From: Candidatus Altiarchaeota archaeon
GTDB taxonomy: Archaea; Altiarchaeota; Altiarchaeia; IMC4; SCGC-AAA252-I15
Assembly: GCA_043804895.1 (NCBI GenBank)
Contig: JAZDIN010000003.1
Location: 1 to 59,814, forward strand
Reading direction: 5' to 3'
Length of the DNA stretch: 59,814 bases
Shown here: piece by piece, positions 1 through 59,814 of the stretch
Layout: every line of letters starts with the position of its first letter
Position numbering within the stretch: position 1 is the first letter of the stretch
The notes under the pieces: model-generated
The model's input: the letters and a program-made list of their open reading frames with translations, nothing else
What the model was told of the DNA's origin: nothing
Database searches by the model: none
Position numbers and translations under genes: made by a program

Positions 1-37
1 TGGGAGAGTTCGAGTCCAGGGAAAGAAGATATGGTAG

Positions 38-2932
38 GTGAGTATGGCTTCTAAAAAGAGGAGAATACAGTCAGAGGAGGCTTCAATCGACATACCCCTC
101 GGGTGGCTGGGCGACCTCATCAACGAACCCCTATTCCTATCCTCATTCTTCTGCCTGGCAATCGCTGTGGCAAAGACCCTTGCTAGGGGCACTCAAGTAA
201 GCTTCCTATATGATGTCGCGCCATTCGCCCTCTTCGCCCTTTTCATTTGGTCATCATACACGTTATACACTCGACCTAATCTGAGGAAAAACATTTGGAC
301 CTACGGGATGCCTGCCCTCATCCTCCTCACCGCCCTGTTCTCATACTACTCCAACAACTACGGCTTCCCCATGAACGAGGACTACAGCTACTTCAGCATA
401 ATGGCTGCCATATTCTGCATGTTCTACGCGCTCTCGTACTACAAGATCATCGACGCTGAGTCCTCAATGCTTCTGGCATTGTTCGCCTCAGCGCTTCTCA
501 TACACCTCGTCCCAGCCAACGCCGACATACTCTCCAACCTAGACTCCTACTGGCATTACAAGTGGATGCAGGTCTTCTACAACGACGGAATCCAGCCTGA
601 ATTCGACCCGCTCACATACCCCATGTACGGAGGCCTCGCACACCTCAACAACCCCTCTTACGCAAGCTCCCTAAATGTCCCCACGTTCGGGCTGGATCAG
701 AAGAACACTCCCATGCTGATGCAAATGACCTACGCCTCACTAGCCCTAACCTTGAAGCCGCTAGGCATCAGCCTCTATGACGTTGCGATGCTCTTCCCAG
801 GCATTCTCGGGGCGTTCAGCGTGGTCTTGATGTACCTCCTGGTGAAGGAGATGTTCTCTGACATGCGGCCTCACAACAACATAGCGGCGTTCGCCGCAGC
901 GTTCATGTTCATGCTCAGCCCAGCCTTGGCGATGAACTCCACAGCCACAAACTGCGAGGACGACTCGTTCGGGATGTTCCTTATGGTCGGCGTCCTGTTC
1001 CTCTTCTTCGCCTCATACCACCGCAAGAGCTTCAAGTACTCCGTCTACTGCGGCGTCGCATTGCTGATGCTCAGGCTCGGCTGGGGCGGAGGCCAGTACG
1101 CGGTGATGACGTTAGGCATATTCGGAACCTTGTACGCCATAGTACGGTTCCTGCGCAACACGAACGCTATGGAACACCTGCCTTACATAATAATCCCCTT
1201 CATGTTCTACCAGCTTTCAGCGTTCATAGTCCACGAGACAGGCGGCATGCCAATATACGTTCCGATGGCCCCGCTCGAACTCTACCCACTAATGTCCACT
1301 GTCGGCCTGTCCCTCACCCTCGAATTCCTGAGGGTGCGGTCGAAGGGCATGCAGTTCGTCAACGACGGCACAGTGGAGGGTCAGGTAGTGGACCTGATAG
1401 AGCGCAACATCATGGTGTTAGGTGCTATCGCCATACTCCTCGGGGCAGCGAGCCTGGTATTCTACAAGACCCCCTCACAGTGGATTGACTTCACTGTACG
1501 AACCGTGCTATCCCCTGAGGTAAAGAGCATAGTCCACCAGACGGTCGCTGAACAGAATCCCATGGCCACATCAGTCGACGAATTCATCTCAGAAGGCTAC
1601 AACCGCTACGGCATCGCACTACTATTCGGGCTCTTGATGATCCCAGTGATGCTGTACCTCATATACAGGCATGGGAGCGTCGGAGCCCTGTTCCTTCTCA
1701 CATGGAGCATCCCAATGATGTGGGGGGCCTACAACAAGAGCGCATGGATATTCGCCTCAAGCGCCTCAGTGACTGCATTGGGGGCGACGATAGGCCTGTT
1801 CTCCGCAGCCAGGAAGTCGGAGTTGGATGGATTCAGGGTCGTCGGGACCATACTGGTGCTCTGCATACCCCTCCTATACGTTCCCATGATCGGCTCGGCG
1901 ATGTACCAGAAGTTCGTAGGCTACGTGGTGATGCACATGGGCCCCACAAGCGACATATACTACTGGACTCCAGCCTTGGAATGGCACAGGGACCACACAA
2001 AACAAGGAGACGCCATCATAACCTGGTGGGACTATGGCCACTGGCTCACCGCAGTATCCCACCGTCCCGTACTCATCGACAACCTCCAGGCTGACTACCT
2101 TGAGATACAGGACGTCGCCCGCTTCTTTGTGAACAAGACATCCGAAGAGGATGCGTTCAAGACCGTGGAAGCCTACAACCAGGCATACAAGAAATACAAC
2201 CCCGAATGGGGCCTCAACTACGCCATGGTAGACTGGACGATGATAGGCAAGGGAAGCGCCCTACACTACATCGCCACAGGCGACATAGCGAACGTCACAC
2301 CAGGCTCATGGAAGAACTACGTGCAATGCGGGTTCCTCCCAGACCAAAGCCAGCTTGAGGAGAAGCTCACAGTCGAAAAGGACGGAAGCTTCTCCAAGAA
2401 CATGAGAATCGCATTCGGATGCCAGAACCAGTTATTCATCCTATTCGACATCTCAGGCGGGCAGCTTAAGGCAGCTAACGTCGTAACAGGATACGGTAAC
2501 ATCATCCCCTGGAGCACATGGTCCGCAGCCAATGACGCCTCCCTCCTCGGAGTCCAACCGCTAATCAGCTCACCAGACGATAAGGTTCCTGGGATACTAC
2601 AGTGCGCGATAAACTGGCGGAAGCTGCCGGCAGGCAGCATATGCAGGCTACCCCAGTTCACGACCCTAGTGTACGTGCCACAGGAGTTCAACGACTTCAT
2701 GTTGACTCGACTGTACCTCGGCAAATACCTGCAGGAGTACAAGGACCGCGGATTCTACAACAGGGAGGTAGTCCCGCTGAAACACTTCCGCGAGGTCCCG
2801 GACATCAACGGCGACGGAGTAGAAGACGGCGAATTCAGCTGGGGATTCGTCAGAACATACGAGATAAACTACGAAGGATTCCCAACAACGGACGCAGTAC
2901 TCACGGAACAGCCGGAAAACACTACAACCTAA
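38..2932 (+). CDS. aglB: Archaeal oligosaccharyltransferase AglB (STT3 family)
   Basis: 964-aa ORF. The N-terminal two thirds is a multi-pass membrane domain, followed by the STT3/AglB signature WWDYGHW (ITWWDYGHWLT) and a soluble C-terminal domain. GTG at 38, first ATG at 44. Confidence 0.9.
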   Translation: MSMASKKRRIQSEEASIDIPLGWLGDLINEPLFLSSFFCLAIAVAKTLARGTQVSFLYDVAPFALFALFIWSSYTLYTRPNLRKNIWTYGMPALILLTALFSYYSNNYGFPMNEDYSYFSIMAAIFCMFYALSYYKIIDAESSMLLALFASALLIHLVPANADILSNLDSYWHYKWMQVFYNDGIQPEFDPLTYPMYGGLAHLNNPSYASSLNVPTFGLDQKNTPMLMQMTYASLALTLKPLGISLYDVAMLFPGILGAFSVVLMYLLVKEMFSDMRPHNNIAAFAAAFMFMLSPALAMNSTATNCEDDSFGMFLMVGVLFLFFASYHRKSFKYSVYCGVALLMLRLGWGGGQYAVMTLGIFGTLYAIVRFLRNTNAMEHLPYIIIPFMFYQLSAFIVHETGGMPIYVPMAPLELYPLMSTVGLSLTLEFLRVRSKGMQFVNDGTVEGQVVDLIERNIMVLGAIAILLGAASLVFYKTPSQWIDFTVRTVLSPEVKSIVHQTVAEQNPMATSVDEFISEGYNRYGIALLFGLLMIPVMLYLIYRHGSVGALFLLTWSIPMMWGAYNKSAWIFASSASVTALGATIGLFSAARKSELDGFRVVGTILVLCIPLLYVPMIGSAMYQKFVGYVVMHMGPTSDIYYWTPALEWHRDHTKQGDAIITWWDYGHWLTAVSHRPVLIDNLQADYLEIQDVARFFVNKTSEEDAFKTVEAYNQAYKKYNPEWGLNYAMVDWTMIGKGSALHYIATGDIANVTPGSWKNYVQCGFLPDQSQLEEKLTVEKDGSFSKNMRIAFGCQNQLFILFDISGGQLKAANVVTGYGNIIPWSTWSAANDASLLGVQPLISSPDDKVPGILQCAINWRKLPAGSICRLPQFTTLVYVPQEFNDFMLTRLYLGKYLQEYKDRGFYNREVVPLKHFREVPDINGDGVEDGEFSWGFVRTYEINYEGFPTTDAVLTEQPENTTT

Positions 2933-3243
2933 GGGATTCCCGGGCAGATAGTGTCCCCAGATATCGCCATGACCAGAGCCCTCGAAGCCGCGACTATTAT
3001 CAACCCGATGAGTGAGTTTATCGCTATACTCTTACCCTGCTTCCGCCCCCCAGGGTCGTCTGCGCTGAACGCGTACTTCGCCCCCCCATAGACGAACATC
3101 AAAGTAGCTAAAGCAGTCGCCAGCTCCAAGAGGTCTGGGACTAGGCTGCATATCACTGACGCGATTATCGGGCCGGGTGAGGCTGATGCTGATTGCGTCA
3201 GCCACGCTAGACTCACTCCTGCGGTGATGCGTTTCCTTCTCAT
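2929..3243 (-). CDS. Small secreted two-helix membrane protein, VirB2/TrbC-like mini-pilin paralog 5
   Basis: 104 aa. Signal-like N-terminus, Cys (SVICSL), hydrophobic helix, loop motif YGGAKYAFSADDPGGRKQGK, second helix, C-terminal Cys (DTICPGIP). Its stop codon overlaps the aglB stop (2929-2932). Its start overlaps the upstream paralog by 4 nt. Confidence 0.65.
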   Translation of the reverse strand: MRRKRITAGVSLAWLTQSASASPGPIIASVICSLVPDLLELATALATLMFVYGGAKYAFSADDPGGRKQGKSIAINSLIGLIIVAASRALVMAISGDTICPGIP

Positions 3244-3563
3244 GTTGCACCTACCCCAACCATGTCAATCACATCCCCAGCGACCCGTATTATAATCAAC
3301 GCCATGATAGCGGCGATGCACATCCCCACAGCCTGTTTCCTCGCCGCGGGGTCGTCTGCGGTGTACACGTATTTGGCTGCTCCGTAGACGAACATGATGA
3401 CTGCGATGGAGTTGCCCATGATAGTGAACGAAGTCGTCAGCGAATTAACGAAGGCTATCATCTTAACCAAGTAGGTGGCTGCTGAGGTGGCGGATGAGAT
3501 AAAGTAAATCACCGCCACTGCACTCAACGTCGCCCGTCCCATTAAGAGTTTCCCCTGTTCCAT
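3240..3563 (-). CDS. VirB2/TrbC-like mini-pilin paralog 4 (Cys-less variant)
   Basis: 107 aa. Same helix-loop-helix layout with YGAAKYVYTADDPAARKQA. It is the only paralog lacking the N-proximal and C-terminal Cys pair. Confidence 0.6.
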   Translation of the reverse strand: MEQGKLLMGRATLSAVAVIYFISSATSAATYLVKMIAFVNSLTTSFTIMGNSIAVIMFVYGAAKYVYTADDPAARKQAVGMCIAAIMALIIIRVAGDVIDMVGVGAT

Positions 3564-3564
3564 G

Positions 3565-3900
3565 TCAAGTCGACAAACCCGTTATCATAGGGCACAATTC
3601 CACGTCACCGACTGCGGATATTATCGCAGCCAGGAGGCCCATTATTATCCCCCCGATTATGGCGTGTATGAATATGTCCCGGCCTTGTTTCATCCCAGCC
3701 GGGTCCTCTGAGCTGTAAATGTATTTGGCTGCCCCGTATACTAACATTATCACAATCAACGACGGGCCGATAGCCCTAAGCGCATCCCAGAGGCCTCCGA
3801 TGATGCTGCAAGGGACGGCTTCTATTGGACTTCCCGCGAAGGCTGACGCGGCCAATAAGGCTAACAAAATCCCGGAATAAAACGCAGCTTTTGCTTTCAT
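3565..3900 (-). CDS. VirB2/TrbC-like mini-pilin paralog 3
   Basis: 111 aa. Signal peptide (LLAASAFAGSP), AVPCSII, YGAAKYIYSSEDPAGMKQGR, second helix, ELCPM near the C-terminus. 1-nt gap to the next gene. Confidence 0.65.
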   Translation of the reverse strand: MKAKAAFYSGILLALLAASAFAGSPIEAVPCSIIGGLWDALRAIGPSLIVIMLVYGAAKYIYSSEDPAGMKQGRDIFIHAIIGGIIMGLLAAIISAVGDVELCPMITGLST

Positions 3901-4262
3901 GATGCTGGTGGTCCTCCGCCTGAGGCGCCTTCCACGACCCCCTCACAGAGGTCCCACCAACCCTGCTTCACCACATTATACATCCCCCACACGAGGATGA
4001 AGATAATCCCACCCATAACGGCCGCAATACAGATGCTCTTAGCAGTCTTACGGCCGCCGGGATCCTCAGCAGACCAAATATATTTGACTGCCCCATAAGT
4101 GAACATCAACACCATGAGTGTGGGGGCAACGACATTCAAGGCTCCGTAAACCTGGTTTATGATAGAGCATGGGACATCCTTGAAGGGCGAAGTAGCCGCA
4201 ACCAACACTGGCCAAAACAGCACAGCAACTAAGACCAACCATGGTATCTTCAATTTTGCCAT
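3897..4262 (-). CDS. VirB2/TrbC-like mini-pilin paralog 2
   Basis: 121 aa. Signal peptide, DVPCSII, YGAVKYIWSAEDPGGRKTAK, second helix, WDLCEG, Gly/Pro-rich tail. 4-nt overlap with the downstream paralog. Confidence 0.65.
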   Translation of the reverse strand: MAKLKIPWLVLVAVLFWPVLVAATSPFKDVPCSIINQVYGALNVVAPTLMVLMFTYGAVKYIWSAEDPGGRKTAKSICIAAVMGGIIFILVWGMYNVVKQGWWDLCEGVVEGASGGGPPAS

Positions 4263-4268
4263 TAAGTC

Positions 4269-4577
4269 CTATGGACACGTAGTCACAGTTACTAAGGATG
4301 TGATAGTCGTAGCAACTATTAGTATAACCCCGCCTATTACTGCGTGTATGCACGTGTCTTTTCCTGCTTTCCTCCCCCCTGGATCGTCTGAAGCGAAAAC
4401 ATACTTAACTCCACCATAAGTGAACATTATGACCATCAATGTACCTCCTATCGTTCCCAATGCACTCATAATAGGTTTCATTACATCACACACTGTCGTC
4501 TCTATGTCTGTTGCCGTCGCATACGACGCTAGTAACAGAACGTTTAACGCCGCTAGAATCCAAGTTTTTTTGTCCAT
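4269..4577 (-). CDS. VirB2/TrbC-like mini-pilin paralog 1 (first gene of the array)
   Basis: The ORF is open to 4607, but the ATG at 4577 (MDKKTWILAAL...) has GGAGGT 9 nt upstream. TTVCDV, YGGVKYVFASDDPGGRKAGK, and it ends ...VTTCP. Confidence 0.65.
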   Translation of the reverse strand: MDKKTWILAALNVLLLASYATATDIETTVCDVMKPIMSALGTIGGTLMVIMFTYGGVKYVFASDDPGGRKAGKDTCIHAVIGGVILIVATTITSLVTVTTCP

Positions 4578-4722
4578 ACTCAATTTACCTCCGGGAAAAA
4601 TATACACCGATAATTAATTCGCAACAGACGGTTAAAAACACGCGAAAACCGCCTACCGGCATCTGGGGGATGCTGACGACATCCGGAAAATCCGCCCGCC
4701 GAACACCTGACAGGTGAACACA

Positions 4723-6018
4723 TTAAATCTCCAACTCCAACAGCCACTCATGAGCCGACTTAACAGTTATCCTCTTACCCCCCTCTTTTATCCTCATACT
4801 CTCATTGGCGGTGACTATGAGACCCTCCCTCAGCTTGTGCTCGTCCATGGCCTCAAGCAGTCCCCTAACCTCCCGCTTCCGTGTTTCCTCGTCTTTGAGG
4901 GTGAGTGAGACTTGGATGGCATGGGTTATCTTGAGCCTTTCCTTTATGAGGAAGTCGCACTCGTACCTGCTTTTGTGGTAGAATATGTCCTCATAACGTC
5001 TTTTGAGGGCCAGGTAGACTAGGTTCTCCAGGAGACGCCCCCTATCCTCTAAGAAGCGGAAGGACACTGAGCTCGCCAACCCCGTGTCTATGCAGTACGT
5101 CTTCTTCTGGTTGGCTAACTGTTTCCTGACTGACTTGTCGTATTTGTTTATCGTGTGTATAAGGTAGGAGTTTTCCGCGTAGGCTATGTATTCGCCCACC
5201 GTCTGCGCTGCTATGCCCAGCGTCTTAGCCATGTTCGCAAAGGAGAACGGTTTACCCACATTCGACAGGATAAAGTACAGTAGGTCGAAGACCTCCCGGT
5301 TATTCCTTATCTTGTGCGGGTAGACTATGTCCTTCAGGTATATCGTCTGGAAGTAGTTTTTCAGTATCTCATGCTTCAATCCCTTCCCCTTCTCCAAGAC
5401 CACCCTCGGAAATCCCCCATATTTGAGGTACTCCTCGAAGAGGATGTTCTTCTCCGCCAAGGTTGGTTTTTTTATCTCCTTGAACTCTAAGAACTCCTTG
5501 AAGGATAACGGGAATATCACGGTGTGGAAGTATCTGCCTGAAAGCCTTGTGCTTCCCTCCCCCTGCAGCAAAGTGGAGGTCGACCCTGTCAGGACTAGTT
5601 TGACCTTCTTTTGGGTGTCGTATACGGTTTTGACCGTCTGAACCCAGTAGTCGTTGTTCTGCACCTCGTCTATGAACACGTAAAGCCGTTTGCAGTCGCC
5701 TGCTTTTGTCAGATAATGCTCTATCAGCCCTCCAAGAAAGGACGGGTCCTTCGAGCGGCTCTGAAGCAAGGGGTCGTCAAGGTTGGCAAAGACTATGGCT
5801 TCCGGGGGTGTTTTCCCGTCCAAAAGGGTCTTTATGAGTTGGCTCAGCAATGTGGACTTGCCAGTCCTTCTCGCACCCAAAAGAAGCAGGACCTCGGGTG
5901 TCCCCATGAACTTCTCCAGTTGGGGGTAGCTCTCTAGCCTGTTTATGCCGCACTCGAATTCCTTGCCAAACCACCAGGGGTTTTGCTTCTCCAATGCCTC
6001 CTTCAGGTTGTCTTCCAT
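4723..6018 (-). CDS. AAA+ ATPase, DUF4143-type (COG1373-like)
   Basis: 431 aa. Walker A GARRTGKST, Walker B LYVFIDEVQ. The C-terminal part resembles the DUF4143 nuclease-like module (YECDFLI). Confidence 0.8.
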   Translation of the reverse strand: MEDNLKEALEKQNPWWFGKEFECGINRLESYPQLEKFMGTPEVLLLLGARRTGKSTLLSQLIKTLLDGKTPPEAIVFANLDDPLLQSRSKDPSFLGGLIEHYLTKAGDCKRLYVFIDEVQNNDYWVQTVKTVYDTQKKVKLVLTGSTSTLLQGEGSTRLSGRYFHTVIFPLSFKEFLEFKEIKKPTLAEKNILFEEYLKYGGFPRVVLEKGKGLKHEILKNYFQTIYLKDIVYPHKIRNNREVFDLLYFILSNVGKPFSFANMAKTLGIAAQTVGEYIAYAENSYLIHTINKYDKSVRKQLANQKKTYCIDTGLASSVSFRFLEDRGRLLENLVYLALKRRYEDIFYHKSRYECDFLIKERLKITHAIQVSLTLKDEETRKREVRGLLEAMDEHKLREGLIVTANESMRIKEGGKRITVKSAHEWLLELEI

Positions 6019-6124
6019 GGTAGATAATACGAAAGACTAGTATAAAAATCATGAAATATAATCTACGATTTATGATGAAATCATAAGATATGTTCTACGA
6101 TTATTATGTGCTGTGGAGACGAGG

Positions 6125-6143
6125 ATATTCAATAATTGAATAT
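6125..6143. promoter_or_regulatory. Perfect 19-bp palindrome ATATTCAAT-A-ATTGAATAT (operator-like)
   Basis: Read directly. It lies 16 nt upstream of the ATG of the kinase gene fragment, in the AT-rich intergenic region that also holds TTATGAT-GAA-ATCATAA (6070-6086) and the direct repeats TCTACGATT (6062, 6094). Confidence 0.3.
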
Positions 6144-6158
6144 TCAGTAGGTGAATAC

Positions 6159-6239
6159 ATGACGCCACCAAAAATCCTTTCAGTCACCGGGGTCCCCTGC
6201 AGCGGGAAGGCCCTTAAAATGGTGTTTTCGTCTATGTAA
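6159..6239 (+). pseudogene. Truncated 5-prime copy of the AK6/Fap7-type kinase gene (26 codons, P-loop only)
   Basis: Translates MTPPKILSVTGVPCSGKALKMVFSSM*. Nt 6177-6209 match 7306-7338 (start of the intact kinase gene) at 29 of 33 positions, encoding LSVTGVPCSGK in both. Confidence 0.45.
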
Positions 6240-6285
6240 ATTTTAAAAACATTTGTTTTTATTTAAAAACACTCATTATTATATC

Positions 6286-6858
6286 ATGCGGGGAAAAAAC
6301 GTGAGTATCTGGGATGTAGGCCCCATGAAGCTGCTAACATTCTTCATGGACAACCCCTACGGCGAAGTCTACTTGAGGGAGGCTGCAAAGAAGATTCACC
6401 TAAGCCCTTTTGCGGTGAAAAAATACGCTGACATCCTTCTGAAGGAGAGCCTCATAGTCGAGGAGAGGAGGGCTAATCTCAGAAATTTTAAAGCAAACAT
6501 GGGCAGCCTATTCTTTAGGCATCTGAAGGTAGCCCGTAACTTGGACCTTATCACAAAGTCTAACCTTTTGGGTTATCTGGTCAAACATACCCCAAACGTT
6601 TCCTCAATAGTCTTGTTCGGCTCAATGGCGCGCGGAGAAGACGATGGAAGAAGCGACCTAGACCTAGTGGTTATAGGAGCTAAAAAACAAATAAACCTAT
6701 CAGAGTACGAGGAAAAAGTGGGCCGGGAAATAAACGTGCACGTGTTCAGCTGGGCTGACTGGCAGAAGAAGGCTGCCGAAGACGCCCCCTTCTACAACGA
6801 GGTCATAGCTTCTGGCATCCCTCTCCAGGGGGAGATTCCGCAGGTACGATGGAAATAA
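6286..6858 (+). CDS. Minimal nucleotidyltransferase (MNT) with N-terminal winged-helix domain; HEPN/MNT pair
   Basis: Motif LFGSMARGEDDGRSDLDLVV (GS-x9-D-x-D). The ORF is open from TTG 6253. The ATG at 6286 is about 20-28 nt downstream of a TTTTATTTAAAAA TATA-like run. Confidence 0.8.
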   Translation: MRGKNVSIWDVGPMKLLTFFMDNPYGEVYLREAAKKIHLSPFAVKKYADILLKESLIVEERRANLRNFKANMGSLFFRHLKVARNLDLITKSNLLGYLVKHTPNVSSIVLFGSMARGEDDGRSDLDLVVIGAKKQINLSEYEEKVGREINVHVFSWADWQKKAAEDAPFYNEVIASGIPLQGEIPQVRWK

Positions 6859-7280
6859 GGACAATAGAGGACTGCATGGGGGAGAGGCTCCTAAGGAAAA
6901 TACTTCCAGACAAGGAGAAAAGCCAAAAATCAGTGGAGATAGCAAAGAAAAGATTAGCCGAGACGGAAAAAGCCATAAAACTCGAAATATACCCCTACGC
7001 GATACTGGAAGCTTACAACGCCATGTTCCACGCTGCAAGAGCTATCCTCTACCGCGACGGTATACAGGAAAAAAGCCACTACGCCGTCTACATATACCTC
7101 AAAGAAAAATACGCGGACAGAATACCGTCAACCACCCTCAACCTGCTCAACATACACCGGACTGAGAGACACGAGACACTCTATGGACTAGAATACGAGC
7201 CACACCGGACGGAAGCGCAAACCGCGCTAGAGGACGCGAAAACATTCCTACACCAAATAGAAAAAATATTAAAAGAATAG
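6849..7280 (+). CDS. HEPN domain protein (partner of the MNT)
   Basis: 143 aa, all-helical, HRTERHETLYG resembling the HEPN R-x-n-H...Y motif. Overlaps the MNT gene by 10 nt. Confidence 0.7.
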   Translation: MEIRTIEDCMGERLLRKILPDKEKSQKSVEIAKKRLAETEKAIKLEIYPYAILEAYNAMFHAARAILYRDGIQEKSHYAVYIYLKEKYADRIPSTTLNLLNIHRTERHETLYGLEYEPHRTEAQTALEDAKTFLHQIEKILKE

Positions 7281-7290
7281 CGGGTTTTCT

Positions 7291-7830
7291 ATGGTTTCCA
7301 AGGTTCTCTCAGTCACTGGAGTCCCGTGCAGCGGGAAGACGACTTTATGCTCTACTTTAGGCGTTGAACTTCAGATTCCAGTCTTGGATTTGACCCGGCT
7401 GGTTGATGAGGAGAAGCTTTACAGCGGCATTGACGAGGCCAGGGATACGAAGGTCGTGGACGTTGAAAAGCTGAGGAAGGAAGTCAAGAAGCTGATTAAG
7501 GATGACACGATACTTGATGGCCTCCTAAGCCACCACATGGATGTCACTCATATTCTGGTGTTACGTTGTGACCCTAAGGTTTTAGCCGAGAGGATGGCTG
7601 CTAGGGGGTATGGCAGAAAAAAGATCATGGAGAATCTGGAGGCTGAGTACGGGGGGGTTATACTCTACGAGAGTCTCAAAAAGTGCGGGAATGTGCTGGA
7701 GGTTGACAACATCAACGGCGCGGACTTGGAGGAGATAAAAAAATGGTTCAGGGAAGGGGGTAGGAAGGTAGTCGAGAAAGACTGGACCAATGAATTCGAG
7801 AGCGTGCTTAGAGGCCGTTCTCCCATTTGA
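7291..7830 (+). CDS. Putative adenylate/nucleotide kinase, AK6/Fap7 family
   Basis: 179 aa. P-loop VTGVPCSGKTT at the N-terminus. Size and layout match archaeal COG1936 kinases. Confidence 0.6.
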   Translation: MVSKVLSVTGVPCSGKTTLCSTLGVELQIPVLDLTRLVDEEKLYSGIDEARDTKVVDVEKLRKEVKKLIKDDTILDGLLSHHMDVTHILVLRCDPKVLAERMAARGYGRKKIMENLEAEYGGVILYESLKKCGNVLEVDNINGADLEEIKKWFREGGRKVVEKDWTNEFESVLRGRSPI

Positions 7831-8122
7831 TTGCCCATTTGCCGATGTCTTTGAATGCTTTCACCAGCTCCTGGCCTTTGTTGGTGAGGTTGTATTCGAC
7901 TCTCGGGGGTATTTCGTTGAATCTCCTCCTGTCTACGAGGCCCCTCTCCTCCAGTTCCCTCAGGCGTTTTGATAGTATCTTGGGGCTGATGTGGCCCATG
8001 TTTTCTAGGAGTTCGTTGAATCGTTGGGTGCCGTGGAAGTGCAGCTCTGCGAGTATGATGAGAATCCACTTCTTCGAGGCCAGGAATTCCATGATGTCCA
8101 CGGACTTCGTCTTTTTGGCCAT
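7808..8122 (-). CDS. HxlR-family winged-helix transcriptional regulator
   Basis: 104 aa. WILIILAELHFHGTQRFNELLENMGHISPKILSKRLRELEERGLV...PPRVEYNLT is typical HxlR. Its 3-prime end overlaps the kinase gene by 23 nt (convergent). Confidence 0.85.
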   Translation of the reverse strand: MAKKTKSVDIMEFLASKKWILIILAELHFHGTQRFNELLENMGHISPKILSKRLRELEERGLVDRRRFNEIPPRVEYNLTNKGQELVKAFKDIGKWAIKWENGL

Positions 8123-8232
8123 CCTACAGTTTCCCTTAGGAAACCTGAGTACTTAAATGCGTGAAAGAGGCTTAAATAACCAGGACTATCTTTAGGCTAC
8201 TGGCGGGGACGAGAATATTAGACCACCTAGAT

Positions 8233-8261
8233 GGAGGGGGATTCAGGCCCACACCCCCTCC
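8233..8261. other. Hairpin GGAGGGGG-N13-CCCCCTCC in a divergent promoter region
   Basis: 8-bp perfect stem read directly, between the hxlR start (8122) and the GT2 start (8309). Confidence 0.3.
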
Positions 8262-8308
8262 AAACCCCGTCTCGCTGGATTTAAACTGCTTTTCACAATC
8301 CATACCTC

Positions 8309-9016
8309 ATGAAGACCGTTGTCATGCTCCCAACGTATAACGAGAGGGAGAACGTAAGGACAATAATCCCTGAGATACTGAAGCAGGACAAAGGGATTGA
8401 AATCCTGGTGGTTGACGACTCAAGCCCTGACGGCACAGGGGAGATAGTAGACGAACTTGCCAGGGGGAATGGTAGAATCCACATCATCCACAGGAGGGAA
8501 CGGGGGCGGGGGACTGCGGGACTCGCTGGATTCAAGTGGGCTATCGAGAACGGATACGAAGCCCTCATAGAGATGGATGCTGACTTCAGCCACGACCCGA
8601 AGGTTATACCACAGTTCCTGAAAGAGATAATGGAATATGACGTCGTCATCGGCTCAAGATACGTCCCGGGCGGAGCATGCGAGGGATGGAGTCTCACAAG
8701 GAGGATAATCAGCTCCGTCGCCAACGCCTACGTGCGGGCCATACTGGGGTTGAAAATCATGGACTGCACCGGAGGCTACAAGATATTCAGGACAGACGTC
8801 CTCAGGAGCCTCGATCTGGACAACTACGTCTCAGATAAAAGAATATACGACGGGCCTGAGACACTACTTCGGATTTCGAAGAAGGGCTTCAGGGTGGGGG
8901 AGATTCCTATAAAGTTCCGGGAGAGGGCTGCTGGGAAGTCTAAGCTTGATGCGAATAAAATACTAAGGAACCTAATAAACAACCTCAGACTAAAGGTTAA
9001 ACTCGGAGGAATATGA
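8309..9016 (+). CDS. GT2 polyprenol/dolichol-phosphate mannose (or glucose) synthase, Dpm1-like
   Basis: 235 aa. VVDDSSPDGTGEIV and EMDADFSHDP motifs of the Dpm1/Ppm1-type GT-A fold. Confidence 0.8.
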   Translation: MKTVVMLPTYNERENVRTIIPEILKQDKGIEILVVDDSSPDGTGEIVDELARGNGRIHIIHRRERGRGTAGLAGFKWAIENGYEALIEMDADFSHDPKVIPQFLKEIMEYDVVIGSRYVPGGACEGWSLTRRIISSVANAYVRAILGLKIMDCTGGYKIFRTDVLRSLDLDNYVSDKRIYDGPETLLRISKKGFRVGEIPIKFRERAAGKSKLDANKILRNLINNLRLKVKLGGI

Positions 9017-9017
9017 C

Positions 9018-10019
9018 ATGAAAGTCTTTGTTACCGGCGGAGCGGGTTTCATAGGCTCCCACCTTGCTGAACACCACCTGAAGAAGGGCGACGAAGTCAC
9101 TGTAGTTGACAACCTATCGCGGACAGAGTATAACATACGGTACCTGCAGGAGAACTATCCGAATGTGAAGTTCAGGAGAGGGGATGTCGCAGACAAAAGC
9201 ACGTTCGATGGGATAATGGAAGACCTTGACGTCGTCTACCACTGCGCCGCGCAGGTGGCTGTGACAACCTCGCTTGAGAATCCGCGCCTCGACTACGACA
9301 CCAACGCGACAGGCACATTCAACCTATGCGAGGCTGTGAGGCAGTCCGGATGCGACCCTGCGATAGTCCTATGCAGCACCAACAAAGTCTACGGCGACCT
9401 AGACCTGCCAGTATCCAAAGGGAAGACGAGATACAGGTACAGCAGGATCAAGGGCATAGATGAATCCTACCCTATCGAATCCAACTGCCCCTACGGCGGC
9501 AGCAAGATACTCGCAGAATACATACTCGACACATACCACCACAGCTTCGGGTTGAAGACTGTGAAGCCGAGGATGAGCTGCATCTACGGGACAAGGCAGT
9601 TCGGCAACGAAGACCAGGGCTGGGTCGCATGGTTCACGATAGCGGCAGTGACCGGTAAGCCTATCACAATATACGGCGACGGTAAGCAGGTGAGGGACAT
9701 ACTCTACATCACAGACCAGAACGCCGCGTTCGAGACGCTTGCAAAAAAGATTAAGAAGACCAATGGTGGGGCGTATAACCTCGGCGGCGGAGTCGAATAC
9801 ACAACCTCGCTTTACGAGCTACTGGACATAATAGAGGAACTCACAGGAAAACGCTCTAAGGTAAGCTACGGTGACTGGCGGATGGGGGACCAGAAAGTCT
9901 ACATCAGCGACATAAAGAAGATAAGGAAAGAGACCGGCTGGAAACCGAAAGTCAGCGTCAAAAAAGGAGTAGAGAAAATCGCGAACTGGACGATGGAACA
10001 CAAGGAGCTGTTCAAATGA
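9018..10019 (+). CDS. NAD-dependent sugar epimerase (extended SDR, CDP-paratose 2-epimerase-like)
   Basis: GGAGFIGSHL Rossmann motif, YGGSK catalytic region, GNEDQGWVAWF segment typical of that subfamily. Confidence 0.75.
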   Translation: MKVFVTGGAGFIGSHLAEHHLKKGDEVTVVDNLSRTEYNIRYLQENYPNVKFRRGDVADKSTFDGIMEDLDVVYHCAAQVAVTTSLENPRLDYDTNATGTFNLCEAVRQSGCDPAIVLCSTNKVYGDLDLPVSKGKTRYRYSRIKGIDESYPIESNCPYGGSKILAEYILDTYHHSFGLKTVKPRMSCIYGTRQFGNEDQGWVAWFTIAAVTGKPITIYGDGKQVRDILYITDQNAAFETLAKKIKKTNGGAYNLGGGVEYTTSLYELLDIIEELTGKRSKVSYGDWRMGDQKVYISDIKKIRKETGWKPKVSVKKGVEKIANWTMEHKELFK

Positions 10020-10945
10020 GAGCACTTGTCACCGGCTCTGAGGGGTTCATAGGAGGCCACCTAGTTAGGCACCTGAAAGAGGAAGGATACGAAGTCTGGG
10101 CTTCAGTGGAGGAACTGGAGTACGGCAAAGGCATTGATGCTGGCCACATATTGAAGTGTGACGTCAGAAGGATGGATGAGGTGAACGACGCAATAGCCCA
10201 ATCCCAACCTGACGTCATACACCACCTGGCAGCCCAAAGCTACCCGACACTCTCCTGGGGGAAGCCGCAGCTGACCCTAGAGACGAACGCAATCGGGACT
10301 GCGAACATCTTCGAATCCATCCTAAAACACGAAATAGACCCGATAGTGGTCGTCGCCTGCTCCTCGGCTGAATACGGGTTCGTGACAGAAAAAGAAGTCC
10401 CGGTGAAGGAAACCCACAAGCTCGCACCACTACACCCCTACGGTGTAAGCAAAGTCGCCCAGGACCTACTCACCTACCAATACTACAAGAACAACGGAAT
10501 CAAAGGAGTGAGGGCGAGGATATTCAACACCACAGGCCCCGGGAAGGTTAAGGACGTCGTCAGCGACTTCTGCATGAGGGCTGCCGAATGTGAGGCAGGG
10601 AAGAGGAAGGTTCTGACGCACGGGAACCTCCAGGGCAGGAGGGACATCACGGACGTCCGCGACATGGTAAGGGCGCTTCACGTGTGCGAGAAAGCTAAAT
10701 ACGGAGACGTCTACAACCTCTGCTCCATGAAGGCCTACAAAATACAAAACCTCCTCGATAAGATAGTCGACATGACAGGCGGCAAAATCAACACACAACA
10801 AGACCCCCAACTCATGAGGCCCACAGACGAGCCGATCATAATGGGCGACAACCGGAAACTTGTGAAAAAGACCGGCTGGAAGCCGAAGATAAAAATAGAC
10901 AAGACACTCGAGGACACACTCGACTACTGGCGTGAGAGAGTATAG
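10016..10945 (+). CDS. NAD-dependent sugar epimerase/dehydratase (GDP-sugar dehydratase/reductase-like SDR)
   Basis: GSEGFIGGHL, YGVSK catalytic motif. 4-nt overlap with the upstream SDR gene. Confidence 0.75.
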   Translation: MRALVTGSEGFIGGHLVRHLKEEGYEVWASVEELEYGKGIDAGHILKCDVRRMDEVNDAIAQSQPDVIHHLAAQSYPTLSWGKPQLTLETNAIGTANIFESILKHEIDPIVVVACSSAEYGFVTEKEVPVKETHKLAPLHPYGVSKVAQDLLTYQYYKNNGIKGVRARIFNTTGPGKVKDVVSDFCMRAAECEAGKRKVLTHGNLQGRRDITDVRDMVRALHVCEKAKYGDVYNLCSMKAYKIQNLLDKIVDMTGGKINTQQDPQLMRPTDEPIIMGDNRKLVKKTGWKPKIKIDKTLEDTLDYWRERV

Positions 10946-10950
10946 GAATA

Positions 10951-12174
10951 ATGGATAAGACAGTCAAACGACACATCCTCCTGCTAATATCAATCACCAT
11001 CCTCGCGAAACTATTGCTCATCGCCTTCCTTGCTGCCATACCAGTCGACTACGTCGGAGGCCTGTTAGGCATACCACCAGACGACCTCTACCACAACCTC
11101 CGCGTGATGAACATCACAGAACGCCCGCTAAAGGAGAAACTAGGGTACACGTTTGACTCGCAATGGTACGTGCAGATGTCCCAAAAAGGTTACCCGCCTA
11201 AAGGGCCAGGATACGGGAACTTCATCCCCAACCCATTTTACTTCGATAAATCCAATTGTGTTTATTGGTGGCCCTTCCTCTACCCACTGCTAATACGAAT
11301 ATTCAGCCTGTTCATGGACCCTATAATCTCAGGACTCCTTTTGACAAACGCGGCCTCCCTCCTGGCAGTGGCCTTGTTCTATCTCGTGTCCGTAAGGTAT
11401 GTGAACCCGTCCGACGCATTCAAGGCATCAGTCCTCCTGATGATGTACCCCTTCAACCTCGCAGCATGGACGTGCTCATACACTGAGCCGATATTCCTGG
11501 TGTTCGCCCTCCTCGCGTGGATTACCCTCCACAAAGACAAAATCGTCTGGTCCGGGTTTTTCATGATGCTGGCTTCATTGATCAGATTCCCCGGGCTTAT
11601 GTTATTCCCTATCTTAACTGTCATCTACTTCAGGGGTAACATGAGGGGGGTTGAAAAGTGGACACTACTCAAGCGAGTGATAATACTCAACCTTTTCGCG
11701 CTCCCAATACTCTACTGGATGCTCATTCAGGTGCCTGCTAGCACCGGAGTTTCGGTACACCTGTTGAGAACAATCTGCGGCAGATATACTAAGTATTCCC
11801 CCCTCCCTTACGCATCAGATGGCGGAATCGTTGGCTTGTTAGCAACCTACATAAACCTGTTAATCTCCTCCAGTACAGTCATGAGCACTTTCGGAGTCGC
11901 GTATTTTTTTGCGTATTTTGCTCTCCTGGCTACATACTCTTTGAGAAACCTTGACAAAAGGCTGATGTTGTACTCACTCGGCTTCATGCTATTCCACCTC
12001 CTAGTCATAGGTGCTGCGGACTCACTCGGCAGGTATTTGGGCGTTATTTGGCCTTTGTTCATATACTACGGCAGGAGGCTTGATTCAATGGACGTGTTTT
12101 TCTTTTCTGCCGTGTTCATGGGGTTGGGTTTGGTTTTATTGGAGTTGCACACTAACATGATACTGGTGTTCTGA
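10951..12174 (+). CDS. Polytopic membrane protein, putative GT-C glycosyltransferase (PIG-V/DUF2029-like)
   Basis: 407 aa, about 10 hydrophobic helices, located inside the glycosylation cluster. No soluble domain. Confidence 0.45.
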   Translation: MDKTVKRHILLLISITILAKLLLIAFLAAIPVDYVGGLLGIPPDDLYHNLRVMNITERPLKEKLGYTFDSQWYVQMSQKGYPPKGPGYGNFIPNPFYFDKSNCVYWWPFLYPLLIRIFSLFMDPIISGLLLTNAASLLAVALFYLVSVRYVNPSDAFKASVLLMMYPFNLAAWTCSYTEPIFLVFALLAWITLHKDKIVWSGFFMMLASLIRFPGLMLFPILTVIYFRGNMRGVEKWTLLKRVIILNLFALPILYWMLIQVPASTGVSVHLLRTICGRYTKYSPLPYASDGGIVGLLATYINLLISSSTVMSTFGVAYFFAYFALLATYSLRNLDKRLMLYSLGFMLFHLLVIGAADSLGRYLGVIWPLFIYYGRRLDSMDVFFFSAVFMGLGLVLLELHTNMILVF

Positions 12175-12176
12175 AG

Positions 12177-13796
12177 ATGAGGTTCGGTTGGAGGATTCTG
12201 GTTGTGGTCGTTTTGGCCTTGCTGCTTCGGAGTGTGAATCTTCAGACTGTCCCCGTGTGGGACTGGGATGAGGGCGGTAACATTGAATATGCGAGGAACA
12301 TCATGGAGGGGCGGCTGGAGTACTTCGGCCGCCAATACCATTTCATAGCCCACCCGCCGCTCTACTTCATGCTACTGGCCCCGTTGTTTAAGGCATTCGG
12401 CGCTACCATCATGGTACTGCGCTCATTCTCGGTCGTGTGTTCTATTGTGGGATTGCTTTTGACATACCTCATAGTAAGGCGGGTTCTTGATGAGGACTCA
12501 GCGCTCCTGGCGGCACTCATATACGCCATATCCCCTGAGTTGATATTCTGGGGTAGGCTCGGGTTCGCGAACAACCTCCTCGCAGTACTGGCCTTGGCTT
12601 CGATGTACCTGCTTCTGAGATTCCTAGACTCGAAGGACGAGAAGGAACTTCTCTGCGCTGCCGCGCTTGCGGGATTGTGTCCTATAACGGAATATGCTGG
12701 CATCGTGTTCCCTGCTACCCTCGCAATCGCCGTCTACTGGCATGCGCCGAAACACCTGCTGAAGAGTCTGGTTGTGTCAGCTGCGCCACTGACAGTCTTC
12801 ACAGCTATAATGCTCGCATTCGACAGTGAAGGCTTCCTCAAGGACGCAGCCTGGCATTTCGGCATCTACCCTTTAGCAATACCTGCAGTTATCCTCGGAG
12901 TACTCCTCTTCAAGAGACTCTCCCCTATGATTCTCCGCCTATTCGACCGCCTATACTGCGGCGTCGGTAAGGAGACGCCAGCCGAGTTAGTGGTCTTCCT
13001 CCTCCTGACAGTCTGGTCGATAGTGCCTTTCGAGTTGATCACCTTCTACTCAGGCATCATGCCCTCAGCCATCTTTGGAATATCCCTCATTGGCATATTC
13101 CTAATACCGAAGTCGACTTTCAGGGACGTGCTTTTCGCATCCATAGCCTCCTATGGTCTCATCCTGGTCACACTCAACCGGTGGGACCACATCAGCATAC
13201 CCCTACAACACCTGGTCATATTCGGCTCCGTCTTCCTCATAGCTAAGGTAAAGTCATACATCAGGAACCAAATGCCAGCATACGCGATGGTCCTACTCAT
13301 ACTCCCGCTTGCGGCGACACTCTTAGCTGACGTTGAAGGATTCGCCTTAAAGGGGTTGTGCGAGATCCCTCAGGCCGAGTTCGCAGCACTTAACGACTTC
13401 CTTAACCAGAGGACATCCAAGGACGACATCGTAGTCACATACTCGTACCTGGCTCCCGGGTTGAAGGCGACCCCAGCAGTCTTTGAGGTCGTCATGCCAT
13501 ACAACGGATACACATTCGCCTATGTCAAACGCACATACGCAGAAGATGAGGTCAAACAAAACCAGAGCATAAGGAACATAAGATATGCTGTCCTACCATG
13601 GGACTTCGTCCACAACTCCAGAAAAAATGGGTTCTGGACTAACGTCACAGCCGAACTGGAGAGATGGCCGCTCGTCTACGAGCTCAACACTACAAGAAAA
13701 CCCTCAGAAGGGATAGCATCCTCCCTACTAGGCATCCTCGGCCACCCAAGAAGCTGCGAAAGCAGATACGTCGTCTTGGAGAACCCGAGAGGTTGA
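12177..13796 (+). CDS. GT-C glycosyltransferase, ArnT/PMT (GT39/GT83)-like
   Basis: 539 aa. The first loop has WDWDEGGNIEYARN (acidic DE motif after TM1), then a multi-pass membrane domain and a soluble C-terminal domain. Confidence 0.6.
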   Translation: MRFGWRILVVVVLALLLRSVNLQTVPVWDWDEGGNIEYARNIMEGRLEYFGRQYHFIAHPPLYFMLLAPLFKAFGATIMVLRSFSVVCSIVGLLLTYLIVRRVLDEDSALLAALIYAISPELIFWGRLGFANNLLAVLALASMYLLLRFLDSKDEKELLCAAALAGLCPITEYAGIVFPATLAIAVYWHAPKHLLKSLVVSAAPLTVFTAIMLAFDSEGFLKDAAWHFGIYPLAIPAVILGVLLFKRLSPMILRLFDRLYCGVGKETPAELVVFLLLTVWSIVPFELITFYSGIMPSAIFGISLIGIFLIPKSTFRDVLFASIASYGLILVTLNRWDHISIPLQHLVIFGSVFLIAKVKSYIRNQMPAYAMVLLILPLAATLLADVEGFALKGLCEIPQAEFAALNDFLNQRTSKDDIVVTYSYLAPGLKATPAVFEVVMPYNGYTFAYVKRTYAEDEVKQNQSIRNIRYAVLPWDFVHNSRKNGFWTNVTAELERWPLVYELNTTRKPSEGIASSLLGILGHPRSCESRYVVLENPRG

Positions 13797-13832
13797 ATAA
13801 TGTTCTTTATATCTTAGAATCACCAATATACT

Positions 13833-14294
13833 ATGGAGGTGCGAAATATGCCACAAAAATTAACAAGATCTGGATTTGAGGGTGATTACACTGAATCTGA
13901 TGGGCTTGTTAACCAACCTGGCGGTGACCCTAGTGTGGTTAATGTCTTGCCAGGCCTAAGAAAGGAATTGATGGGGCAGCGGGTCTATGGTAATCCGGGT
14001 CTGATGCGAGGTTATGTGTTTAAATCAGGTGACACAGTTAGGGATATTGGATTCCGTATTGAATCTTCCAAAGCCGATGTGCCTCCTGAAGTGAATGAAC
14101 TACTCAAAAAACCGGGCGTACTTTCCGAAGTAGACTCTCTAACAGTGGAAGGGAAAGTTGACTCTAAACAAAGACCCTACCTAATAGTCTGCGCATCCAA
14201 CAAGTCTGGATTGACTGAGGAGAAGTTAATACGTTTCGCCGAACTAGTTAATGGCATATACGATAAGCTTCAACCAAAGCAGGCGCAGAAATAG
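13833..14294 (+). CDS. Hypothetical protein (orphan, A+T-richer than neighbours)
   Basis: 153-aa ORF. TTTATATC TATA-like box about 25 nt upstream of the ATG. No motif recognised. Confidence 0.55.
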   Translation: MEVRNMPQKLTRSGFEGDYTESDGLVNQPGGDPSVVNVLPGLRKELMGQRVYGNPGLMRGYVFKSGDTVRDIGFRIESSKADVPPEVNELLKKPGVLSEVDSLTVEGKVDSKQRPYLIVCASNKSGLTEEKLIRFAELVNGIYDKLQPKQAQK

Positions 14295-14972
14295 TCAGAG
14301 TATGCTCATCAAGTCGTCTAGTCTTGTTATGATATAGTCTGGCTCCTCCTCCGGTTTTGTCGGCTTTTGCCGGCGGCCTCCGCCTGTGAGGTACGCCGTC
14401 GCCATCCCGGCTTTTTTGCCGCCGACCACGTCTCTGTCCAACCTGTCCCCGACCATCATACAGTCCTCCGGTTTCGCCTTCAAATTGGTCGCGGCCTTCA
14501 GGAACGGGTGGGTTGACGGCTTCTTTTTCTCCTCATCAGATTCTACGACTACAGTGTCGAAGAAGTTCGCTAGGCCGAGCCTAATGAGCTTCTCCCACTG
14601 TTTCACAGGCAGGCCGTCCGTCACCACACCCAGCTTATATTTTTTCCTGCGGAGGGCTAGGAGTGTGGGTATCGTGTCAGGGTATGGGATGAGGTGCGTC
14701 CTCTTAGCCTCATGGTATGCGACAATCCCTGAGGCGACAATCTTCGGGTCATCCTCCAGTCCGAGGACCCTGAGCATGTCGTCGTAGTGGTGCTGGTAGT
14801 TGGGGCCCTCCTTCGAGACTACTTTCTCAAGCGCTTTCGTCGCATCGGCTTCACTGGCCATCATGCCAGAAGCAACCATAGCCCTTATGGCGCTCCTCCT
14901 AGCCAACGTCACCTGATGCGTGGTGTCATACAGTGTATCGTCTAGGTCGAAGAGGACAGCAGCCTTCACCAT
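14295..14972 (-). CDS. HAD-superfamily hydrolase
   Basis: Motif I VLFDLDDTLYD, motif III K, motif IV VGDRLDRDV. Confidence 0.8.
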   Translation of the reverse strand: MVKAAVLFDLDDTLYDTTHQVTLARRSAIRAMVASGMMASEADATKALEKVVSKEGPNYQHHYDDMLRVLGLEDDPKIVASGIVAYHEAKRTHLIPYPDTIPTLLALRRKKYKLGVVTDGLPVKQWEKLIRLGLANFFDTVVVESDEEKKKPSTHPFLKAATNLKAKPEDCMMVGDRLDRDVVGGKKAGMATAYLTGGGRRQKPTKPEEEPDYIITRLDDLMSIL

Positions 14973-15006
14973 GGTAATTATTTACCTTCAGCCCATTATA
15001 TGCTGT

Positions 15007-16356
15007 ATGGCCTTGTTGTATGAGAGCACGAACAGGGAGGCGCCTAAGGTCACATTCAGGGAGGCGTTGATTGCCGGCCAGGCGCCGGACATGGGCTTGT
15101 ACACTCCTGTTCAGGTTCCGATGCTCGGTAAGGGGGTCATCGACTCCTTCCAGGGTATGGCGTACCATCAGATAGCGCATTCTGTTGCGATGGCCTACCT
15201 GGAGGGTGAAGTACCCTCCAACGAGGTTGCGAGGATAACAAGGGAGTCCTACGACTTCGACGTGCCGCTCGAGCATGTCTTCGGAAGATGCCATGTCATG
15301 CGCCTAGACAGGGGGCCGACCGCGTCGTTCAAGGACTTCGCGGCAAGGATGATGGCACGGCTCATGCAGTATTTCATCAAGAAGGATGGGGGGGAGATAC
15401 TTATCCTCACTGCGACATCCGGGGACACCGGAAGCGCAGTCGCGAACGCGTTCCACGGCCTAGCCAATATACGGGTCGTCGTATTGTTCCCTGAGGCGGA
15501 GGTAACCGACAGGCAGCGGAGGCAGATGACGACATTAGGCGGCAACGTGACCACCATAGCGTTGAAGGGTAAGTTCGACGACTGCCAGGCTCTGGTTAAG
15601 AGGGCGTTCGCAGACCGTGAACTCACGCACCTTCACATGTCCTCAGCGAACAGCATAAACTTCGGGCGTGTGATGCCGCAGTCCATCTACTATTTCTTTG
15701 CGTACTCCAGATTATGTGAAGACCCTGGAGAAGAGATAGTGTTCAGCGTACCCTCAGGCAACTTCGGCGACCTCATAGGAGGACTCCTGGCGAAGAATAT
15801 GGGTTTGCCTGTGAAGAAGTTCGTCGTCGCCACCAACGAGAACGACGAATTCCCCAGGTTCATGAAGTCAGGAGCGTACGCCCCCCTGAAACCTTCGAAG
15901 GCATGCATCAGCAACGCTATGAACGTCGGCCACCCCAGCAACCTGGCGAGGCTTTTCCACATGTATGGGGGATGGTTGGATGAGGGGGGCGTCGTCAAAG
16001 AAAACCCTGACCTTGAGAGGATGCGCTCAGACCTGTGGTCAGTGAGCGTCTCAGACCATGAGACGAGGGAGACGATAGTGGACGCGTACAAAAAGCACAA
16101 GCTCATACTGGAGCCACATGGGGCTGTAGGGTGGGCTGGGCTTATGAAGTACCTGGGATTAAAGGACAACGTCCTCTCAGTATCTCTTGAGACTGCGGAT
16201 CCTGCGAAATTCCCAGAAGAGACAGTCTCACTCCTCGGATTCACGCCAAAGACACCGGAATGTCTCAAAGGCCTTGAAAGTAAAGAAGAGCATATAGTCC
16301 GGCTGCCGTCGGACGACTACGACAGCCTGAAGGAGTATCTAAGGGGGATGGGTTGA
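15007..16356 (+). CDS. thrC: Threonine synthase
   Basis: PLP-lysine motif PTASFKDFAARMM, TSGDTGSAV. The track ORF starts at 14920 but overlaps the HAD gene. The ATG at 15007 (MALLYEST...) fits homolog N-termini. Confidence 0.85.
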   Translation: MALLYESTNREAPKVTFREALIAGQAPDMGLYTPVQVPMLGKGVIDSFQGMAYHQIAHSVAMAYLEGEVPSNEVARITRESYDFDVPLEHVFGRCHVMRLDRGPTASFKDFAARMMARLMQYFIKKDGGEILILTATSGDTGSAVANAFHGLANIRVVVLFPEAEVTDRQRRQMTTLGGNVTTIALKGKFDDCQALVKRAFADRELTHLHMSSANSINFGRVMPQSIYYFFAYSRLCEDPGEEIVFSVPSGNFGDLIGGLLAKNMGLPVKKFVVATNENDEFPRFMKSGAYAPLKPSKACISNAMNVGHPSNLARLFHMYGGWLDEGGVVKENPDLERMRSDLWSVSVSDHETRETIVDAYKKHKLILEPHGAVGWAGLMKYLGLKDNVLSVSLETADPAKFPEETVSLLGFTPKTPECLKGLESKEEHIVRLPSDDYDSLKEYLRGMG

Positions 16357-16387
16357 TATTTATCTCGGTACTCTCATACTTTGTTTG

Positions 16388-16921
16388 ATGGGCCTCTTTG
16401 GTTCTATTACAGGGCTTTTCAGGAAGGAGCCTGAGAATCTGCTTCTGGAGCTTGCGGCTGAGCTTAAGCTCACATACTACCCCCCTGTGGATGATAAGCC
16501 TGCGTTCGCGACCGGCTTATACAGTGGCAGGGGCGTCACACTCGACTGCATGAACGAGAAGGGCTACCACGACATCTGGCATCCCCACTCCCGCGTGGTG
16601 GTCTTGGTCGACAGGAACGTAAAGGACACCTATATCGTCTCATACCAGGGACGATTCTACAGCCGCAAACTAGGCGAAGTTAAAGTAGACGACAAAAAAT
16701 TCAACGACAAGTACGCGCTCCTCTCCAGTGCACCGCACAAGGCTGAGAAGATATTCACAGACGAGGTCCTATCATGGATACTCAGGCTGGAAATGCCGCT
16801 GATACTCTCCGAGGGCCATGTGCTGTTCCACCAGGACAAGTTTATCGATGACAAGGAGCGGGTGAAACACATCATCGACGCGCTTGTCTACATAGCCACT
16901 ATGGCTGAGCGGACAAGGTAA
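16388..16921 (+). CDS. Hypothetical protein
   Basis: 177-aa ORF (TTG 16385 / ATG 16388). Its 3-prime end overlaps the convergent giant gene by 23 nt. Confidence 0.55.
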   Translation: MGLFGSITGLFRKEPENLLLELAAELKLTYYPPVDDKPAFATGLYSGRGVTLDCMNEKGYHDIWHPHSRVVVLVDRNVKDTYIVSYQGRFYSRKLGEVKVDDKKFNDKYALLSSAPHKAEKIFTDEVLSWILRLEMPLILSEGHVLFHQDKFIDDKERVKHIIDALVYIATMAERTR

Positions 16922-19900
16922 CTCTCCCCCTAGTCTCATCCCACACTGGTATTATCTTCGTCAGGTTGTACTCCCTCAGCATCAGCTCCTCGCCTGTTAT
17001 GAGCTTTTCAGCTTTCACCTTTTTGACAGCAACCAGTAGTTCGCCCAACTCCACTGTAAGGCCGTGTTTGTGCGCTAGTTTCTCAGCCTTCGCTTTTTCG
17101 GCATCAGTCAGCTTCACGCTCCTCAGGTGCTCTGTCATCTCCTGCAGCCTCTCGTACGCGTCCTCCGTCACTAAGAGCGGTGCGTATTCATTCAGAATGT
17201 CAGCCGAGTATAACGCCCTGGCGACCTCCTCAGTCGCTGCTGCGCCTTTCCTCTTCCTAAGCCACCGTCTTATCAAAAGAGCCAGGAGGAGCGGTATCAG
17301 AAGCGATGTCGATGCAACTGCCACGACAGCGGGCGTCGGCTTCGGCAGCGCAGCCCATATCGCAGTCGTCGGAGCGTACATCCTCCTCTTCGCGTCCACG
17401 GACCACAATCCTTCGACGCTGCTTTCAGCTTCCGCGCTCCCTTTCTCATCTGTCATCGATTTTATCTTCTCTCCGCCCGGCACGTTGTATGTGATGTAAG
17501 ACTGTAAGCCCATCCCGTTGCTGTCAACTACCTTGAATGTGAAGTTGCTCCCCACCACAGCGTACGCCGGCACGTCTACTATATACAGACTGTCCTGAGT
17601 CAAGGGCCTTAATACTCCGTCTATGAGGACGCACGGCGGACACGGTCCCCCGCAGTCGATGGCTTCCTCCCCGTCATCCATCGCTCCATTGTAGCATGAG
17701 TCGCACGGTGGGCACGGTCCCCCGCAGTCTACTTCGATTTCGCCTTCGTCCAGGACCCCGTTTATGCAAAGCACAGTGAACTCACCGGGTATTGTCGTGG
17801 TCGTTGCCAGGCCTATCAGTGGACAGCAGCAGTATCCTCTCTCAGGGTTTGTTGTGTAACAGTATACGTCCCCCCTGTCGTCGTGAATCCACCTCCACTC
17901 ACTCTCCTCGCTCCCGCATGTAATGTCTGAAGAGCATGCGGTTTCCTCGCTCAGGTAGTACTTCAGGCACACATCAGGGCAGGCTTCAGCAACTGCCGGT
18001 ATCGTAGTGGTGGTCTCGTTGGCGAGCGTCGTGGACGTCGAAGTTGTCGTAGTCACGGACCCGTTGATTACGCAGATGTCAGCTATCCCGTCCAAGTCGA
18101 AGTCAGCCTTCCCGCAGTCCCAACCTTCACCACTGCTCGTGAAGTCATTGCATATGAAGAAGAATCTTCTCGTGGAGGCGGCCTCATCCTCATCCTCATC
18201 CGCAGCCTCCCCGGAAAGGTAGTACACGCCGTTTGAAAGGCCTGCCGTGGACATTCTTCCATCGCAGGTTATCCTATTCCCTGATGATGCGCCCGGAACA
18301 GTGGAGGAGCTTATTTGGGAACCGGACGAGTCGGTGAGCTTGACGTTGCACCTCTCGAAATTCCCTGACAAAGCTGTTACGAACGACATGCTGTAGCCCG
18401 CCTCCTCACCTGTCCTGTAGAACGGCCGCTCGATTGTGTAGTCCGTCTCCTTTGGCATGGCGTTGACGTTCACCAGCCTTAGGCTGCTTGGGTCGCCGAC
18501 GTTTCCTGAATCGTCCTCAACAGACGCGCTCACCGGCAGGGTCTCATCATCCAAAACGCCGAAGAAGCGGAGTATGCACTCGCTGGAGGTCACATAGGTG
18601 AGGCCGCTTATGTTGAAGTAGCATTGGCTTACTCCTGTGACGTCCGGTGCCGGGACAGCCCTTATGTCGAAGAAGCTGTTGTATGGGAGGTTGACGTTGT
18701 CTCCGACGCTCGGCTCTATCTCAAGGTGGTCTACAAGCGGGTTGGACACTCCATATACTATGGAGGTTACCCTAGTCTCCCCCACCTCCGGCTCCCCGTT
18801 TTTTAGGTTAGTCACAGTCACAGGATAGCTCCTGTTCTGCGGGGAAGACGCGCCGTCGCAGGTCAAGGTCACATCAAAGCCCCTCAACGGTTTCCCAGGG
18901 CCTATGAACTGCGGCTTATGCTGTATCTGCCCCACATTCTGCCCCGACACCCACCTTAGCATCGGGTTCCCGTTTAGCGTGCAGGAGCTTACGTTGTACG
19001 GGAAGTAGGAGCTGTTATCTGTGGCGTCTCCGAGGGTGATTATGACAGCCTCATAGGTTGCGGAGCTTCTGAACCTTATCACATAGGAATTGTTTACGTG
19101 GAGGCGCTCAAGGTGGGCGTACTGTACCGTCGTTGGGTCTATGTACTTGAGCGGTGTCATATACGGCACCTCAACCGGGTTCACACCACCCCATGTTTTT
19201 GCACTGCATCCTCCGATACCCCAGCAGTCCGGGTCAGTGCAATCCACCACCGCATCCGCGTCGTTGTCCACGTTGTCAGTGCACAGCGAAGCACTCGACT
19301 CCTTGAGGGCGCATACGGCTTCGCCTGGTCCTATCCTGCCGTAGCAGTTGGGGTCAGCGCAGTCCATCTTCCCGTTCCCGTCGTTGTCTACTCCGTCGTC
19401 GCATGAGACTTCAACTTCCTCGCACTTCTGGCTTCCCATGCCGCCGAATTCTCCTATGCACGCCTGGTCGTTGCAGTCGACCTCACTCCCGCCTGTGACA
19501 TAATCGTAGTCATCATCTAACCCATTCAAGCAGCTGTCCCACCTGTAGCTTTCAAAATCCGGGCAAGGCCCGCAGAACCCGAACTTCTGGAAGCAGTCCT
19601 CGTCAGTGCAGTCAGTCCCCCCAGGCCATCCTTCGCCTGCGTCCGCGTCATCGTCTATGGTGTTGTCGCAGAGGTTGGTGTTGGTCGATGGGTCATATTC
19701 CCTGGCAGTGCACTCCTGGCTCGGATTGGCTGGGTTCACCATCCCAAAGCAGTCCGGGTCAGCGCAGTCGATGTTAGCCCCAGGCCCAAAGTATTGTTGT
19801 TTAGGGTTGTCCAGGTCGTTGTCCATGTTGTCGAAGCACTGTTCAGGCGCGGGTGTGCCGCCCGCAGTGTACGCTTCATTGTATGGGCAGACATATCCTC

Positions 19901-21599
19901 CGCCCCCCCTCACGTCCCTGCAGTCATAGTCCCTGCAGTCTATGCTGCCGTCATAGTCGTTGTCTTCCCCGTCCCCACACCATGTGGGGTCGTTGTTCTC
20001 ATACGCCGGACACGGCTGCGTCGCAGACCTGCCGCCCTTACCCCAACACTGCGTAGCATCCCAGCAATCCGTCCCGTCCTCGGCGTCGTTGTTGAATCCG
20101 TCAGAGCAGTGGCCCGGATAGTAGCCGCCGCATCCCTCGCAACCGTACTCGCACAAGTCGCGTGGGTTAAAGAAGTTGCCAGGCTTCCCGTTGCAGTTTA
20201 AGTCAGCGCAGTCAATCTTCCCGTCAACCTCATTGTCGAAGCAGTCATTGCACGTTTCCTCAGCACCGTACTCGCAGTACGCATTCTGCCTGCCACAGTT
20301 AAGGCCTCCTATCTCGCCGTCGCATCCGATGTCCCTGCAGTCTGTCAGGTAGTTGAGGTCGTTGTCCAACCCGTCCGAGCACGGCTTTTCTATGATAGGT
20401 GGCATATCCTCATTCTCCTCCCAGTTGGAGGGGGCGTTGGCGCTCACATAGAATGGTATCCCGTCGATGAGCAGGTCCTGGCCGTACTGTACCATGTAAA
20501 GGCTGAACGTGTTCCAGCCTGGAGTGACATCACCTGGAGTCAGGTACATGACAAAGTCGATATTGCCGTAGTATCCGTTCACATCCTCGACTGCGTAGCT
20601 CGTCTGCGTCGTAGTCTCCTTAGGCGGCTTATGCGAGCCTGGGGCTGCGTAACTCCCCTGGGTTGTGAAGCTGTTCAGCTTTGTAATAGCGAAGGAAATC
20701 GGCTTTCCGGTGTCGTACCTGCCTCCGTTGAACCTCACCTTCAACGTGCCTCCAGGCTTCACATACCTAGTGTAATAGTATGTGACTGGATGCCCCCCGA
20801 AATTCTTCGTCTCCCAACACAAGCCGTTCCTGCATGAGCCTGTGAACGGGTCACCTGCGAACTTGTGACTTGCGCAACTGTACGTTACCCCCTGACAGTA
20901 TATGTCGTTGCAGTCCACGTCGCCGTTGCCTTCCATACCGTCCAATCCGTCGTGGCATTCCCCCTCAACGTACATGCCCCTGCTCATAGCAACCGAGAAC
21001 GCGACGTCGCCAGTGTAATCGCAGTATAAGGTGTTGTTGAAGTACCTCTTCGGTATCCCGAGGAAACACCTTGAAGCAAGGTAAGCATCATCGTCTATAC
21101 TGTCAAACCTACTCCAAATGTTCCCATGAACGTATACGAGCCTGTTCAAAGGGCTGCCATAAGGAGACGCGCTTGAGAAAACCACCCTACCGCTCCTATC
21201 CCATAGGCTGCAGTTCTCCACCTGCCATGGTATATGCTTGTCCACAGGGTCTGACTGCTTCAGCGTGTACGACAACCTCTCAAACGTCCTGTTCCTGGAG
21301 GTGGAAAAAGTCTTCTCCACATTCATCCTCGTGAAATCAGAACGCCTCACCACGCACTGCAAGCGGCTCCCAGAGGAGGCAGTGAAATTCAGGAACGTCA
21401 AGTTGAAAGTGAACCTGTGCGTCCCAGGTAGGCCGCTCACCTCCGGCTCAAAGACGCCCTCAGGATATATTATCTTATTCCAGGCTCCGGAGGTTATATT
21501 CACACCCACGACAGTAACACCCTGGCCAGAGGCGCACCCAGCCTCGAAAGCCACCAATAAGAAAAATGCGAGGAATATGCGCATATATCTGCATAACAT
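16899..21599 (-). CDS. Giant type-I membrane surface protein with ten Cys/Asp-rich (putative Ca-binding) repeats and two CGGPCPPC modules
   Basis: 1566 aa. Signal peptide (alternative start M6 at 21584). Many N-x-S/T sequons. There are ten C-x-D-x-x-D-N-D-x-D-x(2-12)-D-C-x-D-x-x-C repeats. One is at aa 215-236 and nine are at aa 407-795 (about nt 19215-20381). Thr-rich linkers. Two C-x-N-G-x-x-D-x-G-E-x-x-[IV]-D-CGGPCPPC modules (nt 17631-17768). One TM helix (about nt 17271-17321). 123-aa cytoplasmic tail. Confidence 0.85.
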   Translation of the reverse strand: MLCRYMRIFLAFFLLVAFEAGCASGQGVTVVGVNITSGAWNKIIYPEGVFEPEVSGLPGTHRFTFNLTFLNFTASSGSRLQCVVRRSDFTRMNVEKTFSTSRNRTFERLSYTLKQSDPVDKHIPWQVENCSLWDRSGRVVFSSASPYGSPLNRLVYVHGNIWSRFDSIDDDAYLASRCFLGIPKRYFNNTLYCDYTGDVAFSVAMSRGMYVEGECHDGLDGMEGNGDVDCNDIYCQGVTYSCASHKFAGDPFTGSCRNGLCWETKNFGGHPVTYYYTRYVKPGGTLKVRFNGGRYDTGKPISFAITKLNSFTTQGSYAAPGSHKPPKETTTQTSYAVEDVNGYYGNIDFVMYLTPGDVTPGWNTFSLYMVQYGQDLLIDGIPFYVSANAPSNWEENEDMPPIIEKPCSDGLDNDLNYLTDCRDIGCDGEIGGLNCGRQNAYCEYGAEETCNDCFDNEVDGKIDCADLNCNGKPGNFFNPRDLCEYGCEGCGGYYPGHCSDGFNNDAEDGTDCWDATQCWGKGGRSATQPCPAYENNDPTWCGDGEDNDYDGSIDCRDYDCRDVRGGGGYVCPYNEAYTAGGTPAPEQCFDNMDNDLDNPKQQYFGPGANIDCADPDCFGMVNPANPSQECTAREYDPSTNTNLCDNTIDDDADAGEGWPGGTDCTDEDCFQKFGFCGPCPDFESYRWDSCLNGLDDDYDYVTGGSEVDCNDQACIGEFGGMGSQKCEEVEVSCDDGVDNDGNGKMDCADPNCYGRIGPGEAVCALKESSASLCTDNVDNDADAVVDCTDPDCWGIGGCSAKTWGGVNPVEVPYMTPLKYIDPTTVQYAHLERLHVNNSYVIRFRSSATYEAVIITLGDATDNSSYFPYNVSSCTLNGNPMLRWVSGQNVGQIQHKPQFIGPGKPLRGFDVTLTCDGASSPQNRSYPVTVTNLKNGEPEVGETRVTSIVYGVSNPLVDHLEIEPSVGDNVNLPYNSFFDIRAVPAPDVTGVSQCYFNISGLTYVTSSECILRFFGVLDDETLPVSASVEDDSGNVGDPSSLRLVNVNAMPKETDYTIERPFYRTGEEAGYSMSFVTALSGNFERCNVKLTDSSGSQISSSTVPGASSGNRITCDGRMSTAGLSNGVYYLSGEAADEDEDEAASTRRFFFICNDFTSSGEGWDCGKADFDLDGIADICVINGSVTTTTSTSTTLANETTTTIPAVAEACPDVCLKYYLSEETACSSDITCGSEESEWRWIHDDRGDVYCYTTNPERGYCCCPLIGLATTTTIPGEFTVLCINGVLDEGEIEVDCGGPCPPCDSCYNGAMDDGEEAIDCGGPCPPCVLIDGVLRPLTQDSLYIVDVPAYAVVGSNFTFKVVDSNGMGLQSYITYNVPGGEKIKSMTDEKGSAEAESSVEGLWSVDAKRRMYAPTTAIWAALPKPTPAVVAVASTSLLIPLLLALLIRRWLRKRKGAAATEEVARALYSADILNEYAPLLVTEDAYERLQEMTEHLRSVKLTDAEKAKAEKLAHKHGLTVELGELLVAVKKVKAEKLITGEELMLREYNLTKIIPVWDETRGRVTLSAQP

Positions 21600-21636
21600 C
21601 TTAATTGATTAAAAGAACGCGGATAAATACATAACC

Positions 21637-21729
21637 ATGAAAGAAGAAACAAAAGCCCTCCTCTTCTTGCTGATAACAGTAGCGATACTCTCCGCACTCA
21701 TGATAATCGCCTTCCTAAAGTCAGTATGA
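21637..21729 (+). CDS. Possible 30-aa single-TM micropeptide
   Basis: MKEETKALLFLLITVAILSALMIIAFLKSV*, read by hand. Below the track length cutoff. Could be chance. Confidence 0.25.
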   Translation: MKEETKALLFLLITVAILSALMIIAFLKSV

Positions 21730-21733
21730 AACC

Positions 21734-21814
21734 CTAACGGCCGCCGCTAATCCGCCGCTTATGCTTCTCCTTTCTCCTAGCGTCCCTGTAGCTTGTACTC
21801 CTCTGATGTGGCAT
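21734..21814 (-). CDS. Possible 26-aa highly basic peptide
   Basis: MPHQRSTSYRDARRKEKHKRRISGGR*. TTATTTAT TATA-like box about 27-34 nt upstream of the ATG on the minus strand. Ribosomal-protein-like composition but not recognised. Confidence 0.25.
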   Translation of the reverse strand: MPHQRSTSYRDARRKEKHKRRISGGR

Positions 21815-21888
21815 AGGATACATAAAGTAAGCAGCGAATAAATAACCTCCACAGCCTATCTTTTAAGTGCCTACACTCTGTAACTAAG

Positions 21889-23154
21889 GTGTTGGGGAAG
21901 AAGCGTCGTCCGAAGCTGGCGCGGGAGTTGGTGTCTGAGTTACTCTCCAAGCAGATAGGTCAGGATATTGTGGGAGACAGGGAACTCTCAGACCATATAT
22001 TATATACTAAGGCCTCCGGGGGGGTGGTTGCGAAGGCCTTTTCCACGTACCGTTTGCCTACTGTCGGTGAGGTGGATTCGCCTGAGGTTAGGTTCCTGCG
22101 GGAGCATGTGAGTGTGGCCGAGTACTCGCATCCGACGCCGCTTGATGGCAGGCAGCTTACGAGGCTCATAAGGGAACATGACGGCGGACTCGATGGGATA
22201 TTCTGCTTCCTCGAACCTGTCGATAGGGGGGTGTTGGACGCGGCGGCCCAGAAGGGGGTGAAATGGATTGCGTCCTCCGGGACAGGCCATGACAACAAGG
22301 ACAAGGAGTACGCTGCGAAGAAGGGGATACAGCTCACTAACGCTCCCGGGGCTCTCATGCACACGGTCTCTGAGGCAGCGGTTACTCACGCGCTCAACAT
22401 AGTGTTGAACATGCCAAAGTGGATTGATGAGACTTACCGTGGATGCCAGACCGGATGTTCGATGGAGCGCGGAAGACACGAGAAACTCCAAGGCAAGACT
22501 GTCACAGTAGTCGGCCTCGGACAGGTCGGATTCGAGATAGCAAGGAGAATGATACCGTTCCTACCTGACAAGGACGGGAGAGGCCGGTTACTTTACGTCG
22601 ATGCGCAGCCTGCCCTGAAATATGAGAAGGAGAAGGTGCTGCAAGAAATCTTGGACTCAACATACAAGGCGCTGAAGATAGCGCACCCGAAGGATGAGAT
22701 AAAAAGGCCGAAACCTGTCGAGGGCGTGAGTCTGCGGGAGGCGTTGAGGAGAGCTGATGTGATAATACTCGCTCCACCGTTGGTAAGGGATGGGAAATAC
22801 AAGACTGAAGGAATGGTTGGCAAAAAAGAGCTTTCTTTGGTGAAGGAGACGGCATATCTGGTCAACATCGCAAGGGGGCAGATTGTCGATGAGAGGGCGG
22901 TCGCTGACGCGCTCGCAACGGGGAAGATTGCAGGATACGCCACTGACGTCCTCGTCGACGAGTGGAAGCGGCCAGACCACTTGTATAAGGCGGCGAAGAA
23001 AGGTGGCACAGTAGTCTACGTGTCAGAGCATGTCGCAAGCAATGACAGGGAGACGAGGATGATGGCGATGACTGGGATAATGCTAAGGAATGCGATAGCA
23101 TGCATACGCGGGGAAGAGCCGCCGAATCCAATAAACGAGCTTGTTAAAAGGTAA
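21889..23154 (+). CDS. D-isomer-specific 2-hydroxyacid dehydrogenase family, NAD-binding
   Basis: VVGLGQVGFEIA (GxGxxG), NIARGQIVDE and SEHVAS catalytic-region motifs. GTG start as given by the track; the true start is uncertain. Confidence 0.75.
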   Translation: MLGKKRRPKLARELVSELLSKQIGQDIVGDRELSDHILYTKASGGVVAKAFSTYRLPTVGEVDSPEVRFLREHVSVAEYSHPTPLDGRQLTRLIREHDGGLDGIFCFLEPVDRGVLDAAAQKGVKWIASSGTGHDNKDKEYAAKKGIQLTNAPGALMHTVSEAAVTHALNIVLNMPKWIDETYRGCQTGCSMERGRHEKLQGKTVTVVGLGQVGFEIARRMIPFLPDKDGRGRLLYVDAQPALKYEKEKVLQEILDSTYKALKIAHPKDEIKRPKPVEGVSLREALRRADVIILAPPLVRDGKYKTEGMVGKKELSLVKETAYLVNIARGQIVDERAVADALATGKIAGYATDVLVDEWKRPDHLYKAAKKGGTVVYVSEHVASNDRETRMMAMTGIMLRNAIACIRGEEPPNPINELVKR

Positions 23155-23197
23155 CTGCCTTGTTTTTAGTCTCGGAGTCCTTTGTATATGACTTGCC

Positions 23198-25129
23198 ATG
23201 GAGTTCAAGCTCGTCACTGATTTAAGGCCTTCCGGCAGCCAGCCTGAGGCTATAGAAAAGCTAGTGGGTGGCCTTAGGAAGGGGCTCAGGCATCAGACTC
23301 TCCTTGGAGTCACAGGCAGCGGTAAGACGTTCACTATGGCGAACGTCGTCGCCCAGGTCCGGAGGCCTACGTTGGTGTTGGCTCATAACAAGACGTTGGC
23401 TGCGCAGCTTTACAGCGAATTCAAGGAACTATTCCCTGAGAACGCTGTCGAATACTTCGTCAGCTACTACGACTACTACCAGCCTGAGGCGTACCTTCCT
23501 GCGACTGACACTTACATCGCGAAGGACGCTGACGTGAACGCTGAGATAGAGAAACTTAAGCACAGGGCGACATCCAGCCTCCTTGACCGGAGGGACGTTC
23601 TTGTGGTCGCGACTGTGTCCGCGATATACGGCCTTGGGAGTCCTGAGGAATACAGAAAGAGTACGCTGTACCTCAAGGTCGGGGACAAAATACCCCGGGA
23701 TGGGCTGATCCGCCTGCTAGTCGACAACCACTACGAGCGAAGCGGGAGCGCAATAGTTGAAGGACAGTTCAGGGTACGCGGCAGCCAGGTTGACGTATTC
23801 CCCCCGTACAGCGAGAGGATATACAGGATTAAGGCTGAAAAGAATATTGAGGGGATTAGGGAGATTGATGCGGTAACGAACAAGGTCACCAGCGAGCTTG
23901 ATGACATACGCATCTACCCTGCAGTCCACTACATCCTCCCTGAGGATATGAAGAAGACCGCATTGGGTTCGATTAGAACTGAGATGAGGCAGCGGCTGAA
24001 AGAGCTTGAGAAGTCGGAGAAGATGCTCGAAGCTAACAGACTGAAGCAGAGGACTGAATACGACCTGGAGTTGATTGAGGAGTTGGGTTACTGTAAGGGG
24101 ATTGAGAACTACAGCCGACACCTTGAGGGGAGGAAGCCTGGCGCGCCGCCTCACACCCTCCTTGACTTCTACCCTGACAACTGGCTTTGCTTCATAGACG
24201 AGTCACACATGACGGTACCTCAGATCAGGGGCATGCACAACGGAGACCGAAGCAGGAAGGAGACCCTCGTCTCATACGGGTTCAGGCTACCCTCAGCCTT
24301 GGACAACAGGCCGCTCACTTACGGCGAGTTTGAGTCGCACCTCAATCAGGTAATCTACGTGTCAGCCACGCCGGCTGAATACGAGCGGAAGAAATCAAGC
24401 CAGATAGCAGAGCAGATAATAAGGCCTACGGGCCTCGTCGACCCTGAGGTTGAGGTGAGGCCGGCAGTGAACCAGGTCGAGGATTTCATAAGGGAGGCTG
24501 GGTTGAGGGTTAAGGCAGGCCAGCGCACCCTAGCGACTACTCTGACTAAGAGGATGAGTGAGGAATTGGCGGAATACCTTCACAAGAAGGACTTTAAGGT
24601 GAAGTACCTACACAGCGAGATTGAGACTCTAGAGCGGGTGGACCTCCTGCGGGAACTGAGGCTCGGGGACATAGACGTCCTAGTCGGCGTCAACCTCCTG
24701 AGGGAGGGACTCGACCTGCCGGAGGTTTCGTTGGTTGCTGTCTTTGACGCCGACAAGGAAGGGTTCCTGCGCTCTGAGACGAGCCTGATACAGACTATCG
24801 GCAGGTGCAGCAGGAACGTGGACGGGAAGGTTATCCTTTATGCTGATAATATGACTGGCAGCATCGAATCCGCAGTCCGGGAGACGAAGCGGCGGAGGAA
24901 CATGCAGCTTCAATACAACAGGGAACATGACATAACCCCGAAGACGATAATGAAGAAGGTGCACGACCGCATCGTGGAGAAAAAGACAGAGGACATAAAT
25001 GTGGAAGTCTACGAGAAGATGCCTTTGGACGAGATAAAACGGTTGATGAAGGAGGCTGCGGAAAGGATGGACTTCGAGCAGGCGATTAAGCTGAGGGACA
25101 TGCTCAGGGGGATGGAAGATGGCGGCTGA
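23198..25129 (+). CDS. uvrB: Excinuclease ABC subunit B
   Basis: 643 aa. GVTGSGKTF Walker A, helicase motifs, C-terminal UVR domain ([11 protein letters not shown]). Confidence 0.95.
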
Positions 25130-27935
25130 GGAGATTTTCGTGAAGGGTGCGAGGGAGCACAACCTCAAGAACATCGACGTCAGAATACCCCGGGACAAGC
25201 TCGTAGTAATCACAGGACTCTCCGGGAGCGGGAAATCCTCGCTCGCATTCGACACACTATACGCAGAAGGGCAGAGAAGGTATGTCGAATCGTTGAGCGC
25301 TTATGCTAGACAGTTCCTCGGACTCATGGAGAAGCCTGACGTCGACTACATCGAAGGCCTCTCCCCTGCAGTGAGCATAGAGCAGAAGACGACGAGCAAG
25401 AATCCGAGAAGCACTGTCGGTACCGTGACTGAAGTATACGATTACGTGCGCCTGCTTTACGCGAGGATAGGCATCCCCCACTGCCCGAAGTGCGGGAAGA
25501 ACATCACCATACAGTCGAAGCACCAGATAACCGAGCAGATAATAAAGATGGGTGCCAAGAAGGCTCTGGTGATGTCGCCGGTAGTCCGCGACCGGAAGGG
25601 CGAGTACCACACCCAACTGAAGGAATTCTTCCAGGACGGATACACCGAAGCTGTGATAGACGGCAAAAGGGTCAGCATAGAAAACAACATAAGGCTCGGG
25701 AAATACTACAAGCATTCGATAAGCATCATAATAGACGAAGTCGACCTGAAGCCGGCCAACAGGCAGCGTATACTGGAAGACGTCGAGACTGCCCTCCAGC
25801 TTTCGAAAGGCCTCGTGGAGGTGGAATCATCAGGGAAGAAGACGATGTTCTCCCAGAGGCTCGGCTGCCCTGACTGCGGGATAAGCTTGGACGAGCTGCA
25901 GCCGAGGATGTTCAGCTTCAACAGCCCCCACGGCGCATGCCCGACATGCCAGGGTCTTGGAGTCAGGCTGGAACTGGACCCGGACCTGATAATGCCGGAC
26001 AAGGGGAAGACAGTCGACGGTGGCGCGGTCGCTGTTTGGGGGTCTGCCATAGACGCTTTCTACCGCCGTTCCTTCAAGATTGTCGCAGCCAACCTTGGAA
26101 TAGACGCCGAAAGGCCGCTTTCGGGGTGGAGCAAGGATGAGTTGAACGTGCTCCTCTTTGGCGCAGGGGATAAGCAGTTCCATTTCAAGCACATATCGCA
26201 TGACGGTGACGGGCGGTGGGAGTACAGGGGCACATGGGAGGGTGTAGTGCCTAACCTGACGAGGCGCCACCGCGAGACCAAGAGCGAAGGAATGAGGGAG
26301 TGGATACAAAGCTTCATGAGCACGATACCGTGCAACGAATGCAAGGGCAAGCGCCTGAAACCAGAGGTGCTGGCAGTAACAGTCGGCGGCAAGAACATAT
26401 CGGAACTGACTGAACTGTCCGTGAAAGACGCGATGAACTTCCTTAAAAAGATGAAGCTCAACGATCAGGAGAAACAAATCGGCAACCAGGTCCTCAAGGA
26501 GATAAACTCCAGGTTAACATTCATGCGCAACGTAGGCCTCGACTACCTCACACTCGACAGGCAGGCATCCACGCTCTCTGGGGGGGAAAGCCAGAGGATT
26601 AGGCTCGCCACACAGATAGGAAGCCAGCTGGTAGGAGTCATGTACATACTGGACGAGCCGTCCATCGGCCTCCACCAAAAGGACAACAAACGCCTCCTTG
26701 CAACCCTCAAAAGCCTCAGGGACCTCGGGAACACGGTCATCGTAGTCGAACACGACATGGAGATGATAAACTCAGCAGACCATATCATAGACCTCGGCCC
26801 CGGAGCCGGAGTCCAGGGCGGGCACCTCGTCGCAGAAGGAACCCCCAATGATGTGAGGAACAGCAGGAAGTCAGTCACAGGAAAGTACATGAGAGGAGAC
26901 CTGAAAATCAAGGTTCCCTCAGAGAGGCGGGCAGGCAACGGCATGGCACTCACACTATTCGGCGCGAAAGAACACAACCTCAAGGACGTAGACGCTAGAT
27001 TCCCTCTCGGGAAATTCATCTGCATATCCGGAGTATCAGGTTCTGGAAAAAGCACGCTCATAAACGAGACCCTCGCCAAAGCATTGACGAAGGCGCTGTA
27101 CAGCAGCAAGGAGAAGCCGGGCGCCTACAGGAAGATAGAAGGCCTAGTGAACATCGACAAGGTCGTCGTCATAGACCAATCTCCGATAGGCAGGACCCCG
27201 AGGAGCAACCCTGCCACATACACGGGGCTCTTCACGCCCATTAGGGAGCTTTACAGCCAGATTCACGAGTCGAGGGTGCGGGGGTACCAGCCGGGGAGGT
27301 TCAGCTTCAACGTGCCTGGAGGCAGGTGCGAGAAATGTCAGGGGGATGGGATACTCAAGATAGAGATGAACTTCCTCCCAGACATCTACATCCCCTGCAG
27401 CGAATGCGAAGGGAAAAGGTACACTCCGGAGACGCTTGAGATAAAATATAAGGGCCGGAGCATCGCAGACGTCCTGGACATGACAGTGGATGAGGCGCTA
27501 ATCTTCTTCGAGAAGATACCAAAGATACACCGTAAGCTGAAACTCCTCTCAGACGTCGGCCTCGGTTACATAAGGCTCGGCCAGCCCGCGACGACGCTCT
27601 CGGGCGGGGAGGCGCAGAGGGTGAAGCTCACGCTCGAGCTTTCGAAGACGAGCACAGGCAGGACGTTATACCTACTCGACGAGCCGACTACGGGATTGCA
27701 CAGCCACGACGTGAAGAAACTCCTGGAGGTGCTGAACCTCCTCGTCGACAAAGGGAACACAGTCGTTGTGATAGAACACAACCTCGACGTCCTAAAGACC
27801 GCAGACCACATCATAGACCTCGGCCCAGACGGTGGAGAAGACGGCGGATGGATAATAGCGGAGGGCACCCCTGAGGAGCTAACAAAAAACAAGAAAAGCT
27901 ACACAGGAGAATACCTGAAAAAGGTGCTTAACTGA
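25119..27935 (+). CDS. uvrA: Excinuclease ABC subunit A
   Basis: 938 aa. Two ABC modules ([23 protein letters not shown]; [10 protein letters not shown]), LSGGE signatures, zinc-finger Cys clusters. 11-nt overlap with uvrB. Confidence 0.95.
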
Positions 27936-27968
27936 CTATACTTATAGCCCTATTGGCCAGATACTATT

Positions 27969-28124
27969 ATGGCAAAGGATTTTAACGTTGTCATCGAAGA
28001 GGGAGAAGACGGTTACCTGATATCCGAAGTCGTTGAACTCCCAGGATGCCACACACAAGCCAAATCACTGGACGAACTCATGAAGAGGACTAAATGTGCT
28101 ATCTCTTTATATCTGAAACCCTGA
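27969..28124 (+). CDS. Orphan HicB-like (UPF0150) antitoxin-family protein, 51 aa
   Basis: Hand-translated: MAKDFNVVIEEGEDGYLISEVVELPGCHTQAKSLDELMKRTKCAISLYLKP*. Contains the UPF0150 core (EDG-Y-I-EV-LPGC). No hicA adjacent. Confidence 0.6.
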   Translation: MAKDFNVVIEEGEDGYLISEVVELPGCHTQAKSLDELMKRTKCAISLYLKP

Positions 28125-28134
28125 ATCTACCCTT

Positions 28135-29736
28135 ATGGATGACAGAATCAGTTCCTCAATAGGCAACGCCCCAAAGAAACCGGGAGTGTATCTCTGGAAG
28201 GGCGCGGGCGGCAGAATCCTCTACATCGGGAAGGCCGACAATCTGAGGGAGCGTTTGAGGAACTACCTCAACCCCCAGGACGTTAAGACGTTGAAGATGA
28301 TCGAAGCATCCGAGACTCTGGATACCATCACAACCAAGTCCGAGTCCGAGGCCTTGATTCTCGAGGACGCGTTGGTGAAGCAGAATCAACCGAGATACAA
28401 CGTCAGCTTACGCGACGACAAGAGATACCCCTATATCCGAGTCACAGTCGGTGAAGAATATCCTCGCATACAGGTGGCCAGGCGCGTGCAACTTGACGGC
28501 TCAAGGTATTTCGGCCCATACACTGATTCACCTTCCGTCAGGAGGGTTCTGAGGATGGTCGGCGAATATTTCGGGGTGCGGCAGTGCAACTACAACCTCA
28601 AAAAGGTGAAGCGGCCGTGCATCGACTACTCCATTGGAAAATGCTCCGCACCGTGTAAGATGATAGAGAAGGCGGAGTATGTGGGCCGCGTTGAACAGGC
28701 CTGCGGGTTCCTGTCAGGAGACCGGAAGGCGTTGGAATCCAGGCTGAAGGAGCAGATAAAATCCTTCACCCGCCGGATGGAGTATGAGAAGGCGATGAAA
28801 GTCCGCGACATACTCCTGTCCTTGAACTCCCTATCGCAGCGGCAGAACATCTCCTCAGCAAAGCTTAAGGACATGGACGTCCTCGGATACGGATTCCTCG
28901 GCAGGAAGGCTAACATCACACAACTTACGGTCCGGGGCCACGGGGTTGTGGCAGTCCTACATCACCCGCTGAAAGGAGAATACGCTGACAACCCAACTGA
29001 GTCGATGAAGGCGTTCATAAAACAGCATTACACCACTAAAGACCTCACGCCGAAACTGATTGTCACCTCAGCCAAACCAACAGACAGTGGGCTCCTCGAG
29101 TCAGCACTCTCTACAATCGCAGGGTCGAAGGTCTCCATCAACACAGCCACACGTGGCCAGAAGCGGAGGCTCTCTGAGATGGCTGTTGAAAACAGCATAC
29201 ACCAGCTGAGGCAGGAGGAGCTCAAAAGGCAAGTACCCAATCCTCTTGAACTCCTCAAAGAAGTATTCCGGATGCCTCACAATCCCCAAAGGATAGAATG
29301 CTACGACATCAGCAACCTAGGCCGAAAGAACACGGTCGGTGGAATGGTCGTGTTCACAGACGGCCGGCCTGACAAGAGCCAGTATAGGATGTTCTCCGTC
29401 AGGGGCGTAGGCCAGGATGACCCGAAAAACATGGCCGAGATGGTCGAGCGCAGGTTCACACACCTGGAATGGAAGACCCCTGACATGGTTGTCTTGGACG
29501 GTGGGAAGGCTCAGCTCACAGCGGCGCTGAAGCATGTCCCACACGGCGTGACCACAATTGCTATCGCAAAAAACCTTGAAGAGATTCACCTACCCAACCG
29601 GAAGCAGCCACTCAGATTGCAGCCGAACAACCCCGCCCTACACCTGCTACAGCAGGTTCGAGACGAAGCCCACAGGTTCGCGAGAAAATACCACGTGAAA
29701 AAGAGGAGTAAGGGCTTTTTTATCCCTCTGGATTAA
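28135..29736 (+). CDS. uvrC: Excinuclease ABC subunit C (short form lacking the C-terminal HhH2 domain)
   Basis: GIY-YIG N-terminus (GVYLWKGAGGRILYIGKADNLRERLRNY), UVR domain, EndoV-like domain. Ends ...RDEAHRFARKYHVKKRSKGFFIPLD, right where HhH2 normally begins. Confidence 0.9.
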   Translation: MDDRISSSIGNAPKKPGVYLWKGAGGRILYIGKADNLRERLRNYLNPQDVKTLKMIEASETLDTITTKSESEALILEDALVKQNQPRYNVSLRDDKRYPYIRVTVGEEYPRIQVARRVQLDGSRYFGPYTDSPSVRRVLRMVGEYFGVRQCNYNLKKVKRPCIDYSIGKCSAPCKMIEKAEYVGRVEQACGFLSGDRKALESRLKEQIKSFTRRMEYEKAMKVRDILLSLNSLSQRQNISSAKLKDMDVLGYGFLGRKANITQLTVRGHGVVAVLHHPLKGEYADNPTESMKAFIKQHYTTKDLTPKLIVTSAKPTDSGLLESALSTIAGSKVSINTATRGQKRRLSEMAVENSIHQLRQEELKRQVPNPLELLKEVFRMPHNPQRIECYDISNLGRKNTVGGMVVFTDGRPDKSQYRMFSVRGVGQDDPKNMAEMVERRFTHLEWKTPDMVVLDGGKAQLTAALKHVPHGVTTIAIAKNLEEIHLPNRKQPLRLQPNNPALHLLQQVRDEAHRFARKYHVKKRSKGFFIPLD

Positions 29737-29748
29737 ATATACCATTTG

Positions 29749-31020
29749 ATGGCTGATGTGGGCGCTTCGTTTCAGGAGGCCAAATCATTTTATGATAAAA
29801 GGCAGTACTCTAGCGCCGAGAAAAAATATCGGGAAGTCCTGTCACAGGATCCCGGCAATCTTGAGGCTTTGACGCAGATAGGACGGATACTCCGGTTCTG
29901 CGAAAAATTCGATGAGTCACTGGCTACATTCAACAAATTACTCAGCCTCGACCCGCGGAACACTAACGCCATGTATGAAATTGGGTTTATACTCCTCGAG
30001 AAAAAGGACTTGGATGGTGCGCTGGCGAACCAGATGAAAGTGATTGAAATCGACCCAAACTACACGCTCGCATATAAGGAGGCTGCCCTAATACTAAGGG
30101 CGAAAAAAGACCTAGAAGGCGCAATCAACATACTACGCAGAGGCCTTGAGAGACGCCCCAATGAGGCTGTACTATATTATGAGATGGGATTAATCCTCTT
30201 AGACAAAAAAGACCTGGATGGAGCCATCACCAACTACCTCAAGGCAGTGGAGTTGAAGCCAGACTACACTGCAGTATATAGCGAACTGGCAGTCTCGTAC
30301 GAGAAAAAAGAGGATTTGTCGAACGCCCTAAAATATGCAGAAGAAGCTTACAAGACGTTCCCGCACGAAAAGCAGCGGAAAGTCTACTACAAGCTCAAAC
30401 GCCGACTTAACAAGAAACCTTCACATGACGTCGTAGACTCGAGTGAATACTACCAACAGGGGTTAATATTCAAAAAAGACGAGAAATACGACGAAGCCAT
30501 AAGCAACTTCAACAAGGCAATAGAACTCGAAAACGACTACATAGATGCCTATCTAGCAAGGGGAGAGGCGTATTCGGCGAAAAAAGACTATATCAAGTCA
30601 TTGGAGGACTACAATAAGGTAATACAACTCGATCCCCTCTGCGAGGAAGCATACTACCGGATGGGAGTTGGTTACTCTGCACTCAACAACCCAAAGGCTA
30701 TGGACTCATTCGACAAAGCCCTGCAGCTTGTCCCAGACGACGACCGCGCCCTCGCTGACCGCGGTAGAGCCATACGCGATCACGTGAATCCAGAAAAAGC
30801 CCTCCCATATTTTAACGCAGCTATCCGCCTCAACCCAAAAACGTCAAGTCACTACACAGCCCGTGGGAAAGCTTATGAGATGATGAACAAAATCGACGAT
30901 TCTATGGCCGACTTCGAGACAGCGCTGAAACTGAACCCAAAAAACAAGTTTGCCGCGGACACATTATCTAAGCTTAAGGCGAAGAAGACAGAGAAGAATA
31001 AAGTAGAAGGGTACATATAA
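29749..31020 (+). CDS. TPR-repeat protein
   Basis: About 10 recognisable 34-aa TPR units (e.g. AxxxYxxALxLDPNN patterns). TTG at 29746, ATG at 29749. Confidence 0.8.
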   Translation: MADVGASFQEAKSFYDKRQYSSAEKKYREVLSQDPGNLEALTQIGRILRFCEKFDESLATFNKLLSLDPRNTNAMYEIGFILLEKKDLDGALANQMKVIEIDPNYTLAYKEAALILRAKKDLEGAINILRRGLERRPNEAVLYYEMGLILLDKKDLDGAITNYLKAVELKPDYTAVYSELAVSYEKKEDLSNALKYAEEAYKTFPHEKQRKVYYKLKRRLNKKPSHDVVDSSEYYQQGLIFKKDEKYDEAISNFNKAIELENDYIDAYLARGEAYSAKKDYIKSLEDYNKVIQLDPLCEEAYYRMGVGYSALNNPKAMDSFDKALQLVPDDDRALADRGRAIRDHVNPEKALPYFNAAIRLNPKTSSHYTARGKAYEMMNKIDDSMADFETALKLNPKNKFAADTLSKLKAKKTEKNKVEGYI

Positions 31021-31165
31021 TCATCAGACAATATGTGCCGGATAAGGTTCACCAATCGCCCGAGCTTTTAGTTTTAAGTAAAAGGCAGTCTCAGGAGGGT
31101 TCCAGAACTTGAGGCGTGGATATTTGAGTGGACCGTATTTATCTGCGTCCTGACAATCATTCTAC

Positions 31166-31618
31166 ATGCGTTTTCCGCATATCCTGGTCGCGGTCATCGC
31201 GGTGGTGTTGGTGTGCGGGTGCGAGTTCGATTTTGAGAACTCCCAGCTTGCGAACACGGTCGAAGCAGCCATAAAGTCGAAGGACCCATCGAAGTGCAAA
31301 ACACTCACAGACCCGATGGACAAAGACAACTGCTACCAGCTCGTCTCAGTCGGACTCAAAGACGCCGCATCCTGCAAGAGCATAAGGAACAAGACTATCA
31401 CTGACACATGCTACAAGGGCGTCGCAATAGTCAACAAAGACTACTCCCCATGCGACAAAATCAAAGACCAGAAGGAGAAGGCCATGTGCATGGCCCAGGT
31501 GGCAACAGGCCAGGCAGGCGACGCAGTCAACGCCATAGGCAACGCCACAGAGGAGCAGATACAGGCAGCCCAACCCTACATCGACAAAATAAAGGAACTG
31601 ATAGGGAAATACACGTAG
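31166..31618 (+). CDS. Small secreted lipobox protein with three C-x(11-13)-C repeats
   Basis: Signal/lipobox VLVCGCEF. Repeats SKCKTLTDPMDKDNCY / ASCKSIRNKTITDTCY / SPCDKIKDQKEKAMCM. Confidence 0.65.
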   Translation: MRFPHILVAVIAVVLVCGCEFDFENSQLANTVEAAIKSKDPSKCKTLTDPMDKDNCYQLVSVGLKDAASCKSIRNKTITDTCYKGVAIVNKDYSPCDKIKDQKEKAMCMAQVATGQAGDAVNAIGNATEEQIQAAQPYIDKIKELIGKYT

Positions 31619-31649
31619 ATATTTCTACTCTCATGTCGTATTCTATTCC

Positions 31650-33395
31650 GTGGTCTCTTGGGTTTTGGATGACATCTACAAGCCTGGTGAGCGGGAGCGT
31701 CTCGTCGGCGAGTTGAGGGGCCGTGTCGAGGATTTCAAGGCTTACCGGTCGAAACTCGGCGACTGCCTTTCCACTGAAGAGTTCTTGCATATTCTAAAGG
31801 AGGATGAGGAGTTGACTAAGGTCGCATCCAGGCTTTCAGCCTACGCTGGGTTGTTGTCTTCTGAGGACACGTCTGACTCGAAAAGGCTCAGCCATGAGGC
31901 TAGGATATCGCAGTTTTGCGCTGAAGCAGGTAATGAGACCATGTTCTTCGGCCTCTGGTTCCGTGATTTGAGTGATGAGAAGGCTGGGGAGTACATACGC
32001 GCATCAGGGCCGTATCATTACATGCTAGAGCGGGTTCGTGCTTTCAGAAGGCACACGCTCCGCGAGAACGAGGAGCGCATTATCAACTTGAAGGATTTGA
32101 CAGGCTCCGAAGCGCTGACTAGACTATACGACCTCATAACAAACAGGTTCACGTTTAAGGTCGAAGGGAGGATGGTATCATTCGACGAGGCGGCTAGGCT
32201 GAAGATGAGCCCGAAGAGGAGCCTGAGGCTGAGCGCACACAACGCGGTCCTGGAAAAGTACGCATGTGAAGAAGCCGTGCTCGGGGAGATTTACTGTAAC
32301 GTCATCAGGGACTGGGCTAACGAGAACGTGCGGCTTCGGAACTTTACAACTCCTATCGCGCCTGTGAACCTAGGCAACGACCTCCCTGACAAGGTAGTTG
32401 AGGCGATGCTGAAAGCCATAAAAGACAACAGAAAAATCTTCCACAGGTACTTCAGAGTAAAGGCTAAGGCGTGCGGCCTCGGCAAGTTGGACCGCTACGA
32501 CATCTACATACCCTACCACAAGAAGGAGAGGAAATACTCGTTCATAGAGTGCAAGAAAATCCTCCTCAGTACATACAAGTCATTCGACGAATCCGTCTAC
32601 TTGATGGGAAGGAGGATGTTCGACGAAAAGCACGTTCACTCTGAGCTTCGAAAGAACAAGCAGAGGGGCGCATTCTGCAGCAGTGTCAACAAAGGATTCA
32701 CACCCTACATAATGCTAAACCACGTCGGCAGACTAGACGACCTCTATGCAATGATGCACGAGTTCGGCCACGGGGTGCACAGCATCGCCGCAGGCGGCCA
32801 GACGGAGCTGACCTACCAAGCAGGCCTCCCGTTGGCTGAGACTGCATCCATATTCTCAGAGATGCTGTTAACTGAGCGCCTCTTAGAGGAACTTCCAGGT
32901 GAAGAGAAGCCGGCAATCCTCCTCAGGATGCTCGACAGCCAGTATGGTTCCATACTACGGCAAGCTTACTTCACACTGTTCGAACTGGAGGCGCACAGGA
33001 TGGTTGGTGAGGGGGCTTCAGCCGACTCATTAGACGCATTCTACTTGAAGAGCCTTAAGGAGCAGTTCGGCAGGATTGTGGAAGTACCGGAAATATTCCA
33101 GGAGGAGTGGAAGTGCATACAACACATCTACCACAGTCCGTTCTACTGCTACTGCTACGCGTTCGGCAACCTGCTAGTCCTCGCACTCTACGGGATGTAC
33201 AAAAAGGAAGGTCGTGACTTCACGCCAAAATACCTGAAAATACTATCCTACGGCGGCTCAGAAAGCCCCACCAAGATACTCGAAGAAGCTGGAGTGGACT
33301 TCAACAAACCAGGATTCTGGAAGCAAGGGCTGGCATCAATACAACAGGAAATCAAGAGACTGGAGAAGATTATCCAAGATAGAGCAGAAGGGTAA
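31650..33395 (+). CDS. pepF: Oligoendopeptidase F (M3B metallopeptidase)
   Basis: HEFGHGVH zinc motif. Length and N-terminal W-x-L-x-D-[IL]-Y motif are typical of PepF. GTG start. Confidence 0.85.
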   Translation: MVSWVLDDIYKPGERERLVGELRGRVEDFKAYRSKLGDCLSTEEFLHILKEDEELTKVASRLSAYAGLLSSEDTSDSKRLSHEARISQFCAEAGNETMFFGLWFRDLSDEKAGEYIRASGPYHYMLERVRAFRRHTLRENEERIINLKDLTGSEALTRLYDLITNRFTFKVEGRMVSFDEAARLKMSPKRSLRLSAHNAVLEKYACEEAVLGEIYCNVIRDWANENVRLRNFTTPIAPVNLGNDLPDKVVEAMLKAIKDNRKIFHRYFRVKAKACGLGKLDRYDIYIPYHKKERKYSFIECKKILLSTYKSFDESVYLMGRRMFDEKHVHSELRKNKQRGAFCSSVNKGFTPYIMLNHVGRLDDLYAMMHEFGHGVHSIAAGGQTELTYQAGLPLAETASIFSEMLLTERLLEELPGEEKPAILLRMLDSQYGSILRQAYFTLFELEAHRMVGEGASADSLDAFYLKSLKEQFGRIVEVPEIFQEEWKCIQHIYHSPFYCYCYAFGNLLVLALYGMYKKEGRDFTPKYLKILSYGGSESPTKILEEAGVDFNKPGFWKQGLASIQQEIKRLEKIIQDRAEG

Positions 33396-33449
33396 TATAT
33401 GTATCCCTCCACAACCCAAAGGTTATGGTCTTCTGCTCTATCAGGATAA

Positions 33450-33473
33450 TACCACAGCCTCTAGGCTGTGGTA
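33450..33473. repeat. Perfect hairpin TACCACAGCC-TCTA-GGCTGTGGTA (family member 1)
   Basis: 10-bp stem read directly. Intergenic, 33 nt upstream of the next ATG. Confidence 0.8.
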
Positions 33474-33505
33474 ATTATTTAAGTATGCGGGCGTAAGGGA
33501 TAACG

Positions 33506-34264
33506 ATGAGGAAAACAGTCTCAATCATAGTCCTGGCGGTCCTCCTACCCGGCCTAGTTGATGCGATGTCGACCGCATTTTACACTCGCATATGCAGCGA
33601 AACCGACAGCGGATTAGACTACCCGATGGCAGGCACCACAAAGGACGCCACCGGCAACTATTCTGACCTGTGCATGGACTCCGTGAAACTGGTGGAATGG
33701 TACTGCGACAACGGCAGGGCCACGTTCGCCATGCACGCATGCCCTCACGGATGTGTCTGGGGGAGGTGCGTGAGCTCCAACCCGAACATGATGTCAGGGC
33801 CCTACGAGTGCGATGACAGTGACGGAGGCGTCGTGCTATCAGTTAAGGGCTTCCTGGACGACGTAAGGGTGGACAAGTGCATAACCACGACGCGTCTGAG
33901 GGAATGGTACTGCTGGGACAACACGCCGAAGTCAACGACCCGCTTCTGCGGCGGCAGGTGCGAAGACGGCGCATGTAAGACGACAACCACAACAACTACC
34001 TCAACGACCTTACCAACCCTCCAGGCGTTTACTACTCCCACGACTGCATCAACGACGTCCACCACGACCCTGCAGGCCTACTGCATCGAATCTGACTGGG
34101 GGAGGGCACCAGAAGACAAAGGTGTCACAAAAATTGGGAACACCGTGCGAACCGACGATTGCGTAGGCTACAAGAGAATCCGGGAGTGGTACTGTAGCGA
34201 GAACAGGTTGCGTTTCGCATACTTCAAATGCCCCAACATCTGCTTGGACGGGGCGTGCAAATAA
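33506..34264 (+). CDS. Secreted protein with three copies of a roughly 60-aa six-Cys domain and a Thr-rich linker
   Basis: Signal peptide. Each copy has the pattern C-x-[ED]-[ST]-D-x-G ... [LI]-x-E-W-Y-C ... C-x-x-x-C-x-x-G-x-C. The linker is TTTTTTTSTTLPT...TTSTTT. Confidence 0.75.
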   Translation: MRKTVSIIVLAVLLPGLVDAMSTAFYTRICSETDSGLDYPMAGTTKDATGNYSDLCMDSVKLVEWYCDNGRATFAMHACPHGCVWGRCVSSNPNMMSGPYECDDSDGGVVLSVKGFLDDVRVDKCITTTRLREWYCWDNTPKSTTRFCGGRCEDGACKTTTTTTTSTTLPTLQAFTTPTTASTTSTTTLQAYCIESDWGRAPEDKGVTKIGNTVRTDDCVGYKRIREWYCSENRLRFAYFKCPNICLDGACK

Positions 34265-34275
34265 ACTGGTGAATC

Positions 34276-34806
34276 ATGATTCGCACGATTCTCGCCCTGG
34301 TCCTGGCATGTCTGGTCCTAGGCTGCATGGAATCCAAACAGGAAACAGGCCCACAACACGTCTGCCCGGGAGGCCAGGTCGTAGCGTCAGCCGAACTCTG
34401 CCCTGAAACCCAGACTACGACCACGCTGGCATTTCAGCCGACAATCACATCAACATCAACCTCAGCGACATCAACAACATCCACTACCTCCACGACTATG
34501 ACAGTAATCACCACGACAACCCTCTGCGAACACTCAATCAAAGGCTACCTCATACTCACAGACCAGGACGAACGCTGCTACCAAAACTACCGTTTCAGGC
34601 TCGACAGCCAGAAATGGAACTGCGAAGACAGGCGGGCAGGCTGCATGCTCAACATAATAGTCACAAGGCCCAACGGCGACGCCGTTGCGGTGAGCGCCCA
34701 CCGGACCCAAGACGGCGTAGGAACAACCATCGATGGTCTTTCACTTGAGATACCCTGGACAAGAGAAGAGAACGGGATGTTCATAGCTGCGCTGAGGGTG
34801 ACCTAA
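34276..34806 (+). CDS. Secreted lipobox protein with Thr/Ser linker
   Basis: LACLVLGCMES lipobox-like signal, TTTTLAFQPTITSTSTSATSTTSTTSTT linker, Cys-containing C-terminal domain. Confidence 0.7.
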   Translation: MIRTILALVLACLVLGCMESKQETGPQHVCPGGQVVASAELCPETQTTTTLAFQPTITSTSTSATSTTSTTSTTMTVITTTTLCEHSIKGYLILTDQDERCYQNYRFRLDSQKWNCEDRRAGCMLNIIVTRPNGDAVAVSAHRTQDGVGTTIDGLSLEIPWTREENGMFIAALRVT

Positions 34807-34873
34807 CGGTAAGGAGAGCGTATATATACTCCCCTGACAATAACGTCAAACAAACACTAAACTGAGGTGAAAT

Positions 34874-35497
34874 ATGATGAATAATACTTTGAAAATAGTC
34901 TCACTCATTGCATTCATTCTGTTCGTGAGCGGATGCATGAGCGTAACAGAAACAACGACAACACAGGAAACAAACACTAAGACGACAATGGCCAAGGAGA
35001 CTGCGACGACCCAAGCCAAGGCCAGCCCGACGACCACGGTGAAGCCGTCAGGCGGCATAGTCAACAAGTTGACAAACCTGGCTTCGGCCATGTCAGCAGG
35101 CGTCGCATACAAGTGCACGTACTCCTACAACAACGTACAGAGCGAAGGCTGGGTGAAAGGAGAGAAATACTACTTCAAGACGACAATGCCAGAAACCACA
35201 GGATACGCCGTAAGCGACGGAGTGTGGATGTACTCCTGGGAGGAAGGCCAGAACAAGGGATACAAGTTCAACATAGAAGAGATGAAGAAGCAGGCCAACA
35301 GCCAACAGCAAGGATACCAGGACATGAAGCAGGTGTCCTCATCGGCCAACAACGTCGTCTGCATCCCGGAAGTCGCCTCAGACAGCAAGTTCACCCCCCC
35401 CTCAGGCATACAATTCCAGGACATGGGTGAACTCCTGAAACAGATGCAGAACGCCCAAAAAGGAGGCCAAATGCCTGATTTATCGGCATACCAGTAA
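34874..35497 (+). CDS. Secreted lipobox protein with Thr linker
   Basis: ILFVSGCMS lipobox-like signal, TETTTTQETNTKTT...TT linker, beta-rich C-terminal domain. Confidence 0.7.
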   Translation: MMNNTLKIVSLIAFILFVSGCMSVTETTTTQETNTKTTMAKETATTQAKASPTTTVKPSGGIVNKLTNLASAMSAGVAYKCTYSYNNVQSEGWVKGEKYYFKTTMPETTGYAVSDGVWMYSWEEGQNKGYKFNIEEMKKQANSQQQGYQDMKQVSSSANNVVCIPEVASDSKFTPPSGIQFQDMGELLKQMQNAQKGGQMPDLSAYQ

Positions 35498-35515
35498 AAG
35501 AAACAGGGACAAAAA

Positions 35516-35537
35516 ACCCGCCCAACATTGGGCGGGT
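35516..35537. terminator. Bidirectional terminator-like hairpin ACCCGCCCA-ACAT-TGGGCGGGT
   Basis: 9-bp perfect stem between convergent genes. Flanked by A6 on the left (T6 for the minus-strand transcript) and a T-rich run on the right. Confidence 0.5.
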
Positions 35538-35559
35538 ATTAACTTCTTTTAACATTCCT

Positions 35560-36390
35560 CTATTGCATCGTGATGTTTAGAAGTTCCACTTGTTCAAACC
35601 CGCCCAAGGTCATATTCTCCCTGACTACGCCTATCCCAGGCGCATAATACTTTAATGTTACTTTACCTGGCTCTAGGGGCGTCCACTCTTCCGTTACAAG
35701 GCAGTTGCTGAATGAGCCATAGGGTGTTGTGACAGTCTCACCAACCTTGACCACTTTTGCATAGTCTTCTGCTTCACCCTTGTAATACTCCTGCTGATAT
35801 GTGTCGCCAACCATAGGGTTGACTCTCATGATAATCCCCTGTTTGGCGCCGTCCACTCCAGCCTCCCATGAGCCCTTTGTGCTTACTACTCTCCCATTTT
35901 TATACTCCTTGGAATCTTCACCGAAGTACCAGACGTTGCCTTCATTGTCCTGAGCATACCAGTCAAGGGTGTCCTCCTCGATTTTTCCGTTGAATTTGAC
36001 GGTATCCCTGACTACTGTGCAGGTCACGTTTAGTATCTCCTTTGTCTGATTGGTCACATAAGTCTCTATAACACCCTTACCGTCTTCAGTAACCTCAGAG
36101 TATATCATCTTTGTACCTGGTTTAAGTGGGAAGTAGGGGTTGTCTATTTTATCGACGAAGTTAGGCGTAATACCTGTCACGTGTGGTATGGTGGAGGATA
36201 CGGTTGATGCAACAACAGTTGTGGAAGGAATTGGAGGAACCGTGGTAAAACTTGTCGGCGTAGTCGTTGTTGAAGAGTCTGTTGTCACAACAGCGATTTC
36301 AGGTGTCGGAGGCGTAGAGGGAGTCTGTATGCAGCCGGATACTGCAAGCAGCATCAGAATCGAACCAATAAACAAACCGAGTTTCCGCAT
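35560..36390 (-). CDS. Secreted lipobox protein with Thr linker
   Basis: The ORF is open to 36435, but the ATG at 36390 (MRKLGLFIGSILMLLAVSGC) has GAGGGT upstream and a TATA-like ATATTTATTAA further up. Thr/Ser/Pro linker, then NPYFPLKPGTK... domain. Confidence 0.7.
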   Translation of the reverse strand: MRKLGLFIGSILMLLAVSGCIQTPSTPPTPEIAVVTTDSSTTTTPTSFTTVPPIPSTTVVASTVSSTIPHVTGITPNFVDKIDNPYFPLKPGTKMIYSEVTEDGKGVIETYVTNQTKEILNVTCTVVRDTVKFNGKIEEDTLDWYAQDNEGNVWYFGEDSKEYKNGRVVSTKGSWEAGVDGAKQGIIMRVNPMVGDTYQQEYYKGEAEDYAKVVKVGETVTTPYGSFSNCLVTEEWTPLEPGKVTLKYYAPGIGVVRENMTLGGFEQVELLNITMQ

Positions 36391-36480
36391 TTTTACCCTC
36401 TTATCTACGTCAGTTAATAAATATCGAGATTTCAACTGACAAGTTAATCTCTATCGGAGCTTGCATCCACCCTCGCGCGA

Positions 36481-36546
36481 GGGTGTTTTTGGCAAAGTAT
36501 ATAATGGGTGTTTTTTCTTGATTAATGTGGTTTTTCGGGTGTTTTT
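36481..36546 (+). repeat. Three direct copies of GGGTGTTTTT (36481, 36506, 36537), the first following hairpin CACCCTCG-CGAGGGTG
   Basis: Read directly. Spacing 25 and 31 nt. AAGTATATAAT TATA-like box sits between copies 1 and 2. Confidence 0.6.
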
Positions 36547-36551
36547 ATCGA

Positions 36552-36659
36552 GGGTTCAGCAGAGCCTTTATGCGGAGGATGTGGCTGAGAGCCGTCTGCT
36601 CTCAGACACACGCCAGAGACTACTGTCTCTGCCGTGTGAATGCCCCTAATGCTGAACCC
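36552..36659. ncRNA. Candidate structured RNA (three-way junction), function unknown
   Basis: A 10-bp closing stem GGGTTCAGCA/TGCTGAACCC encloses two hairpins. The first is CTGAGAGC-N5-GCTCTCAG (36585-36605). The second is a 13-bp stem with one mismatch, CACACGcCAGAGAC-TACT-GTCTCTGcCGTGTG (36607-38). No transcription evidence is available. Confidence 0.25.
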
Positions 36660-36665
36660 GAGAGG

Positions 36666-36691
36666 ATACCACAGCCTTCAGGCTGTGGTAT
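36666..36691. repeat. Perfect hairpin ATACCACAGCC-TTCA-GGCTGTGGTAT (family member 2)
   Basis: 11-bp stem read directly. Shares the GGATA..CCACAGCC left flank with member 1. Confidence 0.8.
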
Positions 36692-36706
36692 TTATTGCCA
36701 GTTGGC

Positions 36707-36713
36707 TTATATA
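36707..36713 (+). promoter_or_regulatory. TATA box (TTATATA) for the histone-fold gene
   Basis: Centre about 29 nt upstream of the ATG at 36739, consistent with a leaderless archaeal mRNA. Confidence 0.4.
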
Positions 36714-36738
36714 CTTAGGCTTATTTTCACTGTAAAAA

Positions 36739-37194
36739 ATGGCTCGAAAGAACACTAAGGAATCGGTCGAAGAGAAGGTTGAGGAACAGGATGATGATGT
36801 TAAGAAGCCAGAACCGGCCGCTCCAGCGCAGCCTACAGCAGCCTCTGAGGAGGAGTTCACTCCTGAGGATGAATCCCGCTACGCGTTCCCGATGGCCCCC
36901 ATCGTTCGCCTGATAAAGCAGGAGATGGACGAGGATAAGATGATAAGGCGGCGCGTGAAGGAGGGCATGAACGAGTGGCTTGAGAGCCTCTGCCGCAAGG
37001 TCGCGAAGAAGATGAACCAGAGCGAATACACTATGGTGGAAATCGACGACTTCAAGACCGCAATCGAAGCCTATGAGATGGTAGACCACGTGGAACAGGA
37101 ACGCCAGAGGATAGTGGCCACCCTAGAAAAGATTAAACAAGACTGCGACTCGCTGATAATGGACGTGAACAGGAAATTCATATCCCCCGAATAG
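36739..37194 (+). CDS. Histone-fold protein with acidic/Pro-Ala N-terminal tail and C-terminal helical extension
   Basis: The core FPMAPIVRLIKQEMDEDKMIRRRVKEGMNEWLESLCRKVAKKMNQSEYTMVEIDDFKTAI aligns by eye to archaeal histone HMf (LPIAPIGRIIK...RKTIKAEDIELAV). The 49-aa tail is MARKNTKESVEEKVEEQDDDVKKPEPAAPAQPTAAS... Confidence 0.5.
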   Translation: MARKNTKESVEEKVEEQDDDVKKPEPAAPAQPTAASEEEFTPEDESRYAFPMAPIVRLIKQEMDEDKMIRRRVKEGMNEWLESLCRKVAKKMNQSEYTMVEIDDFKTAIEAYEMVDHVEQERQRIVATLEKIKQDCDSLIMDVNRKFISPE

Positions 37195-37477
37195 CCGGGG
37201 ATTCTTTCTCCCACCACTGGTACATCCTGGGAGTTATGTGGTATACTATAACTGCCAGGGCTATCCCTGCTATGACATCGATGAAGTAGTGCCTCCTCAG
37301 ATATACCGTGGAGACCCAGGACAGGACTATCAGCGGAGCTAACGCATACCCCCACTTCCTTGAAAACTTAAGGGCGTATAACAACACCAGAAGCGATAGG
37401 GCGACGTGCACGCTTGGGAACCTTAGAACTATACATTGGATATTGTCATGCTGGTTGAGGGAATTTGAACTCACCAT
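37178..37477 (-). CDS. PAP2_C-like mini membrane enzyme (sphingomyelin/IPC-synthase-type C-terminal half)
   Basis: 99 aa, 3 TM helices. FPSVHVA (like SGH) and RRHYFIDVIAGIALAVIVYH (like HYxxDVxxxxxxxxxxxYH). Lacks the first KxxxxxxRP motif. Its ATG overlaps the giant gene stop (ATGGTGA). Confidence 0.55.
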   Translation of the reverse strand: MVSSNSLNQHDNIQCIVLRFPSVHVALSLLVLLYALKFSRKWGYALAPLIVLSWVSTVYLRRHYFIDVIAGIALAVIVYHITPRMYQWWEKESPAIRGI

Positions 37478-40400
37478 AGGTGTCTTCCGCTATCGATTTG
37501 CTGTCTTTTCTTTTTTTCACCCTCCTCCGTATCATCATACATCATCATCTCTAATAACACTCTATGTGCCTGCCTAAGCCCATTGGATCTTGTTGGCCCA
37601 ACAAACCCTTTCATGGCCGTCGTTTTAGCATCATCTAAAAACTGTTCTGCTTTACTCTCGTCCCCTCCTTTTGCATACTGTTTTATTAGCCTGCTTGCAC
37701 CTAATTTGACTGCCACGCCTATATCATCATATGTGGGCTTCTCTTCAGCTTTTGTTCTCTCCATCTCGTCTCTCATCCTGTTTATCACCACTTGTCTGCT
37801 CTTCCTGAACACGACATAGACTCCGTTCACCACCTTTGCCCACCAACTGTTGGCTTCTATCTTGTCGCGTAGGCTTGCCATGTCGTACAAGTCCTCTGCG
37901 GGTGTCTGATCCGTGTTTGTTGGTTCGTAGACTGCGATTTTCCCTGCCTTACCGAACAAGCCTGCCTTTAGTAGTGCTTCTTCCTTGAGTGCGGCTGCTC
38001 TAATCAGTATGCGTCTTTCTGGTTCAACTTCCACATATCCTGTCATCGAAGGCGGGCTTGGGAGGTAGCCTTTGATTTGGAATTTCTGCATCTCATTCTC
38101 CCTCTGTATGAGATCATCTAAGGCTTCAGCTGCTGGGATGTAGAACTTTTGGGCTGCTTCGCGTGTGCGGTACCATGGTAGGGTCTCCTTGAGGAATTCA
38201 AACCAGGAGGTATCTCCTAGTTTTATATACGCCGTGCCTTTGAGGTAATCAGCCCTTTTGTGGTTGTACCATCCTAAATATGGGTCGTCGTATTCTCTCT
38301 GGCTTTCCACGTACTCCCCATCTTCAGCCCAACGCGCGGCATTATCCCTCCTGTCCGCCAGCATCACCACACCTAGGGTTGCTACTGAGATTGGTAGGCC
38401 TACGGCAGCCAGCAACCCTACGAAGGGAACCCCAGCTGCAGCCAACCCTCCTGCTACTATGGAGGCTCCTACCCCCCCTCTAGTCCAGTCAAGGAATCTC
38501 TTCCTGCTTCCGTTTTTGACGCTGGCTATCCTTGATTCCTCGTTCAGGTCTAACATCGTGTTTGCTATGCCTAACATCGCCAGGCCGTCACCATCCTCCC
38601 TCATCTGGTCCATACTTGCTGTGTACTTTCGGTATCCTCCGTAGCCCCAGCCGAACCTGTGGAAGAGATACTCCTCAAATCTTTCGAATCTTATGGGTGG
38701 CCATTCGAACCCTCTCCAGACGTCCTTCCACTCTTTTGGTTTTTCTGATGTCATATACTCTGGGTTCTCTCCGATTGAGGCTATTAGGGCTGCATAATAG
38801 TGCTTTTGTGCTTTGTACAACCTCTCCTTCCTCTTCTCCCTATCCGTTTGTGATTCTGCAATAGCTACGTTCGTCCTGGCTATCGCCCTGGCTGTGAAGA
38901 CTCTAGGGTCCATCTCAGACGTCCGTTCTTCCCCGAATGGGATAAGTTTCTTGGCCTCGCCGTAGGCCTTGATGAACTTGGTTTCCGCGCCGTCTTTACC
39001 CTCAAGATTGCCCTGGTATTCGCATATGAGGCCGTCCACGAAGTTCATCATGAACGCCTCCATCTCTATTCTCTTCTCCTTTCCCCATTCCTCTGAATCT
39101 GGGGAAAACCTCCCTACTCCATAGCGTCTGGCAGTCAGGCGTAATGCCGCATCCCTTGTCGAAGCCAGTTTGGCTATCATGGAGTCCATATCATCCTGAT
39201 TGTATGTGCCTTCTACTGAATACATCCTGTGTATCTCGTATTCCTCGGAGTCTTGGAGTTTGTTGCTTCTGAGTATCTTCCCCACTTCTGCAGCGTCGTA
39301 GTTTCCGCTATTCCTCATCTCCATCAGCTGCTTGTGTGCTGTCTGGTATCTGGCTGTGGCCAGGATGAATTCACGGGCGTATGCGTTCTCCATGATGTGC
39401 ATTATGGCTTTTGTGTAGTCCGGATTCTTGGAGGTTATCTCAACGCCAGGCCATATGACTGTCTCTTCTCTGGCGCCGACCTCCCCCTTCGTTAGTTCCC
39501 TGAGACTTATGGTCCCGTTTTCTATCCCGGTTGTGATTGTACTGTACGTTGTATCCTTGGTTATGAGGGGCCCGCTAGTGTCCTCGTTCAGAGCCTTCCG
39601 GACTGCCTCCTCGCGCATCCTCATCTGGTTGTTGACGCTCGTATCGACTGATACGAAGAACGCGCACATCTGATCTACGAATTCTCTCTTCTGTACTTCT
39701 GTGAATGGGCCTTCCCTAACCTCATGGTGGTTCCCTATCCTCCTCAAGTCTGCAGTATCTCCGCTGGCAGGTTTGAATGGCTTGTCGCCGAATAATGCTT
39801 CATACATTTGCGTCTTCAAGTCCTTCCAGTCCTTGTTTGCTGTCGCCCACCCGTCTTTTGCCGAGCCCCAGTTTGTATACAGTTCCTCCTTTGATACGTC
39901 ATAGGGGTTATCTTTCATGTAATGCTGACGTATATTCTTAAATTGCGGGCTGAACATTCTGAGTATCTGTAAGGCTCTCTTCCTCCCCTCCTCGTCCTCC
40001 AATCCTATCGGTGTCGCCTCTAATGCCGACACCTTTATGGCCTTAATCACTTTGGCTGGGTGGTAGGTGAAGCCGACAGTCTTTAGTTCAAGACTACTTG
40101 CCTCCCCTTCTCTGAACTCATCGTCGACCATGGTGCGGATAACTTCTGACGAACTCTGTTCTATGTTCAGAACAGTGTATACTAATGTCTCAATCAGCGG
40201 GGATTTCTCATCTGTGTATGCTCCTATCTTCTTGAGTATCTCCTTTACCCCTTTTTGGTCTTTGATAGCGTCAACTTTTTTCTTCACCTGCACTTTGAAT
40301 GTGGCGTCTTCTGCTTCTGGGCTGGCTATGAAGTTGTACCCCGTGGAGTTTATCACAGCCTGCCATATATCTTGTTTCTCCTCCTCGGTCAGGTGGAGGA

Positions 40401-43400
40401 TGGCGTCTGCGTAAAGCCTTATCCTCCCCTCCTCCCTTCTGCGGTCATCTTCAGTCTGGCTTTTCTCCCAGTGAACTTTAAGTTTCCTTTCCTTGTCGTC
40501 CCTCAGCATCAGCGTCTCGTAGCCTAGGATGTTGTTTCCTATGTAGTTTCCTGCATATACCCCACTCTGCTCCTCCAACTGCGTTTCTGTGAGGGCGTTC
40601 CTCCATCTGAGTCTCATGTCAGGGTCGTCGGACAGATAAGATGCTCTTAAAACTATTTGCATGTATATCATGACACCCTCTCGTTCGTCTGCCATTAGCT
40701 TGCTTTTCGCCAGCCTAAGCATTAGGCTGTGTCTGTCTAGGTCTGTCTTCTTCATGACCTCTTCGGTAACGTCCTCTCTCCGTATGCTGCTTGCGTCTGT
40801 TATCTCTTCCTCTTTTGCCCTACCTTTGTTCACTGCATCCAAAACCCCCTTAACAGTCTTGGCTGCCATTATGGTGCCCCTTGCGTCTAATCCCAGCTCA
40901 TTCAGCGCACCTTCTGTGAGGTCTGTTTTATCTATCTCATCTGCACTACCAAGCATAAAAAGTTCTTTTTTCTCCTCATCGGAACCTTTGGTCTTCTCCC
41001 TCCGGTGTCTGTTCACAGCATACAGGGCTCTCTTCTTGAACTCCTCATCGCCTGACTTGATTTTGTCCAGGACAAGCTTTACTATCCTGTCCTCTAGTTT
41101 CTCATGGTCTAACAGTAGTTCCTTCAGCATGTCTGCAGTGAGGAACCTTTCTTCTATCTTGTCTGCGCTTTTGACTTCCCTATCTTTGTTCACCGCTTCA
41201 AGGGCTTTTTTTCTGAATTCCTCGTCGCCTGACTTGATTTTATCTAATATGGATTTTTTGTCTAACAGTAAGTCCTTCAGCACACCTGTGGTGAGGTACT
41301 CCTCTTTTATCGAGTCTGCGCTTTCGATTTTCCTATCTTCGTTCACCTCTTCAAGGACTTTCTTATTGAACTCACTGTCGCCAGACTTGATCTTCTCTAT
41401 TATGAACTTCTTCTGGTCATCTTCTTTTGCGTCTATTATTGCGAGCTCATCTAGGTTGTATGTTGTTCCTTCGCCAATTATGTCCAGCGTTCTCCTCACT
41501 AACCCGTTTGTTCCTCTGATTTTGCTGAGCGCTACGTCTGCTCTCACTGCTTGTGTGTCTGCTAGGACTTCGTCTGTCATATCGTCCTCTATTATCTGGC
41601 TGACGCGCGCAAGGTTCTCCCCGTTGTACCTACTTCTGGCTTTGGTTTTCCTGTTCACAGCCCCTAACAGGGCTTTTGAAAGCTTTTCGTCATATAGGCG
41701 GGCCTCTAATTCGCTGCGGCTTACGCCCGCCGCGTTGGCTACATCCAGCTTCAGTGCCCCGTACTCGTCCCTTATATCGTCGTCGGTAATCTGTTCAAGG
41801 TTTTTCAGTTGCGGAAGCCTACCCCTCCCCATGTTCAATACTCTGAGCAAGTTCCTCCTCTGCCCCTCATATAGCAGTTCTATCTCAGAAATCCTTGGAG
41901 TCCCGAGCAACACCTCTGTTTCTGCGTCATCCAAAACGTCGGCTATGCGGATGCCCCCATTGTACTGCGTGTAGCCTTCTATGTACTGGTCCCCGCTTTT
42001 CCTTAGCTGCCCCATCAGGTTCACGAGCATGCTAGGTACGCCCTGCGGTTGGAAGTCCTTCATCTCCTCATCTCTTATGCGGTCGCCATAGTTGAGTACG
42101 CGTGCATATAGGGGGTCGCATCCTTGCTCTATTATGATTTTGTTCCCTAACCTGTCGAATAGGGCACGATTCAACTCGAAGAGGTGCCCTGACACAGTGT
42201 CCATGTCAAACTCTCTTGGTATCAGGTCTCTTGAAGTGTTTACCATCTCGTGGGCGAGCCACCTTATTATGGCCCATTTATCCATCCTAGAACCAGGACC
42301 TTGGCTGTTTGGCCTGCCGTATTTATCCAAGGAATCCTGAAAGTCATGTACCCTCCTTATACGATACGGCTCCACTAATTTCTTGTCGCTAGTCTGTATC
42401 TCAGGGACTGCTGTTCCGTGGAATCTCCTCCACCAGTGGTCATATATGTCAGTGAACAGTATGAACGGGTTGTGGTACGGTGTTTCCTTGCCTGTTGTCA
42501 TAAAGTGTTCATGGTGACTGAATGATACCTGGTATGCGAATTCACCTAGAACTGCCATGAAACTATCCTGAACCTTATCACCCTTTACTATTGCAGTGCC
42601 CTCCTCTCCGAGCTTTCCTATAACGTAATCTCTACTAAGACGTACTTCATTACCCCCCTGTACGAGAGCCTTGAAAATGCTTTTCCTCTTTTCTTTGTCT
42701 GCCTCAACAGGGAAGCTGATAGTGTTATCTAAGACTTTCTGCATAGTATTATTCGCTATATCCGCGTCTATGAGGCCACGTTCTTTTAATTTCTTAATCC
42801 CCTGAAGCTGTTCCTCCCTTGTTGCTCCTGTTTCACCTGCAAGGAAGTTTACAATCTCCCTGGACAGAAAGCTTTTGAGTTGATCTGACTGGGCTCGCCT
42901 TTTTGAGCTTCCATTCTCATTAAACGCTTGCATTATCTGTAACGCGGTATTAACGTTGAATTCAAGGTTCGTGCCCTTCTTCTTAGCTCTTTTTATCATG
43001 ACTCCATCTTGGCGTAATGTGAGCCTTAGAACGCTTTCGGCAGTCTCGCCCTCGAACAGGGTCAACTTACTTAAGTCTACGACATGGCCGAGTATGCTTT
43101 CTACAACCCCTGTGACTTTTCTGACGTCAACTTTAGAAATCTCCTCCCCTCGTCTTTCCCCCTGTCCTCCACCTTGGATGTAGCCTTCCTGCATCCTTAT
43201 GGTCTCGAACATCCCCCTAATCGCTTGTACAAAAGACATCATCCCACCTTTATGTTCTGCCCCCTTTATGTCACAGATTAACGTGGGTTCGCCGGTTCCT
43301 ACTAACTTTCTTGTTTTAGGGTCTAATGATGGTTTCTTTACTACGTACTCAGTCTCTACCTTACCGTCCTCCTCCTCAAATTCAACCTTCTCGACTTTCA

Positions 43401-43875
43401 CTACTGGCGGCGTGAGTATCTCCTCGACGGCACCAATTTTGCGGCCAAATCGGTATGTCACAAGCTCTCGACTTGTGAAATCATACTCCTGTTCCGGCTC
43501 TTCACGTGCTCCTAAATCAACGCCCGGCCTTACAGTGCCTATGGGCATGCCTATCGATTCGCCTAATACTCTTCTAATATTGCGTCTGGTGATATCCTCA
43601 TCTTCAGCGTCTTCAATAGTTATCCCTGCAGTTTTAAGATTGTCGTATTCTCTCATCAACGCTTCTACTGCTTTGTCCTTGTCTTTCTCATCTATCCTTT
43701 TACTGCTCTCTGTCAAAGAGAATAAACCAAACACCTCTTTCTTCAGGTCCGCTTCGTCCTTACTTCCCTTCCTCCCAGCTTTGAACTTCTTTAGTAATAG
43801 GCCAATCAGAGTCTCTAGGTCGTCTGAGTTTATCCCTGCTACCTTATCCTTTTCTTCTGGTGGTTTTCCGGACAT
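37471..43875 (-). CDS. Orphan giant protein (2134 aa), Lys/Glu-rich, with a two-helix membrane hairpin near the C-terminus
   Basis: Uninterrupted 6.4-kb ORF with no signal peptide. Hydrophobic hairpin GGVGASIVAGGLAAAGVPFVGLLAAVGLPISVATLGVVMLA (about nt 38355-38485). Three tandem 51-59-aa repeats. No catalytic motif recognised. Confidence 0.85.
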   Translation of the reverse strand: MSGKPPEEKDKVAGINSDDLETLIGLLLKKFKAGRKGSKDEADLKKEVFGLFSLTESSKRIDEKDKDKAVEALMREYDNLKTAGITIEDAEDEDITRRNIRRVLGESIGMPIGTVRPGVDLGAREEPEQEYDFTSRELVTYRFGRKIGAVEEILTPPVVKVEKVEFEEEDGKVETEYVVKKPSLDPKTRKLVGTGEPTLICDIKGAEHKGGMMSFVQAIRGMFETIRMQEGYIQGGGQGERRGEEISKVDVRKVTGVVESILGHVVDLSKLTLFEGETAESVLRLTLRQDGVMIKRAKKKGTNLEFNVNTALQIMQAFNENGSSKRRAQSDQLKSFLSREIVNFLAGETGATREEQLQGIKKLKERGLIDADIANNTMQKVLDNTISFPVEADKEKRKSIFKALVQGGNEVRLSRDYVIGKLGEEGTAIVKGDKVQDSFMAVLGEFAYQVSFSHHEHFMTTGKETPYHNPFILFTDIYDHWWRRFHGTAVPEIQTSDKKLVEPYRIRRVHDFQDSLDKYGRPNSQGPGSRMDKWAIIRWLAHEMVNTSRDLIPREFDMDTVSGHLFELNRALFDRLGNKIIIEQGCDPLYARVLNYGDRIRDEEMKDFQPQGVPSMLVNLMGQLRKSGDQYIEGYTQYNGGIRIADVLDDAETEVLLGTPRISEIELLYEGQRRNLLRVLNMGRGRLPQLKNLEQITDDDIRDEYGALKLDVANAAGVSRSELEARLYDEKLSKALLGAVNRKTKARSRYNGENLARVSQIIEDDMTDEVLADTQAVRADVALSKIRGTNGLVRRTLDIIGEGTTYNLDELAIIDAKEDDQKKFIIEKIKSGDSEFNKKVLEEVNEDRKIESADSIKEEYLTTGVLKDLLLDKKSILDKIKSGDEEFRKKALEAVNKDREVKSADKIEERFLTADMLKELLLDHEKLEDRIVKLVLDKIKSGDEEFKKRALYAVNRHRREKTKGSDEEKKELFMLGSADEIDKTDLTEGALNELGLDARGTIMAAKTVKGVLDAVNKGRAKEEEITDASSIRREDVTEEVMKKTDLDRHSLMLRLAKSKLMADEREGVMIYMQIVLRASYLSDDPDMRLRWRNALTETQLEEQSGVYAGNYIGNNILGYETLMLRDDKERKLKVHWEKSQTEDDRRREEGRIRLYADAILHLTEEEKQDIWQAVINSTGYNFIASPEAEDATFKVQVKKKVDAIKDQKGVKEILKKIGAYTDEKSPLIETLVYTVLNIEQSSSEVIRTMVDDEFREGEASSLELKTVGFTYHPAKVIKAIKVSALEATPIGLEDEEGRKRALQILRMFSPQFKNIRQHYMKDNPYDVSKEELYTNWGSAKDGWATANKDWKDLKTQMYEALFGDKPFKPASGDTADLRRIGNHHEVREGPFTEVQKREFVDQMCAFFVSVDTSVNNQMRMREEAVRKALNEDTSGPLITKDTTYSTITTGIENGTISLRELTKGEVGAREETVIWPGVEITSKNPDYTKAIMHIMENAYAREFILATARYQTAHKQLMEMRNSGNYDAAEVGKILRSNKLQDSEEYEIHRMYSVEGTYNQDDMDSMIAKLASTRDAALRLTARRYGVGRFSPDSEEWGKEKRIEMEAFMMNFVDGLICEYQGNLEGKDGAETKFIKAYGEAKKLIPFGEERTSEMDPRVFTARAIARTNVAIAESQTDREKRKERLYKAQKHYYAALIASIGENPEYMTSEKPKEWKDVWRGFEWPPIRFERFEEYLFHRFGWGYGGYRKYTASMDQMREDGDGLAMLGIANTMLDLNEESRIASVKNGSRKRFLDWTRGGVGASIVAGGLAAAGVPFVGLLAAVGLPISVATLGVVMLADRRDNAARWAEDGEYVESQREYDDPYLGWYNHKRADYLKGTAYIKLGDTSWFEFLKETLPWYRTREAAQKFYIPAAEALDDLIQRENEMQKFQIKGYLPSPPSMTGYVEVEPERRILIRAAALKEEALLKAGLFGKAGKIAVYEPTNTDQTPAEDLYDMASLRDKIEANSWWAKVVNGVYVVFRKSRQVVINRMRDEMERTKAEEKPTYDDIGVAVKLGASRLIKQYAKGGDESKAEQFLDDAKTTAMKGFVGPTRSNGLRQAHRVLLEMMMYDDTEEGEKKKRQQIDSGRHLW
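40990..41394 (-). repeat. Three in-frame tandem repeats inside the giant gene
   Basis: KIKSGD[SE]EF[NRK]KK[VA]LE[EA]VN[EK]DR[KE][IV][EK]SAD[SK]I[KE]E.[YF]LT...LK[DE]LLLD repeated with 51- and 59-aa periods. The DNA repeat ...TCGCC[TA]GACTTGAT[TC]TT... is visible at about 41045, 41225 and 41380. Confidence 0.75.
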
Positions 43876-44038
43876 TTTTCTCCCTGTTTGTTATTACCTG
43901 TTGTTTTTTTGCTTATATACTTGTGTTTTAGGGTTGTGGGCTGGTTCTTTGGGGTTTTTTGGCACAATCTAAAAATCATGTTAAACATTGTTCAAGCACT
44001 CTTCTTGTATTTTAACCTTACCACACTATTCTCCTACC

Positions 44039-44461
44039 ATGGATTACAACAGATACGACTACGACCGCCTCCTGGAGCGGGTCTGGGCCGGCCTCCCTGA
44101 GAAGCTGAAGAAGCACGACAGGTTCGAGGTACCTGAGGCCGACGCCTTCATAGAAGGCAACGTCACCATAATCCGCAACTTCAACGACATCGCACTCAAA
44201 TTCAACCGCGGGGGAGACCACATACTCAAGTTCCTATCCAAGGAACTGGCAGCGCCAGGGACGATTGACGGGTCAAGGGCCATAGTCCAAAGGAAGCTGA
44301 AGAAGCAGGTGGTGGACGAGAAGATTAAGGCCTACGCGAGCGAATTCGTCATATGCCACGAGTGCGGGAGGCCAGACACTAAGTTGAGCGAGCTGGAGGG
44401 GCAGAAGGTGTACAAGTGCGAGGCCTGCGGGGCATGGTGGCCGATGCGCAGGATAAAATAG
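44039..44461 (+). CDS. eif2b: Translation initiation factor aIF2 beta subunit
   Basis: 140 aa. C-terminal zinc ribbon CHECGRPDT...CEACG. The track ORF starts at 43988, but MDYNRYDYDRLL at 44039 matches homologs. Confidence 0.9.
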   Translation: MDYNRYDYDRLLERVWAGLPEKLKKHDRFEVPEADAFIEGNVTIIRNFNDIALKFNRGGDHILKFLSKELAAPGTIDGSRAIVQRKLKKQVVDEKIKAYASEFVICHECGRPDTKLSELEGQKVYKCEACGAWWPMRRIK

Positions 44462-44462
44462 G

Positions 44463-44756
44463 ATGTTCTCAGTGAAGGTACATCGGACGGGCGGGGAGGT
44501 ATTGGTCGCATGCTGCGACGCAGGAATACTCGGGACAAGATTATCTGACGGCACCCTCCAAGTTCATGTTAGCGAGGGGTTCTACGGCGGCGAAATAGTC
44601 AGCGAGGAAGATTTCCTGAAGCTGCTGAACGAATCTACAACAGCGAACCTCCTCGGCGACAAGGTGGTCGATACTGCGCTGAAACGAGGCCTCGTCGAAA
44701 AGTCCGGAATCATTGACGTATGCGGAGTGAAACACGCGCAACTCTACACGGTCTGA
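44463..44756 (+). CDS. DUF424 family protein
   Basis: 97 aa. VACCDAGILG...FYGGE motif region. Conserved neighbour of aIF2 beta in archaea. Confidence 0.7.
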   Translation: MFSVKVHRTGGEVLVACCDAGILGTRLSDGTLQVHVSEGFYGGEIVSEEDFLKLLNESTTANLLGDKVVDTALKRGLVEKSGIIDVCGVKHAQLYTV

Positions 44757-44760
44757 TAAA

Positions 44761-44852
44761 CCGCAGCCTGAAGGCTGCGGAATTTCAAATACGCTTGAAA
44801 TGCAAAACAGCGACAAACATGGGGTGAGAGCGAGTAGCCTCGCGTATTTGTA
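44761..44852 (+). promoter_or_regulatory. Repeated structured leader element, copy 1 (hairpin family member 3 plus CAAATACGC...GCGTATTTG long-range stem)
   Basis: CCGCAGCC-TGAA-GGCTGCGG (44761-80), then AATTTCAAATACGCT...CTCGCGTATTTGTA directly abutting the egsA ATG. Nearly the same sequence is at 52376-52478. Confidence 0.5.
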
Positions 44853-45863
44853 ATGAAAAACATCGAACTGCCAAGGAAGGTGCTAGTCGGCGACGACGCA
44901 GTCTACGAGGTGGACGATGTCGTTTCAGAGCTCGGCCTCCTGGGGAAGCCTCTCATACTATGCGACGAGACTACTAAGGCCGTTGCAGGGGAAATTGTCT
45001 CGGTCGAGTTGGACACGCCCTCTACAATCATCGGCGAGCTTACTGATGCTGAACTTGATTCAATGCGTAGGAAGATTTCAACTGACAGGATACACTACGT
45101 CGTCGGAGTCGGCGGCGGAAAGATACTAGACACAGGAAAGATAATCGCGTTCGAGAATAGGCTGCCGTTCATAAGCATACCAACGGCCGCCTCCCACGAC
45201 GGGATAGCCTCGCCACAGGCCTCCCTCAAACTGGACAGGTCAACGTCGGTCCAAGTCCACTGTCCGCTGGGGGTGATAGCTGACACAAAGATAATATCCA
45301 AGGCTCCGAGGAAGCTGCTTGCAGCCGGATGCGGGGATGCCATCTCCAACTACACAGCGGTCCTGGACTGGCAGCTAGCCCACAATGAGAAATGCGAATA
45401 CTACGGAGACTACGCTGCTGCGCTCTCCGGGATGAGCGCGGAGATAGTCATGAAGAGCGCGGTGAAAATCTACGAAAACATAAGCGTCCTCGTCGAAGCG
45501 CTCATAGCAAGCGGAGTCGCCATAGGCATAGCAGGCTCCTCAAGGCCGTGCAGCGGCTCGGAGCACATGTTCAGCCACACGCTCGACAAGATATGCGAGA
45601 AACCAGCATTACACGGGGAACAGTGCGGCGTAGGCGCGATACTCATGGCCTACCTACACAACGTCGAGTGGAGGAGGGTTAGGAACGCGCTCAAAAAATG
45701 CGAGGCCCCGACGACCGCGAAGGAGATGGGAATCCCGGACGAGAAGGTAATCGAAGCACTAATTGGGGCTCACAAGGTCAGGGACCGCTACACCATACTC
45801 AGAGACGGCCTCACCGAGGAGAAGGCTAGGGAGGCCGCGAAGGAGACGGGGGTGGTAGTGTGA
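44853..45863 (+). CDS. egsA: NAD(P)-dependent glycerol-1-phosphate dehydrogenase
   Basis: 336 aa. GVGGGKILDTGK, HDGIASP, and His-rich metal site of the G1PDH/iron-ADH fold. Confidence 0.85.
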   Translation: MKNIELPRKVLVGDDAVYEVDDVVSELGLLGKPLILCDETTKAVAGEIVSVELDTPSTIIGELTDAELDSMRRKISTDRIHYVVGVGGGKILDTGKIIAFENRLPFISIPTAASHDGIASPQASLKLDRSTSVQVHCPLGVIADTKIISKAPRKLLAAGCGDAISNYTAVLDWQLAHNEKCEYYGDYAAALSGMSAEIVMKSAVKIYENISVLVEALIASGVAIGIAGSSRPCSGSEHMFSHTLDKICEKPALHGEQCGVGAILMAYLHNVEWRRVRNALKKCEAPTTAKEMGIPDEKVIEALIGAHKVRDRYTILRDGLTEEKAREAAKETGVVV

Positions 45864-46582
45864 TAAGAGAACTATCTGAGAAAAAAGGGAAATTGCATTT
45901 CACTCTCATAGACCCTGACAAGCAGAGTCCAGAGGAAGCTGGGAAACTCGCAGCCGCGGCGGAGCGTTCTGGCTCGGACGCAATCATGATAGGCGGAAGC
46001 ACCGCAGGCCATAAGGTCACGGACGAAGTCACAGTGGCTGTGAAGAAAGCGTGTAAGTTGCCAACGATACTCTTCCCTGGCGCGTCCCAGGGGTTGTCTC
46101 CGAATGCTGACTACATATTCTGGATGATGCTCATGAACTCCAACAACAGGAGGTTCCTCGTAGGCGAGCAGGTGAAGGCCGCGCCGCTGCTTGCGAAGAC
46201 GAAAGTGAAGCCGATACCGATGGGGTATATAGTAGTCAGCACAAGCAGTAAGCCCACGACTGTGGAGAGGATAGGGGAAGTTGACAAGATAACGTCGTCT
46301 GATGTTGGTAAGGTCGTCGCCTACGCGCTCACAGCGCAATACTACGGGATGGAATGCGTCTACCTCGAGGCCGGAAGCGGAGCGGAGAAGCCGGTGCCAG
46401 CGAACATGATAACGGCAGTAAAGAAGGCGGTGACTATTCCTATAATCGTCGGCGGCGGAATCAGGGACGGGAAGGAAGCAGCCGAAATAGCCAACGCAGG
46501 GGCTGATGCCATTGTCACCGGGACGATTGTGGAGAAGGACCCGACAAAGCTGAAGAGCATCATCGACTCAATCAAAAGATGA
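45860..46582 (+). CDS. Geranylgeranylglyceryl phosphate synthase (PcrB family)
   Basis: 240 aa TIM barrel. HFTLIDPDK, IMIGGS, YLEAGSGAEKPVP, IVGGGIR. Confidence 0.85.
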   Translation: MIRELSEKKGKLHFTLIDPDKQSPEEAGKLAAAAERSGSDAIMIGGSTAGHKVTDEVTVAVKKACKLPTILFPGASQGLSPNADYIFWMMLMNSNNRRFLVGEQVKAAPLLAKTKVKPIPMGYIVVSTSSKPTTVERIGEVDKITSSDVGKVVAYALTAQYYGMECVYLEAGSGAEKPVPANMITAVKKAVTIPIIVGGGIRDGKEAAEIANAGADAIVTGTIVEKDPTKLKSIIDSIKR

Positions 46583-47181
46583 TAGCGGTCATAGACTACG
46601 GCGCAGGAAACATCAGAAGCGTAGTGAACGGGCTGAAGAAGGTCGGCGGTGAAGCAAAGGTCGTCGACGACCCTCGGCTTCTGAAGGATGCTAATGGAAT
46701 AATACTTCCGGGAGTCGGAAGCTTCGGGGACGCGATGACTAAGCTGGAGAAGTTCAAGCCGAAACTGGTGGAGTCATTCGAATCCGGCGTACCATACCTT
46801 GGAATATGCCTCGGATTGCAGGTGCTGTTCGAATCCAGCGAAGAGAGTCCGGGCATAGAAGGCATTGGCATTTTCAAAGGCGGGTGCAGGAGGTTCACAG
46901 GCAACCTGAAGGTGCCGCACATGGGATGGAATACTATCGAGAAGACGGCCGACACGCCTCTTCTTGAAGGAATCGCCGACGGCGACTTTTTCTACTTCGT
47001 CCACAGCTACCATGTAGTGCCTAACGACGGGGGCATCATCGCCGCGGAAACCGAATACGGCCTCAGATTCCCCTCCGTAATCAGCAAAGGCAACATACAT
47101 GCCACACAATTCCACCCCGAAAAAAGCGGAGAAAAAGGACTGCAAATATTAAGCAACTTCACTGACTGCGTCAAGAGATAG
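46579..47181 (+). CDS. hisH: Imidazole glycerol phosphate synthase, glutaminase subunit HisH
   Basis: IAVIDYGAGNIRSV, GICLGLQ (catalytic Cys), HMGWN, FHPEKSG. Confidence 0.9.
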   Translation: MIAVIDYGAGNIRSVVNGLKKVGGEAKVVDDPRLLKDANGIILPGVGSFGDAMTKLEKFKPKLVESFESGVPYLGICLGLQVLFESSEESPGIEGIGIFKGGCRRFTGNLKVPHMGWNTIEKTADTPLLEGIADGDFFYFVHSYHVVPNDGGIIAAETEYGLRFPSVISKGNIHATQFHPEKSGEKGLQILSNFTDCVKR

Positions 47182-47207
47182 CTGTCGCAGATGCTGAGTT
47201 AGGCTTG

Positions 47208-47873
47208 CTATCTACCTGTATTCTCTCCAGGTGCCTGCTCAGGTGGGTAGTCAAATCTTTTCAATATTCTTTCCACCCTTGCCAAATCTTTACGGTTAGC
47301 ATCACTGCGAAACAACGGTAGGTGAGTCATGGCGCTGTTAAGGCCGTTCAGTAGACTCCTCTTCCATATCTCCGGGTCCATACCAGTTAGGTACTCTAAA
47401 TTCCTGATATTTTTCGTATCGAGTGATTCTACCACATCATATATCTCCTCATTTATAGAACTGTCTCCAGTCAAATCAGATGTTTTAGCAACTCCAAATT
47501 CAAGGGACCTTCCGAGGCCTAAGAAACCCGTTCTACGACTTCTGATGAAAACGACGGTGTTAGGTCTGTCCTCGCCAATTGAAAACTTAGGTTCGCCTCC
47601 AGCATATTCCACTTCGGTCGCGCTTCCAGATTCTGGAGGACTTGTTGGGGCTTGGGTGGATAATGCTATGGGAATCCACTCAGACTTGTACACTGTCAAA
47701 GCTGGGTCTGCTAGTACGGAAGCCATAGTATTCACTGTAGGAACCCTGCAGAATCTATCTATCACTTTAGCGCGGGCACTCATATCCTTCACCGCGCCCC
47801 CTATTTGGGATAGCGCGTTGTCTAAATCTCCCGTATCCAATAAATCTGAATTCCTATCCTGTCTTTGCACCAT
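47208..47873 (-). CDS. Hypothetical protein (221 aa), second gene of an orphan two-gene module
   Basis: The track ORF starts at 47903, but the ATG at 47873 has GGAGGG 9-10 nt upstream and abuts the stop of a small upstream ORF (TAAAATG). No motif recognised. Confidence 0.55.
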   Translation of the reverse strand: MVQRQDRNSDLLDTGDLDNALSQIGGAVKDMSARAKVIDRFCRVPTVNTMASVLADPALTVYKSEWIPIALSTQAPTSPPESGSATEVEYAGGEPKFSIGEDRPNTVVFIRSRRTGFLGLGRSLEFGVAKTSDLTGDSSINEEIYDVVESLDTKNIRNLEYLTGMDPEIWKRSLLNGLNSAMTHLPLFRSDANRKDLARVERILKRFDYPPEQAPGENTGR

Positions 47874-47874
47874 T

Positions 47875-47985
47875 TTAAGCGTCCCTCCTTCTAATCTCCT
47901 CATCTAACATCTTTGCAAAGCGTCTGATAGCGTCATCCATCTCCTTATCCAATTCAGTGCCAGTCTTCCGAGCTGGGTTGTCCAT
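47875..47985 (-). CDS. Possible 36-aa helical charged peptide, first gene of the module
   Basis: MDNPARKTGTELDKEMDDAIRRFAKMLDEEIRRRDA*, read by hand. Confidence 0.3.
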   Translation of the reverse strand: MDNPARKTGTELDKEMDDAIRRFAKMLDEEIRRRDA

Positions 47986-48034
47986 GGTAAATAACCCGCA
48001 TTACAGGAATATAAATACTGTCCCGGGTGGCAGG

Positions 48035-48418
48035 TTAAGCCTTCAGTATCCTTATCGCCAGGTGTGCCGCGTTTGCTCCGTTGTCTATGCCGACTGTGGC
48101 GACTGGCACCCCTGGAGGCATTTGCATCGTCGATAGGAGGGCGTCTAGGCCTTTGAGTTTCACGTTCACTGGGACTCCGATTACTGGTTTCTTCGTCTTT
48201 GATGCGACGACTCCAGGCAGTGCTGCGCTTAGGCCTGCGACGCAGATGAACACCCTAGCATCCGATGATTTCACTAATTTGCCGAGTCTGTCCGGCTCCC
48301 TGTGGGCGCTGCAATACTCAAGAGCATAGGATATTTTATTCTCCTTCAGAACGTCCTCAGCCTTCTTGACCACGGCCTCATCCGACTTGCTGCCTGCGAT
48401 TATTAATACATCGGCCAT
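48035..48418 (-). CDS. purE: N5-carboxyaminoimidazole ribonucleotide mutase
   Basis: [16 protein letters not shown]..., [12 protein letters not shown]. The track ORF is extended to 48601 across the dapB start, so the ATG at 48418 was chosen. Confidence 0.9.
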
Positions 48419-48434
48419 AATAGAATATCCGAAT

Positions 48435-49232
48435 ATGACGATAAAAGTTGCGTTGATAGGGTTGGGGAAGATGGGTCGCGTATCGGCTAAGAGGATACTA
48501 GAGTCAGGCGATAGCCAGGTCGTCGCTGCATTCGACCTTGAGAACGTCGGAGCAGACGTCGGCGCGCTCGCTGGGGTTGGGGGGATTGGAGTGAAAGTCA
48601 CTCACCCGTCGGAGCTGGCGAATGTTCTTAAGAGTGTGAAGCCTGACGTCGCAATAGACTTCACATCAGCCAAAGCGTGCATTGAGAACGCGAAGACCGT
48701 TGCAGCCGCTGGAGTGAACATGGTAATCGGCAGTACGGGATTCACTGATGAGGAAGTTGGGCAGTTGAAGGACACCCTGAAGAGTGTCGGGGTAGTGTTC
48801 AGCCCTAACATGAGCGTCGGAGTCAACGTGTTCTGGAAGATAATCGGTGAGGCGGCGCGGAACCTGAAAGGGTACGACATCGAGGTCATCGAGGCCCACC
48901 ACAGGTTCAAGAAGGACGCTCCATCCGGGACTGCGATGAAGGCTGTGAAGGTATTGGCCGAAGCTGTTGGCGCAGACTTGAAGAAGGATGTCGTGTACGC
49001 GCGGCACGGTGACTGTAAGCGGAGGGATGGGGAAATCGGAGTCCAGAGCATCCGCGCGGGGGACATCGTCGGCGAACACACTGTCATGTTCAGCACAATC
49101 GGGGAACGATTCGAGGTGAGACATGTCGCCCACAGCAGGGACTCGTTCTCCTCAGGCATACCTTCTGCGGTGAGGTTCATCAAAGGGAGGAAGGGATTCT
49201 ACGACATGGCCGACGTGTTGGGTCTGAGATGA
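48435..49232 (+). CDS. dapB: 4-hydroxy-tetrahydrodipicolinate reductase
   Basis: [15 protein letters not shown] Rossmann start, [15 protein letters not shown] signature. Confidence 0.85.
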
Positions 49233-49801
49233 AAATCGTCGGAGTCAACGGAAGCCACAGGCCGGGCGGGAACACCGGCTATATGGTCGCGAAGGCCCTT
49301 GAAGTCTGCGCTGAGAAAGGTTTCGACGTCGAGCAGGTTGACCTCGCTGGAAAGGACATAGGATATTGCACTGTCTGCGACGGGTGCAGGGGAAAATACA
49401 CGTGCACGGTCGAAGACGACGTGATGGACATACTCGACAAACTCGCGGCCGCGGATGCTATCATAGTCGGAAGCCCCACATACTTCGGCGGAATCACTGG
49501 CAGACTACGGACGCTGTTTGACAGGACTCTCCCTTTACGTCGCAACGGTATGATGCTCTCTGGGAAAATAGGGGCCGCCCTCGCGGTCGGGGGGAGCAGG
49601 AACGGCGGCCAGGAGCATACCGTGCAACAAATACACTTGTGGATGCTCATACAGGAGATGACAGTCGTCGGCGACATGAAGACCGCCCACTTCGGAGGAA
49701 TATGCGCGGCCTACAAGCCCGGAACCGTGCCCGAAGACAAGGCCGGGATGGAGACGGTAACCAACACAGCAGAGAACGTGTGCAAGAGACTCAAAAAATA
49801 A
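49229..49801 (+). CDS. NADPH-dependent FMN reductase / iron-sulfur flavoprotein (Isf-like)
   Basis: [16 protein letters not shown] flavodoxin-like start, Cys cluster CTVCDGCRGKYTC. Confidence 0.6.
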   Translation: MKIVGVNGSHRPGGNTGYMVAKALEVCAEKGFDVEQVDLAGKDIGYCTVCDGCRGKYTCTVEDDVMDILDKLAAADAIIVGSPTYFGGITGRLRTLFDRTLPLRRNGMMLSGKIGAALAVGGSRNGGQEHTVQQIHLWMLIQEMTVVGDMKTAHFGGICAAYKPGTVPEDKAGMETVTNTAENVCKRLKK

Positions 49802-49995
49802 TGATGAAACGCGGTAAAACCTACAGTATCATCCTTGAAAAGGATGAGGATGGTTCCATAATCGCGGAGGTCGCCGGTTTGGCTGGTTGCCACAGCTGGG
49901 GTGAGACCAAAGTCGAGGCCTTGAGAAACATCAGGGAAGCGCTTGAACTTTACCTGATGTATGATGGGCTTTCGTTTGCTACACTAGCTCGGTGA
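49801..49995 (+). CDS. HicB-like (UPF0150) protein with a C-terminus running through a direct repeat into the hicAB cassette
   Basis: MMKRGKTYSIILEKDEDGSIIAEVAGLAGCHSWGETKVEALRNIREALELYLMYDGLSFATLAR*. The start overlaps the isf stop (TAATG). Paralogous to the 27969 peptide. Confidence 0.55.
   Translation: MMKRGKTYSIILEKDEDGSIIAEVAGLAGCHSWGETKVEALRNIREALELYLMYDGLSFATLAR
49946..49976. repeat. Direct repeat copy 1: AACTT-T-ACCTGATGTATGATGGGCTTTCGTT
   Basis: 30 of 31 nt identical to 50612-50642. On the minus strand it reads NESPSYIR-TAA, a pseudo-copy of the PAC2 gene 3-prime end. Confidence 0.85.
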
Positions 49996-50200
49996 ATTCT
50001 TCGACCGTCAGTCCCGCGCCGTCTATTATCGCATCTAACGTCCCAGTGTCTATTGACTGGTGTAATGGGACTACGACCTGTGCGAATGGTTTGTCCCTGC
50101 GCATTATAACATGGGATGACCGTTGGCGTCTAACGTAGAAACCTGTTCTCGTCAGTGCGCGGACAACCTTCTGCCCTGGTAGGCCTCTCGGAATCTTCAA
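49979..50200 (-). CDS. hicA: HicA-family mRNA interferase toxin
   Basis: 73 aa. ...GFYVRRQRSSHVIMRR...VVPLHQSIDTGTLDAII resembles the YcfA/HicA motif (GSH...vP.H..l..GTL..Il). Confidence 0.75.
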   Translation of the reverse strand: MKIPRGLPGQKVVRALTRTGFYVRRQRSSHVIMRRDKPFAQVVVPLHQSIDTGTLDAIIDGAGLTVEEFTELV

Positions 50201-50418
50201 TGTGCCGAAACCTCCACATTGAGTATCCTCTTGCCTACCTCCTGTGGAACGGTTATATTGTCCTCAATTAAGCATTCTATGTAATCGCTGATGGCTTCCT
50301 TCATGTTCTTCAAAGCCTCCTGGCTCGTCTTACCCTGTGAAACACACCCGCGCAGGATTGGGCAGATTGCCACATACCCGGATTCACGGCCTTTCTCGAC
50401 AACTACTGTGTACTTCAT
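50197..50418 (-). CDS. hicB: HicB-family antitoxin
   Basis: 73 aa. MKYTVVVEKGRESGYVAICPILRGCVSQGKTSQEALKNMKEAI... (UPF0150 core). 4-nt overlap with hicA. Confidence 0.75.
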   Translation of the reverse strand: MKYTVVVEKGRESGYVAICPILRGCVSQGKTSQEALKNMKEAISDYIECLIEDNITVPQEVGKRILNVEVSAH

Positions 50419-50427
50419 AAGCGACGA

Positions 50428-50567
50428 AACCGCCCTCCTTTGGGGGGGCGGTTAATGTATGCATCTACTATTGCGGTTTCAAGCTTATATGGCGGAGGCT
50501 TTGCCTCCGACATATGTGCTAGCGCATAGCGCTAGCCCACATCAAACCAGCGGCTTTAGCCGCTGGT
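50428..50567. repeat. Array of four different perfect GC-rich hairpins
   Basis: Hairpin 1: AACCGCCCTCC-TTTG-GGGGGGCGGTT (50428-53). Hairpin 2: ATATGgCGGAGGC-TTT-GCCTCCGaCATAT (50487-515). Hairpin 3: GCTAGCGC-ATA-GCGCTAGC (50518-36). Hairpin 4: ACCAGCGGC-TTTA-GCCGCTGGT (50546-67). Confidence 0.8.
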
Positions 50568-50611
50568 CGTTGATAACGTATCCCCATTACTACCTTCGTT
50601 TACAGATATAA

Positions 50612-50642
50612 AACTTCACCTGATGTATGATGGGCTTTCGTT
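50612..50642. repeat. Direct repeat copy 2 (true 3-prime end of the PAC2 gene)
   Basis: AACTT-C-ACCTGATGTATGATGGGCTTTCGTT. On the minus strand it encodes NESPSYIR-TGA. Confidence 0.85.
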
Positions 50643-51380
50643 GAGCATCTCCTGCTGACGTTCGGCGGTCTTCTTGTAGGTGTTTATCATCTTGCTCATC
50701 TGGCCTATCTGCTCTTCTGTTTGTTTGGCTTTCTTCTGCAGTTCTGCCATGTTGACTTTCACGTCGAGTATGCCTGTGAGCACTTTGAGGACTGCTTCCG
50801 CGCTTTTGGCGTCGATTATCTGGCCGTGTGTTTCGCCCATGAGGCAGACGGCCTCCAGTTTCCTGGGTATGGATAGTCCGAGTAGTAGTCCGCTTGCTCC
50901 GAATATTGCGCCGCCTCCCTTGAATATGATGCCGTACTTCTCAAGCTCTGTGACGAGGCTCGTGGATGTGGCTGCTCCGAATACGCGGGGGTTCTGGGTT
51001 ATTGAGCCTGTGCCGAGGCCTCCGAGCGTGTAGACTCTTTTCACATTGAATTCCTGCGCGAGGTCTAGGGTCTTTTCAGCGAGCTGGTATTGGCTGTCCG
51101 GGGTTATGCCCTGGAAGTCGCCGAGGAGGAATATGAGGTCCTTCGACCCCTTCCAATAGTAGAGTTCCATGTTCACGAGTTTTATCGTGCCGTCGTCCAG
51201 TATGTTCACCTGCGGCGGCAGAAAGGGTGAAATCAACTCAGCGAACTTCACGGCCTTCAGCTCGTCCTTCATGTGGTCTCCTGCGAGTTTGCCGACGAGG
51301 CCTATCCCAGGGAGGCCTTCTATCATTATCGCATCCTTCAGTTGAGGCCTTTCCGTAACATTGACGATGACGTCATCCAC
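50616..51380 (-). CDS. PAC2-family proteasome assembly chaperone-like protein
   Basis: 254 aa. IEGLPGIGLVGKLAGDH motif. Conserved position after aIF2alpha-nop10. GTG start overlapping the nop10 end. Confidence 0.65.
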   Translation of the reverse strand: MDDVIVNVTERPQLKDAIMIEGLPGIGLVGKLAGDHMKDELKAVKFAELISPFLPPQVNILDDGTIKLVNMELYYWKGSKDLIFLLGDFQGITPDSQYQLAEKTLDLAQEFNVKRVYTLGGLGTGSITQNPRVFGAATSTSLVTELEKYGIIFKGGGAIFGASGLLLGLSIPRKLEAVCLMGETHGQIIDAKSAEAVLKVLTGILDVKVNMAELQKKAKQTEEQIGQMSKMINTYKKTAERQQEMLNESPSYIR

Positions 51381-51534
51381 TTGCCATCTCCTCCTTCATC
51401 ATCCTCCTGTATCTTCCGTAGGGGTCCTGCGGGGAGTATCTTGCAGGCTCAACGTGCTTCGTCCTGCCGTTGCATTTGGCGCACGTCTCCTTGAGTGTGT
51501 AGAGCCCGCATTCAACGCATTTGAGTATCTTCAC
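51373..51534 (-). CDS. nop10: H/ACA RNP protein Nop10
   Basis: Hand-translated 53 aa: (V)KILKCVECGLYTLKETCAKCNGRTKHVEPARYSPQDPYGRYRRMMKEEMASG*. Zinc-ribbon CxxC...CxxC and CGLYTLKE signature. The GTG start overlaps the aIF2alpha stop (GTGA). Confidence 0.8.
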   Translation of the reverse strand: MKILKCVECGLYTLKETCAKCNGRTKHVEPARYSPQDPYGRYRRMMKEEMASG

Positions 51535-52319
51535 TTTGCCTCAAGTTCCCTGTGGAATTCTCCGACTCCGCGGTTGTTTTTTATGTTCTCTATGCCCTGG
51601 TCCGCAGCGTTTCTCAGAGCCTTCTCCGCGGTCTTGTAATCCGATGCCGTGACCTTTATCCTGTAGATGGGTGCTGATATGTACGTGAGCTCGAGGTCGC
51701 AGTCCTTGGGTTTGTGTTTTGTTATCTCCGCTAAGGCTGCCTTGACTGCTTTGACCCCGTCAGGTTCGAAGCTTCTGATGTCAACGTAGCCTGTGACTTC
51801 CACGCTAGGCGGTTTGATGCTTTTGGCTACGAGTTCGACCAGCTTCTTCCTCCACTTCTCGTTGATGTCAAGCTTGTCAGCGACTGAATTATCCACAGCT
51901 ATCGCCTCAAGGCCGGCGTAGATTGAGTCGTAACCTGACATCGCCTTAGAGACTGAGCCTAACACCTCGATTGTGTTCAGCTTCAGCTCGGAGGCCAACA
52001 TCTCAAGGAGTTTTACCGCCCGCTGCTTCTGTTTCACCTGCTGGAGCTTTATCTTCCTCTGAGCGTCGTTGACTCTCCTTAGGGAGAGGTCTATGTGGCC
52101 GCGGCTTGGGTCGGTCCTCAGGACGAGGAGGACGACCTTCTGACCTTCCTTCACGTAGTCCCTGATGTTGCGGACCCATTTCAGGCTTATCTCTGTGAGG
52201 TGGAGCATCCCGGTCTTGCCCTCGTATTCGTCCAGGTTTATGAACGCTCCCTGGTTGAATATGCTCTTCACTGTGCCGATAATCAGCTCCCCCGGCTCCG
52301 GATAGTCGTTTGATGCCAT
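51531..52319 (-). CDS. eif2a: Translation initiation factor aIF2 alpha subunit
   Basis: 262 aa. N-terminal S1 domain (GELIIGTVKSIFNQGAFINLDEYEGKTGMLHLTEIS), then helical and alpha-beta domains. Confidence 0.9.
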   Translation of the reverse strand: MASNDYPEPGELIIGTVKSIFNQGAFINLDEYEGKTGMLHLTEISLKWVRNIRDYVKEGQKVVLLVLRTDPSRGHIDLSLRRVNDAQRKIKLQQVKQKQRAVKLLEMLASELKLNTIEVLGSVSKAMSGYDSIYAGLEAIAVDNSVADKLDINEKWRKKLVELVAKSIKPPSVEVTGYVDIRSFEPDGVKAVKAALAEITKHKPKDCDLELTYISAPIYRIKVTASDYKTAEKALRNAADQGIENIKNNRGVGEFHRELEAK

Positions 52320-52375
52320 TTTATTTATAAGGAATATGCTACTATTACTAGCATCAGCAGGTTAAAAAATAACGG

Positions 52376-52478
52376 CCGCAGCCTGAGGGCTGCGGAATTC
52401 CAAATACGCTCAAAATGCCAACTAGTCAAACAAACAAAGGAGGTGCACGCGGGTAGAAAGATTGCTCGCGTATTTGTA
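52376..52478 (+). promoter_or_regulatory. Repeated structured leader element, copy 2 (hairpin family member 4 plus CAAATACGC...GCGTATTTG)
   Basis: CCGCAGCC-TGAG-GGCTGCGG (52376-95), AATTCCAAATACGCT (arm at 52401-09) ... CTCGCGTATTTGTA (arm at 52468-76) abutting the ilvH ATG at 52479. Confidence 0.5.
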
Positions 52479-52967
52479 ATGGGTACAGAGAGAGTTCACG
52501 TGTTCACCGCTATGGTCGAGCACAAGCCGGGTGTCATGCAGAGGATTTCCTCGCTTTTCGCAAGGCGTAAGTTCAACATAGAGAGCATCACCGTCGGTGC
52601 AACCGACCACCCTGAGGTCGCTAGGATGACGATTGTGACCCGAGGCGACGACAAGGTGTTGGAGCAGATCCAGAAGCAGATGAACAAGCTGGTGAACGTC
52701 ATAAAGGTTACTGACATGTCACCTGAGGAGGCTGTGTGTCGGGAGCTTTGCATCGTGAAGGTCAACACCCCCACAGAGAAGCACAAGACTCAGGTGATAC
52801 AGTATGCGAACGTTTTCAGGGGCAACGTCGTGGACGTGAGCCCGAAGAGCCTGGCTGTGGAGATAATCGGCGACACGAAGAAGATTAACGCGTTCCTTAA
52901 CCTGATGAGGGTTTTCGGCATAAAGGAGATAGCCAGGACCGGGGCTACCGCGATACAGAGGGGTTGA
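52479..52967 (+). CDS. ilvH: Acetolactate synthase small (regulatory, ACT-domain) subunit
   Basis: MGTERVHVFTAMVEHKPGVMQRISSLFARRKFNIESITVG is a typical IlvH/IlvN start. The track ORF starts at GTG 52443, inside the repeated element. Confidence 0.8.
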   Translation: MGTERVHVFTAMVEHKPGVMQRISSLFARRKFNIESITVGATDHPEVARMTIVTRGDDKVLEQIQKQMNKLVNVIKVTDMSPEEAVCRELCIVKVNTPTEKHKTQVIQYANVFRGNVVDVSPKSLAVEIIGDTKKINAFLNLMRVFGIKEIARTGATAIQRG

Positions 52968-52973
52968 CGGCAA

Positions 52974-54047
52974 ATGCGCTGGTCCTATCGACTATTCCGG
53001 GTGAATGGGATATCCATAGAACTCCATCTGACATTCATACTGTTCTTCATGCTGATATTCATGTCCTCAGGGTGGCCTGGGTTCATGTTCTTCATACTCA
53101 TCTTCGCGACTGTGCTCGCCCATGAGCTGATACACTCATTGACTGCGGTGCTCCACGGGATTAGGGTGCCTAAGATAATGCTTCTACCTATCGGAGGCCT
53201 CGCGAGCATCGAGATGCCTGACGACCCGATTCTTGAGCTTAAGGTTTCAATCGTTGGGCCGCTCTTCAACTTCATGTTAGCTGGCGTGGGCTTACTGATG
53301 TTCTCGGCTTTGAACTCCAGTTTCGTCGGCTACGGTACTGTAGTCGATTGGGTGTTCTCCGGCTCGTTCGGGATGGACAGCGTCTCGGCTGTGTTGAGCG
53401 TTATAGTCTCGATAAACCTCACACTCGGCTTATTCAACATGCTACCTGCCTTCCCGATGGACGGCGGCAGGGTCTTCAGGAGCATCCTCGCGTTCTGGAT
53501 GGACTATGTGAAAGCCACGAAGATTGCGACCCTGGTAGGTCAGCTGATATTCTCCGCCCTCGCGTTCATAGGGATACTGACGTTCAACATATGGTGGGTT
53601 ATAATAGGCATGTTCCTGTCCTATGCAGGCGGGAGCGAACTCAAGTACGTTAACCTGAAGGCGCTCGTCAGCGGCGTGAAGCTTAGGGACATCGCAGTGC
53701 CGGGGCTGATTTACGTTAACTCCTCCCTCTCCTGGGGCGACTTCCTCTCAACAGTCTATCGGAGAGGCCGCAGCCTCTACCTGACTGTGGACTCATCAGG
53801 CGTCGTGAAGGGCGTCTTGGACTTGGCTGAGTTGCGGTCCGCCGACCTTAACAGGCCTGTCGGCGATGCCCCGGCAACTGAATATTCTGTGTTGGACGGC
53901 GGCTTAATGGTGTCAGGCATACTGAAGGTTCTCCTATCCCAGAAGCTTGTGCTAGTGTCAGATGGTGGAAGGCTACTCGGCTATGTCACACCCGAGACAT
54001 TAGCTGACTCAGCAGCGTATATGAGCCTTTCCAGGACACTCCGCTAA
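52974..54047 (+). CDS. Site-2 protease (M50 family) with C-terminal CBS pair
   Basis: HELIHSL (HExxH) in a TM helix, NMLPAFPMDGGRVF (NxxPxxxxDG), C-terminal CBS-like repeats. Confidence 0.85.
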   Translation: MRWSYRLFRVNGISIELHLTFILFFMLIFMSSGWPGFMFFILIFATVLAHELIHSLTAVLHGIRVPKIMLLPIGGLASIEMPDDPILELKVSIVGPLFNFMLAGVGLLMFSALNSSFVGYGTVVDWVFSGSFGMDSVSAVLSVIVSINLTLGLFNMLPAFPMDGGRVFRSILAFWMDYVKATKIATLVGQLIFSALAFIGILTFNIWWVIIGMFLSYAGGSELKYVNLKALVSGVKLRDIAVPGLIYVNSSLSWGDFLSTVYRRGRSLYLTVDSSGVVKGVLDLAELRSADLNRPVGDAPATEYSVLDGGLMVSGILKVLLSQKLVLVSDGGRLLGYVTPETLADSAAYMSLSRTLR

Positions 54048-54085
54048 GGGTTATTTAATCATATAGCCCCATAAGTACATTGATT

Positions 54086-55579
54086 ATGGATTGGGGTGAA
54101 GGCAGGCGGCTGCAGACTGTTCTACTCATATTAGCTGTCCTAGCTCCGACCACCACATCGGCAGTGGATAAAGGCTTGTGTGAACGTGCCATCAGGCTTG
54201 TGTGGCCTGTCCCGATGACCGGAGTCACTGATAGCGGGACTGGGTTGGCTAAGAAGGGAAGCGACTTGGCTGAGGACGCGATACCCTCCATATTCGATGG
54301 CGGCGACCCAGACTACCACCCCGGCCATGACTTGAACATCCCAGACAGCGAGCAAGTCTCAGCAGTGTTCAGCGGAACAGTAGAAACCGAAGTAGAACCG
54401 TCTGACGACGACCCGGGCACGTACCAGAAGGGTCGCTATATAACGCTCACCTCCACTGACGGAAGGTTTAAAGCAATCTACAGCCACCTGTTAAACACAA
54501 TAAACACGAAGGCTAAGGATAAAATTGACGTCAATGCCGGGGACACCATAGGGCGGGCCGGCGGCGGACAGCAAAACGATACCTTCCGCGGGGACAGCAG
54601 TGGTCCGAGACTGTATTTTGAGCTTTGGGACACTACTAGTAATAAAATCATTGACCCGTACACGTGCGTCCCGAACACGTGCAGGTTCTGGTACATCAAC
54701 TCAGGGTCCATGACAAGGGAGCAGTGCGTTCCGGACTTCTACAACACAGCATCCTGTGAGATGGGTGTTGATGGTGATAACTATGAATTGCCTTCGTATG
54801 CGTGCACAGACGACGACGGCTACTCTGATGACAAGTATTACGCCCAGGTTAATGTGAAAAAGGATGGTACGCTGGACCTCTCCTGCGAGGACGTAGACGA
54901 TACCATGTACTATGACACAAAATGCAAGTGCGAGATTTATAACGAGGAAATCTACCCGTTTTTCGCTCTAAACGATGCCCCCAAGAAGGAACTCAACTGC
55001 TTCCTCAAGTTCATAAGGGTCTATTACGACGGCACCTGGGAATGTGGGGCCATTGATGAGGATGCGGTCGTTTACCCCTCACCCCTCTCTGAAATCCCAG
55101 CGGATTGCACGCACATAGTCTCCCTTGGGATATCAGACCAGACTAACGCCACCAACCAGGGTTACACGCTCCTGCAGCAGATAACTGCAGCTAAAAGCAC
55201 AGAAATAGAAGACTTCGTCATAGTCGGCAGCGAATACACGATACTGGGCGTTAATGACAGGAGATTAATAGACGACGTGATAAGCAAAGGAAAGGATCCG
55301 GGCCTCACATTCTACTACACAGACTATATTCTGGCGCGCTCATGCGACCTCGCAGGCCAGACGATGATATCAACCGACTGCAAGGACAAGCCGCTTTCAC
55401 TGAACGTTCAACAGAACGAAAGCAAAAACTACAATAAACGGGTGAGCGACGGCGGATTCGAGGAATGCCAGTACGACCTATTCGACGCCGGCAAATACTA
55501 CGATACGCCAGGCCTCTACATTTCGACGTTCTGGCTTTCCAGGCTGGCGGCGATGAAGGGGTCCACATACCATTATTGA
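54086..55579 (+). CDS. Secreted protein with a degenerate LytM/M23 peptidase domain and a Cys-rich C-terminal region
   Basis: Signal peptide. YHPGHDL (HxxxD, nt 54317-54331) is present. The second metal motif reads GDSSGPRLYFEL where M23 enzymes have GPHLHFE (nt 54605-54622). TTG 54080 / ATG 54086. Confidence 0.65.
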   Translation: MDWGEGRRLQTVLLILAVLAPTTTSAVDKGLCERAIRLVWPVPMTGVTDSGTGLAKKGSDLAEDAIPSIFDGGDPDYHPGHDLNIPDSEQVSAVFSGTVETEVEPSDDDPGTYQKGRYITLTSTDGRFKAIYSHLLNTINTKAKDKIDVNAGDTIGRAGGGQQNDTFRGDSSGPRLYFELWDTTSNKIIDPYTCVPNTCRFWYINSGSMTREQCVPDFYNTASCEMGVDGDNYELPSYACTDDDGYSDDKYYAQVNVKKDGTLDLSCEDVDDTMYYDTKCKCEIYNEEIYPFFALNDAPKKELNCFLKFIRVYYDGTWECGAIDEDAVVYPSPLSEIPADCTHIVSLGISDQTNATNQGYTLLQQITAAKSTEIEDFVIVGSEYTILGVNDRRLIDDVISKGKDPGLTFYYTDYILARSCDLAGQTMISTDCKDKPLSLNVQQNESKNYNKRVSDGGFEECQYDLFDAGKYYDTPGLYISTFWLSRLAAMKGSTYHY

Positions 55580-55583
55580 CAAG

Positions 55584-57821
55584 ATGATTAACGGAAAGAA
55601 CGTTAAGCGGGCGGGATACTGGGGCGCCATCAGAATCGCTGCTGTACTCATTGTATTGTCCCTCGCACTCTACCCTGCGGATGCTAAAGACCTCAAAGAA
55701 TACGGGCACGACACCGAAGATTATTTGAACGCGTGGAACAACGAGACTGTCGCCAGGATGATGGGCTGCGACAACTGTTCGAAAGGTGACGACACGTGCA
55801 GCCTCGGCTCAGCAATCGCAGCGGTAATGGAGAGGGAAAATCCTGGTGTTGATGTCTGCGGCTACGTGAGGAGGCCTGCAGACTATTACGGGTACTTGGA
55901 CGCGGATGACCACCGTGCCTTAGAGAATAACCTTTACACGAGACACGACGGCGTATACGACACCAAATTAGACTACGAGAGCGGCATACCGGACATTAAG
56001 GCTATTGTGAACGACTCAGTGCAGTCGATTGTCACCAACGTCAGCGCCTACTTCGTAAGGGAGTCGGAGTGGAGGGGGATACCATACTGGCTTCACATCC
56101 AAGACCCAGGGCCGGCCGGGGACGAGGTGGACATGCAAAATTGGGTGATGCCGTGCGCACGAAGCGAGGAGACAGGCGACCCCACCGACGTCGAGTACTA
56201 TTGCAGGTGGAATTGGAACAACGAGAACGAGGTTTGCAGGGAGAGGGTGAAGATTGATGAAGACAAATGCGAGTGCGACGACAACCCAACCTGGCATATG
56301 GAAGACAGGTATGGTAATCCCATAGCCGATGAGGACAAAAGCAAGTGCGTGCTAAACGAAGCAGAGCAGAGCGAGTACGACGTCAACTATGAAATAGACA
56401 AAAACAGCGCCAACTTCCTCGTCCGCACATGCTACGAGGAGCCTAGCATCCAGCAGCCAGGCTGCGAAGGCTGCGTAAAAGGGCCGTGGGATGACAAAGA
56501 GTACTTAGACCTAACCGACTGCGAATGCCCACTATGTACAGGGCTCCTGCCCCCAGATGGGTGTCTGAAGGACCCTGACGACCCCTCCAGCGTTTGCATC
56601 CCAACGTCAGACTGTAAAATGAAGGATTGCACAGACGAAATGTGCAGGGGCAACACGGAAACCTGCTCAACTGAGGACTGCGAGCACCTCAGGTGGGAGG
56701 AGAATACCCCATGTTTCGAGGGCGGCGGCCCGTATGGTTCAGTCCCTGACGAATGCGACGAAGAGGGCTGCTGGTGCTGCTGGAAGTGCAACCCAGCCGC
56801 GCAGGGAACCCACGATGACGTGGAGAACTACTGCGCCCCAGGGGGGGCAATAGTGAAGGAGGATTTCGGAGACTTCGCGGTGTTCACCTACGATGACTAC
56901 CCGGTGCGGCTTCCAAACGGATACGACCTCAACGACGACATACTAATCTACGACCCTGAGGAAAACACTTACACCCTCCCTGGCACAATGCCAGACGTCC
57001 TGTCCGGCGATGATAACGACCTCGTGCGCGACAGGTACTGGAAGCACAACGCGACTGACACTGAATTCTACGGTACGCGCCCAGGATACTGCAACAACGA
57101 AACCCCAAACCACGACTGCATAGAAGACCCCAACGAAAGGGATGTCATGGACCGGCCGGCGAGCAGGCAACACGACCCATGCAAGGAGTGCTTGGAGAAA
57201 GAGGACTCGGACGACCCGTTCTGCCCCAACGAATGCTTCAACTACGATTTAAGGTACTACAGGCAGTTCAACCTGGACAGCGTATGGGTTAACGTGTTCA
57301 AGATAGTGCCTGAAGTGCACTACCCGTTGACCCCACCTCCGGAGGAGAAGATACCTGACACGAACATAGAATGCCTTAACACGGCCGAGGGAAGGTACGA
57401 ATGCAAAGATTTGATTGAACTACACCAGCGGGGGTGTGCTGTAACATGGGATGTTTGGCATTATGTCGATGATTGTGTTCCAGGGCTTGACTGCGTGTAC
57501 GAGCACCCGGAGTTTTGGAACTGGTTACACAATCGCTTTGAAAGGTATTGTTGTCCTCCGAAAACAGAATACCGGGATGGCTGCTGCAGGGACTTGGAGA
57601 CCCACTTGTGCATCTTAACCGGGTATGAGTGCCCGATAGAGGCGAGAGGCGAATACCTCTACGGAGTCGGCGAGGCGGGGTGTAGACTCGACACCAGCAT
57701 CACGAACTGGCTTGAAAATCTCTTCGAGGGCGGAGGCTTTTTACTTCAAACCGACTGTGCCGATTACTATAATCCGTTGGGGAAATACCCTCTCAACATA
57801 GAAGAACAAAGGTGCAGATAA
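55584..57821 (+). CDS. Secreted Cys- and Asp/Glu-rich large protein
   Basis: 745 aa. Signal anchor AAVLIVLSLALYPADA. More than 50 Cys, many in CxxC / C-x-C contexts. 4-nt gap from the upstream gene. Confidence 0.75.
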   Translation: MINGKNVKRAGYWGAIRIAAVLIVLSLALYPADAKDLKEYGHDTEDYLNAWNNETVARMMGCDNCSKGDDTCSLGSAIAAVMERENPGVDVCGYVRRPADYYGYLDADDHRALENNLYTRHDGVYDTKLDYESGIPDIKAIVNDSVQSIVTNVSAYFVRESEWRGIPYWLHIQDPGPAGDEVDMQNWVMPCARSEETGDPTDVEYYCRWNWNNENEVCRERVKIDEDKCECDDNPTWHMEDRYGNPIADEDKSKCVLNEAEQSEYDVNYEIDKNSANFLVRTCYEEPSIQQPGCEGCVKGPWDDKEYLDLTDCECPLCTGLLPPDGCLKDPDDPSSVCIPTSDCKMKDCTDEMCRGNTETCSTEDCEHLRWEENTPCFEGGGPYGSVPDECDEEGCWCCWKCNPAAQGTHDDVENYCAPGGAIVKEDFGDFAVFTYDDYPVRLPNGYDLNDDILIYDPEENTYTLPGTMPDVLSGDDNDLVRDRYWKHNATDTEFYGTRPGYCNNETPNHDCIEDPNERDVMDRPASRQHDPCKECLEKEDSDDPFCPNECFNYDLRYYRQFNLDSVWVNVFKIVPEVHYPLTPPPEEKIPDTNIECLNTAEGRYECKDLIELHQRGCAVTWDVWHYVDDCVPGLDCVYEHPEFWNWLHNRFERYCCPPKTEYRDGCCRDLETHLCILTGYECPIEARGEYLYGVGEAGCRLDTSITNWLENLFEGGGFLLQTDCADYYNPLGKYPLNIEEQRCR

Positions 57822-57822
57822 C

Positions 57823-59814
57823 ATGAATGTCAGAAGAAATGGAAGGGGGGACGGCACGGCTAAAAAAATAGCAATAGCGTTGATGCTGTTGTCAGTCGTG
57901 GTGACCGTGTCCGGGGAAGACCATAAATGCGGCCAATCAGACCCGATCAGGCACTGCTGCCCTATAGGATACAAGTATGACCTCACATACAAGTGCTGTC
58001 TGCCGAAGGAAATTGCTGTCAGGTCTGTGGAGATGTACGAGACAATAGATTTGCCGCCTATTATAATTGATCCCACTGCAGGTTGGTCGTATTCTGGCTA
58101 TTTTGGCGGTGACAACTGCATGGGGTACTGCGAAGCCAAGATGAGAGAGACAAAACCGCCCTTCACACCTGATGATGAGAAGATTAAGTGCGGCTACGGG
58201 GAAGGCGGATGCAGGACAAAGGACAGGACTGGTATATCTGACGTGGACGAGTGCGAACCCGGACTCGTTTGCTCGAGGAACCCCGGCAGCAATGACCCAC
58301 TCGACTCCGCATGCTGTAGGCCAGGCCAGACGTGGAATGGGAGGGAGTGCGTCAGAATGGACGAGGACAGGCTCACCCCATGGCGCGCCTCATGGACTGT
58401 GAGTAAAGGAACAGACGCCACAAAACCAGACATCCTAAGCATCGGAGGAGGCGGTCCAATAAAAATCTACACCGTAGGCGGGGGCGTCCTCCCAAACAAG
58501 ACTGAGGCAGCCACCGGAGGAGGCTGCGAGAGAGACTTAAGATTCATGGGAGAAAACGAGGGATGCGATAGCGTTGAAGGCACCTGCCTCTACTGCGACG
58601 GCTCATGGCCCTACCGCTGCCCCCCAAGCCCCATATGGTTCGAAGCACGGAACCTCGGCAAAGAATACCAGACCGGGGGGCAGATAGCGGTCTGCAACGG
58701 CCCATTCGACGGCGTCGACGCCACAGTACAGCCTAATGAGGGCATAGAATTGGACCTGCCCAAAACCCTCGAATGCATAGGCGAAAGCTGCAACTGCGGC
58801 CGCGTCATGAGAAGCGCGGGAGAGAGCGGGGACGTCGGTGTGGGGGACAAGGAGGATGGCAAAATAGATGACAGTCCTGGTTTAACCGGCGATCACAAAT
58901 GCGACGAATACCATGGGACCGCATCCTGTAATGATATGGAGGAGACGAGTTGCGTGAGGGGGACTAACAGTTCAGGCACTGGACACAAATGCAACCAACT
59001 ACTGTGGGGTCATGGGTTGTTTGACCCGGACCCCATGACTCTCATAGTCAACAGCACCCCTGTTTCGCCGCTCATGGTCAATGTCGCCGGGGATACGGTG
59101 CCCCGCGTGAACCCGCCTGATGCGTGCGGGAGGATACAGCGGAAGGAAGTCGTCGACTACCCGTACGGAGGACGCCCAGACAATTGGTTCGACTACACAG
59201 TGACTGAATACGACAAAGACGGCGACCTGCTCTCCACGACACCCTACAACAACGTCGAGAAGGGTTTGAGGGAGAACGTCCTCAAACCCCCTGCTGACCC
59301 GACCACAGTCCTCAACGACAACGTCCAGGAGCACAGCCTCAGCGATGAGTCAAAGAAACTCAAGATTGACGTCAACTACACGATACGGAACGAGTTGAGG
59401 AGGCAGCCTATAGTGGAACAGTGCAGCTGGATAGGTTGCAGCAGAATCGAGGAGCTGGTGATAAACTACACGCAAACGATCTGCCTGGAGCGGTGCGACG
59501 GAAGCTGGGATTGCGACTCAGAGGTTAAAACCGACGGTGATATACCGTGCTGCTGCTCAGACGAAACTGACCCCGCGAGCTTCCCCTGCACCCCACTATT
59601 ACCCATTAATGAACGTTGGTGTTGCGGCAGCCTGGAATGCGGCCCAGCGTGTGGAGGAACACCATGTTTCCCCAAGTTTCTGAAAGTGAAGGAGAAGCAT
59701 GACTGCAACTGCGAGTACGCGTGTTGGGGTTGCTGGCACATGGGCGGGGAGACGTTAGACTACCCTGTTACGAAGACTAACCCAGACACCGAAGAGGAGG
59801 AGATTGTGTATGAG
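57823..59814 (+). CDS. Secreted Cys-rich large protein, 3-prime partial (runs off the window)
   Basis: Not in the ORF track because no stop is reached. I read ATG 57823 (MNVRRNGRGDGTAKKIAIALMLLSVVVTVSGEDHKCG...) open in frame for 664 codons to 59814. The start is 1 nt after the upstream stop. Confidence 0.7.
   Translation, partial: MNVRRNGRGDGTAKKIAIALMLLSVVVTVSGEDHKCGQSDPIRHCCPIGYKYDLTYKCCLPKEIAVRSVEMYETIDLPPIIIDPTAGWSYSGYFGGDNCMGYCEAKMRETKPPFTPDDEKIKCGYGEGGCRTKDRTGISDVDECEPGLVCSRNPGSNDPLDSACCRPGQTWNGRECVRMDEDRLTPWRASWTVSKGTDATKPDILSIGGGGPIKIYTVGGGVLPNKTEAATGGGCERDLRFMGENEGCDSVEGTCLYCDGSWPYRCPPSPIWFEARNLGKEYQTGGQIAVCNGPFDGVDATVQPNEGIELDLPKTLECIGESCNCGRVMRSAGESGDVGVGDKEDGKIDDSPGLTGDHKCDEYHGTASCNDMEETSCVRGTNSSGTGHKCNQLLWGHGLFDPDPMTLIVNSTPVSPLMVNVAGDTVPRVNPPDACGRIQRKEVVDYPYGGRPDNWFDYTVTEYDKDGDLLSTTPYNNVEKGLRENVLKPPADPTTVLNDNVQEHSLSDESKKLKIDVNYTIRNELRRQPIVEQCSWIGCSRIEELVINYTQTICLERCDGSWDCDSEVKTDGDIPCCCSDETDPASFPCTPLLPINERWCCGSLECGPACGGTPCFPKFLKVKEKHDCNCEYACWGCWHMGGETLDYPVTKTNPDTEEEEIVYE

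Follow-up and report, generated by a model that had tools for sequence, protein, structure and literature searches.

A conserved array of probable VirB2/TrbC-type pilin paralogs adjoining aglB in Altiarchaeota

A chromosomal stretch of an Altiarchaeota genome (59.8 kb, hereafter the window) carries a minus-strand array of five co-oriented small genes (2929-4577), which are most likely paralogous members of the VirB2/TrbC conjugative-pilin superfamily, in its Pfam T4SS_pilin branch, located on the core chromosome. We infer filament formation, heteropolymer formation and the disulfide, and we hold with moderate confidence that the products build a heteromeric, disulfide-stapled filament or tube of VirB2 type, with machinery that lies elsewhere or is of an unrecognised kind. 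What is new here is the chromosomal Altiarchaeota setting, an array abutting aglB in 18 loci, a conserved paralog order, the covariation of two cysteines and the existence of fused polypilins. The features discussed are the following.

38..2932, plus strand: aglB, archaeal oligosaccharyltransferase (964 aa) with Pfam STT3 and AglB_core domains; convergent neighbour of the array
2929..3243, minus strand: pilin paralog 5 (104 aa), nearest aglB; PF18895 at 37.8 bits, above threshold; cluster 12
3240..3563, minus strand: pilin paralog 4 (107 aa), both terminal Cys absent; PF18895 at 23.4 bits, below threshold; ortholog cluster 13
3565..3900, minus strand: pilin paralog 3 (111 aa), 'VPC' type; PF18895 at 30.7 bits, above threshold; cluster 7
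3897..4262, minus strand: pilin paralog 2 (121 aa); PF18895 at 33.7 bits, above threshold
4269..4577, minus strand: pilin paralog 1 (102 aa), promoter-proximal, variable-copy 'xVC' type; PF18895 (49.5 bits) and PF04956 above threshold
4578..4722, minus strand: non-coding region upstream of the array, with a putative TATA-like stretch and a GGAGGT ribosome-binding site, read from the sequence
7291..7830, plus strand: small AAA_18 (adenylate-kinase/Fap7-like) P-loop protein, from Pfam and from the gene order in related loci L001, L012, L030 and a 39-kb JGI contig

The five genes encode proteins of 102-121 aa with a mutual pairwise core identity of 29-43%. They are as tightly packed as the initial annotation described: genes 1 and 2 are 6 nt apart and genes 3 and 4 are 1 nt apart, while the 2/3 and 4/5 junctions each overlap by 4 nt. 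The reported overlap of the array's stop with that of aglB is also borne out (TAA at 2930-2932 against TAG, the complement of 2929-2931). Gene 1 had been read from GTG 4607 (112 aa). Its start is most likely ATG 4577 (102 aa), because GGAGGT lies 9 nt upstream of this codon (4592-4587) and the GTG sits within an AT-rich promoter-like stretch; the putative TATA-like sequence spans about 4620-4596. A public protein collection holds the product in its 102-aa form (P0001).

In all five paralogs, a K/R-rich N-terminus precedes a hydrophobic core and an A-x-A-type cleavage site; the mature part then consists of two helices connected by a YG[GA]xKY..[ST]A[DE]DP..[RM]K loop. The loop motif had been correctly recognised as common to all five, with the minor exception that gene 4 has T where [SA] was written. 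The terminal cysteine motifs are exactly those quoted earlier (TVCDV/TCP, VPCSII/LCEG, VPCSII/LCP and VICSL/ICPG), both being absent from the gene at 3240-3563, whose identity to its siblings is 29-36% in the alignment. In paralog 1, Cys30 and Cys101 are accompanied by a single further Cys in helix 2, Cys76; paralog 2 carries VPCSII near its mature N-terminus and LCEG near its C-terminus, with a Gly/Pro-rich C-terminal tail; and the N-side Cys of paralog 5 lies at -32 instead of -36, one helical turn nearer the loop.

PF18895 (T4SS_pilin), which the initial annotation had named, is the best Pfam family, four of the five genes scoring above its gathering threshold of 26.6 bits; Pfam E-values range from 4.5e-13 to 6.5e-5. 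TrbC/VirB2 (PF04956) passes its threshold in gene 1 only (37.9 vs 27.9 bits). The NCBIfam family NF045849 (Mbov_0395) gives weak matches in three of the five genes (best E = 5.5e-8; 32.4 against a cut-off of 40). Given the mutual identity, these Pfam E-values and the recurrence of the array in every related genome found, the resemblance among the five genes is not chance.

AlphaFold models gene 1 as two long helices, at residues 25-61 and 66-100 in the full-length protein (pLDDT 87) and equally in the mature form (pLDDT 90.6). The top PDB match of the mature model in Foldseek is the CedA1 conjugation pilus of A. pernix (8dfu; TM-score 0.69/0.66, rmsd 2.2 Å over 71 columns). This match is non-significant (E = 2.4), two-helix hairpins having little to distinguish them, and a profile search against PDB sequences gave no match. 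The proposed similarity to VirB2-type pilins is significant at the level of Pfam but not at that of fold. The holin-type identity named earlier as a contrary outcome finds no counterpart, phage families being matched by none of the array proteins. Column entropy is 0.62 bits in the loop, 1.3 in the loop-proximal helix halves and 2.5-3.0 in the outer halves and tails. An invariant basic loop combined with a hypervariable exterior is the pattern of a pilus subunit.

In related loci aglB is 42-69% identical (tblastn) and stands tail-to-tail with the pilin array. An array of 3-9 genes ends in this way in all 18 loci with enough flank. A glycosylation/dolichol cluster (GT2, PMT_2, epimerases, cis-prenyltransferase) surrounds the array. 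On the promoter side, the AAA_18 gene is the conserved divergent neighbour in other genomes; here an inserted AAA_14/DUF4143 gene (4723-6018) lies between it and the array, as does a nucleotidyltransferase/HEPN pair (6253-7280). Paralog 5 forms a single ortholog group in 11/11 genomes, the second position from aglB is held by one paralog type throughout these genomes, and the 'VPC' type is third from aglB in five of the six members of cluster 7, while copy number varies at the promoter-proximal end. From these comparisons of gene order, we take the array to be an Altiarchaeota-wide core locus with conserved paralog order.

Some Altiarchaeales also have 2-16 hairpins fused in single proteins, which we call polypilins. 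These have one N-terminal signal peptide and up to 32 predicted membrane helices, some end in C-terminal Cys-rich or PKD ectodomains, and each repeat keeps one Cys on either side. Such natural fusions show hairpins functioning next to one another.

The strict adjacency to aglB would be explained if the hairpins were accessory subunits or partners of the AglB oligosaccharyltransferase or of the dolichol pathway, and the tail-to-tail contact seen here and in all 18 flanked loci, inside a glycosylation/dolichol cluster, fits this idea. Nevertheless, we consider it highly improbable: transcription converges with that of aglB instead of being shared, synteny covers the entire block so that adjacency need not be specific, and polypilin genes and P0073 are located away from aglB. 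Moreover, the N-X-S/T sequon is absent from the window's pilins and present in only 6/53 overall, the significant homology is to conjugative pilins, and copy number varies, which would be unusual in an enzyme complex of fixed composition.

The same data bear on whether the paralogs are alternative major pilins used singly, for antigenic or host-range variation, as proposed for the VirB2 arrays of Bartonella, Anaplasma and Patescibacteria (PMC12102498). The range of array sizes, with its variable promoter-proximal copies, and the hypervariable outer halves of the hairpins would suit such usage. Yet the two aglB-nearest genes are of one type each in 11/11 genomes and the third is usually 'VPC', so these paralogs appear ancient, fixed and non-redundant; the genes are overlap-packed as a single operon in which switching elements were not seen; and polypilins express many hairpins at once. 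We therefore judge one-at-a-time usage to be quite unlikely. The conserved paralog order favours a defined hetero-assembly over antigenic variation.

Next, we considered the terminal cysteines. Both are present in 183 of 191 single-domain homologues and both are absent in 5; the remaining 3 lack the N-side Cys and have two Cys in the C-terminal tail, and an N-side Cys alone occurs in 0/191. The association between the two sides is strong (Fisher p = 2.8e-8). The counts behind it are not phylogenetically independent, although losses and 0/2 variants do arise in several genomes within one paralog type. Members of the type of paralog 4 have terminal Cys as 0/0, 1/1 or 0/2. Variants with extra Cys keep matched numbers (e.g. 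2/2), and CxxxC and CxC motifs occur. The two Cys columns have an entropy of 0.14 bits within regions of 2.5-3.0 bits; apart from them, no residue of the hairpin's variable outer half is conserved. In the AlphaFold model, the N-side Cys precedes the turn centre by 33.5 residues, helix 2 ends 31.5 after this centre, and the C-side Cys is on a 7-residue flexible tail beyond helix 2, so that the two can meet. Cys makes up 4.4% of the exported proteins of the window but 1.0% of the cytoplasmic ones, and extracytoplasmic disulfides therefore seem common in this organism. The cleaved signal peptide followed by two membrane-length helices points to an orientation with both Cys outside, in agreement with the topology first proposed. 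The near-strict joint presence or absence of the two Cys, together with their conservation in a variable region, strongly supports a predicted disulfide, and the idea of a staple between the ends of a hairpin gains from this covariation.

Alternatively, the pilin homology would hold and the Cys pair would join adjacent subunits covalently or serve, on the surface of the filament, as a ligand for a metal or cofactor. In VirB2-type pili, the termini of neighbouring subunits are close together on the outer surface, as in F- and T-pilus structures. N-to-C' pairing across subunits is thus geometrically possible, covariation fits disulfides within and between subunits equally well, and the CxxxC and CxC variants resemble metal sites. 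We find this rather unlikely, since each polypilin repeat keeps one Cys per side, consistent with a pair within the hairpin, the three homologues without an N-side Cys have two in the same tail, suggesting local pairing, and in the model helix 2 ends at the same height as the chain's own N-side Cys.

Domain searches confirmed the reported absence of VirB4, VirB6 and VirD4 from the window, in which no relaxase domain was found either, nor a Walker A motif in any ORF without a Pfam match. VirB4, VirB6, VirD4 and relaxase domains were also absent within about 10 kb of the array in the four related loci named above, and next to the polypilin genes. These results are relevant to the possibility that the hairpins are never extruded and stay packed together as a fixed bundle, ring or pore, hetero-oligomeric in make-up, within either the cytoplasmic or the outer membrane of these double-membraned archaea; a pilin fold co-opted for such a role would not need a T4SS ATPase. 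An assembly ATPase or channel gene is linked in none of about 20 loci, and the genes have housekeeping neighbours, either aglB with dolichol genes or L39e with the Mrp antiporter. Polypilins resemble polytopic membrane proteins with surface domains attached; their up to 32 helices are hard to reconcile with a pilus built by extracting one subunit at a time, and they leave room for a role within the membrane other than as a pilus. Two membranes are present in Ca. Altiarchaeum, the proteins of the outer one being unknown (PMC4460559). Nonetheless, the characterised relatives VirB2, TraA, CedA1 and TedC all form pili, the conservation pattern is typical of a pilus subunit, and T4SS genes are often unlinked to pilin arrays, a pilin gene being near virB4 in only 1,135/1,948 Patescibacteria assemblies (PMC12102498). 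We regard the membrane-resident role as possible but not probable.

Under the heteromeric filament that we favour, the precursors would be exported by Sec and, judging from their n-h-c signal architecture, cut by signal peptidase I. The mature protein of ~80 residues would be a membrane helical hairpin with both ends outside and the invariant DDPGGRK loop at the cytoplasmic face. A disulfide would pin the ends by joining a Cys ~8 residues into the mature chain to one among its last few positions, as a non-enzymatic counterpart of head-to-tail cyclisation in T-pilin and RP4 TrbC. Different paralog types would co-assemble into one heteromeric structure, as suggested by the fixed types at the first two positions in 11 genomes and by the natural fusions. 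This structure is probably lipid-associated and tubular, of the conjugative-pilus kind, with the conserved loop lining the inside and the variable, stapled termini facing outside. The extraction and assembly machinery, which is not at the array locus, would be encoded in another part of the genome or belong to an unrecognised type. Precedents are the chromosomal VirB2-like Ced/Ted pili of archaea (PMC9905601) and the Patescibacteria arrays of 2-11 divergent VirB2-like genes (PMC12102498).

The Patescibacteria (CPR) arrays belong to the same Pfam family (they were detected via PF04956 and PF18895) and are likewise tandem, small and divergent (mean identity about 25%), chromosomal, without relaxase and often not adjacent to virB4. 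Our array differs in its archaeal phylum, its fixed position against aglB, its phylum-wide paralog order, the existence of fused polypilins and its near-universal terminal Cys pair, such cysteines not being mentioned in PMC12102498. VirB4 is documented in most CPR genomes, whereas here it is found neither in the window nor near related loci. The VirB2 arrays of Bartonella and Anaplasma are also tandem duplicated, diverged genes with a variable exterior; as outlined in PMC12102498, they lie in complete, linked T4SS loci of pathogens and are read as antigenic variation, whereas the paralog types here are ancient and position-fixed and have no linked T4SS. The Mbov_0395 family pilin-like conjugal transfer protein of mycoplasma ICEs (NF045849) is a comparable small hairpin from the conjugation systems of monoderms, but the array genes are not on a mobile element and all score below its cut-off.

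The Ced/Ted pili (CedA1 of Aeropyrum/Sulfolobales, TedC of Pyrobaculum; PMC9905601) are likewise built of chromosomally 'domesticated' VirB2-like hairpin pilins in archaea; a cleavable signal peptide, predicted here, is shared with TedC, and CedA1 gives the best, though non-significant, fold match (8dfu, TM-score 0.66-0.69). Sequence similarity to solved pilins was not detected, and the Ced/Ted paper does not mention disulfides. Their loci have one pilin gene with a VirB6-like CedA/TedA and a VirB4-like CedB/TedB, as opposed to five pilins with neither partner nearby. Finally, T-pilin (Agrobacterium VirB2) and RP4 TrbC belong to the same superfamily, as the PF04956 match of gene 1 indicates. 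Their termini are joined by a peptide bond, for which a dedicated peptidase (TraF) or else an unknown cyclase is responsible (Eisenbrandt et al. 1999, as cited in PMC2653234). The link predicted here is instead a side-chain disulfide a few residues in from each end, implying no cyclase, and would similarly give a closed hairpin with covalently joined termini.

Five consecutive minus-strand genes encode small pilin-like proteins, numbered here from the promoter-proximal to the aglB-proximal end. The ORF listing places them as follows:
4607/4577-4269, minus strand, pilin gene 1
4262-3897, minus strand, pilin gene 2
3900-3565, minus strand, pilin gene 3
3563-3240, minus strand, pilin gene 4
3243-2929, minus strand, pilin gene 5
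From gene 1 to gene 5, the junctions are a 6-nt gap, a 4-nt overlap, a 1-nt gap and a 4-nt overlap. The TAG stop of gene 5 (complement of 2929-2931) overlaps the TAA stop (2930-2932) of aglB, the convergent oligosaccharyltransferase gene on the plus strand. The initial annotation described this layout correctly, including the junctions and the stop overlap, and only its start of gene 1 at 4607 probably has to be revised. The most likely start is the ATG at 4577, which would give a product of 102 aa, because GGAGGT lies 9 nt upstream of it and the GTG at 4607 falls inside an AT-rich, promoter-like stretch. The 102-aa form is also present in the public protein collection. The five products align end to end with a core identity of 29-43%; in the five-paralog alignment, the residues M, Y, G, K, Y, D, P and K never vary around the YGGxKY..SADDPGGRK motif.

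The proposed membership of these proteins in the VirB2/TrbC superfamily was borne out by Pfam. Genes 1, 2, 3 and 5 score 49.5, 33.7, 30.7 and 37.8 bits against PF18895 (T4SS_pilin), all above the gathering threshold of 26.6, and gene 1 also passes PF04956 (TrbC/VirB2; 37.9 bits against a threshold of 27.9). Gene 4 scores 23.4 bits for PF18895, below the 26.6-bit threshold, and is 29-36% identical to its sibling paralogs. Sub-threshold NCBIfam matches point to the mycoplasma ICE 'pilin-like conjugal transfer protein'. The homology to conjugative pilins is thus based on three independent family profiles, with which the fold is consistent.

All five proteins have the features of a signal peptide as judged by rule: a K/R-rich n-region, a hydrophobic core of 12-18 residues and an A-x-A-type site, with predicted cleavage at ATA|T, VAA|T, AFA|G, SAA|T and ASA|S. 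The AlphaFold2 model of the mature protein (106-sequence alignment, pLDDT 90.6) has helices at residues 3-39 and 44-73, joined by a 4-residue turn in the loop DDPGGRK and followed by a 7-residue tail. Together with the hydropathy profile, it agrees with the helical hairpin and short basic loop first proposed from the sequence. Compared with 350,542 PDB chains using Foldseek, the mature model has as its top match the cryo-EM structure of the Aeropyrum pernix CedA1 conjugation pilus (8dfu; TM-score 0.69/0.66, rmsd 2.2 A over 71 columns), a match that is not significant (E = 2.4, probability 0.77), as expected for a two-helix hairpin. When the signal peptide is kept, generic helical hairpins swamp the search and 8dfu ranks 27th. 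A sequence profile search of the PDB (alignment A2) returned no relevant relative.

Other identities were also considered. A link to holins, named in the initial annotation as a possible contrary outcome, did not appear, and a holin or phage identity was rejected as the PHROGs search gave no match. The JGI names 'DNA repair protein MutK', 'PrsW proteinase' and 'ABC-type arginine transport permease', attached to four homologous proteins (P0010, P0020, P0040, P0112), were judged to be automatic mis-annotations of a small hydrophobic family. A tblastn search of 72,556 plasmids gave zero matches.

The cysteine motifs quoted in the initial annotation are exact in the ORF translations, and gene 4 indeed lacks both terminal cysteines. 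Counted from the loop proline, the N-side Cys has position -36 or -32; its C-side counterpart belongs to the tail, at +35 to +49. The cleaved signal peptide and two membrane-length helices would leave both termini outside, and the earlier placement of both cysteines on the outer face therefore holds. Their joint occurrence was counted in 191 non-redundant single-domain homologues:

Terminal cysteines in single-domain homologues
N-side and C-side Cys both present: 183 of 191
Neither terminal Cys: 5 of 191
N-side Cys absent, two Cys in the C-terminal tail: 3 of 191
N-side Cys alone: 0 of 191

The co-occurrence is strong (Fisher p = 2.8e-8), and homologues with extra cysteines keep equal numbers on both sides (2/2); nearly all apparent odd counts are artefacts of a crude signal-peptide boundary. 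The second-position paralog type occurs in the states 0/0, 1/1 and 0/2 in different genomes, and changes in cysteine are therefore repeated and always paired. The two Cys columns have an entropy of 0.14 bits, in regions that are otherwise variable (N-tail 2.9, outer helix halves 2.5-3.0, C-tail 2.7); entropy is low at the loop (0.62 bits) and in the loop-proximal helix halves (1.3).

The co-presence and co-absence of the two cysteines and their conservation in variable regions support the disulfide staple suggested earlier, and a disulfide between them is very likely. In the model, the two residues should be able to meet, because helix 2 stops at the height of roughly residue 10 of helix 1 and a flexible tail bears the C-side Cys; the bond is probably intramolecular. 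That the same paired residues instead cross-link neighbouring subunits or bind metal is an alternative independent of how the array as a whole is read, and we consider it rather unlikely. We propose the pair as a functional analogue of the cyclisation of T-pilin and RP4 TrbC, not as evidence of membership among the cyclic pilins; no TraF-like peptidase gene was seen in the window.

Further cysteines occur in this family. Gene 1 has a lone third Cys (Cys76, window position 4352) in helix 2, 10 residues past the loop proline in the motif CIHA. Such a partnerless Cys is found in about 60% of homologues, including paralog 4; its expected place is close to the hairpin end that faces the cytoplasm or lumen. 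Three proteins from a 5.6-kb JGI contig (P0006, P0007, P0008) have a Cys-rich N-terminal extension with six Cys and two Cys in the tail, an even total of eight.

Exported proteins encoded in the window contain 4.4% Cys compared to 1.0% in cytoplasmic ones. This enrichment suggests widespread extracytoplasmic disulfides in this organism and an extensive disulfide-bonded secretome. Five exported proteins have 3-8% Cys:
16899-21599, minus strand, 1,566 aa, 76 Cys, no Pfam match
31166-31618, plus strand, no Pfam match
33506-34264, plus strand, no Pfam match
54080-55579, plus strand, 499 aa, Peptidase_M23 domain
55584-57821, plus strand, 745 aa, 50 Cys, no Pfam match
At 33506-36435 lies a cluster of four small proteins rich in Thr (11-17%) and predicted to be lipoproteins or secreted, several with a Cys just past a hydrophobic leader (for example VSGC, VLGC) and none with a significant family match. 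A 2,134-aa minus-strand ORF (37471-43875) has no Pfam match or signal peptide, contains 0.2% Cys and is strongly skewed in base composition (AT skew down to -0.36, GC 0.46-0.50).

The window is a piece of ordinary chromosome that also has uvrB-uvrA-uvrC, threonine synthase, eIF2 subunits, dapB and GGGP synthase. Using one genome per species, the genome scan recovered ten loci, all labelled Candidatus Altiarchaeota or Altiarchaeales, and the named matches in protein searches are likewise all Altiarchaeota. Every related locus has 3-9 tandem pilin genes. The array lies tail-to-tail on aglB in all loci with enough flank: the ten genome loci, the related locus L012, a 39-kb JGI contig and five metagenome contigs. 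The metagenome scan returned short contigs only (1-7 kb), which added aglB adjacency and no new context. The aglB genes of related loci are 42-69% identical to that of the window. For one homologue, P0073, the next gene is ftsZ, not aglB. The wider conserved order is HxlR, AAA_18 (a small P-loop gene), pilin array, convergent aglB and cis-prenyltransferase, and this block sits within a glycosylation and dolichol cluster. The same cluster encodes a 407-aa protein (10951-12174, plus strand) with about 11 hydrophobic segments, no match in the local Pfam library and a weak NCBIfam match to a cell-surface glycopolymer formation protein; its equivalents in L012 and the JGI contig are annotated PF27218 (MJ0043_C).

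The sole departure of the window from the conserved order is an insertion between AAA_18 and the array:
4723-7280, window-specific insertion with an AAA_14 + DUF4143 ATPase gene and a nucleotidyltransferase/HEPN pair
4723-6018, minus strand, AAA_14/DUF4143 ATPase, directly upstream of the array
6253-6858 and 6849-7280, plus strand, overlapping toxin-antitoxin-like nucleotidyltransferase/HEPN pair
This insertion is missing from the same position in two related loci (L001, L012) and the JGI contig; in a third locus, L030, a comparable NTP_transf_2/HepT pair occurs at another place in the cluster. The AAA_14/DUF4143 protein was rejected as an assembly ATPase because L001, L012, L030 and the JGI contig have no such gene at this position; like the nucleotidyltransferase/HEPN pair, it is part of the insertion.

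Clustering covered 53 pilins from 11 genomes. The aglB-nearest gene forms a single ortholog group in 11/11 genomes, with its N-side Cys one helical turn nearer the loop, and the second gene from aglB is a second paralog type, again present in 11/11. The third gene is usually of a 'VPC' type, and copy number varies only among the promoter-proximal genes (arrays of 3-9 genes in all). With ancient paralog types fixed by position and only the promoter-proximal number variable, this arrangement argues for distinct, non-interchangeable subunits and not for recent duplicates serving antigenic variation. That the paralogs are instead alternative major pilins, of which one is used at a time, is improbable in our judgement.

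The adjacency to aglB raises the question of whether the two are functionally related. None of the five pilins has an N-X-S/T sequon, and only 6 of the 53 relatives have one in their exposed termini; pilins as AglB substrates were therefore rejected. The adjacency may simply reflect the conserved syntenic block, the housekeeping synteny around the array being conserved across the phylum. A role of the pilins as accessory subunits of AglB, the other reading that the adjacency brings up, we regard as highly improbable.

No VirB4-type (AAA_10, DUF87, CagE/TrbE, T4SS-DNA_transf), VirB6, VirD4 or relaxase domain was found by Pfam in window ORFs of at least 150 aa, and no Walker A motif among the Pfam-less ORFs of the window, in line with the initial annotation, which had seen no VirB4/VirD4/VirB6-like gene. 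A VirB4-type ATPase was also not found within about 10 kb in L001, L012, L030, L013, L014, L032, L033 and L034. For four genomes besides that of the window, precomputed Pfam annotation covering roughly 10 kb to either side of the array likewise has no VirB4, VirB6, VirD4 or relaxase domain. No VirB6/CedA-like channel flanks the arrays, the sole unannotated polytopic ORF of the window being 10951-12174. The surroundings (aglB, uvrABC, threonine synthase, eIF2, dapB) are housekeeping, with no coupling protein, relaxase or mobile-element context found.

In an exhaustive profile search, 10,531 relatives reached E <=0.001, including 414 at <=1e-10. The top matches are polypilins, proteins of 300-1,775 aa with 2-16 tandem T4SS_pilin hairpins per polypeptide:
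Polypilin proteins: P0121, P0123, P0126, P0132, P0137
Polypilin loci: L013:10001-15328, L014:40-13180, L033:4175-9247, L034:3706-9715
They have one N-terminal signal peptide and none internally, and their repeats carry one Cys in the preceding, extracellular linker and one at the start of the first helix. In some of them a Cys-rich or PKD domain forms the C-terminus. At least two polypilin clusters are from Candidatus Altiarchaeales (MCK4491598.1, OYT27652.1), and two genomes (L013, L033) share a second conserved locus whose gene order is CPSase, an OB-fold protein, a Cas4-like protein, L39e, polypilins and an Mrp antiporter operon. The domain order of polypilins follows no consistent pattern that would mirror the array gene order, and identity between their domains and any array type is just 26-56%; the idea of a mirrored order was rejected.

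That the hairpins act next to one another is shown by these fusions, which also leave room for an assembly that remains in the membrane. No T4SS ATPase gene was found beside the polypilin genes. A membrane-resident bundle or pore made of the same hairpins, which would never be extruded, is the main alternative; we hold it to be possible, if on the unlikely side. We lean cautiously towards a filament or tube: VirB2-type hairpins would be exported by Sec, their termini stapled by a disulfide as a functional analogue of T-pilin/TrbC cyclisation, and the hairpins would co-assemble into a heteromeric, lipid-associated structure in which the conserved basic loop would face inwards and the variable ends outwards, using machinery encoded elsewhere. 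A broader and more doubtful idea is that in Altiarchaeota the pilin hairpin has become a core, chromosomally fixed building block of the envelope. A defined set of stapled paralogs, in some lineages fused into polypilins, would then form a tube or pore lined with lipid, and would do so with no canonical T4SS motor. If so, the tube or pore could span both membranes or bridge to neighbouring or symbiont cells, and such a motorless envelope tube would be a new class of VirB2-derived archaeal surface or envelope structure.

Mating pili, through which genes spread between bacteria, are built of VirB2-type pilins; to our knowledge archaeal examples of these pilins have come only from the Ced/Ted DNA-import systems of Crenarchaeota. 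Altiarchaeota are notable for their double membrane and unusual surface appendages. In searches of the literature for a connection of Altiarchaeota or DPANN to VirB2, TrbC, T4SS or pilin, this array was not described, and none of these terms occurs in the supplement of the hami paper. The pilin fold as a phylum-wide core-genome array in Altiarchaeota suggests a wider reach of conjugation-type filaments in archaea. It also brings three testable ideas: a disulfide that closes the pilin hairpin in place of enzymatic cyclisation, VirB2-type filaments as obligate heteropolymers with fixed subunit types, and hairpins concatenated into giant polypilins. If these genomes have no VirB4, the locus would hint at a new way of assembly or at a use of the pilin fold other than in pili. 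With the function as proposed here, the array is of clear interest for the T4SS and archaeal surface-structure fields.

Two known systems invite comparison. Patescibacteria have arrays of 2-11 divergent VirB2-like genes, found with the same two Pfam models (PMC12102498), and in Crenarchaeota the chromosomal VirB2-like pili are Ced/Ted (PMC9905601). The arrays described here differ from what both papers cover in their occurrence in Altiarchaeota, their putative disulfides, their fixed paralog order, their linkage to aglB and their fused polypilin relatives.

Follow-up and report, generated by a model that had tools for sequence, protein, structure and literature searches.

Does the giant gene of this locus form a functional unit with the small enzyme-like reading frame that follows it, or does it belong to a gene family with a different partner? 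The locus lies in a 59,814-nt stretch of chromosomal Candidatus Altiarchaeota DNA (the window), where the stop codon of a gene for a 2134-aa protein (the giant) overlaps the start of a 99-aa open reading frame (ORF) related to PAP2-type lipid-phosphate enzymes. The first-pass annotation, made from the window sequence alone, had presented the pair as a two-gene module in which a membrane-inserted scaffold is coupled to a lipid-phosphate mini-enzyme. Comparison with related loci favored another answer: the giant probably represents a membrane-tethered protein family found only in Altiarchaeota, whose usual partner has been replaced in this genome by a truncated PAP2 fragment, and the pair is not a conserved module.

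The giant coding sequence occupies positions 37471–43875 on the minus strand, on the evidence of the ORF, its translation and its homologs, and the uninterrupted 6.4-kb frame that had been described is present. A TATA-box-like element, TATATAAG (43912–43919, minus strand), lies 37–44 nt 5′ of the ATG and is a candidate archaeal promoter of the gene, and a Shine-Dalgarno-like GGGAG (43880–43884, minus strand) is located 4 nt 5′ of the ATG. Several genes internal to operons of the window are likewise preceded by motifs of the GGAGG or GGTGA type. The protein is highly charged (E 10.2%, K 8.4%, D 7.3%, R 7.3%), in agreement with its earlier description as Lys/Glu/Asp-rich. In the window copy the N-terminus is hydrophilic and a signal peptide is absent, as had been stated; a motif scan of this copy found neither Walker A nor HExxH, the two motifs that had been described as missing, and no CxxC; Pfam and the motif scan together found no nuclease, NTPase or protease motif. 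Neither the single sequence nor the family profile gave a significant match to Pfam, NCBIfam, PHROGs, PADLOC or PDB sequences, and a whole-family profile and four conserved-block profiles searched against PDB gave E-values of 0.04 or worse throughout. Remote homology to a known family, which had been named in advance as a finding that would speak against the proposal, was looked for and not found, and no described system with the proposed architecture was found here either.

The giant had been called an orphan, a term that stands for its annotation, in which no family was matched, but not for its homology, since seven related loci were identified. A word-indexed search of 5.8 billion proteins with the giant or with a three-member alignment recovered nothing except the protein of the window itself and missed relatives that exist. 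These were recovered by exhaustive HMMER searching and by tblastn on syntenic loci; a direct scan of contigs with the giant gave nothing, and the use of aIF2-beta as an anchor succeeded. The aIF2-beta genes closest to the window copy are in Altiarchaeota MAGs. Only five other representatives of the giant were present among 1.84 billion proteins read exhaustively with HMMER, and 15 billion predicted proteins contained no relative outside the family. With the window included, the family comprises eight loci (the others being L001, L003 and L022–L026). Its defining features are homology that runs collinearly through the C-terminal ~1100 aa, a conserved Gly/Ala-rich hairpin flanked by basic residues, and a location between the aIF2-beta and histone-fold genes; the window giant shows all three. 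Members are 1566–2134 aa long, all-alpha and rich in charged residues, and between lineages the collinear homologs are 21–39% identical. No giant was found near aIF2-beta in the 10–20 kb examined of each of L002 and L004–L007, and more members may exist than were sampled.

Where the flanks are visible, the giant is divergent to the genes for aIF2-beta, DUF424, EgsA and GGGP synthase (GGGPS) and convergent with a histone-fold gene. The corresponding anchors in the window, both identified by Pfam, are an aIF2-beta gene (43988–44461, plus strand), after which DUF424, EgsA and GGGP synthase follow, and a histone-fold gene (CBFD_NFYB_HMF; 36739–37194, plus strand). The latter is 72–78% identical to the copies in L001, L022, L023 and L024 and shares 17 nt at its 3′ end with the 99-aa ORF. 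The aIF2-beta synteny is common to L001, L003, L022, L023 and L024, and the giant occupies the same chromosomal position in the six loci with visible aIF2-beta. The distance from the giant's stop codon to the histone gene is 276 nt in the window versus ~720–2160 nt in the relatives. An integrase gene lies two genes past the giant in L024.

In all seven other loci, the gene after the giant is co-directional and encodes a fast-evolving single-pass (bitopic) membrane protein, located 4–7 nt 3′ of the giant where both gene calls exist. This partner consists of an N-terminal tail of ~40 aa, one transmembrane (TM) helix and a hypervariable C-terminal domain, and its homology across lineages is weak. 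The C-terminal domain is TPR/BamD-like in two cases, one scoring above the YfiO cut-off (L025) and the other giving sub-threshold TPR matches (L024). The positive-inside rule would place the N-terminus of the partner inside and its C-terminal domain outside. No bitopic partner follows the giant in the window, nor was a partner homolog found elsewhere in it. The ORF at 35560–36435 (minus strand) was considered as a relocated partner and was rejected as an unrelated secreted or lipoprotein-like protein.

The partner slot of the window holds the 99-aa ORF instead (37178–37477, minus strand). The reported stop/start overlap ATGGTGA is present at 37471–37477 (minus strand), and the ORF contains the three hydrophobic segments that had been ascribed to it; Pfam and alignment with AUR1, the catalytic subunit of fungal IPC synthase, identified it as the C-terminal half (~3 TM helices) of a PAP2_3/IPC-synthase-type domain. 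PAP2_3 (PF14378) was matched with 48.5 bits (cut-off 27) at positions 116–188 of 190 only, and PAP2 (PF01569) with 39.6 bits (cut-off 27.2) at positions 50–128 of 130 only. The earlier label PAP2_C-like was therefore correct for the superfamily, but PAP2_C itself (PF14360) fell below its cut-off (20 bits vs 27, E = 0.001) and PAP2_3 is the better label. The NCBIfam model NF052609, phosphoinositol dihydroceramide synthase, gave 32.7 bits against a cut-off of 480, at positions 218–282 of 305 only.

The best solved match of the ORF was residues 243–314 of the 401 residues of AUR1, and the predicted IPC/sphingomyelin-synthase-type motifs were borne out by the alignment: FPSVH (H24) and RRHYFID (H63, D67) correspond to the AUR1 catalytic triad His255/His294/Asp298 (PMC12122681). 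The catalytic cavity of AUR1 and SMSr needs six helices (PMC12122681). In the AUR1 core these are TM3–TM8, and AUR1 also requires Kei1. The ORF resembles AUR1 and SMS/SMSr in its FPSxH and HYFxD motifs but differs from them in its archaeal host and in retaining only about the last three helices of the six-helix core. The complete core is not present, and the description as a mini-enzyme could not be upheld for half of a catalytic core, which is without precedent in that role. A stop codon lies four codons 5′ of the ATG. A split PAP2 gene was considered and rejected, as the N-terminal half was found neither in any other frame nor elsewhere in the window. The closest relatives of the ORF, at 39–57% identity, are PAP2_3 genes that are fragmentary or were called only in part, and two come from bacteria; one relative, P0005, is a gene fragment too and lies on a bacterial contig in which split genes abound.

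Several features would nevertheless suit a functional module, in which the giant serves as a scaffold and works together with a lipid-phosphate enzyme to remodel membranes or scavenge lipids, or a variant of it in which this lineage has recruited the half-PAP2 as a new membrane partner. The ORF shows no decay, being intact with all three catalytic residues, three hydrophobic helices and an ATG that overlaps the giant's stop, and it sits exactly in the slot of the usual membrane partner. GC3 is 0.55 in the giant and 0.61 in the 99-aa ORF versus 0.63–0.76 in the flanking genes of the window, so that the A+T richness attributed to the operon holds at synonymous sites. From its sequence, the ORF could be translated and used. 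The module is nonetheless unlikely, in either form. A PAP2 gene stands beside the giant in none of the seven other loci, which have the bitopic gene there, and the juxtaposition is unique to the window genome; only a weak GGAAG is found upstream of the ATG; about three of the six helices that form the AUR1/SMSr catalytic cavity are represented; and the closest relatives are themselves fragmentary. Lipid-phosphate enzyme activity of the ORF alone is, on these sequence grounds, unlikely. The first-pass annotation had itself held that a PAP2 ORF not conserved next to homologs would count against the module; that is the situation found here, and the module is therefore unsupported. Most likely, the 99-aa ORF is a truncated remnant that would have been left after gene replacement in a hypervariable slot. 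As a remnant in the partner slot, it makes the juxtaposition of giant and PAP2 a lineage-specific one and not a conserved functional module. The reading of the locus as scaffold plus lipid enzyme rests on a gene fragment in one genome and should stay out of annotation.

The giant, by contrast with this fragment, is a real gene under purifying selection, and its family is small, unannotated and confined to Altiarchaeota. Disruption of the ORF in relatives, which had also been named beforehand as contrary evidence, was not observed: the ORF is intact in most of them, and a single in-frame TAG occurs in L025 only. Between L001 and L022, dN/dS was 0.22 for the giant and 0.07–0.22 for its neighbors; within the giant, constrained blocks had omega values of 0.05–0.14 and the centre had values of 0.4–0.7. 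The giants are 21–39% identical where the flanking aIF2-beta and EgsA reach 67–81%. Such divergence, the elevated omega of the centre, the hypervariable C-terminal domains of the partner and the missing giant at the L002 locus would all be expected if giant and partner formed an arms-race locus, in virus defence or in surface or host contact, that diverges by diversifying selection and not as a loosely constrained scaffold. An arms race is improbable here. Omega exceeded 1 in no analysis window, no PADLOC or other defence-domain match was obtained, the nuclease, NTPase and protease motifs sought were not found, the absence of a signal peptide and the basic flanks of the hairpin predict a cytoplasmic location for the bulk of the protein, and the locus has a fixed position amid housekeeping genes and not in a defence island.

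A membrane association of the giant is predicted from a single hydrophobic segment, a Gly/Ala-rich hairpin with basic flanks at residues 1800–1840 (38356–38478, minus strand), which was recognized by hydropathy and family conservation. The uncharged run spans residues 1800–1840 and the hydropathy window residues 1800–1842, with a maximum of 2.3. The first-pass annotation had described a single pair of hydrophobic helices about 400 residues from the C-terminus; the single pair was confirmed, but the distance was wrong, the hairpin starting 335 aa and ending 294 aa before the C-terminus. In the family the hairpin usually lies ~290–300 aa before the C-terminus. In all members the uncharged run is 30–48 residues long, has an A-P-[F/I] turn at its centre and is bordered by K/R on either side, and the hairpin is a family-wide membrane anchor. 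Because a signal peptide is missing from the window copy and the hairpin is basic on both flanks, the bulk of the giant is predicted to be cytoplasmic. Both large domains would thus most plausibly be on the cytoplasmic side, which agrees with the same-side placement originally proposed.

In mitofusin/Fzo1, atlastin/Sey1 and bacterial dynamin-like proteins, a TM hairpin separates a large N-domain from a C-domain, both of them cytosolic. The giant resembles them, by analogy only, in its predicted topology and hairpin anchor, and helical bundles on either side of the hairpin appeared in an AF2 model (pLDDT 49), as might be expected of a membrane-remodelling or fusion protein of this kind. That the giant is such a protein is highly improbable: the window copy contains no P-loop/G1 motif ([AG]xxxxGK[ST]), no dynamin or GTPase Pfam match was obtained in the nine members scanned, and the giant has no GTPase domain and neither sequence nor fold similarity to these proteins, the fold being judged from the weak model. 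This model, of the C-terminal 1134 aa from a six-row alignment, was almost wholly helical, with a mean pLDDT of 49 and a pTM of 0.32; AF2 run from the giant's single sequence gave a pLDDT of 35.5. Foldseek with the C-terminal 1134 aa found nothing in PDB or BFVD at an E-value of 0.001 or better, an absence that is uninformative with a model this weak.

Two other kinds of protein invite comparison. Chlamydial Inc proteins, which are small bacterial type III secretion substrates, possess a bilobed hydrophobic hairpin of ~40 residues. By analogy, the giant appears similar to these in its ~40-residue hydrophobic segment, central turn and same-side termini, but it is an archaeal protein of more than 200 kDa, and its surroundings in the window include no secretion system. 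Like phage tape-measure proteins, the giant is very long, all-alpha and charged with Gly/Ala-rich hydrophobic segments; it differs from them in having no PHROG match, no tail or capsid neighbors, no relatives in viral contigs or phage records, and BFVD matches with TM below 0.1. It is hardly credible that the cassette is of mobile or viral origin, whether as the tape-measure-like protein of a provirus now degraded or as an allele that arrived from another lineage: the GC3 offset of the window copy (unlike the giants of L001, L022, L024 and L003, which match their own flanks), the L024 integrase and the tail/tape-measure proteins that head the BFVD matches point in that direction, as does the rank of the window copy as the most divergent member, but those matches lack significance (E ≥ 0.03, TM < 0.1; model pLDDT 49), plasmid records like the viral and phage ones held no relative, and the chromosomal position is shared by the six loci with no other virus-like genes adjacent. 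Xenologous replacement was also considered as an explanation for the divergence of the window giant and was rejected, as the identity matrices from which that divergence was read show fast divergence family-wide. Replacement by a foreign giant allele is kept as a possibility and not a conclusion because only the GC3 offset still favors it; import from another Altiarchaeote is possible and would leave the identity of the gene unchanged.

Under the preferred reading, that of an Altiarchaeota giant family with a replaced partner, the giant would be a cytoplasmic scaffold tethered by its hairpin to the cytoplasmic membrane. By pairing with the bitopic partner inside the membrane, it would connect a large platform in the cytoplasm to an extracytoplasmic domain, and the central repeat array may act as a variable spacer. 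This scaffold/linker mechanism as a whole, drawn from topology, operon structure and composition, is tentative and of low confidence. Few archaea possess two membranes, and Altiarchaeota belong to these. The giant, at 170–240 kDa, is conserved, single-copy at its locus, under purifying selection, tethered to the membrane and provided with a dedicated membrane partner, and this makes it a concrete candidate for a component that organises the envelope or acts in a cytoskeleton-like way. A bolder version is conceivable but unlikely: giant and bitopic TPR-bearing partner would form a new trans-membrane scaffold of double-membraned Altiarchaeota, a cytoskeletal or envelope-organising linker from cytoplasm to envelope with a repeat spacer of variable length, and the half-PAP2 swapped in for the partner here would actually be used, possibly rebuilding a lipid-binding site with the giant's hairpin. 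The word new as applied to the giant refers to its having no detectable relative, not to a demonstrated new mechanism.

The hamus protein of Ca. Altiarchaeum hamiconexum is an extracellular protein of 1808 aa with S_Layer_N, NosD and FKBP_C domains (PMC4975002). It is, like the giant, a very large, lineage-specific protein of Altiarchaeales, and it is tied to the unusual cell envelope; the giant differs in having none of these three domains and in its predicted cytoplasmic location.

The putative spacer lies in the centre of the giant, where block-wise hhalign pointed to an array of ~45–50-aa helical modules with the motif L..VN..R...I...D.T at residues ~664–1055 (40711–41886, minus strand). 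Matches ranked by E-value clustered in these residues at E about 1e-3 per pair, and the predicted module series is as yet weakly supported. No other part of the giant family evolves as fast or differs as much in length as the array, whose copy number varies; residues ~796–997 of the window giant have no counterpart in L003. The three tandem 51–59-aa repeats reported earlier are real in TRF and at the protein level, but the array is wider than three copies and extends over residues ~664–1055. They correspond to a recent tandem duplication with a 153-nt period at 41107–41404 (TRF score 384, 1.9 copies, 79% matches), of which a third, degenerate copy was seen at the protein level.

The conserved unit at this locus is an Altiarchaeota-specific operon in which a hairpin-tethered, all-alpha and presumably cytoplasmic giant protein is encoded together with a bitopic membrane partner. 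The first-pass annotation had instead proposed a functional two-gene module of the 2134-aa giant (37471-43875, minus strand) and a PAP2-like mini-enzyme encoded by a 99-aa ORF (37178-37477, minus strand). This module was not supported, because the pairing is restricted to the genome of the window. The description of the two reading frames themselves was borne out with minor corrections. The ATG of the 99-aa ORF overlaps the TGA of the giant ORF in the shared sequence ATGGTGA. As reported, the N-terminus of the giant was hydrophilic without a signal peptide, and no Walker A, HExxH or CxxC motif was found. Its composition was likewise Lys/Glu/Asp-rich, with charged residues making up ~33% of the protein (E 10.2%, K 8.4%, D 7.3%, R 7.3%). 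The three tandem repeats were recovered as a duplication of 153-nt period at 41107-41404 and a third, degenerate copy at the protein level. Exactly one strongly hydrophobic segment was present (residues 1800-1842). It begins 335 aa before the C-terminus and runs to 294 aa before it, closer than the ~400 aa first described. A TATA-like TATATAAG located 37-44 nt upstream of the giant ATG and a GGGAG 4 nt upstream of it are plausible candidate expression signals.

The giant had been taken for an orphan. A word-indexed search of 5.8 billion proteins with the giant as query returned only the window's own protein. Related loci were fetched by their aIF2-beta gene as anchor and searched by tblastn, which identified collinear homologs, ~25% identical, of 1977 aa in L001 and 1731 aa in L003; both lie upstream of aIF2-beta and on the strand opposite to it. 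A metagenome scan added the homolog of L022 (2019 aa), the sister locus of L001, and exhaustive HMMER analysis of 1.84 billion representatives, with the C-terminal 1200 aa of the giant as query, added five other proteins (P0006-P0010), whose contigs (L023-L026) showed the matching neighbourhood wherever sequence sufficed. Homologs were thus present at seven other loci. By the family HMM, giants were confined to eight loci including the window, and none was detected in L002 or L004-L007, which are more distant or rearranged Altiarchaeota loci. No member was matched by Pfam, NCBIfam, PHROG or PADLOC models or by PDB sequences, whether single sequences, the whole-family profile or four conserved-block profiles were used; no remote homology to a known family was found. 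Viral contigs and the phage and plasmid records likewise yielded no relatives. In L025, a single in-frame TAG (3341-3343) splits the homolog into products of 1015 aa and 956 aa in the same frame, which could be explained by a sequencing error, by pseudogene status or by read-through of the stop codon.

In all giants the hydrophobic segment was uncharged and 30-48 residues long, with an A-P-[F/I] turn at its centre, and each flanking stretch of 15 residues held 2-5 basic ones. The positive-inside rule, together with the hydrophilic N-terminus and the lack of a signal peptide, makes a cytoplasmic location most plausible for both the ~1800-aa N-terminal and the ~300-aa C-terminal domain, and the earlier placement of both flanks on this side was reasonable. 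The shortest segments (30-36 residues) may dip into the membrane as re-entrant hairpins without crossing it completely. The alignment-based AF2 model of the giant was almost wholly helical but of low confidence (mean pLDDT 49), reaching pLDDT 70-85 only at residues ~1440-1640, and the absence of significant Foldseek matches to this model consequently carries no information.

No PAP2 gene was found in any of the seven other giant loci (0/7). In 7/7, the slot held by the 99-aa ORF in the window was occupied by a co-directional gene for the membrane-protein partner, directly downstream of the giant and, in the five loci where both genes were called, 4-7 nt from its end. The partners measured 233, 233, 287, 638 and 703 aa, with two more copies cut by contig ends. 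Each had a hydrophilic N-terminal tail of ~35-45 aa, a single Gly/Ala-rich TM helix and then a C-terminal part that varied greatly, and the N-termini were loosely alike in layout. The flank preceding the helix was more basic than the flank after it, which suggests an N-in, C-out orientation. The L025 partner scored above the YfiO/BamD-like TPR cut-off and the TPR matches of the L024 partner were sub-threshold. The dN/dS of the partner was 0.23 in the L001/L022 pair. No partner homolog was found in the window. The giant/partner operon, which lacks detectable relatives elsewhere, is of real, moderate interest. In a tentative working model, the giant would act as a scaffold tethered to the membrane and would be linked via the bitopic partner to the extracytoplasmic compartment.

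The 99-aa ORF scored above the PAP2_3 and PAP2 cut-offs and below that of PAP2_C, the type to which it had been likened. Both matches covered the C-terminal part only (positions 116-188 of 190 in PAP2_3 and 50-128 of 130 in PAP2). The best solved relative was AUR1, the catalytic subunit of IPC synthase (residues 243-314 of 401), with H24, H63 and D67 aligned with AUR1 His255, His294 and Asp298. A stop lies four codons upstream of the ATG in the same reading frame, and the missing PAP2 half was not encoded in other frames or elsewhere in the window. The closest database relatives were PAP2_3 genes present as fragments or called in part (39-57% identity), two of them bacterial. The partner slot between the giant and the convergent histone-fold gene is clearly variable; the giant stop is 276 nt from the histone-fold gene in the window, compared with ~720-2160 nt at the related loci. 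Read most simply, the 99-aa ORF is a half-gene left by gene replacement and truncation, with a chance start at the giant stop. It could also be a co-opted small membrane protein, since the reading frame shows no internal decay. Stand-alone lipid-phosphate catalysis is unlikely: the catalytic cavity of AUR1 and SMSr is built of six helices, TM3-TM8 in AUR1 (PMC12122681), whereas the 99-aa ORF would supply about three.

The dN/dS of the giant was 0.22 between sister loci L001 and L022, compared with 0.07-0.22 for neighbouring genes. Constraint was uneven in this pair, with low-omega blocks (0.05-0.14) that included the hairpin region and a central region at 0.4-0.7. This centre matches an array, weakly supported, of ~45-50-aa helical modules (window residues ~664-1055), and the tandem repeats in the window giant are a local expansion of the array. 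The giants were 21-39% identical across lineages with 67-81% identity in aIF2-beta and EgsA, the window copy being the most divergent (21-24%). The claim that the operon is A+T-richer than its surroundings held at synonymous sites, where GC3 was 0.55 in the giant and 0.61 in the 99-aa ORF vs 0.63-0.76 in flanking genes. Giant GC3 matched that of the flanks in L001, L022, L024 and L003, and was below it only in the window (by ~0.13) and, mildly, in L023. For the window giant, the low GC3 hints at a cassette imported from another lineage or at a different codon pressure.

The operon lies among archaeal housekeeping genes. On one side are aIF2-beta, DUF424, G1P dehydrogenase (EgsA), GGGP synthase and a GATase, and among 185,579 species genomes the nearest aIF2-beta genes were those of Candidatus Altiarchaeota MAGs (76-81% identity). 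On the other side is the histone-fold gene (36739-37194, plus strand; 151 aa with a long charged N-terminal tail), which shares 17 nt at its 3' end with the 99-aa ORF. It was always convergent to the giant operon (window, L001, L022, L023 and L024), and its product was 72-78% identical to the homologs of these four loci (93% between L001 and L022). Two genes past the giant operon, L024 carries a phage-type integrase gene (13393-14694, plus strand), and variable or mobile DNA may adjoin the giant locus in some genomes. Two low-GC3 ORFs in the window without a confident Pfam domain, 35560-36435 (0.49) and 47208-47903 (0.43), both on the minus strand, may be accessory genes or recent acquisitions; in the former, a signal-peptide/lipobox-like N-terminus is accompanied by a Thr/Ser/Pro-rich linker.

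Farther out, the window encodes UvrABC, an M3 peptidase, AglB/STT3, sugar-nucleotide enzymes and threonine synthase. The UvrB-UvrA-UvrC set (23198-29736, plus strand) is complete and of bacterial type in this archaeal genome. A second giant ORF (16899-21599, minus strand; 1566 aa), unrelated to the 2134-aa giant, had no Pfam match and matched NCBIfam NF033662, acidic double-disulfide repeat-containing protein (E = 9e-28, five stretches). Searches of the window for tRNA genes and Rfam families returned none. In the intergenic stretch that separates ORF 35560-36435 from the histone-fold gene, the sequence 36530-36700 was predicted to fold into strongly structured nested hairpins (MFE -80.8 kcal/mol; z = -7.8 on the plus and -7.6 on the minus strand). 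This element had no Rfam match even at E <= 1 and no blastn match in the related loci; it could be an unannotated structured RNA or a terminator/regulatory cluster.

Follow-up and report, generated by a model that had tools for sequence, protein, structure and literature searches.

The spread of chromosomal toxin-antitoxin (TA) modules that are not carried on plasmids, phages or transposons is poorly understood. In a contig of a Candidatus Altiarchaeota archaeon (GenBank assembly GCA_043804895.1, contig JAZDIN010000003.1; here, the window is defined as the whole stretch of 59,814 nucleotides), a hicAB cassette is located between two housekeeping genes, isf and a PAC2-family gene, and direct repeats that resemble the 3' end of the PAC2 gene are found on both of its sides. 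How does a TA module come to lie in such a position, and what do the repeats record of its arrival? In this paper, we report a computational analysis of this locus and its relatives that followed up an earlier note on the same DNA.

Organization of the isf-PAC2 locus

The features of the locus, and those of a second cassette in the same window, are listed in Table 1.

Table 1. Coordinates of the features discussed, with Pfam matches where available
Feature	Position	Strand	Remarks
isf (iron-sulfur flavoprotein / FMN reductase)	49229..49801	+	PF03358, E=2.4e-34; left housekeeping flank
hicB', truncated orphan antitoxin (older module)	49801..49995	+	PF15919, E=1.9e-6, residues 7-51
Repeat copy 1	49946..49976		49946-49955/6, native hicB' codons (microhomology); 49956/7-49976, displaced last codons of PAC2
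hicA toxin (newer, intact module)	49979..50200	-	PF07927, E=1e-13, profile positions 1-58 of 58
hicB antitoxin (newer module), 73 aa	50197..50418	-	PF15919, E=1.4e-10; without DNA-binding domain
Leader, 197 nt, PAC2 stop to hicB start	50419..50615	-	Four perfect GC-rich hairpins
Repeat copy 2	50612..50642		Last 8 codons and stop of functional PAC2, plus 4 nt past it
PAC2-family proteasome assembly chaperone gene	50616..51380	-	PF09754, E=2.7e-52; anchor gene, 3' end is the landing site
MNT/HEPN cassette at AK6-like kinase gene (second example)	6159..7338	+	Displaced kinase 5' fragment, then MNT, HEPN and intact kinase

The earlier description of hicA, hicB and a 197-nt segment of four hairpins between the two copies of the repeat was confirmed with Pfam profiles and folding, and the left junction does lie 2 nt from the hicA stop. 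The hicB-hicA pair is a HicAB type II TA module with predicted toxin and antitoxin activities; hicA starts with TTG in a 4-nt overlap (TTGA) with the hicB stop, the two genes being co-oriented and coupled. The closest hicA homologues (85% identical) are found in Altiarchaeota MAGs, always downstream of hicB, and the hicB-hicA order is kept in all close homologues; no hicA relative was found in viral contigs. At the DNA level the cassette is 71-72% identical to those of loci L058 and L062, from the hicB ATG to 7-22 nt short of the hicA stop (position 50418 to 50001 or 49986). The insert's GC content (0.48-0.52) is slightly lower than that of the flanks (0.53-0.57), a weak signal.

The leader folds with a minimum free energy of -80.3 kcal/mol (z = -5.5), and its hairpins are four separate, mutually unrelated perfect stems of 7-10 bp. 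A search of these hairpins against Rfam returned no family at its gathering score, the best match being psRNA14 (31.9 bits against a gathering score of 60), and no further copy of the leader or its four hairpins was present in the window or in approximately 150 loci compared. The promoter and terminator scan used bacterial-type models and is uninformative for an archaeal host. The leader may have arrived with the cassette or may have been built up at the junction.

Two classes of mobile unit were considered and rejected. The attC site of integron cassettes is an imperfect palindrome of 57-141 nt with a GTTRRRY core; here, GTTRRRY is absent from both strands of the leader and the stems are separate and perfect. 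An insertion sequence, transposon or MITE was rejected on the lack of inverted repeats at the cassette ends and on a repeat length that varies between 21 and 208 nt, as against a fixed short duplication.

Composition of the direct repeats

The earlier note had reported 31-bp direct repeats around hicAB, and these are real: the 31-mer occurs exactly twice in the window, the copies being 30/31 identical and spaced by 666 nt, and a match was obtained in 0 of 100 shuffled sequences (chance expectation 0). The PAC2 stop (TGA on the minus strand, 50616-50618) lies inside copy 2 together with the last 8 codons (NESPSYIR). Since the C-terminus E(S/T)PSYIR followed by the stop is conserved across approximately 40 Altiarchaeota loci, copy 2 is the native PAC2 end, as previously proposed. 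In copy 1, the minus strand gives NESPSYIR-TAA without any attached gene, again in agreement with the note; on its sequence, copy 1 is a displaced copy of the PAC2 end.

The claim that the repeats duplicate the 3' end of PAC2 stands for approximately 21 nt and fails for the remainder. As read from the alignment of the window hicB', three homologues and the PAC2 end, the 31-nt repeat is composite: at its start, copy 1 has 10-11 nt (AACTTTACCT(G)) that belong to hicB' itself (native codons E-L-Y-L) and resemble the PAC2 stop region in a 10/11-nt match, and the true copy of the PAC2 end comprises only the remaining 21 nt or so. The single T/C mismatch between the copies is a Tyr codon of hicB' set against the PAC2 stop. 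The copies do not differ anywhere in the 21 nt derived from PAC2 and hence hold no informative difference on allelic origin.

The start of hicB' overlaps the isf stop (TAATG). The gene is native up to codon 52 (...EALELYL, approximately nt 49956) and then runs antisense to PAC2 for 21 nt and to hicA for 19 nt, so that the earlier observation of a HicB-like ORF that crosses copy 1, stops 19 nt into the cassette and has a remodelled C-terminus is upheld. Its 12 homologues, 75-88% identical over the matched part, agree with it through ELYL and go on as DVEKDAKPLKFLGVE.L.LAG. The window locus lacks hicA', the partner toxin, and intact hicB'-hicA' pairs are present in L064-L070. The composite nature of copy 1, with hicB' codons followed by the PAC2 end, shows that a microhomology deletion removed the C-terminus of hicB' and hicA'. 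The note had invoked microhomology in the insertion itself; microhomology is involved, but at a later step, the deletion by which hicA' was lost and the left edge of copy 1 was fixed. A recent inverted duplication as the source of the two HicB genes in the window was rejected, the genes being only approximately 36-38% identical (tblastn).

Empty sites and related arrangements at isf-PAC2

The earlier note had treated hicBA as an insertion and had proposed a search for the empty site. This search found isf directly convergent with PAC2 in six relatives (L003, L004, L007, L042, L155 and L156), with a spacing that ranges from overlap to 50 nt and with the repeat present as a single copy. Because of these six relatives, the approximately 810 nt between the genes are a lineage-specific insert and the claim is sustained.

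A related arrangement was found in three independent samples (L068, L069 and L070), where isf is followed by a hicB(-) pseudogene, a 55-nt copy of the PAC2 end, an intact hicB'-hicA' pair and the real PAC2 end. The pseudogene (72% amino acid identity) has neither a start codon nor a hicA. The window and L068-L070 hence carry the same two modules at the same site in opposite order, and in both the intact module adjoins PAC2 and the toxin-less module is distal. A tree of isf and PAC2 groups the window with L004, one of the empty-site loci, at moderate support (90/92) and places L068 outside, so that the two stacks are not sisters.

The best relative of PAC2 has an identity of 82-83%. When the PAC2 and isf proteins were looked up by exact match, no other contig was returned, and a search of sequencing runs found no run with the locus, only distant relatives sharing 4-7% of words. 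A sliding identity profile of PAC2 against its relatives revealed no clear imported 3' segment.

Flanking repeats of related modules

Modules of the same families are flanked by repeats elsewhere. For the hicB'A' pair, the repeat consists of 62 nt from the PheRS-alpha 3' end in L064/65 and of 55 nt from the 3' end of a gene for a 305-aa product in L066/67. Around hicBA(-)-type modules, the repeats measure 208 nt (from V4R, in L062/63), at least 168 nt (in L072/73) and 24 nt (in L074). These repeats (24-208 nt) are made of the local neighbour gene and have no common core. In four other cassettes, none of which involves a deletion, a repeat copy lies 0-3 nt from the hicA stop. The geometry of L062 is unlike that of a simple single crossover, in that the fragment is upstream of the full gene and in the gene's own direction.

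A flanking repeat was present in seven of nine independent contexts of related hicBA modules versus 37 of 3126 pseudo-modules (1.2%); two close hicBA contexts, L058 and L071, lack one. A metagenome scan gave seven unique cases with such a repeat (nine loci) among 46 testable modules, approximately 42 of them unique. The PAC2 3' end itself was reused in at least four lineages, namely the window, L068-L070, L018 and the P0122 contig, the last of which has a 77-aa PAC2 fragment ORF behind a 444-aa cargo gene; taken in ascending order, the repeat lengths at the PAC2 end are 21 (31), 47, 55 (L068-L070) and approximately 230 nt (the last by ORF length).

The note had also pointed to a second TA module in the window bounded by a duplicated housekeeping-gene terminus, and this too was found: a kinase fragment (6159-6239, MTPPKILSVTGVPCSGK...) is followed by MNT (6253-6858), HEPN (6855-7280) and the intact kinase (from 7291), such that the duplicated part is the 5' end of the kinase gene. 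Its repeat (6177-6209 and 7306-7338) is 29/33 identical, and all four differences are synonymous.

Five repeats could be read in the coding frame and were used for a codon test. The ratio of synonymous to non-synonymous codon differences was 4:0 in L068, 7:1 in L066, 4:0 in the window kinase, 10:1 in L073 and 4:0 in L018. Pooled, 29 of the 31 differing codons are synonymous (P = 5e-10 against a 40% ceiling for an in-situ duplicate), and they include swaps such as Ser TCA/AGC in L018 and Arg CGC/AGA in L066. The copies in the relatives and at the window kinase differ almost only synonymously and are therefore alleles from different strains, not in-situ duplications.

Proposed mechanism

On balance, we favour the reading that the isf-PAC2 segment is a two-generation hicAB stack which arose by repeated homology-assisted insertion at the PAC2 3' end. 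Judging from L068-L070, hicB'-hicA' would at first have been placed between isf and PAC2, convergent with PAC2. An incoming fragment, in which the leader, hicB and hicA were joined to a short stretch of a PAC2 3' end, would then have recombined with the resident PAC2 terminus, by a single crossover within the PAC2 sequence common to both and a single illegitimate joint beside the hicA stop; this could proceed by homology-facilitated illegitimate recombination of a linear fragment or by single-crossover, Campbell-type integration of a circularised one. Such an event would leave the PAC2 C-terminus intact, place a second copy of the terminus beyond the cassette and push the older module away from PAC2. 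The last step, which can be read in the sequence itself, is a deletion between AACTTTACCT(G) in the ELYL codons of hicB' and AACTTCACCTG at the displaced PAC2 stop, by which the C-terminus of hicB' and the whole of hicA' were lost and a truncated orphan antitoxin was left abutting the isf stop. The occurrence of repeats follows from the end-to-end packing of isf and PAC2 and from the conserved C-terminus of PAC2, as both genes are spared only where an insertion duplicates that terminus.

The process would use host recombination with no cassette-encoded recombinase, and would apply generally, both to this hicAB lineage and to the other TA cassettes of these genomes. No recombinase was present among the Pfam matches of the 20 window ORFs examined, the cassette included, nor in the gene tables of L058-L074, and the note was right to call the cassette integrase-less. 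Against the homology-assisted stack stands the absence of the PAC2-end copy and leader that are expected upstream of hicB'; because this gene begins at the isf stop, either another, unexplained deletion or a first event of another kind has to be assumed. The two close contexts that lack a flanking repeat and the geometry of L062 also count against it, and for the focal copies, which are identical in their PAC2-derived part, the mechanism is drawn by analogy with the relatives.

Alternative explanations

Site-specific integration, in which the 31-mer is the core of attL and attR and an integrase-less element is mobilised in trans by a tyrosine or serine recombinase in the manner of cis-mobilisable elements, would account for an insert flanked exactly by direct repeats, for the existence of an empty site and for the reuse of the PAC2 3' end in at least four lineages. 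The earlier note had interpreted the repeats with reference to the attL/attR of integrative elements, a reading that is not supported, on several grounds. The length of the PAC2-end repeat varies by lineage, the same module families have unrelated, coreless repeats at other genes (among them PheRS-alpha, V4R and the 305-aa gene), synonymous changes are spread over the full length of the copies, as is the case between alleles, the left edge of copy 1 comes from the microhomology deletion and not from an att border, and no integrase is found among the 20 window ORFs tested or near any related cassette; hence, we consider this explanation unlikely. An in-situ long target-site duplication is also improbable in our judgement. 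Here, breaks staggered by 20-200 nt or a replication template switch would be followed by a fill-in that duplicates the resident PAC2 end with no incoming homology. The identity of the focal copies over their PAC2-derived part and the variable repeat lengths, which suit non-enzymatic staggers, are in line with it, and long target duplication by an unknown mechanism has been described for restriction-modification genes (PMC2853133), but the predominance of synonymous codon differences is unexpected for a neutrally decaying dead duplicate.

It is also conceivable, at a very low probability, that there never was a flanking repeat, that hicBA lay between hicA' and PAC2 and that the 21-nt piece is a patch templated from 650 nt away during repair of the deletion. 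Junctions formed by alternative end-joining can carry templated insertions in other organisms, and the left junction is a 10/11-nt microhomology. However, a second template switch to within 2 nt of the hicA stop would be required, where microhomology is absent, and the four other cassettes with a repeat 0-3 nt from the hicA stop and no deletion show that the arrangement is inherent in the insertion. Chance similarity or an assembly artefact, which might be suspected in a metagenome-assembled contig, is close to negligible given the shuffled-sequence control, the analogous arrangement in the three independent samples of L068-L070, the other loci seen in two samples each, and repeats that are shorter than the k-mers of assemblers and set in unique sequence.

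Comparison with known systems

The homology-assisted stack has counterparts among known systems. The restriction-modification insertions (Furuta, Abe & Kobayashi 2010, PMC2853133) are likewise small addiction-type units placed between conserved genes without a transposase or integrase, and their direct repeats are variable and longer than transposon target duplications. That survey required an insert of <20 kb, no other mobile element and a direct repeat of >30 bp aligning to one empty-site copy; it reported repeats of 46-423 bp, single-copy in the empty-site genome and often over a gene 3' end, and no archaeal case passed its filters (PMC2853133). In contrast, the cargo here is a type II hicAB module in an archaeal host, the true focal duplication of 21 nt (31 nominal) is below the 30-bp cut-off, and the synonymous-only differences point to allelic flank capture rather than duplication of a resident target. 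The relatives are above the cut-off (55 nt in L068, 62 nt in L064 and 55 nt in L066), and our finding extends the phenomenon of long target duplication to archaea. Insertion of restriction-modification complexes with long target duplication was reportedly also seen by Nobusato et al. in 2000.

A parallel in array order is offered by the T6SS effector-immunity modules, which displace one another sequentially by homology-facilitated illegitimate recombination (Kirchberger et al. 2017, PMC5361080). In those arrays a conserved anchor gene lies beside the newest module, the older modules are distal and have lost the toxin while keeping the immunity gene as an orphan, and a one-sided homology anchor with an illegitimate joint has been proposed (PMC5361080). 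The same order is present in the window, with the intact hicBA(-) by PAC2 and the truncated hicB' distal, and in L068, with the modules reversed and the hicB(-) pseudogene distal. A donor-derived anchor copy is indicated by the codon differences in the relatives and the window kinase; the focal PAC2 copies are uninformative in this respect. Unlike in the T6SS arrays, the anchors here (PAC2, PheRS and the kinase) are unrelated housekeeping genes that do not belong to the toxin system, each module is an intracellular TA pair of type II, and short displaced anchor fragments (21-62 nt) remain between the units. Comparable C-terminal displacement is known at Rhs and CDI loci.

Integrase-less cis-mobilisable elements and att accretion at tRNA or other gene 3' ends share the 3'-end direct repeats, the restored gene, serial stacking at one site and the lack of a recombinase inside the unit. 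They differ in having an att core common to related elements, which was sought here and not found, the repeats varying in sequence and length within a cargo family; nor was an integrase found near the hicBA cassettes, in the 20 window ORFs or the gene tables of related loci.

Implications

The route described is probably a recurring, recombinase-free and homology-driven one by which such cassettes spread and displace older ones. A broader reading, which we put forward tentatively and hold to be less probable than its converse, is that TA cassettes of Altiarchaeota, and possibly more widely, are recombinase-free hitch-hikers that carry, as an address label, a short end piece from the housekeeping gene they were last beside, are placed at its ortholog in the next genome by host homologous recombination, and stack with the newest displacing the older and orphaning their antitoxins. 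If true, the movement of chromosomal TA modules in the absence of mobile-element genes would have a general explanation. As a simple diagnostic, the synonymous-only differences tell allelic flank capture apart from a true duplication of the target; this test is equally applicable to restriction-modification genes, around which long target duplications are found that have no explanation. From this locus and its relatives comes a sequence-level model of the spread of chromosomal TA modules, in which cassettes would land at the ends of tightly packed housekeeping genes, carry a fragment of the previous host's gene, stack by displacement and leave orphan antitoxins behind.

Results

The hicBA cassette and the native PAC2 end

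The 31-nt direct repeat AACTT[T/C]ACCTGATGTATGATGGGCTTTCGTT, which the earlier note had placed on both sides of the minus-strand hicBA module, was confirmed. The 59.8-kb window, which makes up an entire contig of an Altiarchaeota archaeon, contains only these two occurrences, one at each cassette border, and none of 100 dinucleotide-preserving shuffles contained a match. The window also carries an intergenic family of hairpin-containing repeats (44761-44806 and 52376-52421, 46 nt, 89% identical; 33449-33479 and 36666-36696, 31 nt, 90% identical) that has no sequence kinship with the four hairpins of the hicB leader.

Features of the isf/PAC2 site in the window and in the loci L068, L069 and L070 from three samples
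Feature	Position	Strand	Description
Window: isf	49229-49801		PF03358
Window: HicB-like ORF (hicB')	49801-49995	plus	PF15919, E=1.9e-6; start overlaps isf stop
Window: repeat copy 1	49946-49976		reads NESPSYIR-TAA; no gene upstream
Window: hicA	49979-50200		between repeat copies; PF07927, E=1e-13
Window: hicB	50197-50418		between repeat copies; PF15919, E=1.4e-10; TTGA overlap onto hicA
Window: leader			between repeat copies; 197 nt, four perfect hairpins; fold -80.3 kcal/mol, z = -5.5
Window: repeat copy 2	50612-50642		last eight PAC2 codons (NESPSYIR), TGA stop and 4 nt beyond
Window: PAC2-family gene	50616-51380	minus	PF09754, E=2.7e-52
L068-70: isf			left flank
L068-70: hicB pseudogene		minus	72% aa identity to window hicB; lacks start codon and hicA
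L068-70: PAC2-end copy	1303-1357		55 nt
L068-70: spacer			45 nt
L068-70: hicB'-hicA'			intact; hicB' 82% identical to window ORF
L068-70: spacer			2-3 nt
L068-70: real PAC2 end	1958-2012		

The nearest relative of the window PAC2 anywhere is just 82-83% identical. The C-terminus (...E[S/T]PSYIR*) is nearly invariant across ~40 Altiarchaeota loci, which identifies copy 2 as the gene's native and constrained end, as had been claimed. This conservation probably explains why insertions must keep the terminus. In the window (50616-50645) as in those loci, the Tyr stands third from the end, so there is no canonical HbYX motif (a hydrophobic residue, Tyr and any residue).

The empty site was found, with isf directly convergent on PAC2, in four related loci (L003, L004, L007 and L042; spacing from overlap to 18 nt) and in L155/L156. 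The latter two belong to the closest relatives, are syntenic with the window over the whole neighbourhood and have a 50-nt gap containing one hairpin and then a T-run. Judged from this comparison, the ~810 nt at 49802-50611 are evidently a lineage-specific insert. The hairpin AGCCGAGTATTTGCTCGGCT and T-run of L155 (4266-4315) suggest a shared bidirectional terminator for the convergent isf and PAC2. In another relative, L038, the gap holds a gene for a 195-aa archaellin- or pilin-like protein (569-1156) whose N-terminus (MKKHGMMGIGALIIFIALILVAAIAAAVLI) resembles a class III signal peptide; the ATG of this gene overlaps the stop of PAC2, and no repeat flanks it.

A composite repeat copy and a truncated antitoxin

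The earlier note had described the C-terminus of hicB' as remodelled, and this holds. The window ORF has 12 close homologues (75-88% identity in the aligned part); all of them follow it as far as ...EALELYL (residue 52) but from there on read DVEKDAKPLKFLGVE.L.LAG, where the window has MYDGLSFATLAR. At the break the homologues have GA[A/G]CT[T/C]TA[C/T]CTTGA, the window hicB' has GAACTTTACCT|GATGTATGATGGGCTTTCGTT and the PAC2 end has AAACTTCACCT|GATGTATGATGGGCTTTCGTT. Copy 1 is thus composite: its first 10-11 nt are native hicB' codons that match the PAC2 stop region at 10/11 positions, and only the last ~21 nt derive from PAC2. At the sole T/C mismatch of the repeat, copy 1 carries the codon (TAC) of an invariant Tyr, and copy 2 the stop of PAC2 (plus-strand TCA, minus-strand TGA). 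This junction marks a microhomology-mediated deletion and, as hicA' always follows hicB' in the homologues, the deletion removed the hicB' C-terminus together with the toxin, leaving a truncated orphan antitoxin. Microhomology had been proposed for insertion of the cassette; it was involved at the hicB' edge of copy 1, but in this deletion and not as the insertion step.

Reversed stacking at the same site

The loci L068, L069 and L070, on contigs of three different samples, carry two stacked modules of the same families as the window in reversed order, and there the PAC2-end repeat brackets hicB'-hicA', not the module bracketed in the window. This recurrence in separate samples rules out, for practical purposes, an artefact. 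In both arrangements the intact module adjoins PAC2 and the decayed, toxin-less module is distal. A tree of isf and the PAC2 C-terminal half joins the window to L004, an empty-site locus (support 90/92), and leaves L068 outside the pair; at this moderate support, the stacks are more likely to have formed independently in the two lineages than to reflect an ancestral state that both share.

Other DNA was seen at the PAC2 end. L018 (2170-2335) has a 47-nt PAC2-end repeat around a 60-nt hairpin element only; the first 31 nt of its copies are identical and the last five codons show synonymous and stop-codon differences only (TCA/AGC, TAC/TAT, ATC/ATT, TGA/TAA). P0122 is among the closest PAC2 relatives (82%); behind PAC2 on its contig come a 444-aa gene without a Pfam match and then a 77-aa ORF that matches the PAC2 family weakly. 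From the ORFs, this is probably a further cargo set between PAC2 and a fragment of a PAC2 3' end.

Flanking repeats at other genes and their origin

Related modules next to other genes carry repeats taken from the local neighbour, and no motif common to these repeats was found, which contradicts a fixed att site and with it the attL/attR reading of the earlier note.

Repeats flanking related modules and differing codons between copies
Locus	Module	Repeat	Repeated sequence	Synonymous : non-synonymous
L064/65	hicB'A'	62 nt (60/62)	3' end of PheRS-alpha	
L066/67	hicB'A'	55 nt (45/55)	3' end of upstream 305-aa gene	7:1 (L066; includes CGC/AGA Arg)
L062/63	hicBA(-)	208 nt (90%)	V4R gene	12:7 (L062; left out of main total)
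L072/73	hicBA(-)	at least 168 nt (157/168)	neighbouring ~200-aa ORF	10:1 (L073)
L074	hicBA(-)	24 nt (22/24)	intergenic	
L068				4:0
L018				4:0 (includes TCA/AGC Ser)
Window kinase	MNT/HEPN		5' end of AK6-like kinase gene	4:0

Counting the window and L068-70, a flanking repeat was present in 7/9 independent contexts, the hicBA(-) modules of L058 and L071 having none, as against 37/3126 (1.2%) pseudo-modules placed at 150-nt steps through the window and 57 PAC2 loci (P ~1e-12). When metagenomes were scanned with the hicB' alignment, repeats of 24 nt or more flanked 9/46 testable modules, 7 of the 9 being unique. The hicA stop and one repeat copy are 0-3 nt apart in the window and in L064, L066, L068 and L141.

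Three of the contigs examined have further features. L062 (2254-2424) contains two tandem 83-nt units (88% identical), each with a GC-rich hairpin, in a 1.2-kb non-coding stretch upstream of its hicB homologue; this leader is hairpin-rich like that of the window, the sequences being unrelated. In two Altiarchaeota MAGs a Cas12f1/TnpB-like gene (L058:6153-6225) lies ~3 kb from the repeat-less hicBA homologue, a cassette surrounded by AbiE and GvpL/F genes. A Candidatus Iainarchaeum contig (L057:6969-8149) has a 41-nt direct repeat (40/41) around a single 277-aa gene, copy 1 overlapping the 3' end of the 405-aa ORF upstream; this is possibly a similar insertion whose cargo is not a TA module.

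Codons were compared only for repeats readable in the frame of a functional gene. In the five clean repeats (L068, L066, window kinase, L073 and L018) 29/31 differing codons are synonymous, against at most ~40% expected for a neutrally drifting in-situ duplicate (P = 5e-10). This bias argues that displaced fragment and functional end evolved within functional genes of different lineages and are, in effect, alleles, one copy evidently having come in with the cassette. By analogy, the focal PAC2 copies, which show no informative difference, may also be allelic.

Discussion

A true long target duplication would fit the identical focal copies, but the synonymous bias at the other repeats makes it unlikely. 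An integrase acting in trans could account both for the repeats and for repeated use of the site, but is equally improbable, the repeats being variable in length and unrelated in sequence, and no recombinase being found in 20 window ORFs tested or in the gene tables of the related cassettes. A templated repair patch, accounting for the left junction only, is very unlikely.

We infer that the simplest process behind all the observations is homology-assisted insertion of foreign cassette DNA. The incoming DNA would consist of the cassette and a piece of the donor's neighbouring gene, and would enter by one crossover within the gene end common to donor and recipient, plus one illegitimate joint, either through homology-facilitated illegitimate recombination (HFIR) of a linear fragment or through circularisation followed by a single crossover, both with an identical outcome. 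Given that isf abuts PAC2 and that the C-terminus of PAC2 is conserved, an event would survive only if it left a full terminus on PAC2 and isf uncut, which would explain the duplicated terminus. Repeated insertion at one anchor would push older modules outward, and toxin loss in the displaced modules would give orphan antitoxins. In the window, hicB'-hicA' would have preceded hicBA, and the PAC2-end copy and leader expected upstream of hicB' would have been lost.

The closest descriptions concern restriction-modification genes, with 'insertion with long target duplication' giving 46-423-bp repeats, often over gene 3' ends, in a study of bacteria only that left the mechanism open (PMC2853133), and T6SS effector-immunity modules, whose sequential displacement leaves orphan immunity genes and was attributed to HFIR (PMC5361080). 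Our literature searches found no account of such insertion or displacement in archaea or with type II TA cassettes. As a product of the insertion process the focal locus is ordinary; the pattern across genomes and the test on synonymous differences may prove useful more widely.
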